64,000 nucleotides of DNA, from the NCBI GenBank assembly GCA_963760795.1, contig CAVXEP010000005.1, forward strand, positions 1-64,000. Direction: 5' to 3'. The translations under genes were made by a program, and so were the position numbers. Below the pieces are notes generated by a model. That model was not told the origin of the DNA. It worked only from the letters and a program-made list of their open reading frames with translations, and did no database searches. Source of the DNA: an uncultured delta proteobacterium (GTDB lineage Bacteria; Desulfobacterota; Binatia; UBA9968). Of this stretch, positions 1 through 64,000 are shown piece by piece; position 1 is the stretch's first letter; each line of letters begins with the position of its first letter.

Positions 1-25
1 GAAAGCTAGCGAGGATTCGCATGCC

Positions 26-1288
26 ATGAAATGCAGTGATGAGTTGTTCGTTTTTAAATTTTCTCAAATAGATACGCCCGTCAAACGCCGTCCACGTTTC
101 TGGCAGGTCCTTGCGAGTGTGATTCTGTTGAGTTCACTCGGCTGTGGGAAATCCGAGCAGCCGCAGGCGCGTCCGCCAGAAGTCGAGGTGATTCAGGTCG
201 AGCAAAAGGATGTTCCCATCTGGAACGAATGGGTCGGCACGTTGGATGGGTTCGTCAACGCACAGATCAAGCCACAGGTAACCGGCTATCTACTTCGCCA
301 GACCTATCAAGAAGGCTCTTTTGTGAAAAAGGGCCAGTTGCTGTTTGAGATCGATCCGAGAACTTTTCAGGCGGCCCTGGATCAGGCCAAAGCACAGCGC
401 GCCAATGCTGAAGGGCAGCTCGCGCAGGCTGAAGCGAATCAAGTCAAAGCCCAGCTCGACGTGAATCGCTACACGCCGCTGGCCAAAGAGCAGGCAGTTA
501 GCCAGCAAGACCTCGACAACGCCGTTCAAGGGAATATCGCGGCCCAGGCGCAAGTCCGGGCGGCCAAAGCACAGATCGATGCGGCGCGCGCCCAATCGGA
601 TGCCGCCGAGTTAAATCTGAGCTTTACCAGGATCGTCTCGCTAATCGACGGCATTGTCGGCGTCGCCCAAGCACAGATTGGCGATCTCGTGGGGCCGACG
701 AGTTTGCTCACGACTGTGTCCACGCTTGACCCGATCAAGGTCTACTTTCCCGTGAGCGAACGGGGATACCTCAATTATATCAAGGAAAATCCTGACGCGG
801 CGAAACGCGCCGAACAAGAGAAACATTTGGGACTGGAAATGATTTTGGCTGACGGATCGCGTTACCCCCACGAAGGCAGCTTTTCTTTCGCCGACCGCCA
901 GGTGGATGTGAAAACCGGAACACTACGGCTGCAGGGACTGTTCCCCAATCCGGGAAATATCCTTCGCCCCGGGCAGTTCGCCCGCGTGCGGGCAATTACT
1001 ACGACAAAAAAGGGCGCCCTCCTTGTTCCCCAGCGCGCTGTGACAGAGCTGCAAGGTAGTTACCAGGTGGCGGTAGTGGGCAAAGATAACAAGATTGAGA
1101 TCAGGCCTGTCAAAGTCGCGGAGCGCATTGGTCCGCAATGGATCATTGACGCGGGGTTGAAGCCGGGCGAGGAAGTTGTCGCCGAGGGGATCCAGATGGT
1201 GAAAGCGGGCATGACGGTCAACCCTAAGCCGCTCAAAGCCATGACCGAAGCCAAATCCGCGCCCACAGCCAACTCGCAGCCGAGGTAA
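26..1288 (+). CDS. RND efflux periplasmic adaptor (MFP, AcrA-like lipoprotein)
   Basis: Lipobox SLGC, IKPQVTG, VKKGQLLFEIDP, coiled hairpin, TGTLRL and LRPGQF motifs; first gene of a tripartite operon. Confidence 0.93.
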   Translation: MKCSDELFVFKFSQIDTPVKRRPRFWQVLASVILLSSLGCGKSEQPQARPPEVEVIQVEQKDVPIWNEWVGTLDGFVNAQIKPQVTGYLLRQTYQEGSFVKKGQLLFEIDPRTFQAALDQAKAQRANAEGQLAQAEANQVKAQLDVNRYTPLAKEQAVSQQDLDNAVQGNIAAQAQVRAAKAQIDAARAQSDAAELNLSFTRIVSLIDGIVGVAQAQIGDLVGPTSLLTTVSTLDPIKVYFPVSERGYLNYIKENPDAAKRAEQEKHLGLEMILADGSRYPHEGSFSFADRQVDVKTGTLRLQGLFPNPGNILRPGQFARVRAITTTKKGALLVPQRAVTELQGSYQVAVVGKDNKIEIRPVKVAERIGPQWIIDAGLKPGEEVVAEGIQMVKAGMTVNPKPLKAMTEAKSAPTANSQPR

Positions 1289-1291
1289 AAT

Positions 1292-4200
1292 ATGGCCAAA
1301 TATTTCGTGGACCACCCGATCATTGCGATCGTCATTTCCATCCTGTTCGTGATCGTCGGCGTCGTTTCTATCGTGCGGCTGCCGATCGCTCAATATCCCG
1401 AGCTCGCGCCGCCGGAAATCCTTTTGCAGGCGACCTACGTCGGCGCCGATGCCGAAACCGTCGAGCAGTCGGTGGCAACGCCGATCGAGCAGCAAATGCA
1501 GGGCGTCGACAACATGATCTACATGACTTCCGTCAACGCCAGTAGCGGGCTGATGCGACTGAGGGTCAACTTCGACGTCGGCACAGACGCAAACACCGAC
1601 CAAATCCTCACACAGATGCGTTACCTTCAGGCCGAATCGCAGCTCCCGCTTGACGTCCGCAACCAGGGTGTCACGATTCGCAAGTCGCCCACGAGCCCTC
1701 TGGCGCTGTTCTCCCTCTACTCGCCCAAGGGAACTTATGACGCAACGTTTCTCGCCAATTACGCGTACATCAACATCAACGATCCGATGAGCCGCGTGCC
1801 CGGCATTGGGCAGGTAACTATCTTCGGCGCCGGCCAGTACGCAATGCGTTTCTGGGTGCGACCGGACACGCTCGCGAGCCTCGGCATCACGGTCAGCGAC
1901 ATTGCCGCGGCCCTCACGAACCAAAACAAGGTGAACCCGTCGGGCCAAATCGGCGCGGAGCCTGTACCGCGCGGGCAGCAGTTCACCTATACGGTTCGGG
2001 CGCAGGGCCGTCTCTTGACCGCCGAGGAATTTGGCGACGTGGTGGTGCGCGCCAATCCCGACGGCTCGATCGTGCGGATGAAGGATGTGGCTCGCGTGGA
2101 GCTCGGCGCGCAGAGCTACAACCAGATCGGACGCCTTAACGGCAATCCTTCGGCGATCATCGCCGTCTACCAGCTACCCGGCTCCAACGCCATCGACACG
2201 ATGAACAGCGCGAAGCAGTTGATGGACGAATTGAAAACGCGGTTTCCTGAGGACCTCGACTACACTGTCTCACTCGATACGACTCTCGCGGTTTCCGAGG
2301 GGATCAAAGAGATCGTCCAGACGCTCGTCGAGGCGCTGATCCTGGTGGTCCTCGTGGTGTTTATCTTCCTGCAGAACTGGCGCGCCACTCTGATTCCTCT
2401 CCTCGCAGTACCGGTTTCGCTGGTTGGCACTTTCGCTGTTTTCCCCTTGCTCGGTTTCTCGATCAATACTCTGTCATTGTTCGGTCTGGTCCTGGCCATC
2501 GGGCTCGTGGTCGACGATGCGATTGTCGTCGTCGAGGCCGTCGAGCAACACATCGAGACAAGGGCTTTCGCCGCGCGATGCGACTCTTAAAGCCATGGAA
2601 GAAGTTTCCGGACCAGTGGTCGCGATCGCGCTGGTTCTCGCTGCCGTATTTTTACCGGCCGCATTCGTTGGCGGCATCACGGGGCGACTCAATAATCAGT
2701 TCGCCGTCACCATTGCGATCTCGACTCTGATCTCGGCGTTCAACGCCCTGACGCTTTCACCGGCGCTCGCGGCGCTTCTGCTGAAGCCGGGAAAGCAATC
2801 GCGCGGGCTGCTCGGCTGGTTCTTCGATCGTTTTAACTCGGGATTTGGCAAAGTCATGCACGTCTATCTCGTCGGCAGCGACGTGCTGCTCCACAAGGTA
2901 GCATTTTCGGTTTTGTTGCTGGTTGTGGTCGCTCTTGCCGCGGGCTTTTTTGGTTCGCGCCTCCCCACCGGATTGCTGCCGGAAGAAGATCAGGGATACT
3001 TTTTCCTCAACGTGCAACTGCCGACGGCGGCATCATTACAGCGGACGGACGATGTCGCCAAAAAAATCGAAGCGATTCTGAAAGACACTCCGGGCGTTCA
3101 GACGTACAATACCGTTGTCGGCTTCAGCCTTTTGAGCTTCGTAAATACCACCTACAACGCATTTTATTTTGTCACGCTCAAGCCGTGGGGTGAGCGCGGC
3201 TCAGGATTGACCGCGGACGCCATCCTGCGGAATCTGAACCAGCGGCTCGCGACAATTCCCGACGCGCAAATATTCGGGTTTTCACCTCCGGCGATTCCCG
3301 GCATCGGCACCTCCGGCGGCGTGACATTCCTGCTCGAGGATCGGTCGGGACAGAGCGTTGAGTTCCTGGCGCAAAACACGGATCGCTTCCTTCAGGCGGC
3401 GCGCCAGCGGCCGGAGTTTGCGTCGCTGACGACAACGTTTATCCCGAGCGCGCCGCAGGTTTTCGCAGATGTCGATCGGGACAAGGTCTTGAAACAGGGG
3501 GTGGATCTGAATTCGGTCTACCAGACGCTCCAGACGTTCATGGGAGGACTCTTTGTCAACTATTTCAACCGTTTCGGGCGGGTGTGGCAGGTGTACGTGC
3601 AGGCGGAAGGAGAATTTCGGACGGAAGCGGACAACGTTGGGCTCTTCCGGGTTCGGAACAATGACGGAGACCCCGTGCCACTCTCGACGGTCGTGACGAT
3701 GAAAACGACGTCGGGTCCGGAATTTACGGTACGCTTTAATGGTTACAGGGCGGCACAAATCAATGGCAGTCTCGCGCCGGGTTACAGTTCCGGCCAGGGC
3801 AGGCAGGCGCTGGAAGAAGTATTCGCCCAAACTATGCCGCGGGAAATGGGCTTCGACTACTCGGGCATGTCATTCCAGGAGCAAGCCGCAGACAAGGGTG
3901 TGTCCGCAGCCACGATTTTTGGGTTTTCGCTGCTTTTTGTGTTTCTCATTCTTGCCGCGCTCTACGAGAGTTGGTCGCTGCCGTTCGCGATTCTTTTGAC
4001 GGTTCCGATCGCTGTGCTCGGCGCGTTCAGTGGTTTATGGCTGCGCCATTTTCCTTTCGATGCCTACTCGCAAGTCGGTCTGATTGTCCTCATCGGGCTG
4101 GCGGCGAAGAACGCGATCCTGATCGTCGAATTCGCGAAGATCGAGTTCGAGAAGGGACGAAGTCTGATCGACGCGGCGCTGGAAGGAATGAGGATACGCC

Positions 4201-4442
4201 GTCGGGCACTATTCATGACATCGCTTGCGTTCATTCTAGGATGCGTGCCGTTGTGGATCGCTTCGGGGGCGGGGAGCGTGGCGCGCCGAATACTAGGCAC
4301 CGTCGTGATCATGGGAATGGCCTTCGACACGCTCTTCGCGAGCTTACTCATTCCGGTTTCGTTCTACGCGATAGAGCGACTCGCGCGCCGCCGGCAGAGG
4401 CATGAGGCGGCAGCAGAGCAGCCGGCGCCGCAAGTGGGATGA
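1292..4442 (+). CDS. RND efflux permease (HAE1/AcrB family), split by a +1 indel near 2558
   Basis: [13 protein letters not shown] start, [20 protein letters not shown]. ORFs 1292-2590 and 2424-4442 join as ...[12 protein letters not shown] if one A is removed from atcgagacaaggg. Confidence 0.92.
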
Positions 4443-5881
4443 GGGAGGCAACGATGATTCGACAGCCGGAGATGAAAAAGCGCGCGAGCGGCGCCGCTGC
4501 ATTGATCCTGCTGCTGAGCGGCTGCATGGTGGGTCCGGATTATCGGCGGCCTGCCGTGACAACGCCGGATGCATTCCGCGGCTCTTCCGCTGTGATACCT
4601 CCCGACCAGCAATCCATTGCCGAGCTTAAATGGTTTGAAGTTTTCCAAGACGAGCAGTTACAAGAATTGATCCGCACGGCGCTGACGCAAAACTACGATC
4701 TCCGCGATGCCGTTGCGCGGGTCGACGCGGCACGCGCGAATCTTGGCATCACACAAGCGGATCAGTATCCAAACTTCGGTATCGGAGCCGATGTTCGCAG
4801 TGTCGAGCTATCACGCCAGGGACAATTTACCATCCCCAGAGAAACCAGCCGCCAGCGCACCTTCGGCTCGGTCTTCCTCAATCTTTTCACCTTCGAGCTC
4901 GACATATGGGGCCGATTGCGCCGAGCGACTGAAGCGTCGCGCGCCGATTTACTGTCTGCAGATTGGAACCGAAAAGCCGTCGTCACGACACTGATCAGCG
5001 ACGTGGCCACCGCCTATTTCAGCCTTCTCGAACTGGATTTGGAGTTGGAGATTGCAAAAAACACTTTGGCTACGCGAGCGGAGTCGCTCCGTTTGATCCG
5101 GCTTCAACTGCAAGGCGGGGTCGGAACGCTGCTGGACGCGCGACAGGGAGAGCAACTAGTTTACGGCGCCGCGGAGACGATACCGGATGCGGAACGTCAA
5201 ATCGAGCAAACCGAAAATCAAATCAGTTTTCTGCTCGGCAAAAATCCTGGTTCCATATCGCGCAGTCGTCTGTTAACAGTTCAGCAGACGCCGCCGGAAG
5301 TGCCGGCCGGCTTGCCGTCGAAGCTGTTGGAAAGACGCCCGGATATTCAAGCCGCGGAGCAAAACCTGGTTGCGGCAAACGCCATCATCGGTGTCGCGAA
5401 GGCGGCCTATTTCCCGCAGATCACGCTGACCGGTGAGTTCGGGTATCAAAGCACGGCGCTGGCGAATTTGTTCTCCGGTTCAAGACGAATATGGAGTTTT
5501 ATCCCTCAGATTACGCAGCCGATCTTCGCCGGCGGTCGTATTACCTCCGGTGTGGAACTGGCCGAAGCGCAGCAGCATAGCGCGCTGGCGCAATACGAAG
5601 GGGCCGTTCAAGCGGGATTTCGCGACGTCTCGAACGCGCTGGTTCAGTTCCAACGCATTAAAGAAATCCGCACGCAACGGGAATTGCTGGTCACCGCGCT
5701 GCAGGACCGAAAGCGCTTGGCTTACCTGCGATTTCGCGGTGGAGTGGATACGATGCTTAATGCACTCGGCTCGGATCAGGATCTGTTCGTCGCCGAGTTG
5801 AACCTGGCTCAATCCAAGCGTGACGAGTTGCTTTCGCTGGTTCAGCTCTACAAAGCTCTCGGCGGAGGATGGCAGGAATGA
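4439..5881 (+). CDS. RND outer membrane factor lipoprotein (NodT/OprM family)
   Basis: [10 protein letters not shown] lipobox, [24 protein letters not shown]; ATGA overlap with the permease stop. Confidence 0.93.
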
Positions 5882-5960
5882 GATATGTAGCAGGCGATTG
5901 CCGAATAAATGACTGCGCGATACCGCCTGAAGCAAAATCGCAGGGCGAAGGCGCGACTAT

Positions 5961-6426
5961 ATGATGACGCTACTTCTGGTATTTTTCATCGGATTCTTTG
6001 GCGGGTTGCGCGCGCTGACGGCTCCAGCAGCGACGGCGTGGGCGGTGTACTTGGGTTGGCTGAAACTCGACGGCTGGCTCGCGCTCATCGGTTCGCTCTC
6101 CGCCGTAGTAATTTTTACTGTGCTCGCAATCGTCGAGCTGGTGGCCGACAAGCTGCCGCAGACGCCGAGCCGTACGGCGCCGCCGGGCCTGATCGCGCGC
6201 ATCGTCATGGGCGGGTTGACGGGCGCGTGCATCGCCGCTGGCGGAGCGCAAGGAGTTTTTCTTGGCGCACTAGTTGGCGCGTTCGGCGGCGTTGTCGGCT
6301 GTTTCGCGGGCTACCAGGCGCGTACCCGGATCGTGCAGAGCGCTGGGCACGCGGGACATTTACGTCGCCCTGGTTGAGGATATCGTGGCGATCGCCGGCA
6401 GCCTGTGGGTGGTTTCGCGGTTCTAG
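5961..6426 (+). CDS. Small membrane protein (DUF4126-like), indel near 6340
   Basis: GLRALTAPA, ELVADKLP, PSRTAPPGLIAR. The shifted frame continues ALGTRDIYVALVEDIVAIAGSLWVVSRF* to TAG 6424-6426. Confidence 0.7.
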
Positions 6427-6555
6427 GTTTGGCGTCAATATCATCACTGCCGATGAATCAATCAGGCCTTTGAAAACGAGATCCGCGGAAACGCGGGTTT
6501 AGAATCTGAAATGTGCATGATAGTCGCGATCGACAAAATTTTTGCATAGAGATGA

Positions 6556-7537
6556 ATGGCTTCGCGGCGTCTTGCCGCAGCATTGGAGAAGATGATGACC
6601 TCAATCTCAACTTTGTCTCGCTGGCTCTATTTGGCTCTTCTGGCCGTTGTGCTGACGCTCATCAGCGTGCCTGCTTCTGCCCAGGGGACCCCGGCTCGGC
6701 TGCCTGAGGGATTCACCGAGAAGATCGCCAATGTCGATGGCGTAAAGATTAACTACAAGATCGGCGGCCGTGGCCCGGTGGTGGTCTTGCTGCATGGCTA
6801 CACTCAAACAAGCCACATGTGGATACCTCTGATGCCATTGCTCGCAGCTTCCCACACCGTGATCGCCCCGGACTTGCGCGGCGCGGGTAACTCGGAGCGC
6901 GCGAAAGACGGCTACGACAAAAAGACCCTGGCGAAAGACATTAGAACTCTCGTGCGCCAGCTCGGCCATGAACAGGTGCAACTGGTTGGACATGACATCG
7001 GCTTGATGGTGGCCTACGCATACGCCGCCCAGTACCCGAAAGAGGTCAGCAAGGTCGTCTTGATGGATGCGTTCTTGCCGGGCGTCGGTAATTGGAAGGA
7101 CGTCTGGCTGTCTGCGCGACCTCTGGCACTTTCATTTCTATGGCGATGTGCCGCTGGCGTTGGTGAAGGGGCGTGAGCGGATTTACTTCGAGCACTTCTG
7201 GAACGACTTTGCCGCCGACAAAACCAAGTCCGTGCCCGAGGCCGACCGGCGCATCTACGCCGCCGCCTACGCGCGCGCCAACGGCATGCGCGCCGGCTTC
7301 GAATACTTCAAGACTTTCGAGCAGGACGCCAAGGACTTCGCGGCATTCTCGACGACCAAGCTGGAGATGCCGTTCCTCGTGCTTACGGGTGAAAAAGCTT
7401 CGGGCATCTTCCTCATCGATCAAACCAAGCTGATTGCCACCAACGTGACCGGCACCGTGGTGAAGGGTTCGGGCCATTGGCTGATGGAGGAAGCGACCGG
7501 CCAGGTCATCCCGGCGATCGTCGCGTTCCTCAAATGA
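6556..7537 (+). CDS. Secreted alpha/beta hydrolase (epoxide hydrolase/haloalkane dehalogenase-like), indel near 7111
   Basis: Signal peptide, LLHG, PDLRGAG, GHDIG nucleophile-Asp motif, SGHWLMEE; two ORFs join at WL-LRDLWHF. Confidence 0.85.
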
Positions 7538-7792
7538 GGCGACGGTTAGTATCGATGGTATCCTATAGATATTGACTCTTTTCGACGATTTTGCCGGTCC
7601 AACTTAATGGCAATCAAATATCACGCTATCATTGTTCATCCGTTCTTTAGCCCCGGTTGTCACGTCGGTTTGAATCGATCTATTGCCTAAAATCCCGCCA
7701 GTGTTGTTTGTGAAATCGCACCGGCGCGCTAATGTTTAATTTTTGGACGGGGATTTTTCACATTTGCCCGTCCGCGGGGTTTAAAGAGACAT

Positions 7793-8311
7793 ATGGCGCG
7801 CGAGAAGTTACAAATACCGCTTCCCTTCGAGCAGATCATGCAACGCCACCAACGGGAGATCCTGCGCTATCTGCTGCGCGTGTCGGGCAACGGCGCCGAC
7901 GCCGCGGACTTGTTCCAGGAAACCTGGCTGCGCGCCTATCGCGCCTATCCGCGCCTTGAGCCGGAGAGTAAGGTCAGGCCGTGGCTGTACGCCATCGCCG
8001 TCAACCTGTGTCGTAATCAGGCACGTGACGGTGCGCGCCGAGCGCGAGTGATCGTCGCCGTCGAGGAGAAAAATCCGCCTCCGGATCGGCTCGGCAAAGC
8101 TCATCGTGGGTTTAGTGAAAATGACGGTTACGCGGTTGTGCGCATGCGCGAGCTGATTGCCGCACTGCCGCCGAAACAACGCGAAGCGCTGCAGCTGCGC
8201 TGCTTCGCCGGTCTGGACTACGCGGAGATAGCTGACGCGATGGGCTGCTCGGCACAGGGCGCGCGGGCGAATGTTTCCCAGGCGATAAGAAAAATCAAGT
8301 CGATGTGGTGA
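7793..8311 (+). CDS. ECF RNA polymerase sigma factor
   Basis: DAADLFQETWLRAY, WLYAIAVN (region 2); LPPKQREAL...YAEIADAMG (region 4). Confidence 0.92.
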   Translation: MAREKLQIPLPFEQIMQRHQREILRYLLRVSGNGADAADLFQETWLRAYRAYPRLEPESKVRPWLYAIAVNLCRNQARDGARRARVIVAVEEKNPPPDRLGKAHRGFSENDGYAVVRMRELIAALPPKQREALQLRCFAGLDYAEIADAMGCSAQGARANVSQAIRKIKSMW

Positions 8312-9120
8312 TGTTTATGAAAATCGAAAAGCTCATCGGTTCAATCGGCAGAATCCGCGAAGAGCATGGAATCGATGCATTGTTGCGTCATTCCCGCAGC
8401 CGGGTCGATCATGCGCTGAAGCATGTTCGGCGCCCGGACGCGGCGGTGGGCATCGTGAAATCACCGCTGGGTGATCTGCTCGTGGCCATGACTGGCCGCG
8501 GCATTGCGCTCAATCATTACTTGCTCGACGATGACGACCTGGCGGTTACGATTGCAAAACTTCGATGCGAACTCGATCTCGACGACGATCGACGGACGAT
8601 TAGCGAGGTCGGCGAAGAGATTCGCCGTTATCTCGCCGGCGAGGCAAAAGCGCTGCGTCAGAAAGTCGACTTGACACTGGTGGCTACTGCGTTCCAAAAG
8701 AATATTTTGCATAAGCTCCAGGAAGTCCCGCGCGGCGCTGTGGTCAGCTACCAGGCTTTGGGCGCCGCCGCCGGAGCGCCTAAAGGAGCGCGGGCCGTCG
8801 GTAACGCCATGCATAACAATCCGGTGCCGATCTATGTTCCATGCCACCGCGTGATCGCCTCGGACGGCGGGATCGGCGGCTATGGCGGCGGCATCCCGCG
8901 TAAGTTGCAACTGCTGCGCAGCGAAGGTTTTGCGCTAGTAGAGACTGCCGTGCGCCTTCCCGACAACGTCGTCTGGGGCCACAAGGGAAGCAAAATCTAT
9001 TGCCGGGTCAATTGCCGGACCGCCGCGCGCGTCGACCGGGCGCGCATCTTGTATTTCGCCGATCCTAGAGAGGCGAGACGAGCCGGCATGCGCCCGTGCA
9101 AAAGCTGTCAGCCGGATTAG
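8305..9120 (+). CDS. O6-methylguanine methyltransferase fused to a C-terminal Ada Zn-binding domain
   Basis: SPLG, ARAVG..NPVPIYVPCHRV active site; C-terminal IYCRVNC...AGMRPCKSC with all four Ada-type Cys; no AraC HTH. Confidence 0.88.
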   Translation: MVMFMKIEKLIGSIGRIREEHGIDALLRHSRSRVDHALKHVRRPDAAVGIVKSPLGDLLVAMTGRGIALNHYLLDDDDLAVTIAKLRCELDLDDDRRTISEVGEEIRRYLAGEAKALRQKVDLTLVATAFQKNILHKLQEVPRGAVVSYQALGAAAGAPKGARAVGNAMHNNPVPIYVPCHRVIASDGGIGGYGGGIPRKLQLLRSEGFALVETAVRLPDNVVWGHKGSKIYCRVNCRTAARVDRARILYFADPREARRAGMRPCKSCQPD

Positions 9121-9123
9121 AGA

Positions 9124-10176
9124 TTGACCTTGAGACGGCAACGAACAGGACGAGCGAAGCGCTCCAAAGTTGGTGACACGGACGGCAGCGAGGTCGACCT
9201 GCCGTTTAAATCACCCTACGATTGGCAGACGATCATGCGATTTTACCAGTCGCATTCGATTCCCGGCCTGGAACGAGTCACGGCAAACTCCTTCGAGCGA
9301 GTGTTTCGTATCGAAGGCAGAACCGGAATTGTTCGCATAGAAAAAATGGTCGGCGTGCCTCAGCTAAAAGTTCGCATCGCACCGGATCAGCCCGAGATAA
9401 GAGCCGATGTCATCGAGCGAGTAAGAAAAATGTTCGATTTGGACTGCGATCCCATATTGATCAGGAAAAGCTTTAGGCGAATTCCTCTGCTCGCAGCTCT
9501 TTGCCAACGCTCTCCGGGTTTGCGACTGCCGCGAGGATGGGATCCGTTCGAAACGGCAATCTGTTCGATCCTGGGCCAATTGGTTTCAGCACCGCAAAGG
9601 GCAAATCTGATCGGCCAACTCGTGCAGAATTATGGAGCGGCGATCGCGCATCCGTCGTCGGGAAAAAATATGCGCCTGTTTCCCGAAGCCGCGGTCTTGG
9701 CGCAAGCCGATCTGAACGCGGTTAGAACCACGATCGCGCGCCGGGAGGCGATACGCGACTTCAGCCGGCGCGTGCTGAGCGGCGCTATTTCTCTTTCCGA
9801 AACTCAAGATCGCGCAGCATTCCGCAAGGCGCTACTCGACACGAAAGGTCTCGGCCCCTGGTCGGCTGAATATATCAGCCTTCGGGCCATCGGTGACACG
9901 GACGCGTTTCCCAAGACGGATTTGATTCTTAAGCGCGCGCTTTTGCTTCATCCGGAGCTGGATTTGGCACTGATCAAACCCTGGCGAGCCTACGCGGCGA
10001 CTTATCTGTGGCAGGAATTCGCCCAAAGCCTGTCGAAAAGCAAAAAGGAGAATAACCTTGAAGCTACTTTACAAAGAGTTCGAATCCCCCGTCGGCAAGC
10101 TCAAGCTGGTGGCAAACTCCAACGCGTTGGTCGCGGTGCTCTGGGAACGCGACCTCCCAAACCGAGTAAAGCTTGA
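9124..10176 (+). CDS. alkA: DNA-3-methyladenine glycosylase II (AlkA N-terminal plus HhH-GPD)
   Basis: PYDW, DPFETAICSILGQLVS, KGLGPWSAEY HhH, DAFP, PWRAYAA. True stop may lie near 10055 because the ORF runs 119 bp into ogt. Confidence 0.85.
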   Translation: MTLRRQRTGRAKRSKVGDTDGSEVDLPFKSPYDWQTIMRFYQSHSIPGLERVTANSFERVFRIEGRTGIVRIEKMVGVPQLKVRIAPDQPEIRADVIERVRKMFDLDCDPILIRKSFRRIPLLAALCQRSPGLRLPRGWDPFETAICSILGQLVSAPQRANLIGQLVQNYGAAIAHPSSGKNMRLFPEAAVLAQADLNAVRTTIARREAIRDFSRRVLSGAISLSETQDRAAFRKALLDTKGLGPWSAEYISLRAIGDTDAFPKTDLILKRALLLHPELDLALIKPWRAYAATYLWQEFAQSLSKSKKENNLEATLQRVRIPRRQAQAGGKLQRVGRGALGTRPPKPSKA

Positions 10177-10549
10177 TACTGCAACGTTGGCGCCGCAGCA
10201 GCCGATCTTGCTCGAGACCGAGCGCCAGCTTACGGAATATTTCTCCGGCACAAGAACCGGCTTCGATCTTCCGCTTCAGCCCGGCGGCAGCGAGTTTCAG
10301 AAGAAGGTCTGGCGCGCCTTGAGAGAGATACCGTTCGGTCAAACCAGGAGCTATCTCGATCTGGCAAAGGCGATCGGCTCCGCCAAGGCCGCTCGCGCCG
10401 TTGGCGCCGCCAACGGCAAGAATCCTTTGTCGATCATCGTGCCCTGTCATCGGGTCGTCGGCGCGGACGGATCGCTTACCGGCTTTGCCGGGGGGATCGC
10501 GACGAAAGCCGCGCTTCTGGCTCTCGAAACCCGTTCCACTGTTGTATAA
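10058..10549 (+). CDS. ogt: Methylated-DNA-protein-cysteine methyltransferase
   Basis: SPVGKL, FQKKVW, ARAVGAANGKNPLSIIVPCHRV; AAGGAG RBS before the TTG start. Confidence 0.93.
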   Translation: MKLLYKEFESPVGKLKLVANSNALVAVLWERDLPNRVKLDTATLAPQQPILLETERQLTEYFSGTRTGFDLPLQPGGSEFQKKVWRALREIPFGQTRSYLDLAKAIGSAKAARAVGAANGKNPLSIIVPCHRVVGADGSLTGFAGGIATKAALLALETRSTVV

Positions 10550-10574
10550 ATGAATTGCGGCGAGAAATTTTCCG

Positions 10575-11291
10575 ATGAGAATGCCATCGACCATTGGCGA
10601 GCGCGATATTGATTGGGAATATTCGCTGTCCCAGCTCGATGATCGCGGCTTCGTCTTGATCTCCAGCGTGCTCGCGAAGAATATCTGCCAAGATCTAGCC
10701 GGCTATTACGCCGAGGATCATCGGTTCCGCTCGCGCATCGAGATGTCGCGCTATTCGTTCGGCCGGGGCGAGTACAAGTATTTCAATTATCCGTTGCCCG
10801 GGATCGTGCAACAGCTTAGAGCGTCTATCTATCCGCAGCTCGCGCTGCTGGCCAATCAATGGAGCGAACGGCTCGGCGGTAAAACGGTTCGCTATCCTGA
10901 AAAGCTAGCCGACTTTCTTGAGCAATGTCATCGTGCCGGCCAAGAGCGCGCAACACCCTTGCTGCTCAAATATGGCGCCGGGGACTTCAACCGTCTGCAT
11001 CAGGATTTATACGGCGAAGTCGTTTTTCCTTTTCAGGTTACTTGCTTCTTAAGTCAGCGCGGCAAAGATTTTGACGGCGGCGAATTTGTCCTTGCCGAGC
11101 AACAGCCGCGCCGGCAATCCCGCGTTGAAGTGCTCACTCCCGAGCAGGGCGATGCGGTCATCTTTTCAGTTCATCATCGACCCGTTCGCGGCGCGCGCGG
11201 CTACTATCGGGCCAACCTTCGTCACGGTGTCAGCACCGTGCGTTCCGGCGAGCGATACACCCTGGGAATTATTTTTCACGATGCAAAATGA
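10575..11291 (+). CDS. 2OG-Fe(II) oxygenase (DUF2086/Oxygenase-NA type, commonly linked to ada/alk loci)
   Basis: FGRGEYKYF, LHQDLYGE HxD motif, LRHGVS, RYTLGIIFHDA. Confidence 0.85.
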   Translation: MRMPSTIGERDIDWEYSLSQLDDRGFVLISSVLAKNICQDLAGYYAEDHRFRSRIEMSRYSFGRGEYKYFNYPLPGIVQQLRASIYPQLALLANQWSERLGGKTVRYPEKLADFLEQCHRAGQERATPLLLKYGAGDFNRLHQDLYGEVVFPFQVTCFLSQRGKDFDGGEFVLAEQQPRRQSRVEVLTPEQGDAVIFSVHHRPVRGARGYYRANLRHGVSTVRSGERYTLGIIFHDAK

Positions 11292-11479
11292 CAAGCTTGA
11301 CGGGACCACGCTGGTTGCCACCACGGCGACGGGCAGCGTAGACGACCGGAGGGGCATCGATTCCATTGAAGATTTTTCGTTCATGCTGAGGCTCTCGAAG
11401 CATTCCGAACTTTTTTCAGTAGCGTGCTAGGCATACCGTAGAAATATTGACTCTGTTCGACGAATTGGAGGTTCAATCC

Positions 11480-12859
11480 ATGGCAACTAAATATGACGCT
11501 ATCATTATCGGCACTGGCCAGGCCGGTCCATCGCTCGCCGGGCGATTAGCCGGCGCCGGAATGAAAGTGGCGATCATCGAACGCAAACGCTTCGGTGGCA
11601 CCTGTGTCAACAACGGCTGCATTCCGACCAAGACGCTGATCGCCAGTGCGCGCGCGGCATATATCGCGCGGCGGGCCGGCGATTACGGCGTGACGATCGA
11701 TAGTTCCATCACTGTCGATATGAAGAAAGTCAAAGCGCGCAAAGACGCTGTCGTACGGCGCTCCAACGAAGGCCTCGAGCAGTGGTTGAAGACCACCGAG
11801 CGTGTGACGGTCCATGAAGGCCACGGAAGCTTTGAAGCGGCGCATCAGGTACGCGTCGGCGATGACATTCTCGAAGCCGAGAAGATTTTCATCAATGTCG
11901 GCGGGCGCGCCGCGACTCCTGCGTTGCCCGGCCACGATCAGGTCAGTTATTTCAACAATTCGACCATGATGGAAGTGGACTTCGTGCCCGAGCATCTGAT
12001 CGTCATCGGCGGCAGCTACATCGGTTTGGAGTTTGCCCAGATGTACCGCCGCTTTGGCAGTGAGGTGACCATCGTCGAAATGGCGCCGCGGCTGATTCAG
12101 CGCGAAGACGTAGATGTTTCCCAAGCGATCGGCACAATCCTTGAAGCCGAAGGCATCAACCTCCGGCTGAGCGCCCAATGCATCGCTTTGGAAAAACGCG
12201 GCGACAGGGTGGCCGTCAATGTCGATTGCAGCGCCGGCGATAAGACCGTCATCGGTTCGCATTTACTTCTCGCCATGGGCCGGGTGCCGAACACCGACGA
12301 CCTCGGCCTGAAAAACGCCGGGGTCAGCGTTGATCAGCGTGGCTACATCGAGGTGGATGATCAACTCCGCACCAATGTGCCTGGCATCTTCGCTCTGGGC
12401 GATTGCAACGGGCGAGGCGCTTTCACGCACACGGCATACAACGACTACGAAATCGTCGCTGCCAATCTCCTGGACGGCGACCCGCGCCGGGTGAGTGACC
12501 GCATCACCGCCTACGCGCTCTACATCGATCCGCCCTTGGGGCGGGCCGGAATGACCGAGGCGGAAGTACGCAAAACCGGGCGCAAAGCTTTACTTGGGAA
12601 ACGCCCGATGACGCGGGTTGGCCGCGCGCTGGAGAAAGGCGAGACACAAGGATTCATGAAAGTTCTCATCGACGCCGAGACCAAAGAAATTCTCGGGGCG
12701 TCGCTCCTCGGCATTGAATGCGACGAGGTTATCCATTCGATCCTGGATGTGATGTATGCCAAGGCGCCTTATACGGTGATCCAGCGCGCCATGCACATTC
12801 ACCCAACCGTTACAGAGTTGATACCGACCATGCTCGGCGAGTTGAAACCTTTGGAATGA
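11480..12859 (+). CDS. Class I pyridine nucleotide-disulfide oxidoreductase (MerA-like/RclA-like, no C-terminal CC)
   Basis: GTGQAG, GGTCVNNGCIP redox disulfide, GGSYIGLE, HPT; GGAGG RBS before ATG 11480. Confidence 0.88.
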   Translation: MATKYDAIIIGTGQAGPSLAGRLAGAGMKVAIIERKRFGGTCVNNGCIPTKTLIASARAAYIARRAGDYGVTIDSSITVDMKKVKARKDAVVRRSNEGLEQWLKTTERVTVHEGHGSFEAAHQVRVGDDILEAEKIFINVGGRAATPALPGHDQVSYFNNSTMMEVDFVPEHLIVIGGSYIGLEFAQMYRRFGSEVTIVEMAPRLIQREDVDVSQAIGTILEAEGINLRLSAQCIALEKRGDRVAVNVDCSAGDKTVIGSHLLLAMGRVPNTDDLGLKNAGVSVDQRGYIEVDDQLRTNVPGIFALGDCNGRGAFTHTAYNDYEIVAANLLDGDPRRVSDRITAYALYIDPPLGRAGMTEAEVRKTGRKALLGKRPMTRVGRALEKGETQGFMKVLIDAETKEILGASLLGIECDEVIHSILDVMYAKAPYTVIQRAMHIHPTVTELIPTMLGELKPLE

Positions 12860-12988
12860 AACGACGTGGAAAATCTTTGGCGATTTCTAGCAACCAATTT
12901 GTCCGTCAAGCGATCAAGAGCCGATCATGCAGGACACTTCGGCAAGCGAAAACTCTTTCATTTGTGAGATTTGCAATAGGAGGATGAT

Positions 12989-13264
12989 ATGGCCGTGTCT
13001 TGTGAACATCTGTCGGGTTTGAGCCCAGCGGACTTTCCCCAACAAACGACTCCCAACGCATGTGAGGAGTGTCTGACGGAGGGAACGTTTTGGGTCGCGC
13101 TGCGCGAATGCCAATCCTGCGGTCACGTCGGCTGTTGCGATTCCTCGACCGGCAGGCACGCGACCAAACATTTCCATGACACGCAGCATCCGGTCATGCG
13201 CGCGCTGCCGCCAGCGGCTTGGATTTGGTGCTATGTGCACGAGGCACAGGGTACGCTGGGTTAA
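12989..13264 (+). CDS. UBP-type zinc finger protein
   Basis: CEHL...CEEC...WVALRECQSCGHVGCCDSS..HATKH; AGGAGG RBS. Confidence 0.88.
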   Translation: MAVSCEHLSGLSPADFPQQTTPNACEECLTEGTFWVALRECQSCGHVGCCDSSTGRHATKHFHDTQHPVMRALPPAAWIWCYVHEAQGTLG

Positions 13265-13513
13265 CTTCCACTTGCATCACGGTCAACCGGTGTCATGATC
13301 CCAGAAATGTAACCTGCCGTCATTGGCACGGATACTCAATCGATCGGATAGTCGTCGCTATCCCGCCATGTTCGCTCGAAATTGAGCCACTGGCTCTTTG
13401 ATTTAGCGTCTTAGGATCGCCATACGGTCAAGCCTGCCGGAGATTTAGCCGAGTTTACCCGCCAGTTCATCAGTCAATCGGCGCGCGAAGCACCCAACTC
13501 CTGATCGCTGGAG

Positions 13514-14851
13514 CTATTTCGCGTCGAGCGGCAGTGGCTTGTCCAATGCGATGACCAGGATCTGACTCACCTTGCCCTTGCCGATATTATTGCCCTGCTC
13601 GTCGTACTTGCTTTCTTCACTATCGAAATCGTTATCGTTGGCAACCGCGATGGTATTACGGTCGATGACGGTAACGCCCTCGATCTTCTCCGGCATTTCT
13701 TTGAATTGGTTCAAGTCGAGAACCAGCGTTTTCGGCAGCACACGAATTCCCCCACTGGCGGGATCGTCCAGTGCTTCTAAACTCGGCGAGGTATTCGGAT
13801 CGTCCCACTTGGTCTTGAGAACATTGGTCGCGCCAGCTAGGTCAACGGTGTAAAGTTTCGCGACCCAATCGGTGCGCTCCAAGATCAGTAGTGTCGTTGG
13901 ATTCAGATAAACCACGGCGGATAGTTTCATCTCATCTGGGCTCATCTTGGGTCTTGGATCGAACTCCGCGGCAACGTCGAAACGATAAACATATTCAGCC
14001 GTCACTTGCTCTTTATCCCGATCAAAAACTACGACACGGGTATTGCGCGAGGCATCGCCGATCTTGCGGTCGGGATTGGCCAGCGGGCTTTGCAGCACGG
14101 CATAGAGAGTTTTTTCATCGGCGCTCACCGCCAGCCCCTCGAAGCCGCGGTTGATTTTTCGTTTGCCGAAAATCGCCGGCAACGATTCTTGCACCGGATA
14201 GTCCGCGCCGGGCAGCTTGACACCCGCCGGCACGTAACGCTTGATTACCTTGCCGGTTTTGTCGGCGTGAATGAGCGACGGGCTATACTCATCGGCCAAC
14301 CAGAATTCGCCGGATTTCGTTCGGATCAACCCTTCGGTATCGAGGCCATTGACGTTGAAACCGAATTCCTTCTGCGCCGTGTAATCGTAGGGAGTTTCAT
14401 CGATGGTTTTGGCATTCGGCAGGCCGGTGATCGGCTTGCCGGAACGGCCGACAATCGGCACCGCCTCGACGATTTTGACCGCGCTGCCGTCCAACTTTAC
14501 TCGAACAATGGTGGGATTAAACTCGGGTACCCAGAATGTGCGTCGGTTAGCGCCATCGACTCGGATCTGGCCATTGGGGCCGCGGTCGGTGACCATCCAG
14601 AACTCGCCGGCGGCATCGTTGGCGCCGCGCCACAGATCGCTGCCAACCGAGCCCAACAGCACCTTACGATCATTGGCGACGCTCCCGGCAAACTTGGCGT
14701 TCTGAAAAACCTTGATGGATATTGGCGGAAACTGGGAGATCCCGACAATCCGCGCTTGGGCAAAGGCTTGATCGACCCCGATAGTGACCAGACAGCCGGC
14801 GATACCCAAGTAAACCGTTAGCCATCGAACTCGGACAGAAAGTAAAGTCAT
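13514..14851 (-). CDS. Secreted 'esterase-like activity of phytase' family beta-propeller
   Basis: Signal peptide, TDRGPN, LDTEG, ADEYSP, NRGFEGLA, EKIEG, NDNDF. Confidence 0.85.
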   Translation of the reverse strand: MTLLSVRVRWLTVYLGIAGCLVTIGVDQAFAQARIVGISQFPPISIKVFQNAKFAGSVANDRKVLLGSVGSDLWRGANDAAGEFWMVTDRGPNGQIRVDGANRRTFWVPEFNPTIVRVKLDGSAVKIVEAVPIVGRSGKPITGLPNAKTIDETPYDYTAQKEFGFNVNGLDTEGLIRTKSGEFWLADEYSPSLIHADKTGKVIKRYVPAGVKLPGADYPVQESLPAIFGKRKINRGFEGLAVSADEKTLYAVLQSPLANPDRKIGDASRNTRVVVFDRDKEQVTAEYVYRFDVAAEFDPRPKMSPDEMKLSAVVYLNPTTLLILERTDWVAKLYTVDLAGATNVLKTKWDDPNTSPSLEALDDPASGGIRVLPKTLVLDLNQFKEMPEKIEGVTVIDRNTIAVANDNDFDSEESKYDEQGNNIGKGKVSQILVIALDKPLPLDAK

Positions 14852-14922
14852 TAAGATAGTACCTCCCCACAGCAGGTCCCCGGAAGGTATTGGCGGTTGG
14901 TAAACTGGCGGTTAAGAATAGG

Positions 14923-15099
14923 TTAAGGAATGGTTAAGAACAAAATCGAGATCGTGCGCACCGTCGCTTTGCGCGACTCGATGGCGAATTCGCAGGTCGT
15001 GTCGACGGTGCCGCCATCGAGGCTGAACGAGGGCAGGATCGAATCGTAGGAGTCCCGCGCGACATCGGGCGTTTGGCTCAACCACTTGCTCCTGATCAT
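14923..15099 (-). pseudogene. Probable C-terminal remnant of an ABC solute-binding protein
   Basis: MIRSKWLSQTPDVARDSYDSILPSFSLDGGTVD resembles the C-terminal helix-plus-DG segment of NitT/TauT SBPs (compare 45440-46495); ATG overlaps the reconstructed bioD stop. Confidence 0.35.
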
Positions 15100-15801
15100 G
15101 TTTTCCCTATCCACAACTCGATGTTTCTCAAATCTAGCTCCGCCTCGAAAAGATCGGCGATCGCAGCTACCGGACTCTTGGAACGGCAACTCGGCGAGAC
15201 AAGCGACTCCGGTCAGGCCCGCCAACACTTCGCGGTTGGTGTCGGCAGCGAGAGAATCTTCATTGGACAGTCGGTTCAAAACATAGCCGAGCAAGGTCAA
15301 ATCTTTGCAGCTGGCATGCTCCAAGCTGAGCAGCAGATGATTGATCGCGCCGAGCTTGTTGGCCGCCACGACGATGACCGGCAGTTTGGCGACGCTGGCG
15401 AAATCGGCGAAGGTATAGCTCGGCAAGAGCGGCACCATCAGTCCGCCGGCGCCTTCGACTAAGGTAAGGTCGTGAGCCGCCTTGATCTCGTCGAAGACCG
15501 TGAGCAAGTGGTCGATGTCAATTCTTACCCCCGAGCGTTCCGCGGCGATACTCGGCGCCAAGGGTTCGGGTAAACGGTACGGGCATACCTTCTCAATGGG
15601 CTCGGCACACTCGGACGCTTCCTTGAGACGCCATGCGTCCTCGGGATAGAGCGCGCCATCGCGCATGACGCAGCCGGTCTCAGCCGGCTTCATGACACCG
15701 ACGGTATAGCCGTAGGACCTCAACAACCGCGCCAGGCCGCAGGTAAAAAACGTTTTGCCGACGCCGGTGTCCGTGCCGGTGATAAAGATCGCTTGGCCCA
15801 T
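15096..15801 (-). CDS. bioD: Dethiobiotin synthetase, 3' indel near 15175
   Basis: TGTDTGVGKT, KPAETG, VEGAGG, GAINH. The shifted frame ends PVAAIADLFEAELDLRNIELWIGKT* at TGA 15096-15098. Confidence 0.92.
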
Positions 15802-17160
15802 TTATTTTCCCGTCACCGTGACGATGCAGTCGTGGACCACATCGAGCAGAATCGTCAGCTCGCCGTCGCTCATGCTCAACGGCGGCATCAGCACGATGAC
15901 ATCGCCGAGCGGCCGGATCATCACGCCGCGCTTGCGCGCTTCGAGAATCACTTGATGGCCGAGGCGCATTTCTGCCGGGTAGCTCATTCGGCTCGCCTTG
16001 TCCTGCGCCAACTCGATGCCGATCATGTAGCCCCACTGGCGGATATCGCTGACATGGGCGAGCGGCAGAAACTCGTCGCGCAAGCGCTGCTGCAGCATAG
16101 ACACACGCGGTTGCATTTTCTCGACGATAGCGTCTTTGGCGAACAGTTCGAGATTGGCGATGGCGACCGCGCAACCGAGCGGATTGCCGGTATAGGTGTG
16201 GCCGTGAAAGAAAGTTTTGAAATCTTTGTAGTCGCCGAGAAACGCCGCGAAGACATCCTCGGTGGCAAGCGTCGCCGCCAGTGGCAAATAACCGCCGGTG
16301 ATGCCCTTGGCGACACAGAAAATATCCGGCGTCACGCCGGCATGGTCGCACGCGAACATTTTTCCGGTGCGGCCAAAGCCGGTGGCGACCTCGTCGACAA
16401 TGAATAGAATCCCATGGCTGCGGCACAGTTCGCGGATCGCCAGCAAATAAGCCACCGGCTGCGCCCACATGCCCGCCGCCCCCTGCATGAGCGGCTCCAT
16501 CGCCACAGCCGCTAGCGTTGGCCCATGTTCAGCGAGTTTTTCCGTGGCATCTTTGATCGCCGCAGCTAGGGCATCGGCTTCGCTCATGCCTTGGTAATAG
16601 CGATACACATGGGGCGGCGTGATGCGAATCACTGGGAACAGCAGACTCTTGTGATAGCGATGAAAAGTCTCCGAGTAACCCAAACTCATGGAGCCCACGG
16701 TGTCGCCATGGTAGGACTCCGCCAGCGTGGCAATTCTTACACGCTGGGTGGCGCCTTTGAGTTGCCAGTATTGCACCGCCATCTTCACGGCGATCTCGAC
16801 CGCGGTGGCGCCGCTGTCGGAATAAAAAACCCGTTGCAATCCCTTGGGCGCGATTTCGATCAGTTTTTGCGCCAATTCGATTCCCGGCACGTGACTTAAG
16901 CCGAGAAAGGTCGAGTGCGCCAGGCGATCGATCTGTTGCTTGAGCGCGTCGTCCAATTCCTTCTTGCGATGGCCATGGACGTTGCACCATAGCGACGACA
17001 CGCCGTCCAAATATTTCCGTCCTTGATCGTCGATCAAATAATGACCATCGCCGCGGCTGATGATCACCGGGTCCTCGCTCATCCAATCCTGCATCTGCGT
17101 GAACGGATGCCAGAGATAGCTATGGTCGAGCTGTTTCAGCTTGTCGTGATCGCTGGCCAT
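15802..17160 (-). CDS. bioA: 7,8-diaminopelargonate aminotransferase
   Basis: WHPFTQM, DGVSSLW, SGATAVE, YHGDT, DEVATGFGRTG, AKGITGG, HGHTYTGN. Confidence 0.95.
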   Translation of the reverse strand: MASDHDKLKQLDHSYLWHPFTQMQDWMSEDPVIISRGDGHYLIDDQGRKYLDGVSSLWCNVHGHRKKELDDALKQQIDRLAHSTFLGLSHVPGIELAQKLIEIAPKGLQRVFYSDSGATAVEIAVKMAVQYWQLKGATQRVRIATLAESYHGDTVGSMSLGYSETFHRYHKSLLFPVIRITPPHVYRYYQGMSEADALAAAIKDATEKLAEHGPTLAAVAMEPLMQGAAGMWAQPVAYLLAIRELCRSHGILFIVDEVATGFGRTGKMFACDHAGVTPDIFCVAKGITGGYLPLAATLATEDVFAAFLGDYKDFKTFFHGHTYTGNPLGCAVAIANLELFAKDAIVEKMQPRVSMLQQRLRDEFLPLAHVSDIRQWGYMIGIELAQDKASRMSYPAEMRLGHQVILEARKRGVMIRPLGDVIVLMPPLSMSDGELTILLDVVHDCIVTVTGK

Positions 17161-18317
17161 CGGCGTTTAACTTCCTCGAAGATGTTCAATGCGCGCTCGA
17201 TCTGCGCTTCGCTATGAGTCGCCATCAGGGTTATGCGCAAGCGCGACGTCCCCACCGGCACCGTCGGTGGGCGAATGCCTTGAGCGAATACACCTTGTTC
17301 GAGCAACGCCGCTGACAACGCCATGCAGCGACCGGCATCGCCGACCATCAGCGGCAAGATCGGACTTGTGCTTTTGCCCAATTCAAATCCCAACCGGCTC
17401 AGTCCCTGATTTAGCTTTTGACAGTTATGCTGGAGCGCAGCGCGACGTTCCGGCTCGCTTTGCACCAAATCGATGGCCGCCAGCGCCATCGCCATCACCG
17501 CCGGCGGCAGCGAAGTCGTGAAGATAAAACTGCGGCAGCGATTGATCAACAAATCGCACAGATCCCGGCTGCCGGCGACATAGGCGCCGAAGCCGCCCAG
17601 CGCTTTGCCCAGGGTGCCCATTTGAACCAACACTCGCGAGGCCAAACCCCACTTGGCGACGACCCCGGCGCCGTTGGCGCCGAACACGCCGGTGCCATGG
17701 GCTTCGTCGACCATCACCATGGCGTTGTACTTCTCGGCGAGTTCGACGATCTCCGCGAGCGGCGCCTCATCGCCGTCCATGCTGAAGATCGTTTCGGTGA
17801 CGATCAAGCGGCGGCGCGCCGATGCCGCTTGTTTAAGCGCAGCTTCGAGCTCATTTAGATCGCAATGCGCGTACACCAAGGTCTGCGCTTTCGACAGCCG
17901 GCAACCGTCGATGATGCTCGCGTGATTGAGCGCATCGCTGAGAATCACATCGCCTTCGCCGGCTAACGTAGAAAGGATGCCAATGTTAGCTTGGAATCCA
18001 GAGTTGAACACCAACGCCGCTTCGGTGTTTTTGAATTGGGCGAGCTTCGCCTCCAACTCCTCGTGCAGTGTCATGTTGCCGGAAATCAGCCGCGATGCTC
18101 CCGACCCGCAACCATAACGGTCGATCGCCGCCTTTGCCGCCGCCGCCAACGCCGGATGGTTGGCGATGCCGAGATAGTTGTTCGAGGAGAAATTAATCAC
18201 CTCGCGACCGTCGAGCGTCAATAGCGGCCCCTGCTCGCCCTCCACCAGGCGCAGCTGGCGATAAAGTCCGGCGTCTTTAGCCGATTGCAACTCGGCAGCG
18301 ATGAATGTGGCGCGCAT
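17136..18317 (-). CDS. bioF: 8-amino-7-oxononanoate synthase
   Basis: FSSNNYLG, GSGASRL, DALNHASIIDG, FSMDGD, VDEAH, TLGKALG, IRPPTVP. Confidence 0.95.
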   Translation of the reverse strand: MRATFIAAELQSAKDAGLYRQLRLVEGEQGPLLTLDGREVINFSSNNYLGIANHPALAAAAKAAIDRYGCGSGASRLISGNMTLHEELEAKLAQFKNTEAALVFNSGFQANIGILSTLAGEGDVILSDALNHASIIDGCRLSKAQTLVYAHCDLNELEAALKQAASARRRLIVTETIFSMDGDEAPLAEIVELAEKYNAMVMVDEAHGTGVFGANGAGVVAKWGLASRVLVQMGTLGKALGGFGAYVAGSRDLCDLLINRCRSFIFTTSLPPAVMAMALAAIDLVQSEPERRAALQHNCQKLNQGLSRLGFELGKSTSPILPLMVGDAGRCMALSAALLEQGVFAQGIRPPTVPVGTSRLRITLMATHSEAQIERALNIFEEVKRRWPAITTS

Positions 18318-18393
18318 GGAAGGGGAATTATTGCATCAACGTTACAATTATCAACCTAGCGATGGCCACAGCTTTCCTGCTATAGAATCTCCC

Positions 18394-19755
18394 ATGGCCA
18401 AAGTCAGGTCCGTCTACGCCTGCCAAAATTGCGGCAACCAATCGCCCAAGTGGCTGGGCAAATGTCCCGACTGCAATCAGTGGAACACCTATGCCGAGGA
18501 GCATTTTGAAAAAGCTACCTCGACCCGCGGCGAGCTGAGTCTCGGCAGCAAAGAAGAACCCACCTCCATCGGTGACATCAACACCGCCGAAGAGGGCCGG
18601 GTGCAGTCGGGCATCGGCGAGTTCGACCGCGTCCTCGGCGGCGGTCTGGTGCCAGGCTCGGTGATCCTCATCGGCGGCGATCCTGGCATCGGCAAATCGA
18701 CGCTGCTGCTCCAAGCCGTCGCCGCGGTCAGCCAGAAAGGGCTCACCTGTCTCTACGTCTCCGGCGAGGAATCCCAGCGCCAGATAAAAATGCGCGCCGA
18801 ACGGCTCGGTGTCGCTGCGGCCAATCTCCTCGTCCTCAGCGAAACCTCGCTGGAACGCATTCTCGAACATGTGAAAAAGATCAAACCCGGTCTGTTGGTC
18901 ATCGACTCGGTGCAGACGATGTTCTCGTCGACGATCCCGTCCGCCCCCGGCAGCATCGCCCAGGTGCGCGAAACCTCGGGCTCGATCATCGTCCTGGCCA
19001 AGAAAACCGGACTGACGACCTTCTTGATCGGCCATGTCACCAAGGACGGCGCCATCGCCGGGCCGCGCCTGCTCGAACATATGGTCGACACCGTGCTCTA
19101 CTTCGAAGGCGAGCGCGGCCATAGTTTTCGCATCCTGCGCGCGGTCAAGAACCGCTTCGGCTCGACTAACGAGATCGGCGTCTTCGAGATGAAAGAAGCC
19201 GGCCTCGCCGAAGTCAGCAATCCCTCGGAAATATTTTTAATGGAGCGGCCGCTGCAAGTGCCCGGCTCGGCGGTGGTTTGCAGCATCGAAGGCACCCGGC
19301 CGATCTTGGTGGAGTTGCAGGCGCTGGTTTGCCGGTCGTTTCTCGCCGTGCCGCGGCGCACCACCATCGGCGTCGACCACAACCGCATCGCTCTGTTAGT
19401 CGCCGTGCTGGAAAAGAAGATGGGCGCCAAGCTGTTCGATCAGGATATTTTCGTCAACGTCGCCGGTGGCGTCAATGTCGACGAACCGGCGGTGGATTTG
19501 GGCGTCATCGCCGCGATTAGTTCGAGCAGCCGCGAAGCCGCCCTCGATCCCAAAACAGTTTTCTTCGGCGAAGTCGGCCTCGCCGGCGAAGTCCGCGGCA
19601 TCTCCCAGGCCGAAACCCGGGTCAAAGAAGCCGGCAAACTCGGTTTCGAGCGCTGCATCCTGCCGGCCAGCAACGTCGCCCAGTTAAAACACATCAAACA
19701 TCCCAAACTCGCCCCAGTCAGCTCGATCCAGGAATGCTGGAAGCTGCTCTTCTGA
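18394..19755 (+). CDS. radA: DNA repair protein RadA/Sms
   Basis: CQNCG...CPDC Zn finger, GGDPGIGKSTLLLQ, KNRFG, Lon-like C-terminus. Confidence 0.97.
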   Translation: MAKVRSVYACQNCGNQSPKWLGKCPDCNQWNTYAEEHFEKATSTRGELSLGSKEEPTSIGDINTAEEGRVQSGIGEFDRVLGGGLVPGSVILIGGDPGIGKSTLLLQAVAAVSQKGLTCLYVSGEESQRQIKMRAERLGVAAANLLVLSETSLERILEHVKKIKPGLLVIDSVQTMFSSTIPSAPGSIAQVRETSGSIIVLAKKTGLTTFLIGHVTKDGAIAGPRLLEHMVDTVLYFEGERGHSFRILRAVKNRFGSTNEIGVFEMKEAGLAEVSNPSEIFLMERPLQVPGSAVVCSIEGTRPILVELQALVCRSFLAVPRRTTIGVDHNRIALLVAVLEKKMGAKLFDQDIFVNVAGGVNVDEPAVDLGVIAAISSSSREAALDPKTVFFGEVGLAGEVRGISQAETRVKEAGKLGFERCILPASNVAQLKHIKHPKLAPVSSIQECWKLLF

Positions 19756-19798
19756 AATTGGAATATCGCGCGCAAAAAAGATGAAGAGTTCGGTGCCC

Positions 19799-19856
19799 GT
19801 CATCCCGAGCGAATGCGAGGGATCTAAGATAGATTTCTCCCTGTGGTCGAAATGAC
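19799..19856. repeat. REP-like palindromic element (GTCAT...ATGAC type)
   Basis: gtcatcccgagcgaatgcgagggatct...gatttctcc...gaaatgac, between radA and the tRNA. Confidence 0.55.
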
Positions 19857-20005
19857 AAGATTTCCGAACTTAGCGCTTTGCGCCTTAGCGGGAAAATTTC
19901 CGAATCCAAGAGACTTGCGGATTTGGGAACCGGACAGGCCAGTCGCGCTGCTCTTGAATCCGCTTCAACTGTCCGTTATCAATATGACTCCGCATTACTC
20001 TCAGT

Positions 20006-20091
20006 GCCGGAGTGGTGGAATGGCAGACGCGCCGGACTCAAAATCCGGTAGGGGCAACCCTGTGCGAGTTCAAGTCTCGCCTCCGGCACCA
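20006..20091 (+). tRNA. tRNA-Leu(CAA)
   Basis: Acceptor stem GCCGGAG/CTCCGGC, anticodon arm CCGGA-CTCAAAA-TCCGG, long variable arm, T arm GCGAG-TTCAAGT-CTCGC, encoded CCA. Confidence 0.96.
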
Positions 20092-20171
20092 ATAAAACCT
20101 ATCACTTAGGTAAACCTATCCGCCCAGTATCATCCAATATTTTATATAACTTTAACTAAAGTTTACTTAGT

Positions 20172-20290
20172 TTAGTTAAAGGTTTCCTCCTTGGCCTGCT
20201 CAATCGGTATGACTTTGGCGTTGGCTCTCTGAACCTGAATGCGTTCCGATATCTTTCTTGCCGCATCTTTGAGGTCTTCCTCGTCGACGT
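20172..20290 (-). pseudogene. C-terminal remnant of a tyrosine integrase
   Basis: Minus frame VDEEDLKDAARKISERIQVQRANAKVIPIEQAKEETFN* resembles post-catalytic-Tyr tails of phage integrases; points toward the tRNA 3' end; truncated at ggggtcagcc. Confidence 0.5.
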
Positions 20291-20345
20291 GGGGTCAGCC
20301 TACAGCACGGGGCTATGACAGTTAAGACGGGTAGGATAATCTCCA

Positions 20346-20474
20346 TGTACAGGGACAGCTTCTCCAGATATCGCTTGCGGTCTTGGTCGTCACGGAAAAT
20401 CGCCTGGCGGTTATTTCCCCGGCAAATCACGTGATAAACCGCTCCGGGGTATTCTATGCGTAGCGGCGGGTCAT
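20346..20474 (-). pseudogene. REP-associated tyrosine (Y1/RAYT) transposase, N-terminal fragment
   Basis: MTR[P]LRIEYPGAVYHVICRGNNRQAIFRDDQDRKRYLEKL (one indel after codon 3); similarity lost after about 40 aa. Confidence 0.8.
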
Positions 20475-20521
20475 TCCTATTCTATACTGCGTGGTGCAGT
20501 TCGCAAATAAATTAATATATT

Positions 20522-22360
20522 GGTTCTGCTGAAAAACCCCCTCAAGTTTTTTGTTTGTTCAGTTAAATCTACGTTGACAAGCGACGATATCGCCTTCATC
20601 GTTTTCTCATGAGCGTAAGAGCCGTCGCTGCACAGAGAAGCTTTTATCATACCGACTATCTTGCTGGAGATCTTTTCGGTCCAGCCAATCGCTACCGGTT
20701 GTTTCGGGAAAAGATCTGGCCCAAGCTTTTAGAGCTTTCCCCGAAACTTGAAGCGTTGTATTGCGCCGAGAACGGCCGGCCGGGGATCGATCCGGTGCTA
20801 CTTTGCGGAGTGACGCTGCTCCAGTTCATGGAGAAAGCAGCAGATCGCTCGGCCACCGAGCGCGTGGTGTATCATCTGGGTTGGAAGTACGCCTTAGATC
20901 TGGAACTGGATTACGCCGGGTTTCATGCCACGGTGTTAGTTTATTTTCGCGACCGGTTGGAAGACAACAAAGTCGAGCGGATGATCTTTGACGGGATAGT
21001 TAAGTTGCTGGTGGAGCTGGGATTGGTGAAGAGAAAGGGCAAGCAGCGGCTCGATAGCACGCATATCGTGGGGTACGTCAAGGCGATGAGCTTGTTGGAG
21101 TGCGCGATAGAGACGCTGCGCTTGGCGTTGGAGGATTTGAAAGTAAAAGTGGGGAGGAAAAAGCAGCCAGAATTTTGGGACAGGTTGTGGGAACTGTATG
21201 TAGAGAGCAAACTGGATTGGCGGCTAAACAAGACCGAGCGCGACCGCCGCTATCGGCAGTGTGGGCAAGACATGAGAGAGCTGCTGGAGTGGCTAGACGG
21301 AAACGATCCTAAGCTCGCTGGACGTGAAGCAGTGAAACTATTGCGGCGAGTCTTTGGCGAGCAGTTTGAGATGGTCGACGGAAAGCTTGAGCTCGCCCCC
21401 AAGCGACCGCCTCGCGCGGTGCAGAACCCCCATGATTCCGATGCGCATTATGCCGATAAGAGGAGCAAGCAATGGATCGGCTACAAGGTGCATGTAACCG
21501 AGACTGTCGATCCTCAACAACCGATCAAGAAAAAGGGCGAGCCCACCGACCATTTCATCACCGAGATGCTGACCGTCGAAGCGGCCCAGGACGAGAAGGC
21601 TGGCTTGACCGAGACGCTCACAAGAGAACAAGCGCACCATGAGATCGAACCCCGGGCGATCTACACCGATGCAGGTTATGTGACCGAGCACACCTTAACG
21701 CAGGCGGAACAAAACGGCATGGAGTTATTAGGACCGACGCGTCCCGATCCTCACAAGGGACCCTACAATAGCGATGCGTTCCATGTCGATATCAACGAGC
21801 GCCAGGCGGTTTGTCCTCAGGGCAAGCTCAGCACGCAGTGCAGCCGCATCAAAGATAACTATATGGGAACCGAGTACTATCGCATCGAGTGGGGCAATCA
21901 ATGCAATAGCTGTCCGGTACAAAAGCAATGTACGCGGTCCAAGAGTGGACGGAGAACTTTGGTCGTTGGACTGCGCCATGATCTGGTCGAGCAGCGGCGC
22001 AGAGAAATGAAACAGAAAGGTTTCTCCAAATCCATGCATCCGAGAAACGGGATTGAGGGAACCCACAGCGAGTTGGTGCGTGGGCACGCGATGAGACGGA
22101 CGAAATATCGGGGCTTAAGCCGGGTCGGTTTATCGAATTACTTCATAGGTGCAGCTTGCAACGTAAAACGATATCTAAATCTACTCGCGTTTCAGATGAG
22201 AACGCCGCCTCTGAGCCCCGCTTAAGGGCGGAGCGCAGCTCATTTTCCTGGCTATGGCTTCGTTGAGGGTGAAACTTTCTCTGGCGTAACATTATTTGGC
22301 GATGACCACTGTTTACTAGCGGCGGTCGCGAATCAAATTCAGGGGTTTTTCAGCAGAACC
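20522..22360 (+). mobile_element. Complete IS1182-family-like insertion sequence
   Basis: 19-bp perfect TIR GGTTCTGCTGAAAAACCCC (20522-20540; 22342-22360) flanked by direct repeat TATATT (20516-20521; 22361-22366). Confidence 0.9.
20609..22225 (+). CDS. DDE transposase (IS1182-like)
   Basis: GRPGIDP, QRLDSTH, WIGYKVH, YTDAGY, CPQG...CNSCP...C Zn insertion, RNGIEGT; 538 aa, uninterrupted. Confidence 0.92.
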   Translation: MSVRAVAAQRSFYHTDYLAGDLFGPANRYRLFREKIWPKLLELSPKLEALYCAENGRPGIDPVLLCGVTLLQFMEKAADRSATERVVYHLGWKYALDLELDYAGFHATVLVYFRDRLEDNKVERMIFDGIVKLLVELGLVKRKGKQRLDSTHIVGYVKAMSLLECAIETLRLALEDLKVKVGRKKQPEFWDRLWELYVESKLDWRLNKTERDRRYRQCGQDMRELLEWLDGNDPKLAGREAVKLLRRVFGEQFEMVDGKLELAPKRPPRAVQNPHDSDAHYADKRSKQWIGYKVHVTETVDPQQPIKKKGEPTDHFITEMLTVEAAQDEKAGLTETLTREQAHHEIEPRAIYTDAGYVTEHTLTQAEQNGMELLGPTRPDPHKGPYNSDAFHVDINERQAVCPQGKLSTQCSRIKDNYMGTEYYRIEWGNQCNSCPVQKQCTRSKSGRRTLVVGLRHDLVEQRRREMKQKGFSKSMHPRNGIEGTHSELVRGHAMRRTKYRGLSRVGLSNYFIGAACNVKRYLNLLAFQMRTPPLSPA

Positions 22361-22990
22361 TATATTATAGCCTGACCCTCATCCCCTCACTCATCCCCTC
22401 AGATCACTGCTCACATTTGGCAACTCGGTTCAGGTGTCCTACATCAAACCGAGCAAAACTTTTTTCCTAAGTTACCGTCGATAATTTTTAACCACTTCGT
22501 GGTAGCCAGGATTCTGGCCAAATAGAATCTTTCAGCGAATGCTTCTGAACTTCGACCGCACCTGCCAGGAAACCCTCACAGGGAGAGTTTCGGTTGATAC
22601 TTTCAAGCGGCTCACGCATTCGTCCTTTGACCTGATTGCACCGACGATACATGGTTTCCAGGCAGAATTGTCACCCCATCTATCGGAGCTGGCTCCCGAA
22701 AGTTTGCTTGTTTCACCTAAAATTACCTGACCGTCCCCCAGCACCAAAAGGTATAACGATTGCTCATTTTTAACGAATTGCGGACGGTACTCATATGTCT
22801 ACCTAAGACATCTCGTTTAAGATTCAACGGTCTCGGGGCAGACCTTATTGAGTCACATCGAGAGCATGGAATTTTTTAAGAACGATCTACTGACCCCTAT
22901 ATGTCGAAGACACCGCGACTTTCGAAAGATACGATTAATCAGCCAAAGCGAGTAGTCATCGAGATCGGCAAACGGGACGCGAGTAAAGTT

Positions 22991-24244
22991 ATGACACGAT
23001 TGAGCTGGGTATTTGCATTCTTATTGCTATCGAGTTGCGGAAAAGTTCTTGGAGTCAAACAAACTCCTGAAATCGCCGTTGGCGAGTCGACTTTCTTTCG
23101 TACCATTGAAGCGCATACCGATGCACCTATGACGGGCGGAAATCGAATTGACGTTCTCCTAAACGGCGATGAAACTTTCCCCGTTATGATCGCTGAAGTT
23201 AGAAGGGCGAAATCAACAATTACATTCGCCCAATATCTTTACGAAGACGGTGCCATTGCCCGCGATTTGGCTGCTGCTTTCGCTGAACGATGCCGTGCAG
23301 GTGTTAAAGCGGAGATTCTTCTAGATCACCACGGATCGAGTAGCGCTCCGTCCGAAATCATCGCTACCATGAAAGACGCTGGTTGTAATGTTCATTACTT
23401 TCGCCAAATTGACGCTCAAGGAATTATTTTTCCATGGAAGCTGTTACGATATAATTATCGCAGCCACCGGCGAATCTTGGTGATCGACGGTCGAGTTGGC
23501 TTTACCGGCGGATACGGAATAAGCGAAGCATGGACTGGCAATGGCCGAAAGCCGGAACACTGGCGCGATACCAACGCCCGAATAGAAGGTCCAGTCGTCA
23601 GATTCCTGCAGGCGGCGTTTGCCGAGAGCTGGCTTGAAACGACTGGCATTGCCATAGGCGGCGACGGCTACTTCCCACACCTTGAATCAAGTGGAAATCT
23701 GACGGCCCAAATCGTCAAGAGTTCACCTACAGGCGGCAGTTTTCAAAACTACATGCTTTTTCTGCTATCGATCAACTCAGCGAAGAAATCGGTTTTGATC
23801 ACCAATCCATACTTTATTCCAGATGAGGTCATGACAGATGCCTTACTCAAGGCGAAGGGTCGCGGCGTTCGTGTAGTGGTATTACTTCCCGGCAAGATCG
23901 ACAGCCAGTTTACCTATACGGCCAGCCGCAGCCACTACGGAAAACTGCTTCTCGGCGGCGTCAAGGTATATGAGTATCTAGTCGCGTTGATGCACGCAAA
24001 GACCATAGTCGTGGACGGCGTTTGGGCCACGATTGGCAGCACAAACTTCGATAACCGTTCTTTCGCGTTAAACCAAGAAATCAATGTTACAGTTTATGAT
24101 AAAGTCACTGCTGAAAGTCTTGAACGAATCTTTAACGACGACCTAAAATACTCTAAAGAGATAACTTACGAGGCGTGGCAATCTCGAAGTATTTTCGAGC
24201 GATTATTCGATTTCTTTTCATTTCCGATCAGGGAGCAACTCTAA
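22991..24244 (+). CDS. Cardiolipin synthase-like phospholipase D (lipoprotein); start may be as far up as 22901
   Basis: LLSSC lipobox, GNRIDVLLNG, HRRILVIDG (variant HKD), WRDT, NPYF, MHAKTIVVDG, GSTNFDNRS. Confidence 0.85.
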   Translation: MTRLSWVFAFLLLSSCGKVLGVKQTPEIAVGESTFFRTIEAHTDAPMTGGNRIDVLLNGDETFPVMIAEVRRAKSTITFAQYLYEDGAIARDLAAAFAERCRAGVKAEILLDHHGSSSAPSEIIATMKDAGCNVHYFRQIDAQGIIFPWKLLRYNYRSHRRILVIDGRVGFTGGYGISEAWTGNGRKPEHWRDTNARIEGPVVRFLQAAFAESWLETTGIAIGGDGYFPHLESSGNLTAQIVKSSPTGGSFQNYMLFLLSINSAKKSVLITNPYFIPDEVMTDALLKAKGRGVRVVVLLPGKIDSQFTYTASRSHYGKLLLGGVKVYEYLVALMHAKTIVVDGVWATIGSTNFDNRSFALNQEINVTVYDKVTAESLERIFNDDLKYSKEITYEAWQSRSIFERLFDFFSFPIREQL

Positions 24245-24503
24245 AACTGAGATCGGTATCGCACCGTCGTCAAGCTTCCATGGCGAGATGTCGGTTTCTA
24301 CCAGATAGAAGATCGCCGCAAATCCAAAGGTCTTTGTATTGTTCCTGCATACTTTTTATCCGTTGATAGGTGCTATGCAGTCTGGAGTATCGTTTAGCGG
24401 ACTGTTCACTAACTTGGTAACTTCGTAGTCATCCATCAATTCAGTGGGAAAATTTAGCTGTGAATCGCGAAGTACGTTCGTTCATATATCCAGTCTTGAG
24501 CTT

Positions 24504-25253
24504 TCAGCGCGTCGCTTCGATCGCCCGGCCGTTGAGCGGCTGCGTGGGCCGGGCGTTCATCGGGTAGAGCTTGCCGAACGTCGTGATCTCGCTATCGGCG
24601 ATTTTCGTCGGGGTCTTTAGGACAAACCAGCGAACTCCCTCGCTGCACGGCGGCGTGGTGAGCGACCCCGGGAATGTGTAGTAGCCCTTGTCGCCGGGCA
24701 GCAGCGCGGCGGCATCAACCATGGCTTTGACGGAGGTTTCCTTCTCTTTTTCCTTCGGTAGATTCTTCCAGATCTCGCTGATCGTGGGGTTGGCGCCGCC
24801 CTTGTCGAGCAGCACGGCGATCACCGCGAGCTTGCCATCTGCGCCCTTGTGCACCAGGTGGGCGACCATGTCGTGCGACTTGCCGTTGATCTTCTCTTCG
24901 CTCGGCTTGTGGAAGTGGAACTGCATGAGCTCGTAGCGCGTCCCGCCGACGTCGATCCAGCTACCGGGCGCGTAGTTCACCTGGATCGTATGGCCGTTGT
25001 CGATCACCTTGAGCGGCGAGCGCTTGTAGTCGAACTTGATCGCAGGCAGCTCCGCCGCCTTGGCGCCACGGATGTCGATGGGCGACTGGACCTTGCCGAC
25101 CTTGCAGGTGGCGAACGTTTGATCGAGCTCTCCCCACTTCGCGGGTCCCCCTTGTCCTCCGTAGGACCAGTGTTGGCCCTCGGCGTGCGCCTGGGAGGCG
25201 CCACAGATTGTCGTGGCGACGAACAGCGCGGGGATTGCTTTAGGGATGTTCAT
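24504..25253 (-). CDS. Periplasmic alpha-carbonic anhydrase
   Basis: Signal peptide, WSYGG..GP..W, QSPIDI, NGHT, QFHFH, AHLVH, GSLTTPPCSE, NARPTQ. Confidence 0.93.
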   Translation of the reverse strand: MNIPKAIPALFVATTICGASQAHAEGQHWSYGGQGGPAKWGELDQTFATCKVGKVQSPIDIRGAKAAELPAIKFDYKRSPLKVIDNGHTIQVNYAPGSWIDVGGTRYELMQFHFHKPSEEKINGKSHDMVAHLVHKGADGKLAVIAVLLDKGGANPTISEIWKNLPKEKEKETSVKAMVDAAALLPGDKGYYTFPGSLTTPPCSEGVRWFVLKTPTKIADSEITTFGKLYPMNARPTQPLNGRAIEATR

Positions 25254-25507
25254 TTCAGAGTTCCTCTCAGTCTTCTTGTCAGTCTCGTTGCGATGTCCTA
25301 CGGGTCGTCGGTTCAGGCCTACTAGTAATTCGACGCCGCGAAGTCATTCAATCATTGTATCTCCTGATCAGTGATGTAAACCGTGCCCAAATCATATTAG
25401 TGCGAGACTTACTCCTAAAAAGCAACGGGTTGCAACGAAATCCATTGATAGCGAGATAGGCGCCGAGCCCGAAGACCCGCGATTTCGAAAACGCCACATG
25501 CTTATCC

Positions 25508-25640
25508 CTACTCGCGCACAACGTCTCGCGCTTTCTTGTCCTTGCGAATCCCGGCAAATGCGGCGTGGCGCAAATGATCGTCCGGTGTCCATTCGGTATA
25601 TTCGATTTGCACAACTAACTCCGGTTTGAGCCAGACGAGT
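25508..25640 (-). pseudogene. C-terminal fragment of a LigD-type ATP-dependent DNA ligase (OB domain)
   Basis: WLKPELVVQIEYTEWTPDDHLRHAAFAGIRKDKKARDVVRE*; no upstream ligase domain. Confidence 0.8.
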
Positions 25641-25814
25641 TTTTCATTTCTTCGGCAGTAAACGCCCACTGGGTGCGTCTCTTTTTTTCTGGCGGTCGCA
25701 CGGGCTTTAGGTGTAATACTCAATTATTATTAGAGGTGAAGCCCACACTCCGGATTTCGAGCAGAAAACTTAACGCAGCAGCTGCCACAACGGTGTCACT
25801 GAGGGGTGACCGTC

Positions 25815-26903
25815 ATGCTCATTTTTCTTTCCTACGCATCTGAACAGCGTGACGTTGCTGAGGAGATCAAGCTTGCCCTTGCTAGTTTCGGTCATCAAGT
25901 CTTTTTTGATCGAGATAGCCTTCCCATTGGGGATGAATACCACCTTCGGATACGTAATGCGGTCGAGGAGAGCGAAGCGTTCGTGTTCCTCATCAGTTTC
26001 CAGTCGGTCGCCCAAGGTTGCTACGCGCTAACCGAATTAAAGTATGCGCGAGAGAAATGGCCAGATCCCCGAGGAAAAGTACTGCCAGTCATGATCGAAA
26101 AGATCGAATATCGACACATCCCGCCTTATTTGAAGGCGATAAGTGTTCTTGAACCCGAGGGTAACGCTCCTGCGGAAGTAGCCACTGAGATCCAAAAGTG
26201 GGGCAAGAAGGGAATTCAGGATTCTGGTCGTTTCGGTAGTCAGACACTAAAGCGTAATGGCGTCCGCTTTATTTCCGTGTTGGCTCGACCCCGAAACTTT
26301 ATCAAATCTATCGATTACAACGCTGACGATACATTAATCGAAGCGATCTTGTTCAGCGTATTTGTTAGTATTGTCAATCTTACCATCATGCTTCCAGCAT
26401 ACCGGCTGGCGCACGTCAAAGCGGAGACTTTCACGTATGCGATGATCGATACAGTTTTTACCTGCGTTTTTTGGTTTTTATATGGGTCGGTCTATCATTT
26501 TTGCGCTAGGCTCGTCGGCGGGCGGGGCACTTATCAGAGCAGCCTAGTAGCCTTCCTTTACCTGACGGCTTTCAGTGTCGTCTCTGGAGCCTTGTCTTTA
26601 CCAATGTCACTTAAGGCTGTTTCCTGGAGCATGGAGAGTGCGGACGCGCCGACTCTTAGCCAATGGCTAACCTTAGGTGATCAAATTGTTAAATCACCGA
26701 TAAGTTTAATCTGTGCATTATTAGGGACTGCAGTGATTTTATACCGCTGGGTATGCACAATCGGGGTGTTTATGATTATTCATGATGTTGGTCGTGTAAA
26801 AGGTGTGTTAATTGGCGTGATGGGTGCGGGTTTGTCGTGGGTCGTATTTTTCACCATCGAAAAACCTTCTCTTGCGCTTTTCTGGCGAGCCTTTTCTTCC
26901 TAG
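25815..26903 (+). CDS. TIR-domain protein with a C-terminal multi-pass (Yip1-like) membrane domain
   Basis: IFLSYA, VFFDRDSL.IGD, FVFLIS, YALTEL with the putative catalytic Glu; then about 5 hydrophobic segments with a GGRGTY loop. Confidence 0.8.
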   Translation: MLIFLSYASEQRDVAEEIKLALASFGHQVFFDRDSLPIGDEYHLRIRNAVEESEAFVFLISFQSVAQGCYALTELKYAREKWPDPRGKVLPVMIEKIEYRHIPPYLKAISVLEPEGNAPAEVATEIQKWGKKGIQDSGRFGSQTLKRNGVRFISVLARPRNFIKSIDYNADDTLIEAILFSVFVSIVNLTIMLPAYRLAHVKAETFTYAMIDTVFTCVFWFLYGSVYHFCARLVGGRGTYQSSLVAFLYLTAFSVVSGALSLPMSLKAVSWSMESADAPTLSQWLTLGDQIVKSPISLICALLGTAVILYRWVCTIGVFMIIHDVGRVKGVLIGVMGAGLSWVVFFTIEKPSLALFWRAFSS

Positions 26904-27342
26904 AGAGCATTCTTCTAGCGGCGAATAATCTGACAGGTTATCGCCTTACATTTTTATTGAGGCGCATCACTGCTAGTTAGTTCGCTGACGACCAAAAAGG
27001 CTTGCGCGTTTGCAGCGGGCATACTCAAAAGTACTGCAACGATCCGCTTGTAAACATCTACTGTTCTTAGTATGTCGTTTCAGGATTTGCCTCTGACAAC
27101 GGGAGCATCTCGTTCTGGTCTTATATAGGAAACCGGCCATTAATGCCGATTAGATCATTTGGGAAAAACTCTCAGAACTTAGGAATAAGATCGCCGTTTT
27201 GACTCGGATCTGAAAAAACACCTCGAGGAGCCAGTTACGAACTGAGCGCTAATTTCTAGGTCATTGCAAAAACGTTTTACCCGCATGCTAAGTCATAGTA
27301 CAAAGTATCCATCTATTATCACTACACTGGGGAGGATAAACG

Positions 27343-27954
27343 ATGTTACGTTTATACGGCGCCGCGCGATCTCGTGCCGTGCGCACCTTGTGGATGCTCG
27401 GTGAGCTAGGCCTGAACTACGACCACCAGGACTACCTGCCCCGCGCGCCGGAGACACGTACTCCGGAGTTTCGCGCGTTGAATCCCAATGGCCGCGTACC
27501 GGTGATAGACGACGACGGCTTCGTGCTGTCGGAGTCGATGGCGATCAATCTCTATCTCGCGAAAAAGCACAAGAGCCCACTGTATCCGTCGGACCCCAGA
27601 GACGAGGCGCTTGTTTGGCAGTGGAGCCTATGGGAGACCGACCGGCTCGATCGTCAGATCGTGAATTACGTCAGGCACACCAAGGAGTTTCCAGAGGCCG
27701 AGCGCAAAAAGGAGATCGCCGAGGCCGCATGGCAGCAAGTGACGGAATCGTTTGACGTGCTGGAGACTGCGCTCACGAAAGCGGAGTGGCTTGCCGGCCC
27801 GGCATTTTCAGTCGGCGATCTCAACGTCGCCGCAGCGCTTTACCGTGCGTTAGCGATCGATACCAGGAAATGGCCCCGTACGCAGGCTTGGCTCCACCGC
27901 TGCTGGGAGCGCCCGGCAGCGAAGCGGGCGCGCGCCATGCGCGAAGGCAATTAG
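27343..27954 (+). CDS. Glutathione S-transferase
   Basis: SRAVRTLW, LNPNGRVP, LSESMAI.LYL, FSVGDL; GGGAGG RBS. Confidence 0.92.
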   Translation: MLRLYGAARSRAVRTLWMLGELGLNYDHQDYLPRAPETRTPEFRALNPNGRVPVIDDDGFVLSESMAINLYLAKKHKSPLYPSDPRDEALVWQWSLWETDRLDRQIVNYVRHTKEFPEAERKKEIAEAAWQQVTESFDVLETALTKAEWLAGPAFSVGDLNVAAALYRALAIDTRKWPRTQAWLHRCWERPAAKRARAMREGN

Positions 27955-28200
27955 AACTGGGGTAAGAGGCTTTTATATCAGACTGACTGGGATCCTTTTG
28001 CTTGTCGTTGTTAAAACGGCGGTCAACACAGATCATCCATGTGACTGAGTTGTGCCCATTTTGGCAACTCCTCATAATATCAAGTTGGGGGAGGAATCAG
28101 TGAAATCCTAAGCCGCTCATGGACCACAACAAAAACGGCGCCGCGTGGAGGACTTCCGGTTCTGCGAGTATCGACTACCTTGGGAGCGGTTGTAGCTGCT

Positions 28201-30165
28201 TTAAACTTTGGAGTTTTTCTGCTGCTCCGCGAGAATCCGCGCCGCCTCTACCTCGGAAAGTGATTCCAATTCGTTCAATAGCGCTGCCAAGGCTTGCTCG
28301 GATAAAGTCTTGTCCTGATGTGCCATGATTACTGCTGCCATATCCGCGATCGTAGGTGAGTTAAACAGCTGCGACATCGGAATATCCAACCGAAACCGCT
28401 CAAGAACACGGGCAATAATTCGGCTCGCACTTAGTGAATCGCCGCCTAAATCAAAGAAGTTGTCGCCAATACCAACCATGTCCAACGCCAAAACGTCAGC
28501 CCACACCCGCGCCAATTCTTGCTCTACGTCGTTTCGCGGGGAGGCCATGGGGGTTGCTAAGTCGGGTCTGGAACGACCGGGATCCGGCAGCAGCCTCCGA
28601 TTGATCTTTCCATTCGGTGTTACTGGCAAGCATTCCAGAAAGATGAACGAAGCAGGAATCATATAGTCAGGCAATTTCTGGCTTAAGAATTGCCGTAGCG
28701 TACTTGCGCTGGTTTCAATTTTTACCGCCGGCACAACGTACGCAACCAACCGCGAATTACCCGATGGATCGCTTCGACCGACGACCGCGACATCCTTGAT
28801 TTTCTCATGTTGACGCAAGGCGGTCTCCACCTCGGCGACTTCGACTCGATAGCCCCTGATTTTGATTTGAAAATCCTTGCGACCCAAATGATAAAGACAA
28901 CCGTCGGGAGTCATACGACCTAAATCGCCCGTCAGGTATATTCTTTCGTTTGGCTTGCCCGGGTCAACGACAAATTTAGCCGCCGTGAGACTTGGATCCT
29001 GCCAATAGCCTGTAGAAAGGTAGCGGCTGCTCACGGCAATTTCACCGATTTGATCGAAACCGACTTTTTGTCCTTCCTCGTCTAGCAACAGGATCTCCTT
29101 GCCGTAGGCAGGGTAGCCGGCCGGCACAGGGTCGTTCCCAGCCTGAGTAGATTTGTCGAAAAAGTATCGACAAATTGCACCGGTCTCTGAGGTTGCAAAG
29201 CTGTTGAGCAGCAAGCAGTCTTCCGAGAAATTTTCCTTATAAAGCTGTATATCTGCAGCACTCACCGAATCGCCGCCGAATCGCACCAGACGAAGATTTT
29301 GCAACTTTTCATCTCGATCCAGCAGATTGAGGGTTTGTCGCAGAGTCGTTGCAGTCGAATGGTAAATAGTTATTTTCTCCTCAACCAGCAGCCGAGCCAA
29401 ATGGTTCAGACCGTCGGTTTTCACATCGACTGGAAACAGCGCTGCACCGCTAAGCAAGGCACTGTGAATAATGTGAATGCCTCCAATAAATAGCCAGGGA
29501 ACCACAAGGGATAATCGATCATCTGGACAAATTCGGAACGAGTTGACGTATTCAAAAACATGGTAAAGAGCGTGGCGATGAGTCTGAACTATACCCTTCG
29601 GCTCGCCGGTCGAACCTGAGGTGTAAAGAAGGTAGGCGAAGGCGTCTGCGGATAGAAAAAGATTAGGATTCTCTGCAACTAGCTGGTCTCCCAAATCGTC
29701 GACGTTGATGATCTGGCAATGGTCTGCGGCGGCAAGTTCTGCCTTGGCAAGGTTCTTCGTGTTGGTAACCAACAAACTGGCAGTCGAGTGATTCAATATT
29801 GCCATGCACCGCTTCGGTGGTGCTGACGGATCCATCGGGACGTAAAACTTGCCTGACTTTACCACGCCTAAGATGGCACTCATCGCTGCAGTACCCTGCT
29901 CAAACATCAGCGCCACAGCTTCAGGCTTTTTCTCCCGCACCGCCAGTATTGCCCCGGCAACACGATTAGCAGCTTCGTTGAGCTGCCGATAAGTCAGCGC
30001 GCAGTTTCTGCTCTTAAGCGCTAACCGATCAGGAAAAATCCCGACGATCTTCTCAAACCGCTCCGGGATCGATAGTTCGATCTCCCCTTCGGGAAACTCC
30101 ACAAAAGTTCCCGATGGATGGAAGCATTTGGCTCGTATGGCTTCTTGCTCTGGCGGTAAAGTCAT
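28201..30165 (-). CDS. Stand-alone NRPS A-T didomain protein
   Basis: YTSGSTGEPKG, YLTGDLG, IRGYRVE, LPDYMIP, NGKINR, FFDLGGDSL; probable start 30165 after AGGTGG. Confidence 0.9.
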   Translation of the reverse strand: MTLPPEQEAIRAKCFHPSGTFVEFPEGEIELSIPERFEKIVGIFPDRLALKSRNCALTYRQLNEAANRVAGAILAVREKKPEAVALMFEQGTAAMSAILGVVKSGKFYVPMDPSAPPKRCMAILNHSTASLLVTNTKNLAKAELAAADHCQIINVDDLGDQLVAENPNLFLSADAFAYLLYTSGSTGEPKGIVQTHRHALYHVFEYVNSFRICPDDRLSLVVPWLFIGGIHIIHSALLSGAALFPVDVKTDGLNHLARLLVEEKITIYHSTATTLRQTLNLLDRDEKLQNLRLVRFGGDSVSAADIQLYKENFSEDCLLLNSFATSETGAICRYFFDKSTQAGNDPVPAGYPAYGKEILLLDEEGQKVGFDQIGEIAVSSRYLSTGYWQDPSLTAAKFVVDPGKPNERIYLTGDLGRMTPDGCLYHLGRKDFQIKIRGYRVEVAEVETALRQHEKIKDVAVVGRSDPSGNSRLVAYVVPAVKIETSASTLRQFLSQKLPDYMIPASFIFLECLPVTPNGKINRRLLPDPGRSRPDLATPMASPRNDVEQELARVWADVLALDMVGIGDNFFDLGGDSLSASRIIARVLERFRLDIPMSQLFNSPTIADMAAVIMAHQDKTLSEQALAALLNELESLSEVEAARILAEQQKNSKV

Positions 30166-30196
30166 CGCGTCAGTCCACCTATCCATGGTTTAGTAA

Positions 30197-33100
30197 TCAC
30201 TCATGTCTCTCCTCGGCAGCGGTGTTCGCGCTTTCCCGCGCAAGCTGTTTCTGAACTTCGTCCTCCGTCATCCCATCCATCTCGCGCAGTATCTGCGCGA
30301 GTGCTTCATCGCTAGCCTGCTTTCCTTGCTTCTGCATGACGATGGCCGCCATCTCGGCAACCGTAGGCGATTCAAATAGGGTGCGCAACGGGAACTCAAT
30401 GGAAAAAGCGCTACGGATGCGCGAAACGATTTGCGTCGCCAACAATGAGTGTCCGCCCAGATCGAAGAAGTTGTCGTACACACCAACCTTAACGAGCTTG
30501 AGCACTTCGCGCCAAATTGCCGCGAGCGTTTCTTCGGTCGCTGTGCGCGGCGCTTGATAGACGTTCTCCAGTTCGCGCCTACTTTGATCCGGCGCCGGCA
30601 ACGCTCTGCGGTCTACTTTACCGCTCGGTGTCAACGGCAAGTCATCCAGCAGCACCAAAGCGGAAGGAATCATGTACTCCGGTAGTTTCTGCTTGAGATA
30701 GTTTTTTACTTCCGCAGCGTCGAACGACCCTTGCGGCTGCGCCACCACATAACCCACGAGCCGCTTATCACCCGGCTCATCTTCTCGCACCGCCACCACC
30801 GAAGTCTGAACCGCTCGGTGTTGACCGAGCACTGCCTCAACCTCTCCCAGCTCAATGCGATAACCGCGAATCTTTACTTGAGTGTCGATTCGCCCGAGAA
30901 ACTCGATGTTTCCATCCGGAAAATAACGAGCGAGATCGCCGCTCTTATATAAGCGCTTGGCCGGTGCTGCGCTGAAGAAATGATAAATGAACTTCTCCGC
31001 CGTCAGTGCCGGCTGGTTTAGATAACCTCGCGATAATCCCACGCCGCCAATGTGCAGCTCTCCCGCCACGCCAATGGGAACCGGCTCCAAGTAGCGATCG
31101 AGAATGTAAATTCGCGTATTCGCAATCGGCCGGCCGATGGGCACCACCGGACGATCGCTCTCTGTCCTGCACTGCCAGGCGGTTACGTCGATGGACGCTT
31201 CCGTCGGCCCATATAAATTATGCAGCGCCGCGCCGCTGCGCGCAAAGAAGCGTTGCTGCAATTCGTAGGATAACGCCTCGCCGCTACAGAAAACTTGTCT
31301 GAGAGTAGTGCAACTCTCAGCGCCGCTTTCCTGCAAAAACACCCCGAGCATGGAGGGAACGAAATGGAGCGTGGTGATGCATTGCGAGTTGATCAGCTCG
31401 ATAAGATAAGCGCTATCTCGATGCCCGCCCGGCCGAGCCATGACTAGACAAGCGCCGCTGATCAATGGCCACAACAACTCCCACACCGATACGTCAAAAG
31501 TAAATGGAGTTTTCTGCAAAACACGATCCCCCGGCGTGAGCCGATAAGCCTCCTGCATCCACTGTAAACGATTACGCAAGCCGCCATGAACATTGAGCAC
31601 GCCCTTGGGCCTGCCGGTCGAGCCCGAGGTATAGATCATGTAGGCGACGTTATGGCCGTCCACTTGGTTTTGAAGATTTTCTTCGCTCTGCTGCGAAAGC
31701 TCCTCCCAAGCGTTGTCCAAGCAGATTCTTTGATCCGTAAAGCCGCTAAGAAACGTGTTGAATCGTTCTTGGGTCAGTATCAGCGGCGTGGGGATGTCTT
31801 GGAGCATGAACTTTAGTCGATCCGTTGGAGAGTCAGGATCCATCGGCACATAGGCGCCACCGGCTTTCAGAACGGCAAGAATGGCGATCGCCATCTCCAA
31901 AGATCGCTCCATGCACACCGCTACCAAGCTCTCCGCTTGCACTCCTCGCTGGCGTAGGTAGTGAGCGAGTTGGTTAGCTTTCTGGTTTAACTCCCGATAG
32001 GTCAGTTGCTGATGTTCAAATATAAGCGCCACCGCGTCCGGGCACCGCTTCGCCTGGGCTTCAAAAAGCTCATGAACGTATTTATCCGAAGGAAAATCTA
32101 GCTGGGTGTCGTTCCACTTCTCGAGTAACTGCTGTCGCTCGGGCGCGCTGAGCAAAGCCAGCCGATCAATCGGTTGCTCGGGACCGGCGATAATGCTTTC
32201 GAGCAGATTAAGAAAATGCTCGGTCATGCGAACGATTGTCCGCTCATCGAATAAATCCGTATTGTAGGAAAAATTACCGCGCAGCTGGCCACTGCTTTCT
32301 TCCAGAAAGAGTTGTAGATCGAACCTTGAAATACCGCTGTCGAGGTCGAGCGGGGAGACTGACGTGCCGGAAAGCACAGGAGCGACGTGCGGCGTGTTCT
32401 GGAAAGCAAATGCCACATCGACAATGGGACTACGGTTTAGCTGCCGTTCAGGATGGAGTTCTTCGACCAGTTTTTCGAAGGGTAGATCCTGGTGCGCATA
32501 GGCCGCCAAACAGACCAGCCGCACTCGGTTCAACAACTCCAAAAAGCTTGGCTCGCCGGAAGTATCGACTCGAAAAACTAAAATGTTGAGGAAAAAACCA
32601 ATGAGGTTCTCAACCTCAGCGCGATTCCGGCCGGCAACCGGGCATCCGATCGTGATGTCATCTTGCGATGTGTAGCGATGCAATAATGTCTGAAACGCCG
32701 CCAGCAAAGTCATGAAAAGGGTTGCGCCGCGGTCGCGGCTGAGCCGCTTGAGCTTGGCGGAAAGGTCCAGCGAAAGGGTAAAGCATTGCTTCGCTCCGCG
32801 ACTCGATTGAACCGGCGGGCGCGGCCGGTCCGTCAATAAATGTATGGGAGTCGTTCCGTCTAGCTGTCGGCGCCAATACTCCGACTGCTTCTGCATCAGG
32901 TGGTTTTGCAGTCTGTCCCTCTGCCAACTGGCATAATCAGCGTATTGAATAGCAAGTTTCGGCAGCGAAACTTGCTTGCCTTGGCAAAACGCTTCATAGC
33001 AATCCGCCAGCTCGCGCCAAAGTACGCCCATAGACCAACCGTCGAAGACGATGTGATGCACAGCAAACAGCAAAACATGATCGTCATCGCTGCGACGAAG

Positions 33101-35388
33101 CAATGAAACCCGCAACATGGGACCACGACTCAGATCGAAGGGTTGCCGTGCCAGGGCGGCGCAATAGCGCCGCAACACCGCCTCGTCTTCAAGCACCGAT
33201 TTACGTTCGCCGAGATCGACTACGTTGAGCGAGGTAGTCAAGTTTGCCAGAACCTTCAGGTTTGGCTTACCGTCCACCGACTCGAAAACTGTTCGGAGAA
33301 CTTCATGGCGCGCGATAATTTCATTAAGACTTTGCTCCAGCGCGCTGATGTTCAGCTTGCCGGCGATCTGAAAAGCGCTAAGCAAATTGTATGCGGGATC
33401 TCCGGGATGGAGCTGGTCTAAAAACCAAAGTCGCTGCTGTGAAAAGGAAAGTTCTCGTGGCGGCTTGCTTGAGACAGAGCACAGGGCAGTTTCATTCGCA
33501 GGTGCCGAAGATCGCGCGGTCGCCTCAAGTAATCGAGCGATACCTGCAACGCTGGGAGATGCAAAAAGGTTCGCCATGGGGATTTCCCGTTCGAACGTTG
33601 CAGTTAAGCGGGTCATGACACGTCCCAAGGTTAACGAGTCGCCGCCGAGTTCGAACAAATTATCCTCGATCCCCACCGGCTCGATCCCAATACATTGGGA
33701 AAAGATTCGAGCGACGGTATTTTCTAAGTCGGTGCGAGGAGCGACAAATGGCGTATCGAGTTCCGGCCGGCGACTGTCCGGATCAGGTAACGCCCGGCGG
33801 TCGATCTTGCCGTTCACGGTTAACGGCAAAGCGTCTAGAAAAACGAACGTCGACGGAATCATGTACTCGGGCAGCTTGGTCTGCAGCAGACGGCGCATTT
33901 CTCTGGTGCTGGGTGCGGCTGGGGATGTGAGATAAGCGACCAATCGAGCCTCTCCCGAGTCCCTCACTTTTGCGACTACTACGGCATCTTGAATTCCCAC
34001 TTGCTCGCGCAGAGTTTTTTCCACTTCGCCGATCTCTACACCGTAACCACGAATCTTGACGCGGAAATCCTTGCGGCCCTTGTGGATAAGGCAGCCATCG
34101 GCAAGCATGAGGCCGAGATCGCCCGTGTGATAGATACGTTGATCGCCGTGTTCGGGGTCGGTTTTGAATTTCGCCGTGGTTAGTTCCGGATCACGCCAAT
34201 AGCCTGGCGATAGATATTTGCTACGAACTACGATTTCGCCGATTTCGTTGTAACCGACCGGATCACCTTGTTCGTCCAGCAATACGATTTCTTTATCTCG
34301 GGCAGCATAACCGACCGGAACGTCATCGCCGGGAACTTTGCTATCCCTCTCGATAAAATACTCGGCCAGCAAGTGTGTCTCACTAGAATTCAAACCGTTA
34401 ACTAAGAGACTGTATGCGGAGAAATATCGTTTATAGAGATCGACATCGGTTTTACAAACCGTTTCACTGCTCAACCTAAGCAATCGTAGATCGGGAAATC
34501 GCTCCGCTTCCGTCAGAACTTCGCAGAGGTTACGAAATAATGGAGCGGCAATTGGCAAGATCGTTATTTTCTCCTGCGCGAGCCAACGGCTCAGACCGCC
34601 GAACCCTTCTCTGTTAACGTCGAACGGCAAGAGCGCGGCACCATTCAACAAGGCACAAAAACTCCCGATGATGGCATTTGACGTACCGGCACAATAAGAT
34701 GTGGAATTCGGTCCTGGGCACAAAATCCGCCGGCATCGCTGCGTAACATCGAGATATGCAGAACCATCCTGTGATTAGTGATGACTCCCTTGGGGCGCCC
34801 GCTGGAGCCCGATGTGTGAACAATGAAGGCCAGCGTGTCAGGTAAGATTTCCTGGCAAAGATTGTCCAACGGAAGCCTGTCATCGACTGATTCGAGCTCG
34901 ATCACCGACTGACCGTCTCGCATGAGTTCATTGGCTAACGAAAGATTTTGCCGGTTGGTCATTGTTAAATCCGGCGAGCAATCGTCTAGGATCGCTTCGA
35001 GTCGCGCTTTGGGCAGCACAGAGTCTAGCAGCACGAAGAATCTGCCGGCTTTTAGTACGCCGATCATTGCCGCGATTTGCTCTACGCCTTTCTCAAACAG
35101 CAGCGCGACAGGCATGTCTCGGTTGCCGCGCTGCGCCGCTACGACTCGTGCGACTCGATTGGCGATCCTGTTTAGCTCCGCATAGGTGACAACTCGTTTA
35201 CCCGTCTTGATCGCGGTATGATCGGGGTATCGCTTTACGATCTTCTCAAATCGTGCCGGGATCGATGATTCGACTTCTTCAATGGGAAACTCGGCGAGCG
35301 TTCCCGACGGATGAAAACACCGATCCCGGATCGCCTGCTGCTCCGGCGGAAGTTTGCAGCTATTTTTAAGTGAATCCGTCATGTTCAT
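30197..35388 (-). CDS. NRPS A-T-C-A-T, indel near 34695
   Basis: A1 (TSGSSGRPKG, TGDLG, NGKIDR), T1 GGDSL, C HHIVFDGWS, A2 (FDVSVWE, YGPTE), T2 GGHSL; no TE or reductase; ORFs 34645-35421 and 30197-34723 join. Confidence 0.9.
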
Positions 35389-35741
35389 ATCCAATTGAGT
35401 TCGTGCCCGTTCTTCAGCCAAAGGGCTTCATCCTCACTTCCGAGATACCCATATCCTAACTGAGAACGCGATCGAGCTTCAATGTTGAATATCAGTGAAA
35501 CAACTAATGTTTATGATGGTAAGACTATTCTTGTAGCGCGATTGCTGAGTGAATCGGCGATACGAAGAGGTAAATTAGCGGGATTGTAATGATAGCATCC
35601 GACCTTCATGCTCGATAAAGTCACCGCAAACTCCCGCATTGGATCAGAGTAGCAAAGGCCCCGGTCACGTCGAGACCCAATTCGAACGGCAGCTGCCATG
35701 ATTGATCCTCCCCATGAAATGTGATTTTTGTTTTGTTTATC

Positions 35742-35823
35742 GTAGGGGCGACCCGCCGCCTGTCCTGAGCAAAGTCGAAGGGTGGTCGCCCGTCCGAGGG
35801 CAGACACATCGGTCTGCCCTGAC
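35742..35823. repeat. GTAG-type REP doublet with a nested cctgtcctgagc..gtcgaagg element
   Basis: gtaggggcgacc[...]ggtcgccc and gggcagac..gtctgccc hairpins. Confidence 0.6.
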
Positions 35824-35882
35824 GATGACGCGTCGTAAATCCCAAATTGAACCACTACAGCAACCTACCGGAGGATTGAACC

Positions 35883-37001
35883 ATGGCCAAGAACGGCTTC
35901 AAGATTATCGACAGCGACATGCATATCATGGAACCGCCTGATTTATGGGAGCGCTATATCGACAAAAAGTTCAAGGATCGCGCCCCGCGCGGCGTCGTCA
36001 GTCATAACGTCCGCGACCTGCGCATGGTTTATCCCGACGGCCGGGATTGGGCGCGCCAATCGCCGCGCGAAAGCGATGTCGCCAGCGGCCACAATTTCGA
36101 AAAGAATCAAAACACCTACCGAGTCGATGCCGAGCGCGGCTGGAGCGCGGAAGTGCAGCTCGAAGCGATGGATATCGAAGGCATCGACATCGCGGTTTTG
36201 TATCCGACCCGAGGTCTGCGCGCCTTGGTCATTGACGATATGGATGCGCCCTTCGCCGCCGCCATGGCGCGCGCCTACAACGATTGGCTATATGATTTTT
36301 GCAAGAAAGATCCAACGCGCTTGATCGGCGCGGCGATGATCTCACCCTACAATATGAATGACGCCGTCAGCGAGGCGCGCCGCTGTGCCGAATTGGGCTT
36401 TCGCGCGGTTTTTCTGCGCGCGGTACCGCTGGTCGATCATCAATGGGAAGACGACTATTACGAACCGCTGTGGGATGCATTGGAAGCGCTCAATCTCTCG
36501 GTGGGACTGCACGAGTCGACCGGAACGGGTAAAAAACAAGTGGGCCGGCGCCTCGAGCCCAATCTCATGCTGCGCCGGGTTTACGCTCAGCCCTTCGAGC
36601 AGATGATGGCGCTCGGCAACTTCTGCGCCGGCGGCGTGTTGGCGCGCCATGCCAAATTGCGCGTGGCATTTTTAGAAGCTAACTGCAGCTGGCTGCCCTG
36701 GCTGCTCTGGCGATTGGACGAAACCTGGGAGCTCGAAGGCGATGTTTGGGCGCCGGCATTGAAAATGAAGCCCAGCGAATATTTCAAGCGTCAATGCGTG
36801 GTATCCATCGAACCCGGTGAGATTACCGCGACTAATTTAGTCGACCAGTTCGGCAGCGGCCGGTTAGTTTTTTCGACGGATTATCCGCATGGCGATTCCA
36901 AATATCCCGAAGCGGTGAATCACTTCCTCAAGCTGCCCATCGCCGACGAGCACAAACGAAAAATTCTCTGGGACAATTGCGCCGCCTATTATGCGATGTG
37001 A
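35883..37001 (+). CDS. Amidohydrolase family 2 protein
   Basis: IIDSDMHIMEP, AYNDW, FLEANCSW, STDYPH; GGAGG RBS. Confidence 0.9.
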   Translation: MAKNGFKIIDSDMHIMEPPDLWERYIDKKFKDRAPRGVVSHNVRDLRMVYPDGRDWARQSPRESDVASGHNFEKNQNTYRVDAERGWSAEVQLEAMDIEGIDIAVLYPTRGLRALVIDDMDAPFAAAMARAYNDWLYDFCKKDPTRLIGAAMISPYNMNDAVSEARRCAELGFRAVFLRAVPLVDHQWEDDYYEPLWDALEALNLSVGLHESTGTGKKQVGRRLEPNLMLRRVYAQPFEQMMALGNFCAGGVLARHAKLRVAFLEANCSWLPWLLWRLDETWELEGDVWAPALKMKPSEYFKRQCVVSIEPGEITATNLVDQFGSGRLVFSTDYPHGDSKYPEAVNHFLKLPIADEHKRKILWDNCAAYYAM

Positions 37002-37066
37002 CTCGGTGAATTGAAAAGGCGCGGCTCCAGCGTCCATTGGAACCCGGAGCCGCGCCATGGATGAAG

Positions 37067-37177
37067 CTATCGAGAATCGTAACCCCTGGAATAATCGCGG
37101 CGGTGATGCAACCAGTGGCAACCGGACGCCGAAACGACTCCCAACGCCAACAAGACCAATAGCGCGGTGGTTTTCAT
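37067..37177 (-). CDS. 36-aa putative lipopeptide
   Basis: MKTTALLVLLALGVVSASG-C-HWLHHRRDYSRGYDSR; AGGAGG RBS just upstream. Confidence 0.55.
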   Translation of the reverse strand: MKTTALLVLLALGVVSASGCHWLHHRRDYSRGYDSR

Positions 37178-37476
37178 GGTCCCTCCTTTCCTTGCCAGAG
37201 TTCTTGAGTGTAACGACTGAGCCAATTGTTTTTTCGTCATTGTCTGATTCCTTAACTTGTTAGACGGCGGCGCAGATAGTTCGCACCGGCGTCGACAAAA
37301 ACATTTCCCGCACAATCGGCGCGGCAATAGAGAAATGCTAGAGAGAAATAACCCGGCGGGAGATTCCAGTTACGGCGAAAGATAGCAGCGCAGACTTTTG
37401 CGTGAAGACGAAATTGCCCCGGCTACAAGCCAGGAGATTGTAAGTGCGTTGACTCGAAGTCGATTGGCTCTATTTG

Positions 37477-37526
37477 GTCATTCTCGCGAAAGCGAGAATC
37501 CAGGTGACGACAGCGCGGCTATGACG
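37477..37526. repeat. REP-like hairpin
   Basis: gtcattctcgcgaaagcgagaatc...atgac. Confidence 0.5.
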
Positions 37527-37587
37527 GAACTTCTCTTAGCCTGCCTCGTCGGCACGAGAAAATTGCCAGTTGGCCTACTTCGGTGGA

Positions 37588-37860
37588 TCAATCCCGGTTG
37601 CGGCGATCGTCTTCGAAGCGCTGTTTCAAGCGGTCGCGGCGGTCCTGCGGCATGCGGTTCCAGCGGTCCCATTCCTCGCGCAGGTGTTCTTTGTCTTTCG
37701 GCGGCAGCTTTTCCCAGCGCTCATAATTGCGGCGAACATTGTCCTTCTCCTTGGGATTGAGCTTGCGCCAGTCATCGCCGGCGGCCAGGGCACTGGACTC
37801 AAACAAGAGAAATAACCCAAGGACGATTAGAAACAGTTTATGCGTTTTCATCTTTGTCAT
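37588..37860 (-). CDS. Secreted DUF3106-like protein
   Basis: Signal peptide then repeated W..L.P.E...(R/L) units; third gene of the ECF operon. Confidence 0.7.
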   Translation of the reverse strand: MTKMKTHKLFLIVLGLFLLFESSALAAGDDWRKLNPKEKDNVRRNYERWEKLPPKDKEHLREEWDRWNRMPQDRRDRLKQRFEDDRRNRD

Positions 37861-37873
37861 AGCCGCAGTTTAT

Positions 37874-38437
37874 TTACGCAACCGCCGGCGCCGCTCCCCC
37901 GTTATGAATATCGCTGGTCTTAGGCTCCGGCTTGCTGGCATCCAGTTCTTCAAGGGTGCCGAGCGATTCGAGAATTTCCAGCGATTTGAAGAATTCGAGC
38001 TGATTCGAGTCGACCAGCACCTCGGCGGGAATGCTCGGCGCCGGCGTATCGATGAATGAAACCAGGTCACTCTTTTCCAATACCAAGGCGATCGCCAAAG
38101 CCGCCACCGCCATCGTGCCGAAGGCAGGCATCAGCCAACCGTTCAGCGGTGCGAACCAATCGCTCCACCAACTCTGTCGCGCCTCATGGGCGTCCACCTT
38201 CGCCATGGTTTCACGAAAGTAACTATCCCAGAACGGCTGCGGCAATTCCGGCTGCGGCGCCATCTGCGGTAACACGCGGCCGAGATCATCGATAAAGTTA
38301 CGGCAGCGGCCGCACTGCGCCATATGCTGCTCCATCGCCGCGCGCTCGGCGGCGCCGCTCTCGCCGTAGTAGTAGAGCACCAAGTCTTCTTCGTAGTTTT
38401 TGCAGGCGCCTTCGAGCGGCGCAACGCGATTTTCCAT
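37874..38437 (-). CDS. Anti-sigma factor with zf-HC2 zinc finger and one TM helix
   Basis: HMAQCGRC HxxxCxxC motif, central hydrophobic helix; follows the ECF gene. Confidence 0.85.
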   Translation of the reverse strand: MENRVAPLEGACKNYEEDLVLYYYGESGAAERAAMEQHMAQCGRCRNFIDDLGRVLPQMAPQPELPQPFWDSYFRETMAKVDAHEARQSWWSDWFAPLNGWLMPAFGTMAVAALAIALVLEKSDLVSFIDTPAPSIPAEVLVDSNQLEFFKSLEILESLGTLEELDASKPEPKTSDIHNGGAAPAVA

Positions 38438-38447
38438 GACCTTCTCC

Positions 38448-39023
38448 CTAAACGAACTCCACCAGGCTGTGGCGCAGTGCCGCTACCGCCCTGTGCAGAT
38501 ATACCCGAACGGTTCCTTCAGTGGTTTTCATCACCTTAGCGATATCGGCGATCGGCAGACCTTCCTGGTTCCGCAGTAGAAATGCCGTGCGCTGTTTATT
38601 GGGCATCGACTCCAAAGTTGCATTGGCGCGTCGCGTCGCTTCACCGGCGATCGCATGCTGATCCGGCAGATACTGGGTGTCAACCAACTGGCGCTGGCCT
38701 CCAGGTCCCTCGGCACTCTTGTCCAGCGACTCCCACATCACCCGGCCACTGCGCCGCGCATGATCCAAGCAGAGATTGACCACGATCCGATAGAACCAAG
38801 TATAGAAACTCGATCGGCCGTCAAAACGCTTGATGTTGACGTAGGCGCGCAGAAACGCGTCTTGCGATAGATCTTTGGCTGTCTCCGTATTACGCGTGAA
38901 GTTGTACGCGATATGAAACGCCTTTTCCATATAGCGCCGCACCAATACCTCGAAGCAATCGGTCTGACCCTGTTGAGACAAGGCCACCAACGCTTCGTCG
39001 CCGAGATCCTGCGTGCTTTCCAT
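38448..39023 (-). CDS. ECF sigma factor
   Basis: DLSQDAFLRAY, FYTWFYRIVVN, IADIAKVM..TEGTVR. Confidence 0.93.
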   Translation of the reverse strand: MESTQDLGDEALVALSQQGQTDCFEVLVRRYMEKAFHIAYNFTRNTETAKDLSQDAFLRAYVNIKRFDGRSSFYTWFYRIVVNLCLDHARRSGRVMWESLDKSAEGPGGQRQLVDTQYLPDQHAIAGEATRRANATLESMPNKQRTAFLLRNQEGLPIADIAKVMKTTEGTVRVYLHRAVAALRHSLVEFV

Positions 39024-39063
39024 GGCTATTCAACGGTGGTGGTCAAACCAGCCGCTTGTCTGG

Positions 39064-39091
39064 TTAGACGCCTCAGCCAGACAAAGGTTAA
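39064..39091 (-). promoter_or_regulatory. Putative ECF autoregulatory promoter
   Basis: Minus strand TAAC-N16-CGTCTAA about 40 bp upstream of the ECF ATG; fits the generic AAC..CGT ECF pattern. Confidence 0.5.
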
Positions 39092-39316
39092 CACCGCCGA
39101 TCTTCCCAGCGGAAATGGCTTAAGCTGCCGGATTGGTGTGATTTTCGATCGCAGCCACAGGGGCCCCGAACGACCGGAAGGTTGCACCAAAGAGTCACAG
39201 ATATCCTAGCGCGGGTCCAGCGCAGCCAAAGGGGAAAGAGTTTTTCACCACGAAGTGAATCATGATCTTACGCACGCCCACAGATAATGAAAATACCGGA
39301 AGCCATTCCTTAGACT

Positions 39317-39386
39317 CGTCATGCCGGCGCAGGCCGGCATCCAGGGGCGGGAGGAGGGATGGATACCGGCCTGCGCCGGTATGACG
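39317..39386. repeat. CGTC-type REP doublet
   Basis: cgtcatgccggcgcaggccggcatcca ... tggataccggcctgcgccggtatgacg inverted pair. Confidence 0.7.
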
Positions 39387-39546
39387 GAACAGAGAGTCGT
39401 TATCGATGCGCAGATCATCGCTGCACGTGTATTTTCGAAGGAGGATCTAGCGTGCTAAAACCGCACCAAAGAAAACGATAGAACTCTGGAATTTGACTGC
39501 AAAGAGCACAAAGGGTGCAATAAAAATTCCGAGCGGAAGTCCGAGC

Positions 39547-39570
39547 GTAGGGGGCGTATGGCATACGCCC
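39547..39570. repeat. GTAG-type REP hairpin
   Basis: gtagggggcgtatggcatacgccc. Confidence 0.5.
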
Positions 39571-39798
39571 TGGGGCGGCGGAGCGGCGATCACTTGGATA
39601 GGAAATTCACCCAGACGCTCTAATGGACAATGGTCCCCTGAAGAAAATTGTTATCGCGAAGGTCGCTGGCAGCGTTCAAGAAACCTTCCCAGCGACAAGA
39701 TTGTTAGCCGGCGTGAAATCTTTGCTGCCCGCTGGCTGCGCCGGCGATTAACTCGGGGCATGAGAATAGCAAGGAGCAAAACGCGCCCCCATACGCTC

Positions 39799-40460
39799 TC
39801 AATGACCGGATTGGCCGCTGATGCCGGTGACCTTGATACTGCCATGCTTGGATTTGTACTTGCGGTTGAGCGCGATGATCACACCGGTCAAACCTTCGAT
39901 GACATAAGCATTGCTCGCTGGTCCGGCGTCGTAGGCAGTGGCGCCGATGCGCTGGATGATCTCCATGACTTTCTGTTTCGCCTCGCCATTGTCGCCGCAC
40001 ACCAGCACGTCGCCCAGCGGCGAATCGACATCGCCGAGATCGACGGCGGAGATATTATGCAGCGCGCCGATCACCGGCGCTTCGTCGCCGAGAATCTGCT
40101 GCGCTTCCTGCAACGCCGATCCGGCGGCGGGCACGAAAGGCTTAACTTTATTCAGCGGCACCACCGTATCGATGATAATTTTCCCCGCCACCTGGCCTTT
40201 CAAATCCTGCACCATCTGCGCCTGGCCTTCGTAGGGGACCGCGATCACCACGAAGTTGGCGTCCTTGACCGCCGCTTGATTGGTCATGCCGATCATCTCG
40301 CCGGCGCGCAAACTGGGCCGCAAAGTTTCCACCGCCTTTTGGCTTTTTCGGCATCGCGCGAGCCGATGATAATTTTAACCCCCGGCGCGCCCAGGCGGAG
40401 CGCCAGGGCGCTGCCCAAGTTTCCCGTGCCGCCGACGATAGCTACAGTGAAGTTGTCCAT
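39799..40460 (-). CDS. npdG: NADPH-dependent F420 reductase, indel near 40338
   Basis: MDNFTVAIVGGTGNLG..., IIGSRDAEKA, AVPYEG, IDTVVPL, EGLT..IIALNRKYK. Confidence 0.88.
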
Positions 40461-40474
40461 ATTATTTTTCTAAC

Positions 40475-41228
40475 CTAGCGAAAAAGATCTTCCGCCTCGG
40501 GGCGTAAGAGCTCCTGCACCGATCCTTCCTCGTTAATTTGTATGTCATAGCCGCGCACGATCACCACCGGCACACCGTCGCGCTTGCCCATCACCAACTC
40601 GGCGGCGGAAGCCAATTCATCGGCCACCGCCGCCACCGCCGCTTTGAGTTCGTAACCATGGCGATCCTTGAGACCGCGCTCATCCTTGATCGGATCGAGG
40701 CCGGCAACCCCGACCGCCACATCCACCGTGCCGACGCGCCAGGCGCGGCCGAAGCTATCGCTGACCACGATGCCGACTTGCTTGCCGGTCCGGCGCTGAA
40801 TCTCAGCGCGTATCCCGCGCGCCGAACGGTCGGCGTCCTTGGGCAATAGGGCAACTTGCTTGAGCCCGACATTGGACTGATCCACGCCGGCATTGGCGCA
40901 GACAAAGCCATGATGAGTTTCGACGATCAGCGCCCGGCCGCCGGTGCGAACGACTTTGCGGCTCTCGCCGAGAATGACTTCAATCAGTTCGGCTTCTTTA
41001 CCGAGTTCGCGCGCCAGCTCCCGCGCCCGTGCCGACGGCTGGACCGTTGCCAGCGCAATCATTTGGCCTTCGGCTTTGGAAACGATTTTTTGCGCCACCA
41101 CGAGAACATCGCCGTCGGCGAGTGGCCACTGCTGCCGCTCGCAGGCATCGCAAATAAGTTGCCCGAGGGAGTCGCCGGCATGAACCTCGCGCGATCCCCT
41201 CCAAGCCGACCAGCTCAACTCTTTTCAT
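40475..41228 (-). CDS. cofE: Coenzyme F420-0:L-glutamate ligase, indel near 41190
   Basis: KIVSKAEG, HGFVCANAGVDQSN, DSFGRAWR.G, ADELASAA, DLFR; start MKRVELVGLEGI lies in an adjacent frame. Confidence 0.92.
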
Positions 41229-41916
41229 GCCCCACCAGAGCCTTGGGCGAGCGGCGCGAGGCGCTCAGCGAGCAACTCCTGGGCAACCCGGGTCGACTCG
41301 CCGCCCTGATAACCATAGGCAAGAAACCGCTCGAGATCCTTCGGCTCGTCGATATCGAGAGCGATATGCTCGTTCTCGACAAAACGAGCCGGCAACCCTT
41401 GCGCGGCTACCTGGCCCATATGAAAAGTTGAAACTGTCATGGCCAAAGCGCAGTTGGATCACATCCGGCGGCGCCAACAACAGCGCATTGGTGCCAAGCT
41501 TGTCGTGGGACGGCACCAATAGAGCGATACGGCGCAGCCGCATCGACTGGAACCTGTGCCAGCACCGCTTCGACATCTGCGGCGCGCACCAGCGGCATAT
41601 CGCCGGGAATGATCAGCACCGCTTGGCAGCCCGCCTGCTTCAATTCGCGACGGGCGAAATCGACGGCGCTGGTTTCGCCGTTCTCGGCACTCTCGCGGAT
41701 CACTGCCGCACCCGCCGCAGCAGCGATGGCAGCAACCTTGTCATCGCCGGTGACAACAAAGGTTCCGGCAAGCCCGCGCGCCAGCCGCACCTGGCGCAGG
41801 ACATCGCGGAACATGGTTTCCGCCAATACTTCACGCGCCGCAACGCCCAGCAGCGGGCCCAAACGTTGCTTGGCGTTGTGAAAACCTTTCACGGGCATCA
41901 GAGCGGCGACATTCAT
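41225..41916 (-). CDS. cofC: 2-phospho-L-lactate/PEP guanylyltransferase, two apparent indels
   Basis: PVKGFHNAKQRL, PGDMPL, GTNALLL..P, LRFG..SF, LDIDEPKDL, spread over three frames. Confidence 0.88.
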
Positions 41917-41934
41917 GGAAAGAAAATTCTTAGA

Positions 41935-42863
41935 CTATTTTTTGACCAAGGCCAAGACTTCGCGCGCCAGGCGCCTTTTGGCGGCGATATCACCCATGCG
42001 AATATTGGTGCAGCTCGGCATAACTTTGACTGCCTCGACCGCCGGCACGGCAGCACGATCTTCATCGGCAATCAGCAGCGTATCGAGAAAGTCGGCGTAA
42101 CAGCCAGCGACACCCGCAGCGGAAGCAGCGAAACCGCTGGCGACCATGAGCTTATGCGCCGGGCCGGAAATCGCCGCGCCACCGATGATCGGACTCACAC
42201 CGACCACCGGAGCGCTGAATCTGTTTGAGCGCCGCGCGAATTCCTGGAACCGCGAGAATCGGGCCGATGCTGGTGATCGGGTTGCTCGGACAAACGATGA
42301 TCGCCGCGGCGACTGCTGAATCGCGTCCAACACACCCGGCGCCGGCTGGCTTGCACGGCGCCGACGAAATGGACTGAAGTCACTTCGCGTGCCCAGCGCT
42401 CCTTGACGAAGAATTCCTGAAAGGAAAGCTCCCCCTGGGGCGTCCGCACGCGCGTCTCGACGCGGTCGTCAGACATCGGCAAGATTCTCGACTGAACTCC
42501 TAACCGTCGGCGAATGCGCTCGGTCACTTCAGACAGTTTCAGCCCTTCGTTGAGCAACTGGGTCCGCGTGATATGGGTCGCCAAATCTTTATCGCCGAGA
42601 TTGAACCACGCGTCATTGCCGAGCCGGCGCAGCTGCTCCAGCGCTGTGAAAGTGTCGCCGCGAATTCCCCAGCCCTTCTCACTGTCGCTCAAGTCCGCCA
42701 GCGTGTAAGTGATCGTGTCGATATCCGGCGATACGTACAGGCCGTGAAAAACCGCATCGTCGCCGGTGTTACAGATAATCGTCAGCTCGGCTGGATCGAT
42801 CTCAGCGGCCAAGCCTTCGATGAGTTTTGCACCGCCGGTGCCGCCGGTGAGAACGACCAGCAT
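41935..42863 (-). CDS. cofD: 2-phospho-L-lactate transferase, with indels
   Basis: GGTGGAK, NTGDD, SPDIDTITY, LGDKDLATH, LPMSD, FQEFFV, VSPIIGG..GPA. Confidence 0.92.
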
Positions 42864-44086
42864 CAGGAAAGCCTTGGGGAAGGTGAAGTAATGGAGTGCT
42901 GGAGTACCGGAGTGATGCCTAGCGGGCCGCCATTTTTGACCAAGCCATCGGCATCGCACAGCGGCTCGATGTAGGAACGAACACGCGCCGGCAGATACTT
43001 GTCCCCCTGGCGAATATACTCGGGATAAATCGGCAGCCGCGCTTTCAGTTCGAATCCCGCCTGCGCGCTTTTCTCCTGGAGCAAGCGCAGCGCCGGCCAG
43101 GGCGCCTCGGGATTGATAAAGTCCGGCGTCAGCGGCGACACGCCGCCCCAGTCGTTGATGCCGGCGTCGAGATAAAGCTCATAGCCCTCCGGCGTCAAAT
43201 TGGGCGGCGCTTGGATATTCATCCCACCGCCGAGGATCAAGCGCGCAAGGGCGATGGTCTTGCCCATGTCGTTTCTGGTCGCGTCGGGATGGCCGTGCAT
43301 CGGAGTCCTCGGTTTCGCGCGAAAATTCTGCACGATCACTTCTTGAATGTGACCGTAGCGATCGTGCAGCTCGCGAATTGCCAACAGCGAGTCAATTCTC
43401 TCCTGCCAGTTCTCGCCGATACCGATAAGGATTCCCGTAGTAAAAGGAATCCGCAACTCACCGGCCAATTCCAAAGTGCGCAGCCGCACCGCCGGCTTTT
43501 TATCCGGCGCGTTATCGTGAGCGGCGCCGGCCAGCAGCAACCGCTCACTGACGCTTTCAAGCATCAGTCCCATGCTCGGGTTGAATTCCTTCAGCCGTTG
43601 TAAATCGCCGCGCCCCATGACGCCTGGATTCGAATGCGGCAAAAGTCCGGTCTCTTCCAGCACAACGCGGCAAGCCTCGACTAGATAATCGAGGGTTCGC
43701 TGGTAGCCGCGCTCGGTCAAGAATTGTTTCATTTCCGGGTAAATCGCCTCGGGCTTGTCGCCGAGGCTGAACAGCACCTCCGTGCAGCCCAGCGCTTTAC
43801 CCTGGCGCACCGAGCGCAACACCTCATCAAGCGTCATGGTTTTCGCGCCCGGCTCATCCGGCGCTTTGCGAAAGGTGCAATAGCCGCAAAAGTCCCGGCA
43901 CAGATTGGTCAGCGGCACGAAAATCTTCGGCGAATAAGTGACGGTGCGACCCTTATGTCGGTCGCGCAGCTCGGCCGCGGTCGCCAGAAGTGCCTGCAAG
44001 GTATCTCCCTCGGCGTCAACCAAAGATAGCGCCGAACCACGGGATAAGAGTTTCCCCTGTCGGCAGTCTTGAAGAATCGTACGCAT
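42863..44086 (-). CDS. cofG: FO synthase subunit CofG (radical SAM); start approximate
   Basis: VTYSPK..PLTNLCRDFCGYCTF, LPHSNPG, SMGLMLE, FTTGILIGIGE, QEVIVQNF, QAPPNL, GINDWGG. Confidence 0.92.
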   Translation of the reverse strand: MRTILQDCRQGKLLSRGSALSLVDAEGDTLQALLATAAELRDRHKGRTVTYSPKIFVPLTNLCRDFCGYCTFRKAPDEPGAKTMTLDEVLRSVRQGKALGCTEVLFSLGDKPEAIYPEMKQFLTERGYQRTLDYLVEACRVVLEETGLLPHSNPGVMGRGDLQRLKEFNPSMGLMLESVSERLLLAGAAHDNAPDKKPAVRLRTLELAGELRIPFTTGILIGIGENWQERIDSLLAIRELHDRYGHIQEVIVQNFRAKPRTPMHGHPDATRNDMGKTIALARLILGGGMNIQAPPNLTPEGYELYLDAGINDWGGVSPLTPDFINPEAPWPALRLLQEKSAQAGFELKARLPIYPEYIRQGDKYLPARVRSYIEPLCDADGLVKNGGPLGITPVLQHSITSPSPRLS

Positions 44087-44225
44087 CTGTTGTGTTTGAA
44101 TATCCAATTGACCGCCGGTATTCAAACCAGCGGCGAAGCGCGCCGAGCCGGCCAATTCCGGTTGCCCTTGAGACTTTCGCTGTGGTAGGTCTCGTGGTGT
44201 CGAGAAACTCGGGGAGGATATTACC

Positions 44226-45428
44226 ATGGACAACTTCGATAACGTTCTGGTCGTCGACGCGGACGGCCATGTTTATGAAGGAAATATCGACTTGCGACCG
44301 CGCATGCCGGAAAAGTGGCGCTCCCAGGCGCCGATTAACCTGAAAGACAACGAGGGCAACGGGCGCATGTTGCTCGAAGGCCGCATGTGGTCCGCCTCCC
44401 AGGGTCTCGGCCCCGGCGTCTCCGGTCCGATGACCGAGAAAGCACGCGGCTTTCGCGAAGGCATGGTCGACCCGCTGGCAAGGCTCAAAGACATGGACGC
44501 CGAAGGCATCGACGTCGCCATATTATTCGGCACCCAGATCGCCCTCACCGTCAACGGCTTGATGAGCAAAGAACTGTCCGCCGTGCTTTGCCACGCCTGC
44601 AACGATTGGTTGATGGAATACTGCTCGGCCGAGCCGAAAAGATTGCTCGGCGTCGGCCTGATTCCTTGCCAAGATCCCGCAGCCGCGGTGAAGGAATTGG
44701 AGTATTTGAAAAAAGCCGGCGCGGTCACGGCGATGCTGCCGACCAACGTCTACGGCTTGAACAACATGGGCGACAAGATGTTCGACCCGATCTATGAATG
44801 CGCCCAAGCCATCGGCATGACGCTGAGCGTCCATCCGCAAACCGGCCACGACGGTGTGCCCGGCGTTTCCGGCGTCATGGGCGCCGGCAGCGAGCGCTTT
44901 CGAAAATACGTCTACGTCCATATGACCGCGTTTCCCTTTGAACTGATGATCGCCATGATGCACATGATCGGCGAAGGCGTGTTCGATCGCTTCCCGAAAC
45001 TCAAGGTCGGCTTCATGGAGGGCGGCGCCGGATGGCTGCCGTTCTGGGCCGAACGCTTCGATGAACATATCGAAAAGCTCGCGCCGCAAATGCCCGAGTT
45101 AAAACGCCGGCCGAGTGAGATCATCAAAAGCAAGCAAATCGTCCTCACCTGCGAATCCGAAGAAACCGGTCTCGACCGCGTATTTGCCGCCAATGGCGAG
45201 GATACCGTGCTCTACGCTTCGGATTACTGCCATTGGGATTGCCACTTCCCCTACTCGGTGAAAGACGTGGTCGACAGCCAAGACCTGAGCTTCGCCCAGA
45301 AAGAAAAATTGCTTGGCAAGAACGCCGTTGACTTCTTCGAGCTGAAAAATCTGCCGAAGCCCAATGCGCTCAAGATCGCTCACACCAGCTGGGCCAACGG
45401 CGATCAACCTAAAGTCGCCATGGCCTGA
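44226..45428 (+). CDS. Amidohydrolase family 2 protein
   Basis: VDADGHV, CNDW, FMEGGAGW, ASDYCHWD; GGAGG RBS. Confidence 0.9.
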   Translation: MDNFDNVLVVDADGHVYEGNIDLRPRMPEKWRSQAPINLKDNEGNGRMLLEGRMWSASQGLGPGVSGPMTEKARGFREGMVDPLARLKDMDAEGIDVAILFGTQIALTVNGLMSKELSAVLCHACNDWLMEYCSAEPKRLLGVGLIPCQDPAAAVKELEYLKKAGAVTAMLPTNVYGLNNMGDKMFDPIYECAQAIGMTLSVHPQTGHDGVPGVSGVMGAGSERFRKYVYVHMTAFPFELMIAMMHMIGEGVFDRFPKLKVGFMEGGAGWLPFWAERFDEHIEKLAPQMPELKRRPSEIIKSKQIVLTCESEETGLDRVFAANGEDTVLYASDYCHWDCHFPYSVKDVVDSQDLSFAQKEKLLGKNAVDFFELKNLPKPNALKIAHTSWANGDQPKVAMA

Positions 45429-45439
45429 GGAGAGCCGGC

Positions 45440-46495
45440 ATGGAACCCTTAGATTCTCAGCACCAAGGGCGCGCGCACCGGCGTTCACGTTCAACCCGTC
45501 GTCCGCTTTTTCTTACCCTTGCCCTTCGAGGGAGAGGGAAGGGTGAGGGTAAGAAAGCCACACTTCAAGCGTGTCTCCTCTTCGCCACCGTCATGCTCAT
45601 TGCAGGGATAGCCCAGGGGGCGGAGAGCCCATATAAAATCCGCATCGGTTTCCCCTCACTGGCGTTTTCTTACATGCCCTTCTACGTCGCCCAGGAAAAA
45701 GGCATCTACAAGAAATATGGCATCGAGTCTGAGTACATTCAAATGACGTCAGCGATACAGCCTCAAGCAGTGGTCGCGGGTAACATCAATTACTTCACCT
45801 CGGTCTCGACCGGTATTTCCGCCGCCGTTGCCGGATTACCGTTGGTCATCCTCATGAACTTTTGCGACGTGTCACCTTGGGTCCTGGTAACCCATAAAGA
45901 CATCAACAGGCCGCAGGATCTAGTCGGCAAAACCGTCGCGCTCTCGGGACTCCGCTCTTCGCCGTATTATTTCTTTCAAGCCTTTCTGAAAAAATCAGAA
46001 ATTAACGAGAAGGATGTCCAAACCATCTACACCGGCGGCACCGCTGACAGCTATCGCGCGTTGACCACCAACCGCGTTGTCGGCACGATCTTGACGCCGC
46101 CCTTCGACGACAAGGCGGTGTCGCTGGGCTACAAGAAGTTCATGCAGTTAGGCGAGCTGGCGGACATTCCGTACGTCGGATTGGTGGCCTCGCAGAACGA
46201 ACTCAAGACCAATCGAGAATCCGTCCGTCGCACCGTAAATGCCGTGATCGAATCGGTCGCCTGGCTGCGCGCCAACCGCGCCGACAGCGTCAAGATGATC
46301 GTCGATAAGTTCAAAGTAAACCAGCAGGAAGCCGAAGGCACCTACGCGACGCTGATTAAAATCTTGAACAAAGACAGCCGCATGAATCCCAAAGTCGCCC
46401 GTGGCTATCTCGACATTTTGCGTCAAGAGCGCCCCATCGCCGCCGACTACGATCCGATGAAACATACCGATTTCTCCTTGCTGCCGCGCAGTTGA
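45440..46495 (+). CDS. ABC transporter substrate-binding protein (NitT/TauT family)
   Basis: P.YVAQEKG..KKYG, DLVGKTVA, PPFD; signal-like hydrophobic stretch; no permease nearby. Confidence 0.82.
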   Translation: MEPLDSQHQGRAHRRSRSTRRPLFLTLALRGRGKGEGKKATLQACLLFATVMLIAGIAQGAESPYKIRIGFPSLAFSYMPFYVAQEKGIYKKYGIESEYIQMTSAIQPQAVVAGNINYFTSVSTGISAAVAGLPLVILMNFCDVSPWVLVTHKDINRPQDLVGKTVALSGLRSSPYYFFQAFLKKSEINEKDVQTIYTGGTADSYRALTTNRVVGTILTPPFDDKAVSLGYKKFMQLGELADIPYVGLVASQNELKTNRESVRRTVNAVIESVAWLRANRADSVKMIVDKFKVNQQEAEGTYATLIKILNKDSRMNPKVARGYLDILRQERPIAADYDPMKHTDFSLLPRS

Positions 46496-46512
46496 TACGC
46501 GACAATTGCGGC

Positions 46513-47175
46513 ATGCGGTTAATCGTTAGAAAAACCTTCGTCCTCGTCTGGCTAATCGGCGTTTGTCTAAGTGCGAGCCCCGTCTCCCGCGCCGGCGCGC
46601 AAACAACTCGGCATATCAAGGTCGTACTGCACTCCCAGCAGACCGAAAGCTTGAACCGCGACGGCGTTCAGGGCAGCGGCAGCGTGGTCATCCGCCGCGG
46701 CACTGTCAGTCCGTCCGGGCGCGTCATCGCCAACGAACGTCAGACCACAATCCAACGAACCACCGGGATATTTACTCTGGTGCTCGACGGCGGCGAGTCG
46801 ATCCTGACTGTGGCCACGCGGGTGCCGCAGAGCCAGGTGAGCTATTTTTACAACTACGCCCTTGGCGGCGGCTATGTCGAGCGGCGCATCGTCTTCAACG
46901 ATGTCGGCACGTCACTAAAGGTCCACGCTACCACGCTGGCCGAAGGTCAAATCAGATTACGCCTGACGCCGCGCATTAGTTATTTTTCGATCGAGCGGCC
47001 GGGAGCCATCGATTTCACCGAAGCAGCAACGGAAATCATTGTGCCCAACGGCCAACTGGTTTCACTCGGCGGGGCAACGAGCAGCATGCATGAAGTGACC
47101 CGGCAGATCTTAGGCTACCAGAACCGCTCCAGCAGCGACGAAAGCCATCTCCAAGTCAGCGCGACGATCCAATAG
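46513..47175 (+). CDS. Secreted protein resembling an isolated secretin C-domain
   Basis: Signal peptide; VLDGGESIL, DVGTSLKV, IRLRLTPRIS, ATEIIVPNGQLVSLGG resemble secretin beta-strands. Confidence 0.55.
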   Translation: MRLIVRKTFVLVWLIGVCLSASPVSRAGAQTTRHIKVVLHSQQTESLNRDGVQGSGSVVIRRGTVSPSGRVIANERQTTIQRTTGIFTLVLDGGESILTVATRVPQSQVSYFYNYALGGGYVERRIVFNDVGTSLKVHATTLAEGQIRLRLTPRISYFSIERPGAIDFTEAATEIIVPNGQLVSLGGATSSMHEVTRQILGYQNRSSSDESHLQVSATIQ

Positions 47176-47420
47176 ATTTCATTTGACCGTCACGCCAGTC
47201 CGCTGTACCTCCGTTGATGGGGGCACTCGCCCGATCGCAGTTGAAATATCACGTAGGGTCATTGTATGAACCGGCTTCTCGGACTTTTCCTTTTTTGTAG
47301 TTGCTTGACCTCCAGCGCCTTGGCCCAGCCAGCGGCAGAACCTGTGCGCGCGGGTTCGAGGCTTGACAAACCGCCCTCGCCTTGATGACCTAACAGCCTA
47401 TAAGCAAGGAGGATTCCCCC

Positions 47421-48515
47421 ATGCCATACAAAGGACACACGATTATCGACGGCGACGGTCATGTGATCGAGGACACCAAAGCGATCATCGATTACATGCC
47501 GCAATCCTATCGCGACAAATATGACACCCATCCATTTTTCAATCCCTTTCCGCCTCTCGACCATTTGCACTCGGCGAACATGCACGACTTTCCTCCCGGC
47601 GCGTTCAATAAAGTCGGCCCCGCCGGCTGGGTCGATTTTCTCGAAGATATCGGTATCGAAAAAACCGTGCTCTATACCACGCTCGGTTTGGCGTTCGGTA
47701 AGATCGTCAGCCGCGACTGGGCCATCGATGTCGCGCGCGGCTACAACGACTGGATTTACCACACCTACATGAAATTCAACCCGCGCTTCCAAGCAATGGG
47801 CTTGCTGCCGCTGCAGGAGCCGAGCGCAGCGGTGGAAGAACTGCGACGGATCATTAAAGAACTGGGCATGTGCGGCGCCATGCTGCCGTCCACCGGCATC
47901 CAAGCGCACTTGGGCGATCAGTGCTACTGGCCGATCTACGAGGAGGCCAACAAGCTCGGCTGCGCCATTGGCATCCACGGCGGCGCACATGAGAACCTAG
48001 GCCTCGATGATCTAACCCCATACGCCCCGGTGCACGCCCTCGGCCATCCCTTCGGCCAGATGATCTCTTTCGCCGGCATCGTCTTTAACGGTGTCTTCGA
48101 CAAGTTTCCCAACGTCAAGTTCGGCTTCATGGAAGGCGGCGTCGCCTGGCTGCTGATGTGCCTGGAACGCTTCGACCGTTCCTGGGAAACCCACATTCAA
48201 CGCGACCCGCGCAAGCGATTTCTCGATTTGAAGCCAAAGGAAAAAGTTTGCGAGTATATCGCCCGTCATGTCGACGCCGGTCGCATCTTCGTCGGCTGCG
48301 AAGGCGAAGAGCCGGATATCGCCCACGCGATTAAACGAATCGGCAACAAACCCTGGGTCTACTCCAGCGACTACCCGCACGAAGTCAACAACGAGTACTG
48401 CAAGCACGAAATCAACGAAATGCTGGAGAACCCGGACATCACCGAAGCCGACAAGGCCGCCGTCCTGCATGGCAACGCGCGGCGGTTTTACAACCTCGGA
48501 GCTCCGGGATTATAA
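47421..48515 (+). CDS. Amidohydrolase family 2 protein
   Basis: IIDGDGHVIE, GYNDW, FMEGGVAW, SSDYPHE; AGGAGG RBS; TTGACA at 47364. Confidence 0.9.
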   Translation: MPYKGHTIIDGDGHVIEDTKAIIDYMPQSYRDKYDTHPFFNPFPPLDHLHSANMHDFPPGAFNKVGPAGWVDFLEDIGIEKTVLYTTLGLAFGKIVSRDWAIDVARGYNDWIYHTYMKFNPRFQAMGLLPLQEPSAAVEELRRIIKELGMCGAMLPSTGIQAHLGDQCYWPIYEEANKLGCAIGIHGGAHENLGLDDLTPYAPVHALGHPFGQMISFAGIVFNGVFDKFPNVKFGFMEGGVAWLLMCLERFDRSWETHIQRDPRKRFLDLKPKEKVCEYIARHVDAGRIFVGCEGEEPDIAHAIKRIGNKPWVYSSDYPHEVNNEYCKHEINEMLENPDITEADKAAVLHGNARRFYNLGAPGL

Positions 48516-48539
48516 AAGCCAGGCGAAATTTTGCCCGAA

Positions 48540-48580
48540 AAACAAAAGGCGAGCCTCGCGGTTCGCCTTTTGTTTTTGTT
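48540..48580 (+). terminator. Intrinsic terminator, possibly bidirectional
   Basis: aaacaaaaggcga-gcctcgcggt-tcgccttttgttt hairpin with U tract. Confidence 0.7.
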
Positions 48581-48736
48581 ACCATTTATGAACGGATAGT
48601 GACAAACGAACTGTGCACGGTTCTGATTATGTTTTGCCGAAAGAACTTCTTGACAACCCCTGGGGTCGCCGTGAAATAGTCAGTCCCACCGGGGAAATCG
48701 TGACTCGATTCCGTAAAAAATATTAGGAGAATTCCC

Positions 48737-49438
48737 ATGGCAACTCCATTAAGCATCGGCCTCATCATTCCGTCGGCCAATCGCCTGACCGAGCCGCAGT
48801 TCAACACCTACCTTCCCGCTAGCGTTGGCGCCTTTGTCACGCGCTTGCGCATGGCCGGTAAGCACCGCAAACCTCTGGCGGAGTTGAAGCCGTCGCTGAT
48901 CGAGGCCGCTGAAGCGCTGTCCGACGTAAAACCGAGCGTCATCGTGTTTCATTGCACGGCCAACTCGATGGAAAGCGGACTGGACCACGAAAAGGCGATC
49001 GTCGACATCATCAAGCAGGCCAGCGGTTGCCCGACCATCACCACCGCCCAAGCTCTGACCCAGGCGTTCGACCATGTCGGTATCAAGAAACTCGTGCTGA
49101 TCAGCCCCTACGTTCAGGCCACCAACCAGCTCGAAGTGAATTATCTGAGCGAGACTGGCTACACCGTGCTGCACGAGAAAGGACTGGCGCTCGACTCTCA
49201 AGCCTACTCAACGGTCACGCCGGAGGAATGGAAGAAAGTGGTGAATGAGAATCTGCGCAGCGACGCCGACGGCTATTTTTTGAGCTGCACCAATACCCGC
49301 ATGATCGAAACCATTACTGACCTCGAGCGCGATTTGGGTAAGCCGGTGATTAACAGCAATCAAGCGACGATCTGGGCCTGTTTGAATAAACTCGGCGTCA
49401 AGCACACCGACTCCCGCCTCGGCCGCTTGTTCAACTAA
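48737..49438 (+). CDS. Maleate isomerase/arylmalonate decarboxylase (Asp/Glu racemase superfamily)
   Basis: GLIIPSAN, HCTA, SPY, LSCTN, PVINSNQA. Confidence 0.85.
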   Translation: MATPLSIGLIIPSANRLTEPQFNTYLPASVGAFVTRLRMAGKHRKPLAELKPSLIEAAEALSDVKPSVIVFHCTANSMESGLDHEKAIVDIIKQASGCPTITTAQALTQAFDHVGIKKLVLISPYVQATNQLEVNYLSETGYTVLHEKGLALDSQAYSTVTPEEWKKVVNENLRSDADGYFLSCTNTRMIETITDLERDLGKPVINSNQATIWACLNKLGVKHTDSRLGRLFN

Positions 49439-49455
49439 CGAATAATTTCCCCAAT

Positions 49456-49504
49456 GGAGGGCGGACATTCCTGTCCGCCAGGCGGGTTGGAAAACCCGCC
49501 CTCC
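49456..49504. repeat. REP doublet
   Basis: ggagggcggacattcctgtccgcc-a-ggcgggttggaaaacccgccctcc. Confidence 0.6.
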
Positions 49505-49752
49505 TTTGGGCTAGAAACCAGTAGGCGAATTTTTCAGCAGCCCACCCGGCAATGGGTAAGCACGGAGCAGTGAAGCCACCTGACTGTGCAGTCGCAGAGT
49601 TTTATTCATCCACCGCGCCGAGCTTTCGCGTACCTAGCGCTCTATCCGGATGCACCATAGTCCAATAAGTGCTCAGAGGCAGTGGCCCATTGGCTTCATT
49701 GCGGAGGGCTTGCCCATTGCCGTGCGTTCATTGCCAAACGCGGCATCTGAAC

Positions 49753-52011
49753 CTAGAAAAGCGTCGCACTTGCGTGCGTTGCCAAGGCGCCGATCAGCCT
49801 TTCTTTAAGCCCGGTATTGCGAATCTCGACTCTGACGTTGCGGATCGCCATGCCGAGCGCTTTGCGGCTGCCGACGACGATGACGAGCTTTTTGCCGCGC
49901 GTCACCGCGGTGTAAAGGATGCTGCGGTAGAGCATGATGTAGTGCGAAGTGTGCAGCGGTAAGATCACCACGGGATATTCACTGCCCTGGCTTTTGTGAA
50001 TCGAGGTCGCGTAGGCCAGACTGATCTCATCCCACTCGTCGGCCTCGTACTCGACGACTCGTTCGTCATAGTCGACGCGAATCTTGGCATCGTCGCGGTC
50101 GATGGAGACAATCCGTCCGAGATCGCCGTTGAAAACCGCCTTGTCGTAGTTGTTGCGCAGCTGCATGACCTTGTCGCGCACGCGTAAAGTCATACCCGGC
50201 CGCTCGATCGCTTGGCCGGTTGGATTGAAGAGCGCTTGCAAATCCCGATTGAGTTGAATCGTGCCGAGTAAGCCGCGGTGCATGGGCGTCAGGAGCTGCA
50301 CCGACTGGACGATCTGTTCCGGCGGCGCGCCGAGCCATTGCGGGATGCGCTCGCGCAACAGCTCTTTGATCGTTTCAAGAATCTCTTCCTCGCTCTCGCG
50401 GGCGATGAAATCGAAGTCGCGCCGCTCGCGCGCATCGGAAAACTCCAAGTTCTGTCCCTGGAGTATCCGGTGGGCATTGACCACGATCAAGCTCTGTTGC
50501 TCCTGGCGAAAAATGCGCCGCAGGGTCGCCACCGGAACCGACTGTGAATCGATCAAATCCTTGAGCACGCTGCCCGGCCCCACCGAGGGCAACTGGTCGA
50601 CATCGCCGACGAGAATTAAGTGCGTGTGCGGCTCGATGGCGGCCAACAAATGATCCATCAGCGCAATGTCGACCATGGACGCCTCGTCGACGATGATGAC
50701 ATCCACTTGCAGCGGCTTATCGGCATTGCGTTGAAAGCCGCCTTCGCGCGGATTGTATTCGAGCAGGCGGTGCAGTGTGGTGGCATCTTCGCCGGTACTC
50801 TCGGTCATCCGTTTGGCCGCCCGCCCAGTCGGCGCGGCGAGAGCGAAAGTAACCTTGGCGCGCCGCAGGATCGCCAGCAACGACATCAGCAAGGTGGTTT
50901 TACCCGTCCCCGGCCCGCCGGTGATGACAAAAACCTTTTCCTGCAATGCCCGTCGCGCCGCGCTGACCTGATCTTCATCGAGGTTGATCGGCAGGTCGGC
51001 GAACAGCGCACCACTCAACAGATCGATGGCGCCGCGCCTAACGCCCTGGTCTTTCTCCCACGGCCGCGGCCGCCGTTCGCCTTGGAGAAACGACGGAGTG
51101 GTCAAGAGCCGGGCAAGCGCTTGGGCTACTCTTTGCTCCGCCTCGAACAAATTCACCAGATAAACGCGGGTGAGGTGCGGATCGCGCTCGCTCTGCAAAA
51201 TGACCTCGCCGCGCTCAGCGAGTTTCTCCACCGCGATATCGATACGCTCGTCATCGACTTCGAGCAGTTGGCAAGCGCCTTTTGCCAGCGCGGTTAACGG
51301 CAAGTAGCAGTGACCGCGCTCCGACGATTCGCGCAACACATGCAGCACACCGGCCTGCACCCGCAGCGGAAAATCGCCGCGGATGCCGATATGGCCGGCG
51401 AGCCGGTCGGCGAGCAGAAAGCCGATGCCATGCACCTGCTGCGCGAGCGCATAGGGATTTTCTCTAACCTGAGCGACCGTGTCGGCGCCAAACACTCGAT
51501 AAATGCGCAGCGCCAGGGAAGCGCCGACGCCGTGCCCCTGAAGAAATACCATGACATCCTGCATGCCGCGCTGGGCCTGCCAGGCTTCCATGATCCGGCG
51601 TGCGCGCACCTCGCCGATACCGTCGACATCGAGAACCCGCAGCGGTTCTTCGGATAACACCCGCAGGGTCTCCAAACCGAAGGCGCCGACCAAACGCTTG
51701 GCGTAGGTCGGCCCGATCCCTTTGATCATGCCCGAGCCGAGATACTTTTCGATACCTTCGAGGGTCGCCGGATCGACCTTGGTCCAATGGTCGACCAGAA
51801 ATTGCAGGCCGTAACGGGCATGGCGCTTCCACACGCCGGTGACTTTGATCTCCTCACCTTCTGAAAGCGGAAACAGCACGCCGACCACCGTAGCGGCCGG
51901 TCCGCCGTCTTCGTCCAGGCGCGCCACCGTGTAGTGGCTCTCAGGATGCTGATAGGTGATCCGGCTGATGGTGCCCTGGATGGAAGTGAGTTCGTTCTGT
52001 TTATCCGCCAA
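49753..52011 (-). CDS. recD2: ATP-dependent RecD-like helicase (RecD2)
   Basis: YLGSGMIKGIGP, NPY, GGPGTGKT, APTGRAAKR, DEASM, GDVDQLPSVGPG, HKSQGSEY, YTAVTRG. Confidence 0.95.
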   Translation of the reverse strand: MADKQNELTSIQGTISRITYQHPESHYTVARLDEDGGPAATVVGVLFPLSEGEEIKVTGVWKRHARYGLQFLVDHWTKVDPATLEGIEKYLGSGMIKGIGPTYAKRLVGAFGLETLRVLSEEPLRVLDVDGIGEVRARRIMEAWQAQRGMQDVMVFLQGHGVGASLALRIYRVFGADTVAQVRENPYALAQQVHGIGFLLADRLAGHIGIRGDFPLRVQAGVLHVLRESSERGHCYLPLTALAKGACQLLEVDDERIDIAVEKLAERGEVILQSERDPHLTRVYLVNLFEAEQRVAQALARLLTTPSFLQGERRPRPWEKDQGVRRGAIDLLSGALFADLPINLDEDQVSAARRALQEKVFVITGGPGTGKTTLLMSLLAILRRAKVTFALAAPTGRAAKRMTESTGEDATTLHRLLEYNPREGGFQRNADKPLQVDVIIVDEASMVDIALMDHLLAAIEPHTHLILVGDVDQLPSVGPGSVLKDLIDSQSVPVATLRRIFRQEQQSLIVVNAHRILQGQNLEFSDARERRDFDFIARESEEEILETIKELLRERIPQWLGAPPEQIVQSVQLLTPMHRGLLGTIQLNRDLQALFNPTGQAIERPGMTLRVRDKVMQLRNNYDKAVFNGDLGRIVSIDRDDAKIRVDYDERVVEYEADEWDEISLAYATSIHKSQGSEYPVVILPLHTSHYIMLYRSILYTAVTRGKKLVIVVGSRKALGMAIRNVRVEIRNTGLKERLIGALATHASATLF

Positions 52012-52235
52012 AAAATACTCCCTATGGAGGCGATCCTACTTGAAAGCGGTCAAAGCGTAAATCGCAGCCCTTGCCTTTTCCCGGTGGGCCGCTAGAATTC
52101 CTATCAACCTCCATGCCCACTCGCAGCCCACGCCCGCGGCCCCGACAACATCGGTCGATTTGCTAGTACCACCACGCTGTTTTGCGCTTCGCTCGCTGCA
52201 TCGAAGCGCAAATCCCAAACGAGGAGACGGCATCG

Positions 52236-53549
52236 ATGACTCTCGATAATTTTTGGTTTCAAGCGATTTTGATCCTCGCGTTGATTTTCGCCAACGGCTT
52301 CTTTGCCGCTTCCGAGATCGCCATGATCGCCATGCGCAAAAGTCGCATCGAAGCCCTGGTCGACAAAGGGGTTAAGGCCGCCGCGGCGGTGGCCCGGCTG
52401 AAGGCCGACCCCGATCGCTTCCTCGCCACCGTACAGATCGGCGTCACCGTGGTCAGCTCCTTCGCCTCCGCCCTCGGCGGCGCCGCAGCCATCGGTTATC
52501 TCAAACCGGAGATCGAAGCTTTGCCGTTCGCTCTGGCTGCCCGCTGGGCGGATGCCATCGCGCTGACCATCGTCGTCTTGCCGATCACTTATTTTTCGCT
52601 GGTTCTTGGCGAGCTCGTGCCAAAATCTTTAGCTTTGCGGTTTTCCGAGCCCATCGCCTGCTTCGTTGCCCCGCCCATTGAATTGCTGGCGCGGGTCAGC
52701 GCGATCTTCGTCAGGTTCCTGACCGCGTCGAGCAATCTGGTACTCAAACTTTTCGGCGGCAAGGATGCCGGCAGCGTCAGTTTCATCTCCGTCGACGAAG
52801 TAAAATCATTGATTCGCGAAGGCGCCGCCAGGGGCATCTTCAACGAGACCGAGAAGGAATTGATCCATAGCGTATTTGAGTTTACCGACACGCCGGTCAA
52901 AGCGGTCATGAAACCGCGCACCGAGATCCATGCCATCGAAGGGCACGCATCACTGGCCGAGGTGGCAAAGAATTTTGTCGACAGCGGCTTTTCCCGCGTG
53001 CCGGTTTACGAAGGCGATCTCGATAAAGTTGTCGGCATTCTCTACAACAAAGATGTCTTCAAAGCTTTGCAGGAGCACAGCGACTTTCACGTGCGCGATC
53101 ATTTGCATCCGGCGTTCTTCGTCCCCAGCACCCTGCCGATCAGCGAACTGTTAAAACAGCTGCAACGGCGCCGCCTGGGCATGGCTTTGGTAGTCAACGA
53201 ATTCGGCGAAATCGAAGGTCTCGCCACGCTGGAAGACTTGATCGAGGAAATCGTCGGCGAGATCCGTGACGAATACGACCGCGAAGAACGCGGGCCCGTG
53301 GAGCGCCTGCCCGACGGGTCGATGGTGGTCGCCGGCTCGGCACTGCTCAAGGATCTCAAAATCGATTTCGACCTGCCATTCGAAGAATCGCCGGACTATC
53401 ACACCCTCGCCGGCTTACTGCTGGCGCGATTGAAAAGAATCCCGCGCGGCGGCGAATGGATCGATGAATTCGGCTACAAACTCACCATCGTCGACATGGA
53501 AGGCCGGCGCATCGTCAAAATCAAAGTCGAGAAAAGCATGGCGGCGTAG
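52236..53549 (+). CDS. HlyC/CorC (CNNM) family protein with CBS pair
   Basis: ANGFFAASE, LATVQIGVT, GELVPK, SRVPVY, LEDLIEEIVGEI.DEYD; GAGGAG RBS. Confidence 0.92.
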   Translation: MTLDNFWFQAILILALIFANGFFAASEIAMIAMRKSRIEALVDKGVKAAAAVARLKADPDRFLATVQIGVTVVSSFASALGGAAAIGYLKPEIEALPFALAARWADAIALTIVVLPITYFSLVLGELVPKSLALRFSEPIACFVAPPIELLARVSAIFVRFLTASSNLVLKLFGGKDAGSVSFISVDEVKSLIREGAARGIFNETEKELIHSVFEFTDTPVKAVMKPRTEIHAIEGHASLAEVAKNFVDSGFSRVPVYEGDLDKVVGILYNKDVFKALQEHSDFHVRDHLHPAFFVPSTLPISELLKQLQRRRLGMALVVNEFGEIEGLATLEDLIEEIVGEIRDEYDREERGPVERLPDGSMVVAGSALLKDLKIDFDLPFEESPDYHTLAGLLLARLKRIPRGGEWIDEFGYKLTIVDMEGRRIVKIKVEKSMAA

Positions 53550-53553
53550 AAAC

Positions 53554-53599
53554 ATGGGGCAATGGAGTATTGGGTGCGCCCAACACTCCATTACTCCAT
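53554..53599. repeat. GGAGTA-type palindromic repeat between convergent genes
   Basis: atggggcaatggagtattggg-tgcg-cccaacactccattactccat. Confidence 0.6.
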
Positions 53600-53611
53600 A
53601 ACTTCGGTTCT

Positions 53612-54025
53612 TCAGTAGCAGCGTATCTCGATCTCATTGCCGTCAGGATCGAGAAAATAGACTGAAGTCGCCTGGCCGCGCGCGCCCCAGCGCGACACCG
53701 GACCTTCGCGAATGGCGATCTGGTTTTTCTTTAGCTCTTCGATGACGCCGGCAAAGTCGCCAGCAGCGACAACTAAACAAACATGATTGAGGTTGCCGTC
53801 GACTTTTTCCGTAACCGATCGACTGTCAACGGGCTTACGCGGGAAAAGGTCGATGATCGTGGCGTCGTTGATACGCACGGACGGAAAACCGACCTTGCCG
53901 GCTCGGAACTGCTCGACCCGCTCGCCCTCCAGGCCCAAGACACCGGTGTAAAACTGCAAAGCCCGGTCGATGTCGCCGACATTGAGCACGATATGGTCGA
54001 GCGCGGTAATCTCAAAATGACCCAT
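53612..54025 (-). CDS. VOC/glyoxalase family protein
   Basis: LDHIVL.V.D, FYTGVLG, NHVCL, SVYFLDPDGNEIE. Confidence 0.88.
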   Translation of the reverse strand: MGHFEITALDHIVLNVGDIDRALQFYTGVLGLEGERVEQFRAGKVGFPSVRINDATIIDLFPRKPVDSRSVTEKVDGNLNHVCLVVAAGDFAGVIEELKKNQIAIREGPVSRWGARGQATSVYFLDPDGNEIEIRCY

Positions 54026-54064
54026 CACGCAACTCCTTTCATCCGAGTAAGTATAATTTGCCGA

Positions 54065-55120
54065 CTATACTGCCATCGCCGCCAGCTCGTTTAATAAAGC
54101 CCGAACTTCCTTGGGCGTGCCCACGGTGATGCGCAAGCAGTCGCGCAAACCGGGCGCGTCGAAATAGCGCACCAAAATTTTTTGCCGCTTCAGCTTCTCG
54201 TAGACCGGTTGCAAATTTTTGCCGCGTTGGCGCGCCAGAATGAAATTTGTATGGGACGGATAGACCTGATAGCCCAAGCGCTTGAGCCCGCTGGCGAGCC
54301 GCTGGCGGCTGCGCTGAATGCGCGCGGCATTGCGTTGCATCCAGGCCAGATCCTGGAGCGCCGCGGTGCCGGCGACGATGCTCAAACGATCGAGATTGTA
54401 GGAATCGCGCACCTTGTTCATGCCGGCGATAATTTCCGCCGACGCGAAGGCGAGACCGATGCGCATGCCGGCCAGCGAAAACGACTTGGACAAGGTGCGC
54501 AGGACAATCAGATTGGGCAGCTGGTGAATTAAGGGAATCGCCGACGCTCCTTCGCTGGCGGCAAAATCGACGTACGCCTCATCGACCACGAGTATGCCGG
54601 CAACTGCGCCGGCGAGCTTGACGATCTCCGGCAGCGGCACCAGTGTCCCGGACGGCGCATTGGGATTGCAAAGAAGCGTCAGCGCCGCACCTTGGCGTAC
54701 CAGCTCTTGTGGAATTGAAAAATCTTCTGGAAAAGGTACGCGTACCGCGATTCCCGCCTGGATCTCGACCAGCGTATCATAGAGCGAATAGGTCGGAACT
54801 GGATAAGCGACCCGGTCGCCGGGGCCGACGAAACAGCGCAGCATCATCGACAACAGCTCGTCCGAGCCGTTGCCCGCCATGATATTTTCTATTTTGACGC
54901 CATAGGCGGCGGCCGCCGCAGCGCACAACGGATCGCTCAGCGGCAGCGGATAGAGCCGCAACGAAGCATCGATCGCCCGGCGCAAGGCGGCGTAGACTTT
55001 GGGCGATGGCGGATAGGGATTCTCGTTGGTGTTGAGTTTGATTATGCCATCGTCGCGCGGCTGTTCGCCAGGAACGTAGCCTGACATCGCCTGGATGTTG
55101 GCGCGGAAATAGTTGGCCAT
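54065..55120 (-). CDS. hisC: Histidinol-phosphate aminotransferase
   Basis: YVPGEQP, KLNTNENPYPPSP, GNGSDE, NPNAPSG, DEAY, RTLSKSFSLAGMRIG. Confidence 0.93.
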   Translation of the reverse strand: MANYFRANIQAMSGYVPGEQPRDDGIIKLNTNENPYPPSPKVYAALRRAIDASLRLYPLPLSDPLCAAAAAAYGVKIENIMAGNGSDELLSMMLRCFVGPGDRVAYPVPTYSLYDTLVEIQAGIAVRVPFPEDFSIPQELVRQGAALTLLCNPNAPSGTLVPLPEIVKLAGAVAGILVVDEAYVDFAASEGASAIPLIHQLPNLIVLRTLSKSFSLAGMRIGLAFASAEIIAGMNKVRDSYNLDRLSIVAGTAALQDLAWMQRNAARIQRSRQRLASGLKRLGYQVYPSHTNFILARQRGKNLQPVYEKLKRQKILVRYFDAPGLRDCLRITVGTPKEVRALLNELAAMAV

Positions 55121-55336
55121 GGCGCGGGATTCTAACCACACCCACGAGTGATTTCAAATTGCCCTATGGGGCTAGACAGTCCAAGGGTTACCTTGCTTTA
55201 CCTTGGGCGTCATCTGAACAGAAATAAAGGTTTTTCGGCTGCCCCCTGAAAACATTTTTGTCCGGCCATTCCCGAAATTGTCCAGAAATCCTCGCGCTTG
55301 CAGAATTCTTTGCTGAATTGCTCATTATGCCAATTG

Positions 55337-55390
55337 TAAGTAGCTGATTTTCAAACGACGCAGGTTTCCATCGGTGGCATGTTTTTGGCT
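55337..55390 (+). promoter_or_regulatory. Candidate sigma54 (-24/-12) promoter with an upstream IHF site
   Basis: TGGCATGTTTTTGGCT (GG-N10-GC) at 55375-55390; reverse-strand AATCAGCTACTTA at 55337-55349 matches WATCARNNNNTTR. Confidence 0.5.
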
Positions 55391-55477
55391 AAGCTTGATG
55401 CTCGCAGGCCCTCCCGACAATCTATCAATTTGATTTTGCGGAAGAGATTAAGGTGGCAACGAGCAGTATTAAATAAA

Positions 55478-58400
55478 ATGGACGCACCTAAATATCAAAA
55501 AAGTGATCCGGCGATTCTTCTGCTCAACGAGATCGATATCCTGTTGGCGCAGACGCGTCTGATGGAGCTCTACCTCAAGCAAGCGCAGGCGACGGCGGCC
55601 AATGAAAATGCGCGAATTCACGAACAGTATGAATCCCAGTTGGCGACCCTGCGCGCCGATCTCGCCGACAAAGAGCGGCAATTGCAACAACGCCCAGTCA
55701 TCGCCGTCGAGCGCAATCTGAGCGAAACCATCGAACTGCTGCAACGCGAGCTCGGCGAAAAGCAACAAATTCTTTCCAGCCAGGAAGTCACATTCCAGCG
55801 CTCAACTAGCGAAATCGCCGCGCTGCAAGGCCGTATCGCCCAACTGGAAGCCGACAACAGCGCTGCCGTAAGCGCCGCTCGCGCGTCCAACGCAATCCGC
55901 GAAGGCCTTACCGCCGACGTCGCCGCAATCAATCAGGAGCTGGAGAGAAACCGGCGCGAGTTGCACCACCAGCAGCTCGCCGCGTTGGAACTCGAAAACA
56001 GCTTGCGCGAGCAGCTGCAATTGCTGCAAACCCAAGTCGGCGAAAAACAAGCCTACGCCTTTAGCGCCGACGACAAACTAGGCAAAGCGCAGCAAGAGAT
56101 CGCGGCGTTGCATCAGCATCTGGGCTCGCTTCACACAATTCAAGATGAACTTCAGTCGAGAGCGGCGCGTGAGCTCGAACAGACGCGCGGCCGTTTTGAA
56201 AATGAACTGGCGAGCCTGCGCAGCGCCCTCGCCGAACGCGATCGCTCGGTGCTGCAGAACCAGGTCGCACTACTTGAAATCGAGCGGGGTCTAAGAAGCG
56301 AGATCGACACCCTGCGCAGCGAGCTCGAGCAAAGACAAGCCGCCCTCGGACTACAAGACGAAGATCTGCGCGCCGCCGGCGCGCGGATCTCTGCGCTCCA
56401 ACAAACAGTAGCCGACCTTGAGTTGGCCCATCGCCAAGCAACCGCCGCCACCGCAGAAATGGATATGCTGCGGCGCTCATTGGCCGAAGAGGTAGCGAAC
56501 CTCCAGCATGAGGTCGCGGTCAAAGAAAAGGAACTGACCCAGCGCTACGAAGCGGTGACCGCCGTCGAGCTCGCCTTGCACGGCCGGATACAAGTTTTGC
56601 AGCAGGAACTCGCACGCGCGCACGAAGCCTCGAATGCCCAAGAAGTCGCGCTGCAAAACCACGCCATTGAGACCGCCGCCTTACAAAGCCGTATTGCTGA
56701 CCTGGAACGCTCCCAAGCCGACACCAGTTCGATCGACGCCGCCCGCCAGCAACTGGAAAGCGATCTTAATCGCCTGCGCACAGCCCTCGGACAGAAGGAA
56801 TATTTACTGGCCGAACGTGAGCGCGCCATCAGCGATCTCGAGGCGCGCTTCGGCGCAGAAATCACCACGCTGCAGCAACAGCTGGAGCAAGAACGCAGCG
56901 CCGCCGCGCATACCCATGACGAAGTACTCCAAGCGCGCAGCGAACTCGCCGCCAGCCGCGAGAAACTTGAAGCCCAGCTCAGCCATAAAGACGCTGAAAT
57001 CGGCAGCCTGCGCGCCAGCGCCAATCAACAAAGCGAGCAACTATCCAACCAAGTTAATGACTTGCAGCGGCAACTGGCCGAAGGCGAAACTACCGTCGCC
57101 AACCTGGAAGCGCGCTTGGGCGTGGAAATCGCCACGCTGCAGCAACAGCTGGAGCAAGAACGCAGCGCTGCCGCGCGAACCCACGATGAGTTACTCCAAG
57201 CGCTCAACGAACTCGCCGCCAGCCGCGAGCAACTTAAAGCTCAGCTCCGCCATAAAGACGATGAACTCGGCAGCCTGCGCGCCAGTGCCTTTCAACAAAA
57301 CGAGCAACTGTCCAACCAAGTTAGTGACTTGCAGCGGCAATTGGCCGAGCGCGAAACTACCGTCGCCAACCTAGAAGCGCGCTTGGGCGTGGAAATCGCC
57401 ACGCTGCAGCAACAGCTGGAACAAGAACGCAGCGCTGCCGCGCGAACCCATGACGAGTTACTCCACGCCCGCAACGAACTCGCCGCCAGCCGCGAGCAAC
57501 TTGAAGCCCAGCTCCGTCATAAAGACGCTGAAATCGGCAGCCTGCGCGCCGGCGCCATTCAACAAAACGAGCAACTGTCCAACCAAGTTAGTGAGTTGCA
57601 GCGCCAACTGGCCGAGCGCGAGACGACCGTCGCCAACCTGGAAGCACGTTTGGGCGTGGAAATTACCACCTTGCACCAGCAGCTGGAGCAAGAACGCACA
57701 GCCGCCGCGCGAACCCAAGACGAACTACTCCAGGCGCGCAACAAATTCGCCGCCACTCGCGAACAACTTGAAGCCCAGCTCAGCCATAAAGACGATGAAA
57801 TCGGCAGCCTGCGCGCCGGCGCCATTCAACAAAACGAGCAACTGTCCAACCAAGTTAGTGAGTTGCAGCGCCAACTGGCCGAGCGCGAGACGACCGTCGC
57901 CAACCTGGAAGCACGTTTGGGCGTGGAAATTACCACCTTGCACCAGCAGCTGGAGCAAGAACGCACAGCCGCCGCGCGAACCCATGACGAGTTACTCCAC
58001 GCGCGCAACGAACTCGCCGCCACTCGCGAGCAACTTGAAGCCCAGCTCCGTCATAAAGACGCTGAAATCGGCAGCCTGCGCGCCGGCGCCATTCAACAAA
58101 GCGAGCAACTGTCCAACCAAGTTAGTGACTTGCAGCGGCAATTGGCTGAGCGCGAGGCTAGCGTCGCCAACCTGGAAACGCGCGTGGGCGCAGAAATCAC
58201 CACCCTGCACCAGCAGCTGGAGCAAGAACGCAGCGCCGCCGCGCAAACCCATGTCGAACTACTCCAGGCGCGCAACGAGCTCACCGCCACTCGCGAGCAA
58301 CTTGAAGCCCAGCTCCGGCATAAAGACGATGAACTCGGCAGCCTGCGCGCCAGCGCCATTCAACCAGAGCGAGCAACTGTCCAACCGCATCGATGAACTG

Positions 58401-60339
58401 CAATTTCAATTGGCCGAGAAACAGCTGTTGGCCGAGCAATACGCAATTGAACTCGATCATTTACGAACTTCCGTCACCAGGCTCAACGAGCAGCTCAACG
58501 AAGAAGCCACGAATCATGCGCAGGCCCTCGGCCTTTGGCAAGACTCCCAGGCCCAACACAGCACTGAGATCGCTCAGCTAACAACCGCGCGCGACGAGCT
58601 ATTATATAGTCAGACCGCGCTGGAAGTTCAGCTCGACCAGGCACGCGGCGCCAACGCCGCTTTGCGCGGCGAGCTGCAGGAATCGAGAAACCGCGTTGGC
58701 GAATTTGACGCGCTGCTAAAAAGCAGCCAAACCGCCATGGCCGATGTCGCAGCCGAGCGCGCTCGGCTGCGCACCGAACTGGAAAACCTTGACGCGCTCC
58801 ATAAGCAGACCAAGGCCGATGCCGCCCGCGATCTTGCCCAGGGCCGCGACGCCTTGGAAAGCGAACTCAGCGCCCTGCGCAACGAGCTGCAACAAAAAGC
58901 CTGGTCGCTGGCACAACACCAAGCCAGTGTCGAGAACCTGGCGCAGATCCACCGCGAGCAGATGCGCAAACTGGAAGCGCGGCTGACCGAGCAACAACCG
59001 GTCACGGAACAGCAGGCGCGAGAATTGGCACAGGCTGTCAGCCAAGCCAATGCCTTGCGGCTTCAGGTACGAAGAACTCCAAGCCGCCCTGCGCCAAGCC
59101 GAGGCCGACGGCGCAAGCCAGGCCGAGCAGATTCGTCAGGAATACGCCGCCCGGGTGGAAACCGTCAACTCGCTGCTGGAAACAAAGTCGGCGGAAATGG
59201 CCAACAGCGGCGCGGCCCGAGCCAACGTCGAAGAGTCGTTGCGTGGCGAACTCAGCCACCTGCGCAGCGAAATGCAATCACGCACCGCGGCGCTGCAGAG
59301 CCGGGAGGACGAACTCAACCGCGTGCGCGCGGAAATGACCTCGGTGCAGAATCGTCTCGTGCAGTTGGAATCGATCAGCGCGCGCACCGAAAGCGAAGCG
59401 CGCGAGATCAGCCAAGCCAAGAGCGGTCTGGAGAGCGAACTCACCGCCCTGCGCAACGAACTGCAACAAGGATCTTCCGCGGTGGCGCAACATCAGACAG
59501 CGATGGATGATCTTGCAGCGCGCCATCGCAGCCAGGTGGAACAACTTGAAGCGAATCTACGCGAGCAGCATAGAGCGAGCGAAGAGCATCGACAGGAAGT
59601 TGACCAAGCGCAAGCGCAGATCGCCCTGTTGCACAGCCGGATCGAAGAGCTGCAAAACGCATTGCAGCAGACCGAGTTGAGCGCCAACAGCCGCACCGAA
59701 CAGCTGCGCCAAGAGTATGCAGCGCGCGTCGATGCGCTCAAACGCGAACTGGGCGAACATTCCGCCCAGCTTCAGGACCGCGCCAGCGCTAATTCCGACA
59801 GCGAGCAAGTTCTACACAGCGAGATCGCCCGGCTGATCGGCGAAGCCCAAGAACGAAATCAGATCCTGGAAAGCCGCAACGATGAATTGGTGCGGGTTAA
59901 AAACGACCTGGACGGTTTGGCCGAGCGCTTCAGTCAATTAGAGTCGCACGCCGTCCAAGCCGAAAGTAGCGCCAGCGGTGAAGCCGCGAGTATGCGCATC
60001 GGGTTTCAGGCGCAGTTAGCGCTGCTGCAGGCCGAACTCAGTCAGAAGGAATGGGCCCTGGAAGAGCGCCAAGCGATCATCGCCGGAATCGAACAAGAAC
60101 ATCGCCGGCAGCTCGACGCCTTGCGCCAGCAGTTAGCCGAGGAAGAACAGTCAACCGTGCCGGCCGACAACGGATTTGTCATGGGCGATCCCAACTTGAC
60201 GGAAGCCCAGCGGGAAAAGCTACTCAAACTCGACGACATGGTCAAAGCGATGCGCACCGGTGAGGATCACAGCGTTCCAGCATTCTCGGGACGGCGTTGG
60301 CAAAGCGGCTTCGGATGGAAGCGGCGCTGGCGCTCGTGA
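55478..60339 (+). CDS. Giant coiled-coil protein (~1,619 aa after removing two +1 indels near 58365 and 59069)
   Basis: Three consecutive E/Q/L/A/R-rich ORFs; 4,862 nt minus 2 gives 1,620 codons; the first indel is evident by comparison with sister repeats; no catalytic motif or TM segment seen. Confidence 0.8.
56831..58430 (+). repeat. About six tandem 267-bp (89-codon) intragenic repeats
   Basis: Unit starts at 56831, 57098, 57365, 57632, 57899, 58166; consensus like ANLEARLGVEI.TL.QQLEQER.AAARTHDELL.ARNELAA.REQLEAQL.HKD.EIGSLRA.A.QQ.EQLSNQV. Confidence 0.95.
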
Positions 60340-60384
60340 CGCCTGGTAAAATCTGGCTAACAGCCGAAAGCGGCAACGCGAAGG

Positions 60385-61149
60385 ATGACGATGATTCAAA
60401 CACAACGAGTAACCAGTGGAATCAAAGGCTTGGACCCATTGATCGAAGGCGGCTTCCCCAAGGGTCGGTCGATCCTGGTGACCGGCGAGCCAGGGACCGG
60501 TAAGACTATTTTTGCTCTCCAGTTTCTCGCCGAGGGATTAGCACGCGGCGAAAAATGCATCTTCGTCACCGCCGACGAAGGACCTCTGGACGTGCTCGAA
60601 CAAGCGGCGTCGATGGGTTGGGACTTCGAGCGCCATGCCGAGCAAAAAGATTTGTCGATCCTTAACGCCGGAACCTATTTAAGTTCACTGCCGGGCGCCG
60701 GCCGTGAGCGCCAATTCGACATTCAGAAAGCGGTGAGCGACCTGGCGATCTTCGTCAACCAGCTTGGCGCCGAGCGATTGGTTCTCGATCCCGCCGGGCC
60801 GTTTGTCCTGTTGCGCGACGTCGCCACACGTATCCAGGATCAAACCCGCTTGCTGATCAAATTGCTGCGTTCTTCGATGTCGACCACCAACCTTCTCACC
60901 TCCTATGCAGTACCGAGAACCGGCGAGCGCAGCATGCATGGCATCGAAGAGTACATGGTCGCCGGCGCCATCGTCTTGGAGATGATTTGGCGCAACGATG
61001 GCGCGATGGGGCGCAGCCTGATCGTCGAAAAAATGCGCTGTACCGATGTCAAACCGACCCAACTGGAGTTCGACATCGTCAAGGGTGAGGGTTTGGTGGT
61101 ACTGCCGAGGCCTGACTACCGGTCGCAGAAAATCTCTAGTCATGGCTGA
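60385..61149 (+). CDS. Single-domain KaiC/RAD55-family ATPase 1
   Basis: SGIKGLD.LI.GGFP, GEPGTGKT, TADE, LVLD, VEKMR. Confidence 0.88.
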   Translation: MTMIQTQRVTSGIKGLDPLIEGGFPKGRSILVTGEPGTGKTIFALQFLAEGLARGEKCIFVTADEGPLDVLEQAASMGWDFERHAEQKDLSILNAGTYLSSLPGAGRERQFDIQKAVSDLAIFVNQLGAERLVLDPAGPFVLLRDVATRIQDQTRLLIKLLRSSMSTTNLLTSYAVPRTGERSMHGIEEYMVAGAIVLEMIWRNDGAMGRSLIVEKMRCTDVKPTQLEFDIVKGEGLVVLPRPDYRSQKISSHG

Positions 61150-61924
61150 CGAATGCATCGCCACCGGCATCACCGGCTTGGATGCGCTGCTGCGCGGTGG
61201 AGTTAGCCGCGGGCGCACTTATCTCTTTGCCGGCGAAGCGGGCACCGGTAAAACCATCGCCTGTTTGCAGTTAGTCACTACGGGCCTCAAAGCTGGCGAT
61301 AAGGCGGTCTACGTTACCGTCGACGAACGACCTTCGGAGATCTTGGAGGCCGCCGCGGCATTGGGTTGGGATCTCCAAACCTATATCCAAGAAAAGCAAT
61401 TGATCATCCTCGACGCGTCGCCCTACTTCGGTGCCCGCGGCGGCGGCGAAAAAGGCATCGATCCGCAAAAGATCGTCGCCGATCTCGGCAATTATGTCAG
61501 ACGCCTGGGCGCGACGCTATTGATTATCGATCCGGTAACGCCGTTTAGTCTCCCCCCCGACGCCAGTAGTCCAGCGCAAGATCAAGCGCGCACGCTGATC
61601 CAACTGGTGCAAACGCAGATTAGCGTCACTAACATTTTCACGGCGCAGCGTTGCCCCGACGGCGGCCCATCGTCAAGTGTGGCGATTGAAGAACATCTCG
61701 CCACCGGTGTGCTGGTATTTAAAATGACCGAAACCGCAGCCGGCTATGAGCGCACGGTAACCGTCAAAAAAATGCGCAGCATCGCCACCGCACCGGTGAA
61801 ATACCGCTTCACAATGCAAAAAGACCAAGGCATCGTCCTCGACCTGCCCTGCAGCCTGGCTACCGCATCGAGCGCGACGCCACCCATGTTCGAATACTTC
61901 GATCCGTCCACGCTGCGAAACTAG
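61142..61924 (+). CDS. Single-domain KaiC/RAD55-family ATPase 2
   Basis: TGITGLD.LL.GG, GEAGTGKT, TVDE, LIID, VKKMR; ATG 61142 overlaps the end of ATPase 1. Confidence 0.88.
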   Translation: MADECIATGITGLDALLRGGVSRGRTYLFAGEAGTGKTIACLQLVTTGLKAGDKAVYVTVDERPSEILEAAAALGWDLQTYIQEKQLIILDASPYFGARGGGEKGIDPQKIVADLGNYVRRLGATLLIIDPVTPFSLPPDASSPAQDQARTLIQLVQTQISVTNIFTAQRCPDGGPSSSVAIEEHLATGVLVFKMTETAAGYERTVTVKKMRSIATAPVKYRFTMQKDQGIVLDLPCSLATASSATPPMFEYFDPSTLRN

Positions 61925-61992
61925 CGGCCGGCGGGCGCGAAGAGCGCACCCGCCGTTGGAATCCGCGATTTCTCCCGGTTCAAGCGGTTTTC

Positions 61993-62021
61993 TTGACAGC
62001 CCGCCGAAGGATGCTTAAATT
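61993..62021 (+). promoter_or_regulatory. Sigma70-like promoter of clpB
   Basis: TTGACA-N17-TAAATT, then GGAG RBS before ATG 62046. Confidence 0.5.
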
Positions 62022-62045
62022 CCCCGCAAGCTGCGGAGAAATCAT

Positions 62046-64000
62046 ATGAATTTAGAAAAACTCACCACCAAATCTCAAGAGGCATTGCGCGACGCCCAGT
62101 CACTGGCCGAGAAGCGCAACCACCAGGCCCTCGATGTCGAACACCTGCTTTTCTCACTATTTGGACAGAAGGAAGGCGTGGTCCTGTCGCTGTTGCAAAA
62201 GCTCGGCGTGCCGCTGACCCAGGTGACCGAAAGACTGCAAAAAGCCCTCGACCGTCTGCCTCAAGTGACCGGCGCCAGCGGCCAAAGCTATATCACGCCA
62301 CGGCTCAAGAAAGTCATCGAAAGCGCCGAGTCCGAAGCCGAAGCCTTGAAAGACGAGTATGTCTCCACCGAGCACTTGCTGCTTTCCATTGTGCAAGACA
62401 GCGGCGAAGCTGGGAAAGTCCTCAAGGAGCTGGGCGCAACTCGCGATAAAATTCTCAACGCCCTGGTCAGCATTCGCGGCTCTCAACGCATCACCGATCC
62501 GAATCCAGAAGAAAAATATCAGTCCTTGGAAAAGTATGGCCGCGATCTCACCGACCTCGCTCGCAAGGGCAAGCTCGATCCGGTGATTGGCCGCGACGAC
62601 GAGATTCGCCGGGTGATTCAAGTGCTATCGCGCCGGACTAAGAACAATCCGGTGCTGATCGGCGAGCCGGGCGTCGGTAAGACCGCCATCGTGGAAGGCC
62701 TCGCCTTGCGCATCGTCAACGGCGATGTCCCGGAAGGATTGAAGGACAAAAAACTTATCTCGCTGGATCTCAGCGCCTTGGTCGCCGGGGCGAAGTTCCG
62801 CGGCGAGTTTGAAGACCGACTCAAAGCGGTTTTGAAGGAAGTCACCGAGGCCAACGGCCAGATCGTGCTGTTCATCGATGAGCTGCATACATTAGTCGGC
62901 GCCGGCGCCGCCGAAGGCGCCATGGATGCATCGAATATGCTCAAGCCCGCCCTGGCGCGCGGCGAGCTGCGCTGCGTCGGCGCGACGACGCTGGACGAGT
63001 ACCGCAAACGAGTGGAAAAGGATCCGGCGCTGGAACGACGCTTTCAACAAGTCTACGTCGGCGAGCCTTCGGTGCAAGACACCATCGCCATCCTGCGCGG
63101 CTTGAAGGAACGCTACGAAGTCCATCACGGTGTGCGCATTACCGACCCGGCGATAATTGCCGCGGCGACGCTGTCGCACCGCTATATCAGCGACCGCTTC
63201 CTGCCAGACAAAGCCATCGACTTGATCGACGAAGCCGCGTCGCGGCTGCGCATTGAAATCGACAGCATGCCCATGGAAATCGACGAGGTCGAGCGCAAGA
63301 TCATGCAATTGGAGATCGAGCGCCAGGCACTCAAGCGCGAAGAGGACAAAGCGTCAATGGATCGTTTGGCGCAGCTCGAACGGGATATTCACAATTTGAA
63401 GGAGGCCTCGAGCGGTCTCAAAACTCATTGGCAGAATGAAAAAGCCGCCATCCAACAGCTGCGTGGCATCAAGGAAAAAATCGAAGCGACCAAGGTGGAA
63501 GAACAAAAAGCCCAACGCGAGGGCAACCTCAACAAGGCGGCTGAGCTGCGCTACGGCACCTTGACGCAGTTGCAGAAAGATAGCGATGCGGCCAATCAGA
63601 AACTCGCCGAACTGCAAACCCATCAGAAGATGCTCAAGGAAGAGGTCGACGCCGAAGATATCGCCGAAGTGGTGGCCAAATGGACCGGCGTTCCGGTGTC
63701 GAAAATGCTCGAAGGCGAACTCCAAAAGTTACTTAAAATGGAAGAGCGGCTAAAGCTCCGCGTCGTCGGCCAGGAGAACGCGATTATCGCGGTGTCCAAC
63801 GCCGTGCGCCGCGCCCGCGCCGGCTTGCAAGATAGCAACCGGCCGATCGGCTCGTTTATCTTTCTCGGTCCCACCGGCGTCGGTAAGACTGAACTCTGCC
63901 GGGCGTTGGCCGAGTTTCTCTTCGACGACGAGCAGGCCATCGTCCGCCTCGACATGTCGGAGTACATGGAAAAACATTCGGTATCGCGGTTGATCGGCGC
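62046..64000 (+). CDS. clpB: Chaperone ClpB (runs off the window end, so absent from the ORF track)
   Basis: Translated by hand: [66 protein letters not shown]-domain [19 protein letters not shown]. Confidence 0.96.

Follow-up and report, generated by a model that had tools for sequence, protein, structure and literature searches.

A gene for a long coiled-coil rod and two genes for single-domain KaiC-family ATPases, KaiC1 and KaiC2, form a conserved, lineage-restricted unit present in at least eight genera of one family of uncultured Thermodesulfobacteriota, and the three genes are gained and lost together. In the window, that is, the whole stretch of DNA analysed (64,000 nucleotides from an uncultured soil deltaproteobacterium), the rod gene occupies positions 55478..60339, KaiC1 60385..61149 and KaiC2 61142..61924, all on the forward strand. 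The rod stop codon and KaiC1 are separated by 45 nt (51 nt when counted to the second ATG at 60391, which is the likely start, 6–7 nt past GAAGGA), and KaiC1 and KaiC2 overlap by 8 nt. Both products match PF06745 (8.9e-56 and 7.8e-49, respectively), in agreement with an earlier note on this DNA that described two overlapping single-domain KaiC ATPases 45 bp past the rod. No paper on the rod–KaiC unit was found in the literature, and the unit is uncharacterised.

KaiC1 lies directly 3' of the rod gene at all 21 loci with downstream DNA and at all 12 further loci from other genera (33/33 in all), the kind of conserved synteny that the earlier note would count as support for its proposal. As this synteny falls entirely within one family, whose flanking genes are conserved too, the rod loci are not independent of one another. 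Within the genus, the rod module and a KaiC1 orthologue (≥73% identity) co-occur in the same 20 of 25 genomes, a tally that takes in the unpublished genome G004. In G023 (97% complete), the flanking aminotransferase and clpB genes adjoin, and the rod, KaiC1 and KaiC2 are all missing. The co-absence of rod and KaiC1 in G001, G002, G008 and G016 was rejected as loss, the site being cut or unassembled in these genomes. KaiC2, which evolves faster than KaiC1, is missing from 4 of the 21 loci and from 4 of the 12 loci of other genera (at least eight in all), and the hetero-oligomeric KaiC pair that had been envisaged is therefore not obligate.

The distance matrices of the rod C-terminal module and KaiC1 are correlated (r = 0.84, 17 loci), and the partial correlation given both flanking genes is 0.66, a value reached by 0 of 2,000 permutations; for the rod against either flanking gene, the values are 0.29–0.32 (17 loci). 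The same rod–KaiC1 correlation could arise without contact between the proteins if the cassette had been transferred as a whole. A second rod and KaiC pair is encoded on contig C3 of the same genome and is kept in 8 of 9 loci. The two types of rod, compared directly, gave a weak match (E 0.005; 18.7 bits to the profile of alignment A2), no better than coiled-coil background. An intermediate form, with a CC3-like rod and a KaiC, was found at the aminotransferase–clpB site in genus g274 (locus L081). In a phylum-wide sample of 401 genomes, matches at E ≤ 1e-30 were obtained in only 2. The lineage has a wide distribution in metagenomes from soil and peat, where all of the at least 120 KaiC1 matches listed are 77–95% identical.

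In four genomes (G331, G029, G031 and G033), a KaiC homologue is found by the same aminotransferase gene and is followed by a REC–KaiC gene, with no rod; a histidine kinase gene is next in three of the four. This sister cassette (G331) adjoins clpB as well as the aminotransferase gene, as the rod–KaiC unit does, and has a two-component system as its output, where the rod–KaiC unit has the rod instead. The KaiC homologues of the sister cassettes are 43–47% identical to KaiC1 and KaiC2, and KaiC2 groups with them (support 91/87). Since the KaiC tree resolves the groups but not their branching order (K3 is unresolved, and the root is a midpoint root only), we propose neither a donor nor an order for the duplications. 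The earlier note took the occurrence of the ATPases without the rod in relatives as counting against its proposal; such occurrence was seen only for these diverged homologues, in the KaiC, REC–KaiC and histidine kinase cassettes of sister genera.

The sister cassettes bear on whether the gene products are physical partners. The genes might simply be co-transcribed, with the KaiCs constituting a signalling ATPase module and the rod an independent intermediate-filament-like cytoskeletal protein that shares only the promoter. Such a division would fit the sister genera, in which KaiC is paired with REC–KaiC and a histidine kinase and no rod, and also the weak, sub-threshold likeness of the rod to filament and crescentin rods in Pfam. 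However, adjacency is perfect over at least eight genera and the genes are lost together, the rod–KaiC pairing has arisen or been kept twice (in the main unit and on contig C3), and rod–KaiC1 distances correlate beyond the flanking genes, so that we consider independent action somewhat unlikely.

Taken across genomes, the aminotransferase–clpB site exists in three states: empty, with rod and KaiC, or with KaiC and a two-component system. Together with repeats in the rod gene that are 90% identical, this variability might indicate an accessory defence or mobile cassette, lodged between conserved flanks and carrying rapidly expanding repeats. We regard this as very improbable given that the position is stable across genera, that no integrase or transposase gene stands beside the rod–KaiC genes in the window, and that PADLOC gave nothing beyond noise from P-loops (mad8, 27 bits) and coiled coils (LmuB, JetC).

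In the assembly, the 1,619 codons of the rod gene are distributed over three frames (55478–58366, 58368–59063 and 59065–60336, with the stop codon at 60337–60339) joined by two +1 shifts; in relatives, the gene is an intact single ORF. The start at 55478 proposed earlier is borne out, and the upstream ATG at 55379 sits inside a conserved promoter-like element. The first frameshift (58356..58369, +) is a single surplus base within the final repeat unit; in runs X1 and X5, the short-read contigs that bridge this site omit one letter. The second (59063..59069, +) is an extra A in CAGGT[A]CGAAGAA, and one letter is omitted here in every covering short-read contig, in 4/4 runs. The contigs compared are from near relatives, mostly 90–99% alike. 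The acrB gene and an NRPS gene of the same window are likewise split, and among 22 related loci, split rod genes occur in 4 of 9 MAGs titled MFD and in 0 of 8 complete genes from other MAGs. Both frameshifts most likely stem from errors in the assembly, because the relatives' short-read contigs lack the extra bases and acrB and the NRPS gene are split as well. That the rod gene is instead a pseudogene decaying in this genome, as two frameshifts in the assembly could imply, is highly improbable: in addition to the missing extra base (in 4/4 runs at the second site and two runs, by bridging contigs, at the first) and the other split genes of the window, rod splits are confined to the MFD-titled MAGs among the related loci, and all three pieces of the gene are open and conserved. 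RNA-library contigs of run X15 span 59017–59400 (one covers 59017–59292); they were rejected as proof of transcription.

The rod protein corresponds to the helical protein of about 1,600 aa, lacking an SMC Walker motif or transmembrane helix, that had been recognised previously. Its 1,619 residues include only 8 prolines, with A, L, E, Q and R making up 63%, and hydrophobic autocorrelation peaks at lags of 7, 14 and 21 residues (0.30 at lag 7), in keeping with heptad periodicity. A search of the rod for the Walker A motif [AG]xxxxGK[ST] found none, and the protein is considered to have no membrane helix because its highest 19-residue Kyte–Doolittle mean is only 1.11.

Several conserved modules were delineated along the rod gene, all on the forward strand. 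The N-terminal head helix (55478..55690; MDxPKxxKSDPxxLLLNEIDILLAQTRLMELYLKQAQA...; alignment A5) is modelled at residues 8–86 of a minimal relative with a pLDDT of ~90. It is followed by a tandem array (56843..58386) of 267-nt (89-aa) units, present in 5.8 copies with 90% matches (Tandem Repeats Finder), and by an internal duplicate of the C-terminal helix module (59164..59598; hmmsearch with the A2 profile, 59 bits, 2e-19). The C-terminal module itself (59737..60291; alignment A2) comprises a 140-residue helix (..EIxRLIxEAQERNQILxxRNDELVRVK..FQAQLALLQAELSQKEWALEE..) joined by a linker to a short helix; AlphaFold2 places the two helices at residues 2–139 (pLDDT >90) and 156–174, respectively. 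AlphaFold2 monomers of the C-terminal module and the minimal rod are long helices with no packed head (pTM 0.34 and 0.26). Rod lengths across relatives lie between about 280 and about 1,690 aa, an approximately six-fold variation of the middle through repeat duplication with the ends fixed; the large size of the rod, which had been singled out as a feature, is thus not a conserved property.

The rod ends in a basic, tryptophan-rich tail, RRWQSGFGWKRRWRS (60292..60336, +), with the motif RRWxxGFGWKRRWKS, of which RRW...KRRW is invariant in alignments A1 and A2; 96 of 150 representatives of the rod family end in K-R-R-W. The tails of the representatives have a mean net charge of +5.7 and 3.4 aromatics per 16 residues, and the tail is modelled as disordered both in the C-terminal module and in the minimal rod. 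The roles proposed below for the tail and for rod–KaiC binding are drawn from composition and conservation. One conceivable function is that of a nucleic-acid machine, in which a RecA-superfamily ring would act with the rod and the Arg/Trp tail would hold on to DNA or RNA, so as to tether or position a chromosome, a plasmid or an RNA granule. KaiC is a member of the RecA/DnaB superfamily, with weak matches to RecA, RadA and DnaB; a RecD2 helicase is encoded 3.5 kb upstream, and a tail with a net charge of ~+5.7 and 3–4 aromatics would suit nucleic acid. It would suit anionic lipids equally well, however, and RecD2 lies on the opposite strand with unrelated genes between; no nucleic-acid-binding domain was detected. 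We therefore judge such a machine quite improbable.

As expected from the initial description, no characterised family claims the rod in Pfam, NCBIfam, the ESM Atlas or PADLOC. Searches of Pfam and NCBIfam returned coiled-coil noise only; DUF1664 and ADIP pass whole-protein cut-offs through summed weak matches, with no significant stretch. A search of the ESM Atlas with the 282-aa minimal rod retrieved only generic coiled coils. An SMC, Rad50 or MukB-like identity was rejected, as there is no Walker A motif and the SMC models reach at most 76 bits (cut-offs 567–729), with matches restricted to the coiled coil of an intact orthologue. An intermediate-filament or crescentin identity was also rejected (Pfam Rod_CreS, 17.9 against a cut-off of 100; Filament, ≤17.7 against 40), as was a weak match of the rod-tail profile in G272, which falls in a protein without coiled-coil enrichment or a neighbouring KaiC gene. 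The rod family comprises 83 clusters at E < 1e-30. It resembles the crescentin, Scy/FilP and AglZ scaffolds in being a proline-poor heptad rod with repeat-driven length variation, but shares no sequence membership with them (Pfam) and differs in its conserved ends. Some long bacterial scaffolds work with P-loop ATPases, such as Scy with ParA, whereas the rod gene described here stands with a KaiC gene and not with ParA.

KaiC1 and KaiC2 score 189.3 and 166.6 bits, respectively, against PF06745 (cut-off 26.6). In KaiC1, GEPGTGKT, D64–E65, D135 and R218 (the KMR arginine), mapped via an alignment with KaiC CI, are invariant in 15 orthologues; we take them to be the Walker A motif, the catalytic acidic pair, the Walker B aspartate and the arginine finger. 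KaiC2 keeps the equivalent ATPase residues (alignment A4) and has a C-terminal extension ending in ..MFEYFDPS... The best solved relatives of KaiC1 are KaiC CI domains (2e-45). Walker A, Walker B and the arginine finger are shared between the clock KaiC CI domain and KaiC1 and KaiC2, as is the catalytic acidic pair, with DE in place of EE. KaiC1 consists of one ~250-aa domain where clock KaiC is a CI–CII tandem. Identity with circadian KaiC was rejected on the single domain and on scores of 133.6 bits against 408 (NCBIfam NF006799) and 91 against 546 (TIGR02655). ArlH/FlaH (NCBIfam model, 36 bits against a cut-off of 215; no ArlI/ArlJ-type genes nearby) and GvpD (PF07088, 24.4 bits, covering only the P-loop at residues 26–63; no gvp genes among the window ORFs) were rejected as well.

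None of the scanned window ORFs is a kaiA, kaiB, gas-vesicle or flagellar gene. The statement that such genes are missing nearby holds for the window ORFs; the genome carries a double-domain kaiC and two kaiB genes elsewhere (a kaiC–kaiB–kaiB locus on contig C29). No rod–KaiC fusion was found among longer homologues, which is weak evidence against the scaffold proposed below (65 matches, nearly all at ≤35% identity); these matches are mostly about 460–540 aa, as in double-domain KaiC.

A putative sigma-54-type –24/–12 promoter element, TGGCATGTTTTTGGCT (GG-N10-GC; 55375..55390, +), lies 88 nt before the rod start codon and is the one match in the window, with 0.02 expected. In 15 aligned upstream regions, the element is an island of identity within diverged DNA. 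Its strict form is found at 22 of the 24 rod loci with a known start, and the other two keep GG-N10-GC. The sigma-54 consensus has TGGCAC-N5-TTGCW-like flanks around GG-N10-GC; the –12 half here reads TGGCT, not TTGCW. Upstream of this site is an AT-rich, semi-conserved element, TAAnTAnnTGATTT (55337..55350, +), which may be IHF-like. The sigma-54-type element precedes both kinds of rod gene, the main one and that on contig C3, and occurs at 0 of 4 sister-cassette loci, where the rod gene is absent. The genome encodes RpoN and 26 sigma-54 activators. At the other edge, a GC-rich inverted repeat (61930..61954, +) just past the KaiC2 stop codon has no T-run and did not appear in the terminator scan. 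A sigma-70-like match, TTGACA-17-TAAATT (61993..62021, +; 10/12 positions, a consensus match only), precedes clpB and suggests that clpB is a transcription unit separate from the rod–KaiC genes.

By analogy with archaeal systems, we tentatively propose that the rod–KaiC unit is an ATP-controlled scaffold, possibly a bacterial variant of the pairing of a KaiC-like ATPase with a coiled-coil scaffold. The rod would form a parallel coiled-coil dimer, ~240 nm long in this genome, and a KaiC1 ring ATPase would dock on one of its conserved modules. The nucleotide or phosphorylation state of KaiC1 would switch the assembly, anchoring or partner binding of the rod, in the way that ArlH acts on ArlX, with KaiC2 as an optional modulator. 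The cationic, aromatic tail would attach the C-terminal end of the rod to a negatively charged surface, which could be membrane lipid or nucleic acid, and expression would depend on a signal through a sigma-54 activator. Prediction of a complex between KaiC1 (A3) and the C-terminal 200 residues of the rod (A2), 1:1 only and without controls, scored 0.00 in two runs, which is no evidence either way. The dispensability of KaiC2 and the lack of the N-terminal head in the rods of genus g280 (alignment A5) speak against the proposed scaffold.

The closest parallel is the archaellum motor, in which ArlH and ArlX (FlaH and FlaX), a single-domain KaiC-like protein and a coiled-coil scaffold, are encoded by neighbouring genes. 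FlaH is reported to bind the C-terminal domain of the scaffold FlaX (PMC5019145). This archaeal machinery belongs to a type IV pilus-like motor that also contains ArlI and ArlJ, genes for which were not found among the window ORFs; FlaX has ~250 aa and an N-terminal membrane helix, whereas the rod has 280–1,690 aa and no membrane helix. The archaeal proteins PH0186, PH0284 and SSO2452 share the domain and size of KaiC1 (2zts, 2.6e-36; 2w0m, 2.5e-30) and have varying partner genes, whereas here the ATPases are bacterial, restricted to one family and partnered with a variable-length rod bearing an Arg/Trp tail. Archaeal single-domain KaiC-like ATPases were reportedly proposed as signal-transduction hubs by Makarova et al. 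in 2017.

A bolder version of the scaffold is that the rod serves as a length-programmable tether or ruler whose length (~40 to 250 nm) is fixed by the expansion of repeats, and that it is switched on through sigma-54 and anchored by the Arg/Trp tail, with KaiC-type ATPases reading its conserved ends. We think this unlikely; if true, it would represent a new bacterial cytoskeletal or positioning class with KaiC as its driver in place of ParA/MinD or actin/tubulin-like proteins.

Single-domain ATPases of the KaiC-like type are common, yet, to our knowledge, hardly any has a known partner apart from ArlH of the archaellum and GvpD of gas vesicles; the bacterial ones are known chiefly for roles in the clock or in stress responses. 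The rod–KaiC unit provides a defined and testable candidate partner pair in bacteria. Its natural variants, with rods of 280 to 1,690 residues and with or without KaiC2, may help in asking how a structural protein responds to a KaiC-like switch, as may the three short rod modules and tail motif, the paralogous pair in the same cell and the sister cassette in which a two-component system replaces the rod.

The rod and KaiC genes form a conserved, co-inherited unit with a conserved promoter-like element, in which the ends of the rod are fixed and its middle is free. The coiled-coil rod gene (55478-60339, plus strand) is read in three frames (55478-58366, 58368-59063 and 59065-60336), and its two frameshifts are one extra base each relative to orthologous loci; the indel repair called for in the earlier note thus yielded a single reading frame of 1,619 residues. 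When contigs from four public runs, most pieces being 90-99% alike, were aligned to 58250-59400, one letter was missing at the second site in every covering contig of all four runs (three labelled DNA and one RNA library), and at the first site in the bridging contigs of two runs. Two other genes, acrB (1292-2587 and 2424-4439; ACR_tran 1-415 and 415-1020) and an NRPS gene (30200-34723 and 34648-35421), are split between frames as overlapping ORFs with contiguous Pfam coordinates, pointing to an assembly with frequent single-base errors. Among 22 related loci of named MAGs, split rod genes occur only where the MAG title begins with MFD (4/9), and none of the eight complete rod genes from non-MFD MAGs is split. 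There is a small chance that the gene is a true pseudogene in this genome, as the contigs without the extra bases come from relatives and not necessarily from the window's own strain; from these contigs, the other split genes and the restriction of splits to MFD MAGs, the rod gene is read as intact in nature. Elsewhere in the window, 40478-44233 holds an F420-0:gamma-glutamyl ligase gene, a CofD-like gene and a radical SAM gene, of which the CofD-like gene matches the first half of its profile only and may mark another frameshift. A TIR-domain protein (25806-26900), a DDE transposase (20609-22222) and a PLD-like protein (22901-24241) stand close together and may constitute a small defence or mobile island.

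The joined rod contains only 8 prolines, is 63% A+L+E+Q+R, and has clear heptad periodicity (hydrophobic autocorrelation of 0.30 at lag 7, with more peaks at 14, 21 and 28). No Walker A motif was found in its 1,619 residues, and the maximum Kyte-Doolittle hydrophobicity over any 19-residue stretch was 1.11, bearing out the long coiled-coil protein of the earlier note. Searches against Pfam, NCBIfam and PADLOC returned coiled-coil background only; DUF1664 and ADIP pass their whole-protein Pfam cut-offs only because weak matches add up, no one stretch being significant. The unit falls outside the ArlH, GvpD, circadian KaiC, SMC and crescentin families by the membership tests applied.

The shortest intact orthologue has 282 aa (locus L049) and the longest about 1,690 aa (L017, G007). 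Their conserved parts are an N-terminal helix, MDxPKxxKSDPxxLLLNEIDILLAQTRLMELYLKQAQA (alignment A5), a C-terminal helix of ~140 residues with the blocks EIDRLIxEAQERNQILQDRNDELVRVKAEMD and ERMRTEFQAQLALLQAELSQKEWALEE, a linker that varies and contains a short helix, and the tail RRWxxGFGWKRRWKS (alignments A1 and A2). AlphaFold2 gave a single long confident helix for the C-terminal module with a disordered tail, and the AlphaFold2 model of the minimal rod consisted of two helices and a floppy linker, with no packed head. A profile of this module, searched against 1.84 billion cluster representatives, found 202 proteins at E < 0.001 and 83 at E < 1e-30 (200-1,564 aa). The K-R-R-W ending is present in 96 of the 150 representatives listed, and such tails average a net charge of +5.7, with 3.4 aromatics per 16 residues. 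An 89-residue unit is repeated 5.8 times in tandem at residues 456-970 of the window's rod (DNA identity 90%), and the C-terminal helix has one clear internal copy (59164-59598, 59 bits) besides several weaker ones, so the rod has grown by duplication of its own C-terminal module as well as of the 89-residue unit. In the MAG titled Syntrophobacter sp. SbD2 (L036/L016), a rod gene without its 5' part adjoins unrelated genes, and its frame starts in DNA whose translation looks like that of a tRNA gene (..GGSNSRPS..), reflecting either an insertion there or a chimeric assembly.

KaiC1 (60385-61149) starts 45 nt after the rod stop codon, or 51 nt at a second ATG (60391) preceded by GAAGGA, and overlaps KaiC2 (61142-61924) by 8 nt. 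Both match PF06745 as single domains (8.9e-56 and 7.8e-49), as expected for the two overlapping KaiC-type ATPases noted before, and neither reaches the curated NCBIfam cut-offs for KaiC, ArlH/FlaH or RadA. The solved structures nearest to KaiC1 are KaiC CI domains (2e-45) and the archaeal single-domain proteins PH0186 and SSO2452. Fifteen KaiC1 orthologues share, without exception, Walker A, a D-E pair aligning to the catalytic E-E of KaiC CI, the aspartate of Walker B and the arginine of the KMR motif, and KaiC2 also keeps all four; judged by these motifs, the KaiC-type ATPases of the unit are catalytically intact. KaiC2, whose C-terminal extension ends in MFEYFDPS, evolves faster (orthologue identity 45-92%, against 71-92% for KaiC1). 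At locus L046 (7466-8926; G018, contig C13) the two occupy one 487-aa open frame, in which KaiC2 is matched in two frames; the arrangement may be a genuine fusion similar to two-domain KaiC or a sequencing error.

The order aminotransferase (divergent), rod, KaiC1, [KaiC2], clpB was found in 21/21 loci with downstream DNA. The same order recurs in 12/12 further loci from genera g263, g266, g269, g272, g274 and g280 (L075 duplicates L050, and L085 is without a rod). KaiC1 directly follows the rod gene in all of these loci, the association the earlier note proposed to check, and KaiC2 is missing in 4/21 and 4/12 (one more locus ends at a contig edge). All this conservation falls within one bacterial family: the rod module is present in 42 of the 123 genomes of the order, all in family f1 (8/27 genera), and absent from families f2 (0/5) and f3 (0/28) in the same search. 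Of 401 genomes sampled across the phylum, only the window's own had the module, apart from one weak match that was rejected, and only two had KaiC1-like genes at E <= 1e-30. These tallies include the unpublished genomes G004, G479 and G493, on which nothing else depends. The named relatives are MAGs whose titles read uncultured delta proteobacterium, Thermodesulfobacteriota or Syntrophobacter sp. SbD2; the phylum labels of some are evidently wrong.

In a genome of the same genus (G023, 97% complete), the aminotransferase adjoins clpB with nothing between, so rod, KaiC1 and KaiC2 are present or absent as a block. At this site in another genus of the family (G331), clpB is preceded by KaiC, a REC-KaiC fusion and a REC-histidine kinase, and in family f2 (G029, G031 and G033) KaiC and then REC-KaiC stand beside the same aminotransferase, followed by a histidine kinase in G029 and G031. 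The G331 fusion (L071:6499-7704, minus strand) retains Walker A (GSLGSGKS), carries DDD where the acidic pair would stand and is missing the arginine of the KMR motif, and may thus be a half-dead KaiC. KaiC2 clusters with the KaiC of these two-component cassettes (91/87), with KaiC1 outside that pair (90/60); as the tree has a midpoint root only, no order of events is drawn from it.

A second rod+KaiC pair lies on contig C3 of the window's genome (locus L025: 8348-11015, minus strand). A CheA-type kinase gene (12271-14028) stands back to back with it, and more genes for histidine kinases and response regulators are nearby; the pair is kept in 8/9 loci of the genus. Its 612-aa rod is coiled-coil-rich, without a Pfam family, and resembles the window's rod no more than coiled-coil background, and its C-terminus (..AELREKSGRWKVRP) is basic with tryptophan, as in the window's rod tail. 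Directly 3' is a third single-domain KaiC (KaiC3), 47% identical to KaiC1. The two cassettes are linked by L081 (genus g274), where the aminotransferase-clpB site holds a rod of the second kind and a KaiC whose identity to KaiC1 and to KaiC3 is 55-58%. Besides these three single-domain genes the organism has a KaiBC-type system, as a double-domain kaiC, read in several frames in the current assembly, and two kaiB genes follow one another on contig C29 (284192-286631).

The 16-nt promoter-like element TGGCATGTTTTTGGCT (55375-55390) lies 88 nt before the rod start codon and is unique in the window (1 match, 0.02 expected). Among 24 rod loci with a fixed start codon (ten more, their 5' ends absent, broken or unexamined, were excluded), 22 have the strict form TGGCA[CT]G-N4-TGGC[TA] 63-104 nt upstream (220 nt in one), and two depart from it at one or two positions, keeping GG-N10-GC. 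Aligning 15 of these upstream regions shows the element as an island of identity within diverged DNA, with a semi-conserved TAAnTAnnTGATTT ~25 nt further upstream. It also precedes the second rod gene (strict in 5/9 loci, relaxed in 2 more), and is absent before the KaiC of two-component cassettes (0/4) and from the empty site. The element fits the sigma-54 -24/-12 pattern, except that its -12 half is TGGCT. Genes for RpoN and for 26 sigma-54 activators are present in the genome (none in the window), and the relaxed pattern has only 20 matches genome-wide. One further copy of the TGGCATG-N4-TGGCT variant, the third and last in the genome (contig C19:133839, minus strand; L090:5882-6751), precedes a 289-aa ORF whose product has a hydrophobic stretch near its N-terminus and may be MlaA/VacJ-like by eye. 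A GC-rich inverted repeat and then a sigma-70-like match lie between KaiC2 and clpB, which is thus probably a separate transcription unit.

Pairwise distances of the rod C-terminal module and KaiC1 correlate at r = 0.84 across 17 loci, compared with 0.58-0.75 for either against the flanking genes. Given both flanks, the partial correlation is 0.66, reached by 0/2,000 permutations (0.29-0.32 for rod versus either flank). As the loci are kin and a cassette moved as a block would yield the same signal, these distances support a shared unit and are not evidence of contact as such.

Makarova et al. (2017) reportedly proposed KaiC-like proteins as hubs. We hypothesize that KaiC1 forms a ring that would dock on a conserved rod module. 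The nearest precedent for such a partnership is ArlH (FlaH), which binds the coiled-coil scaffold ArlX (FlaX) at its C-terminal domain (PMC5019145). The KaiC1 ring would switch rod assembly, anchoring or partner binding, KaiC2 might modulate this switching, and the cationic, aromatic rod tail may bind an anionic surface.
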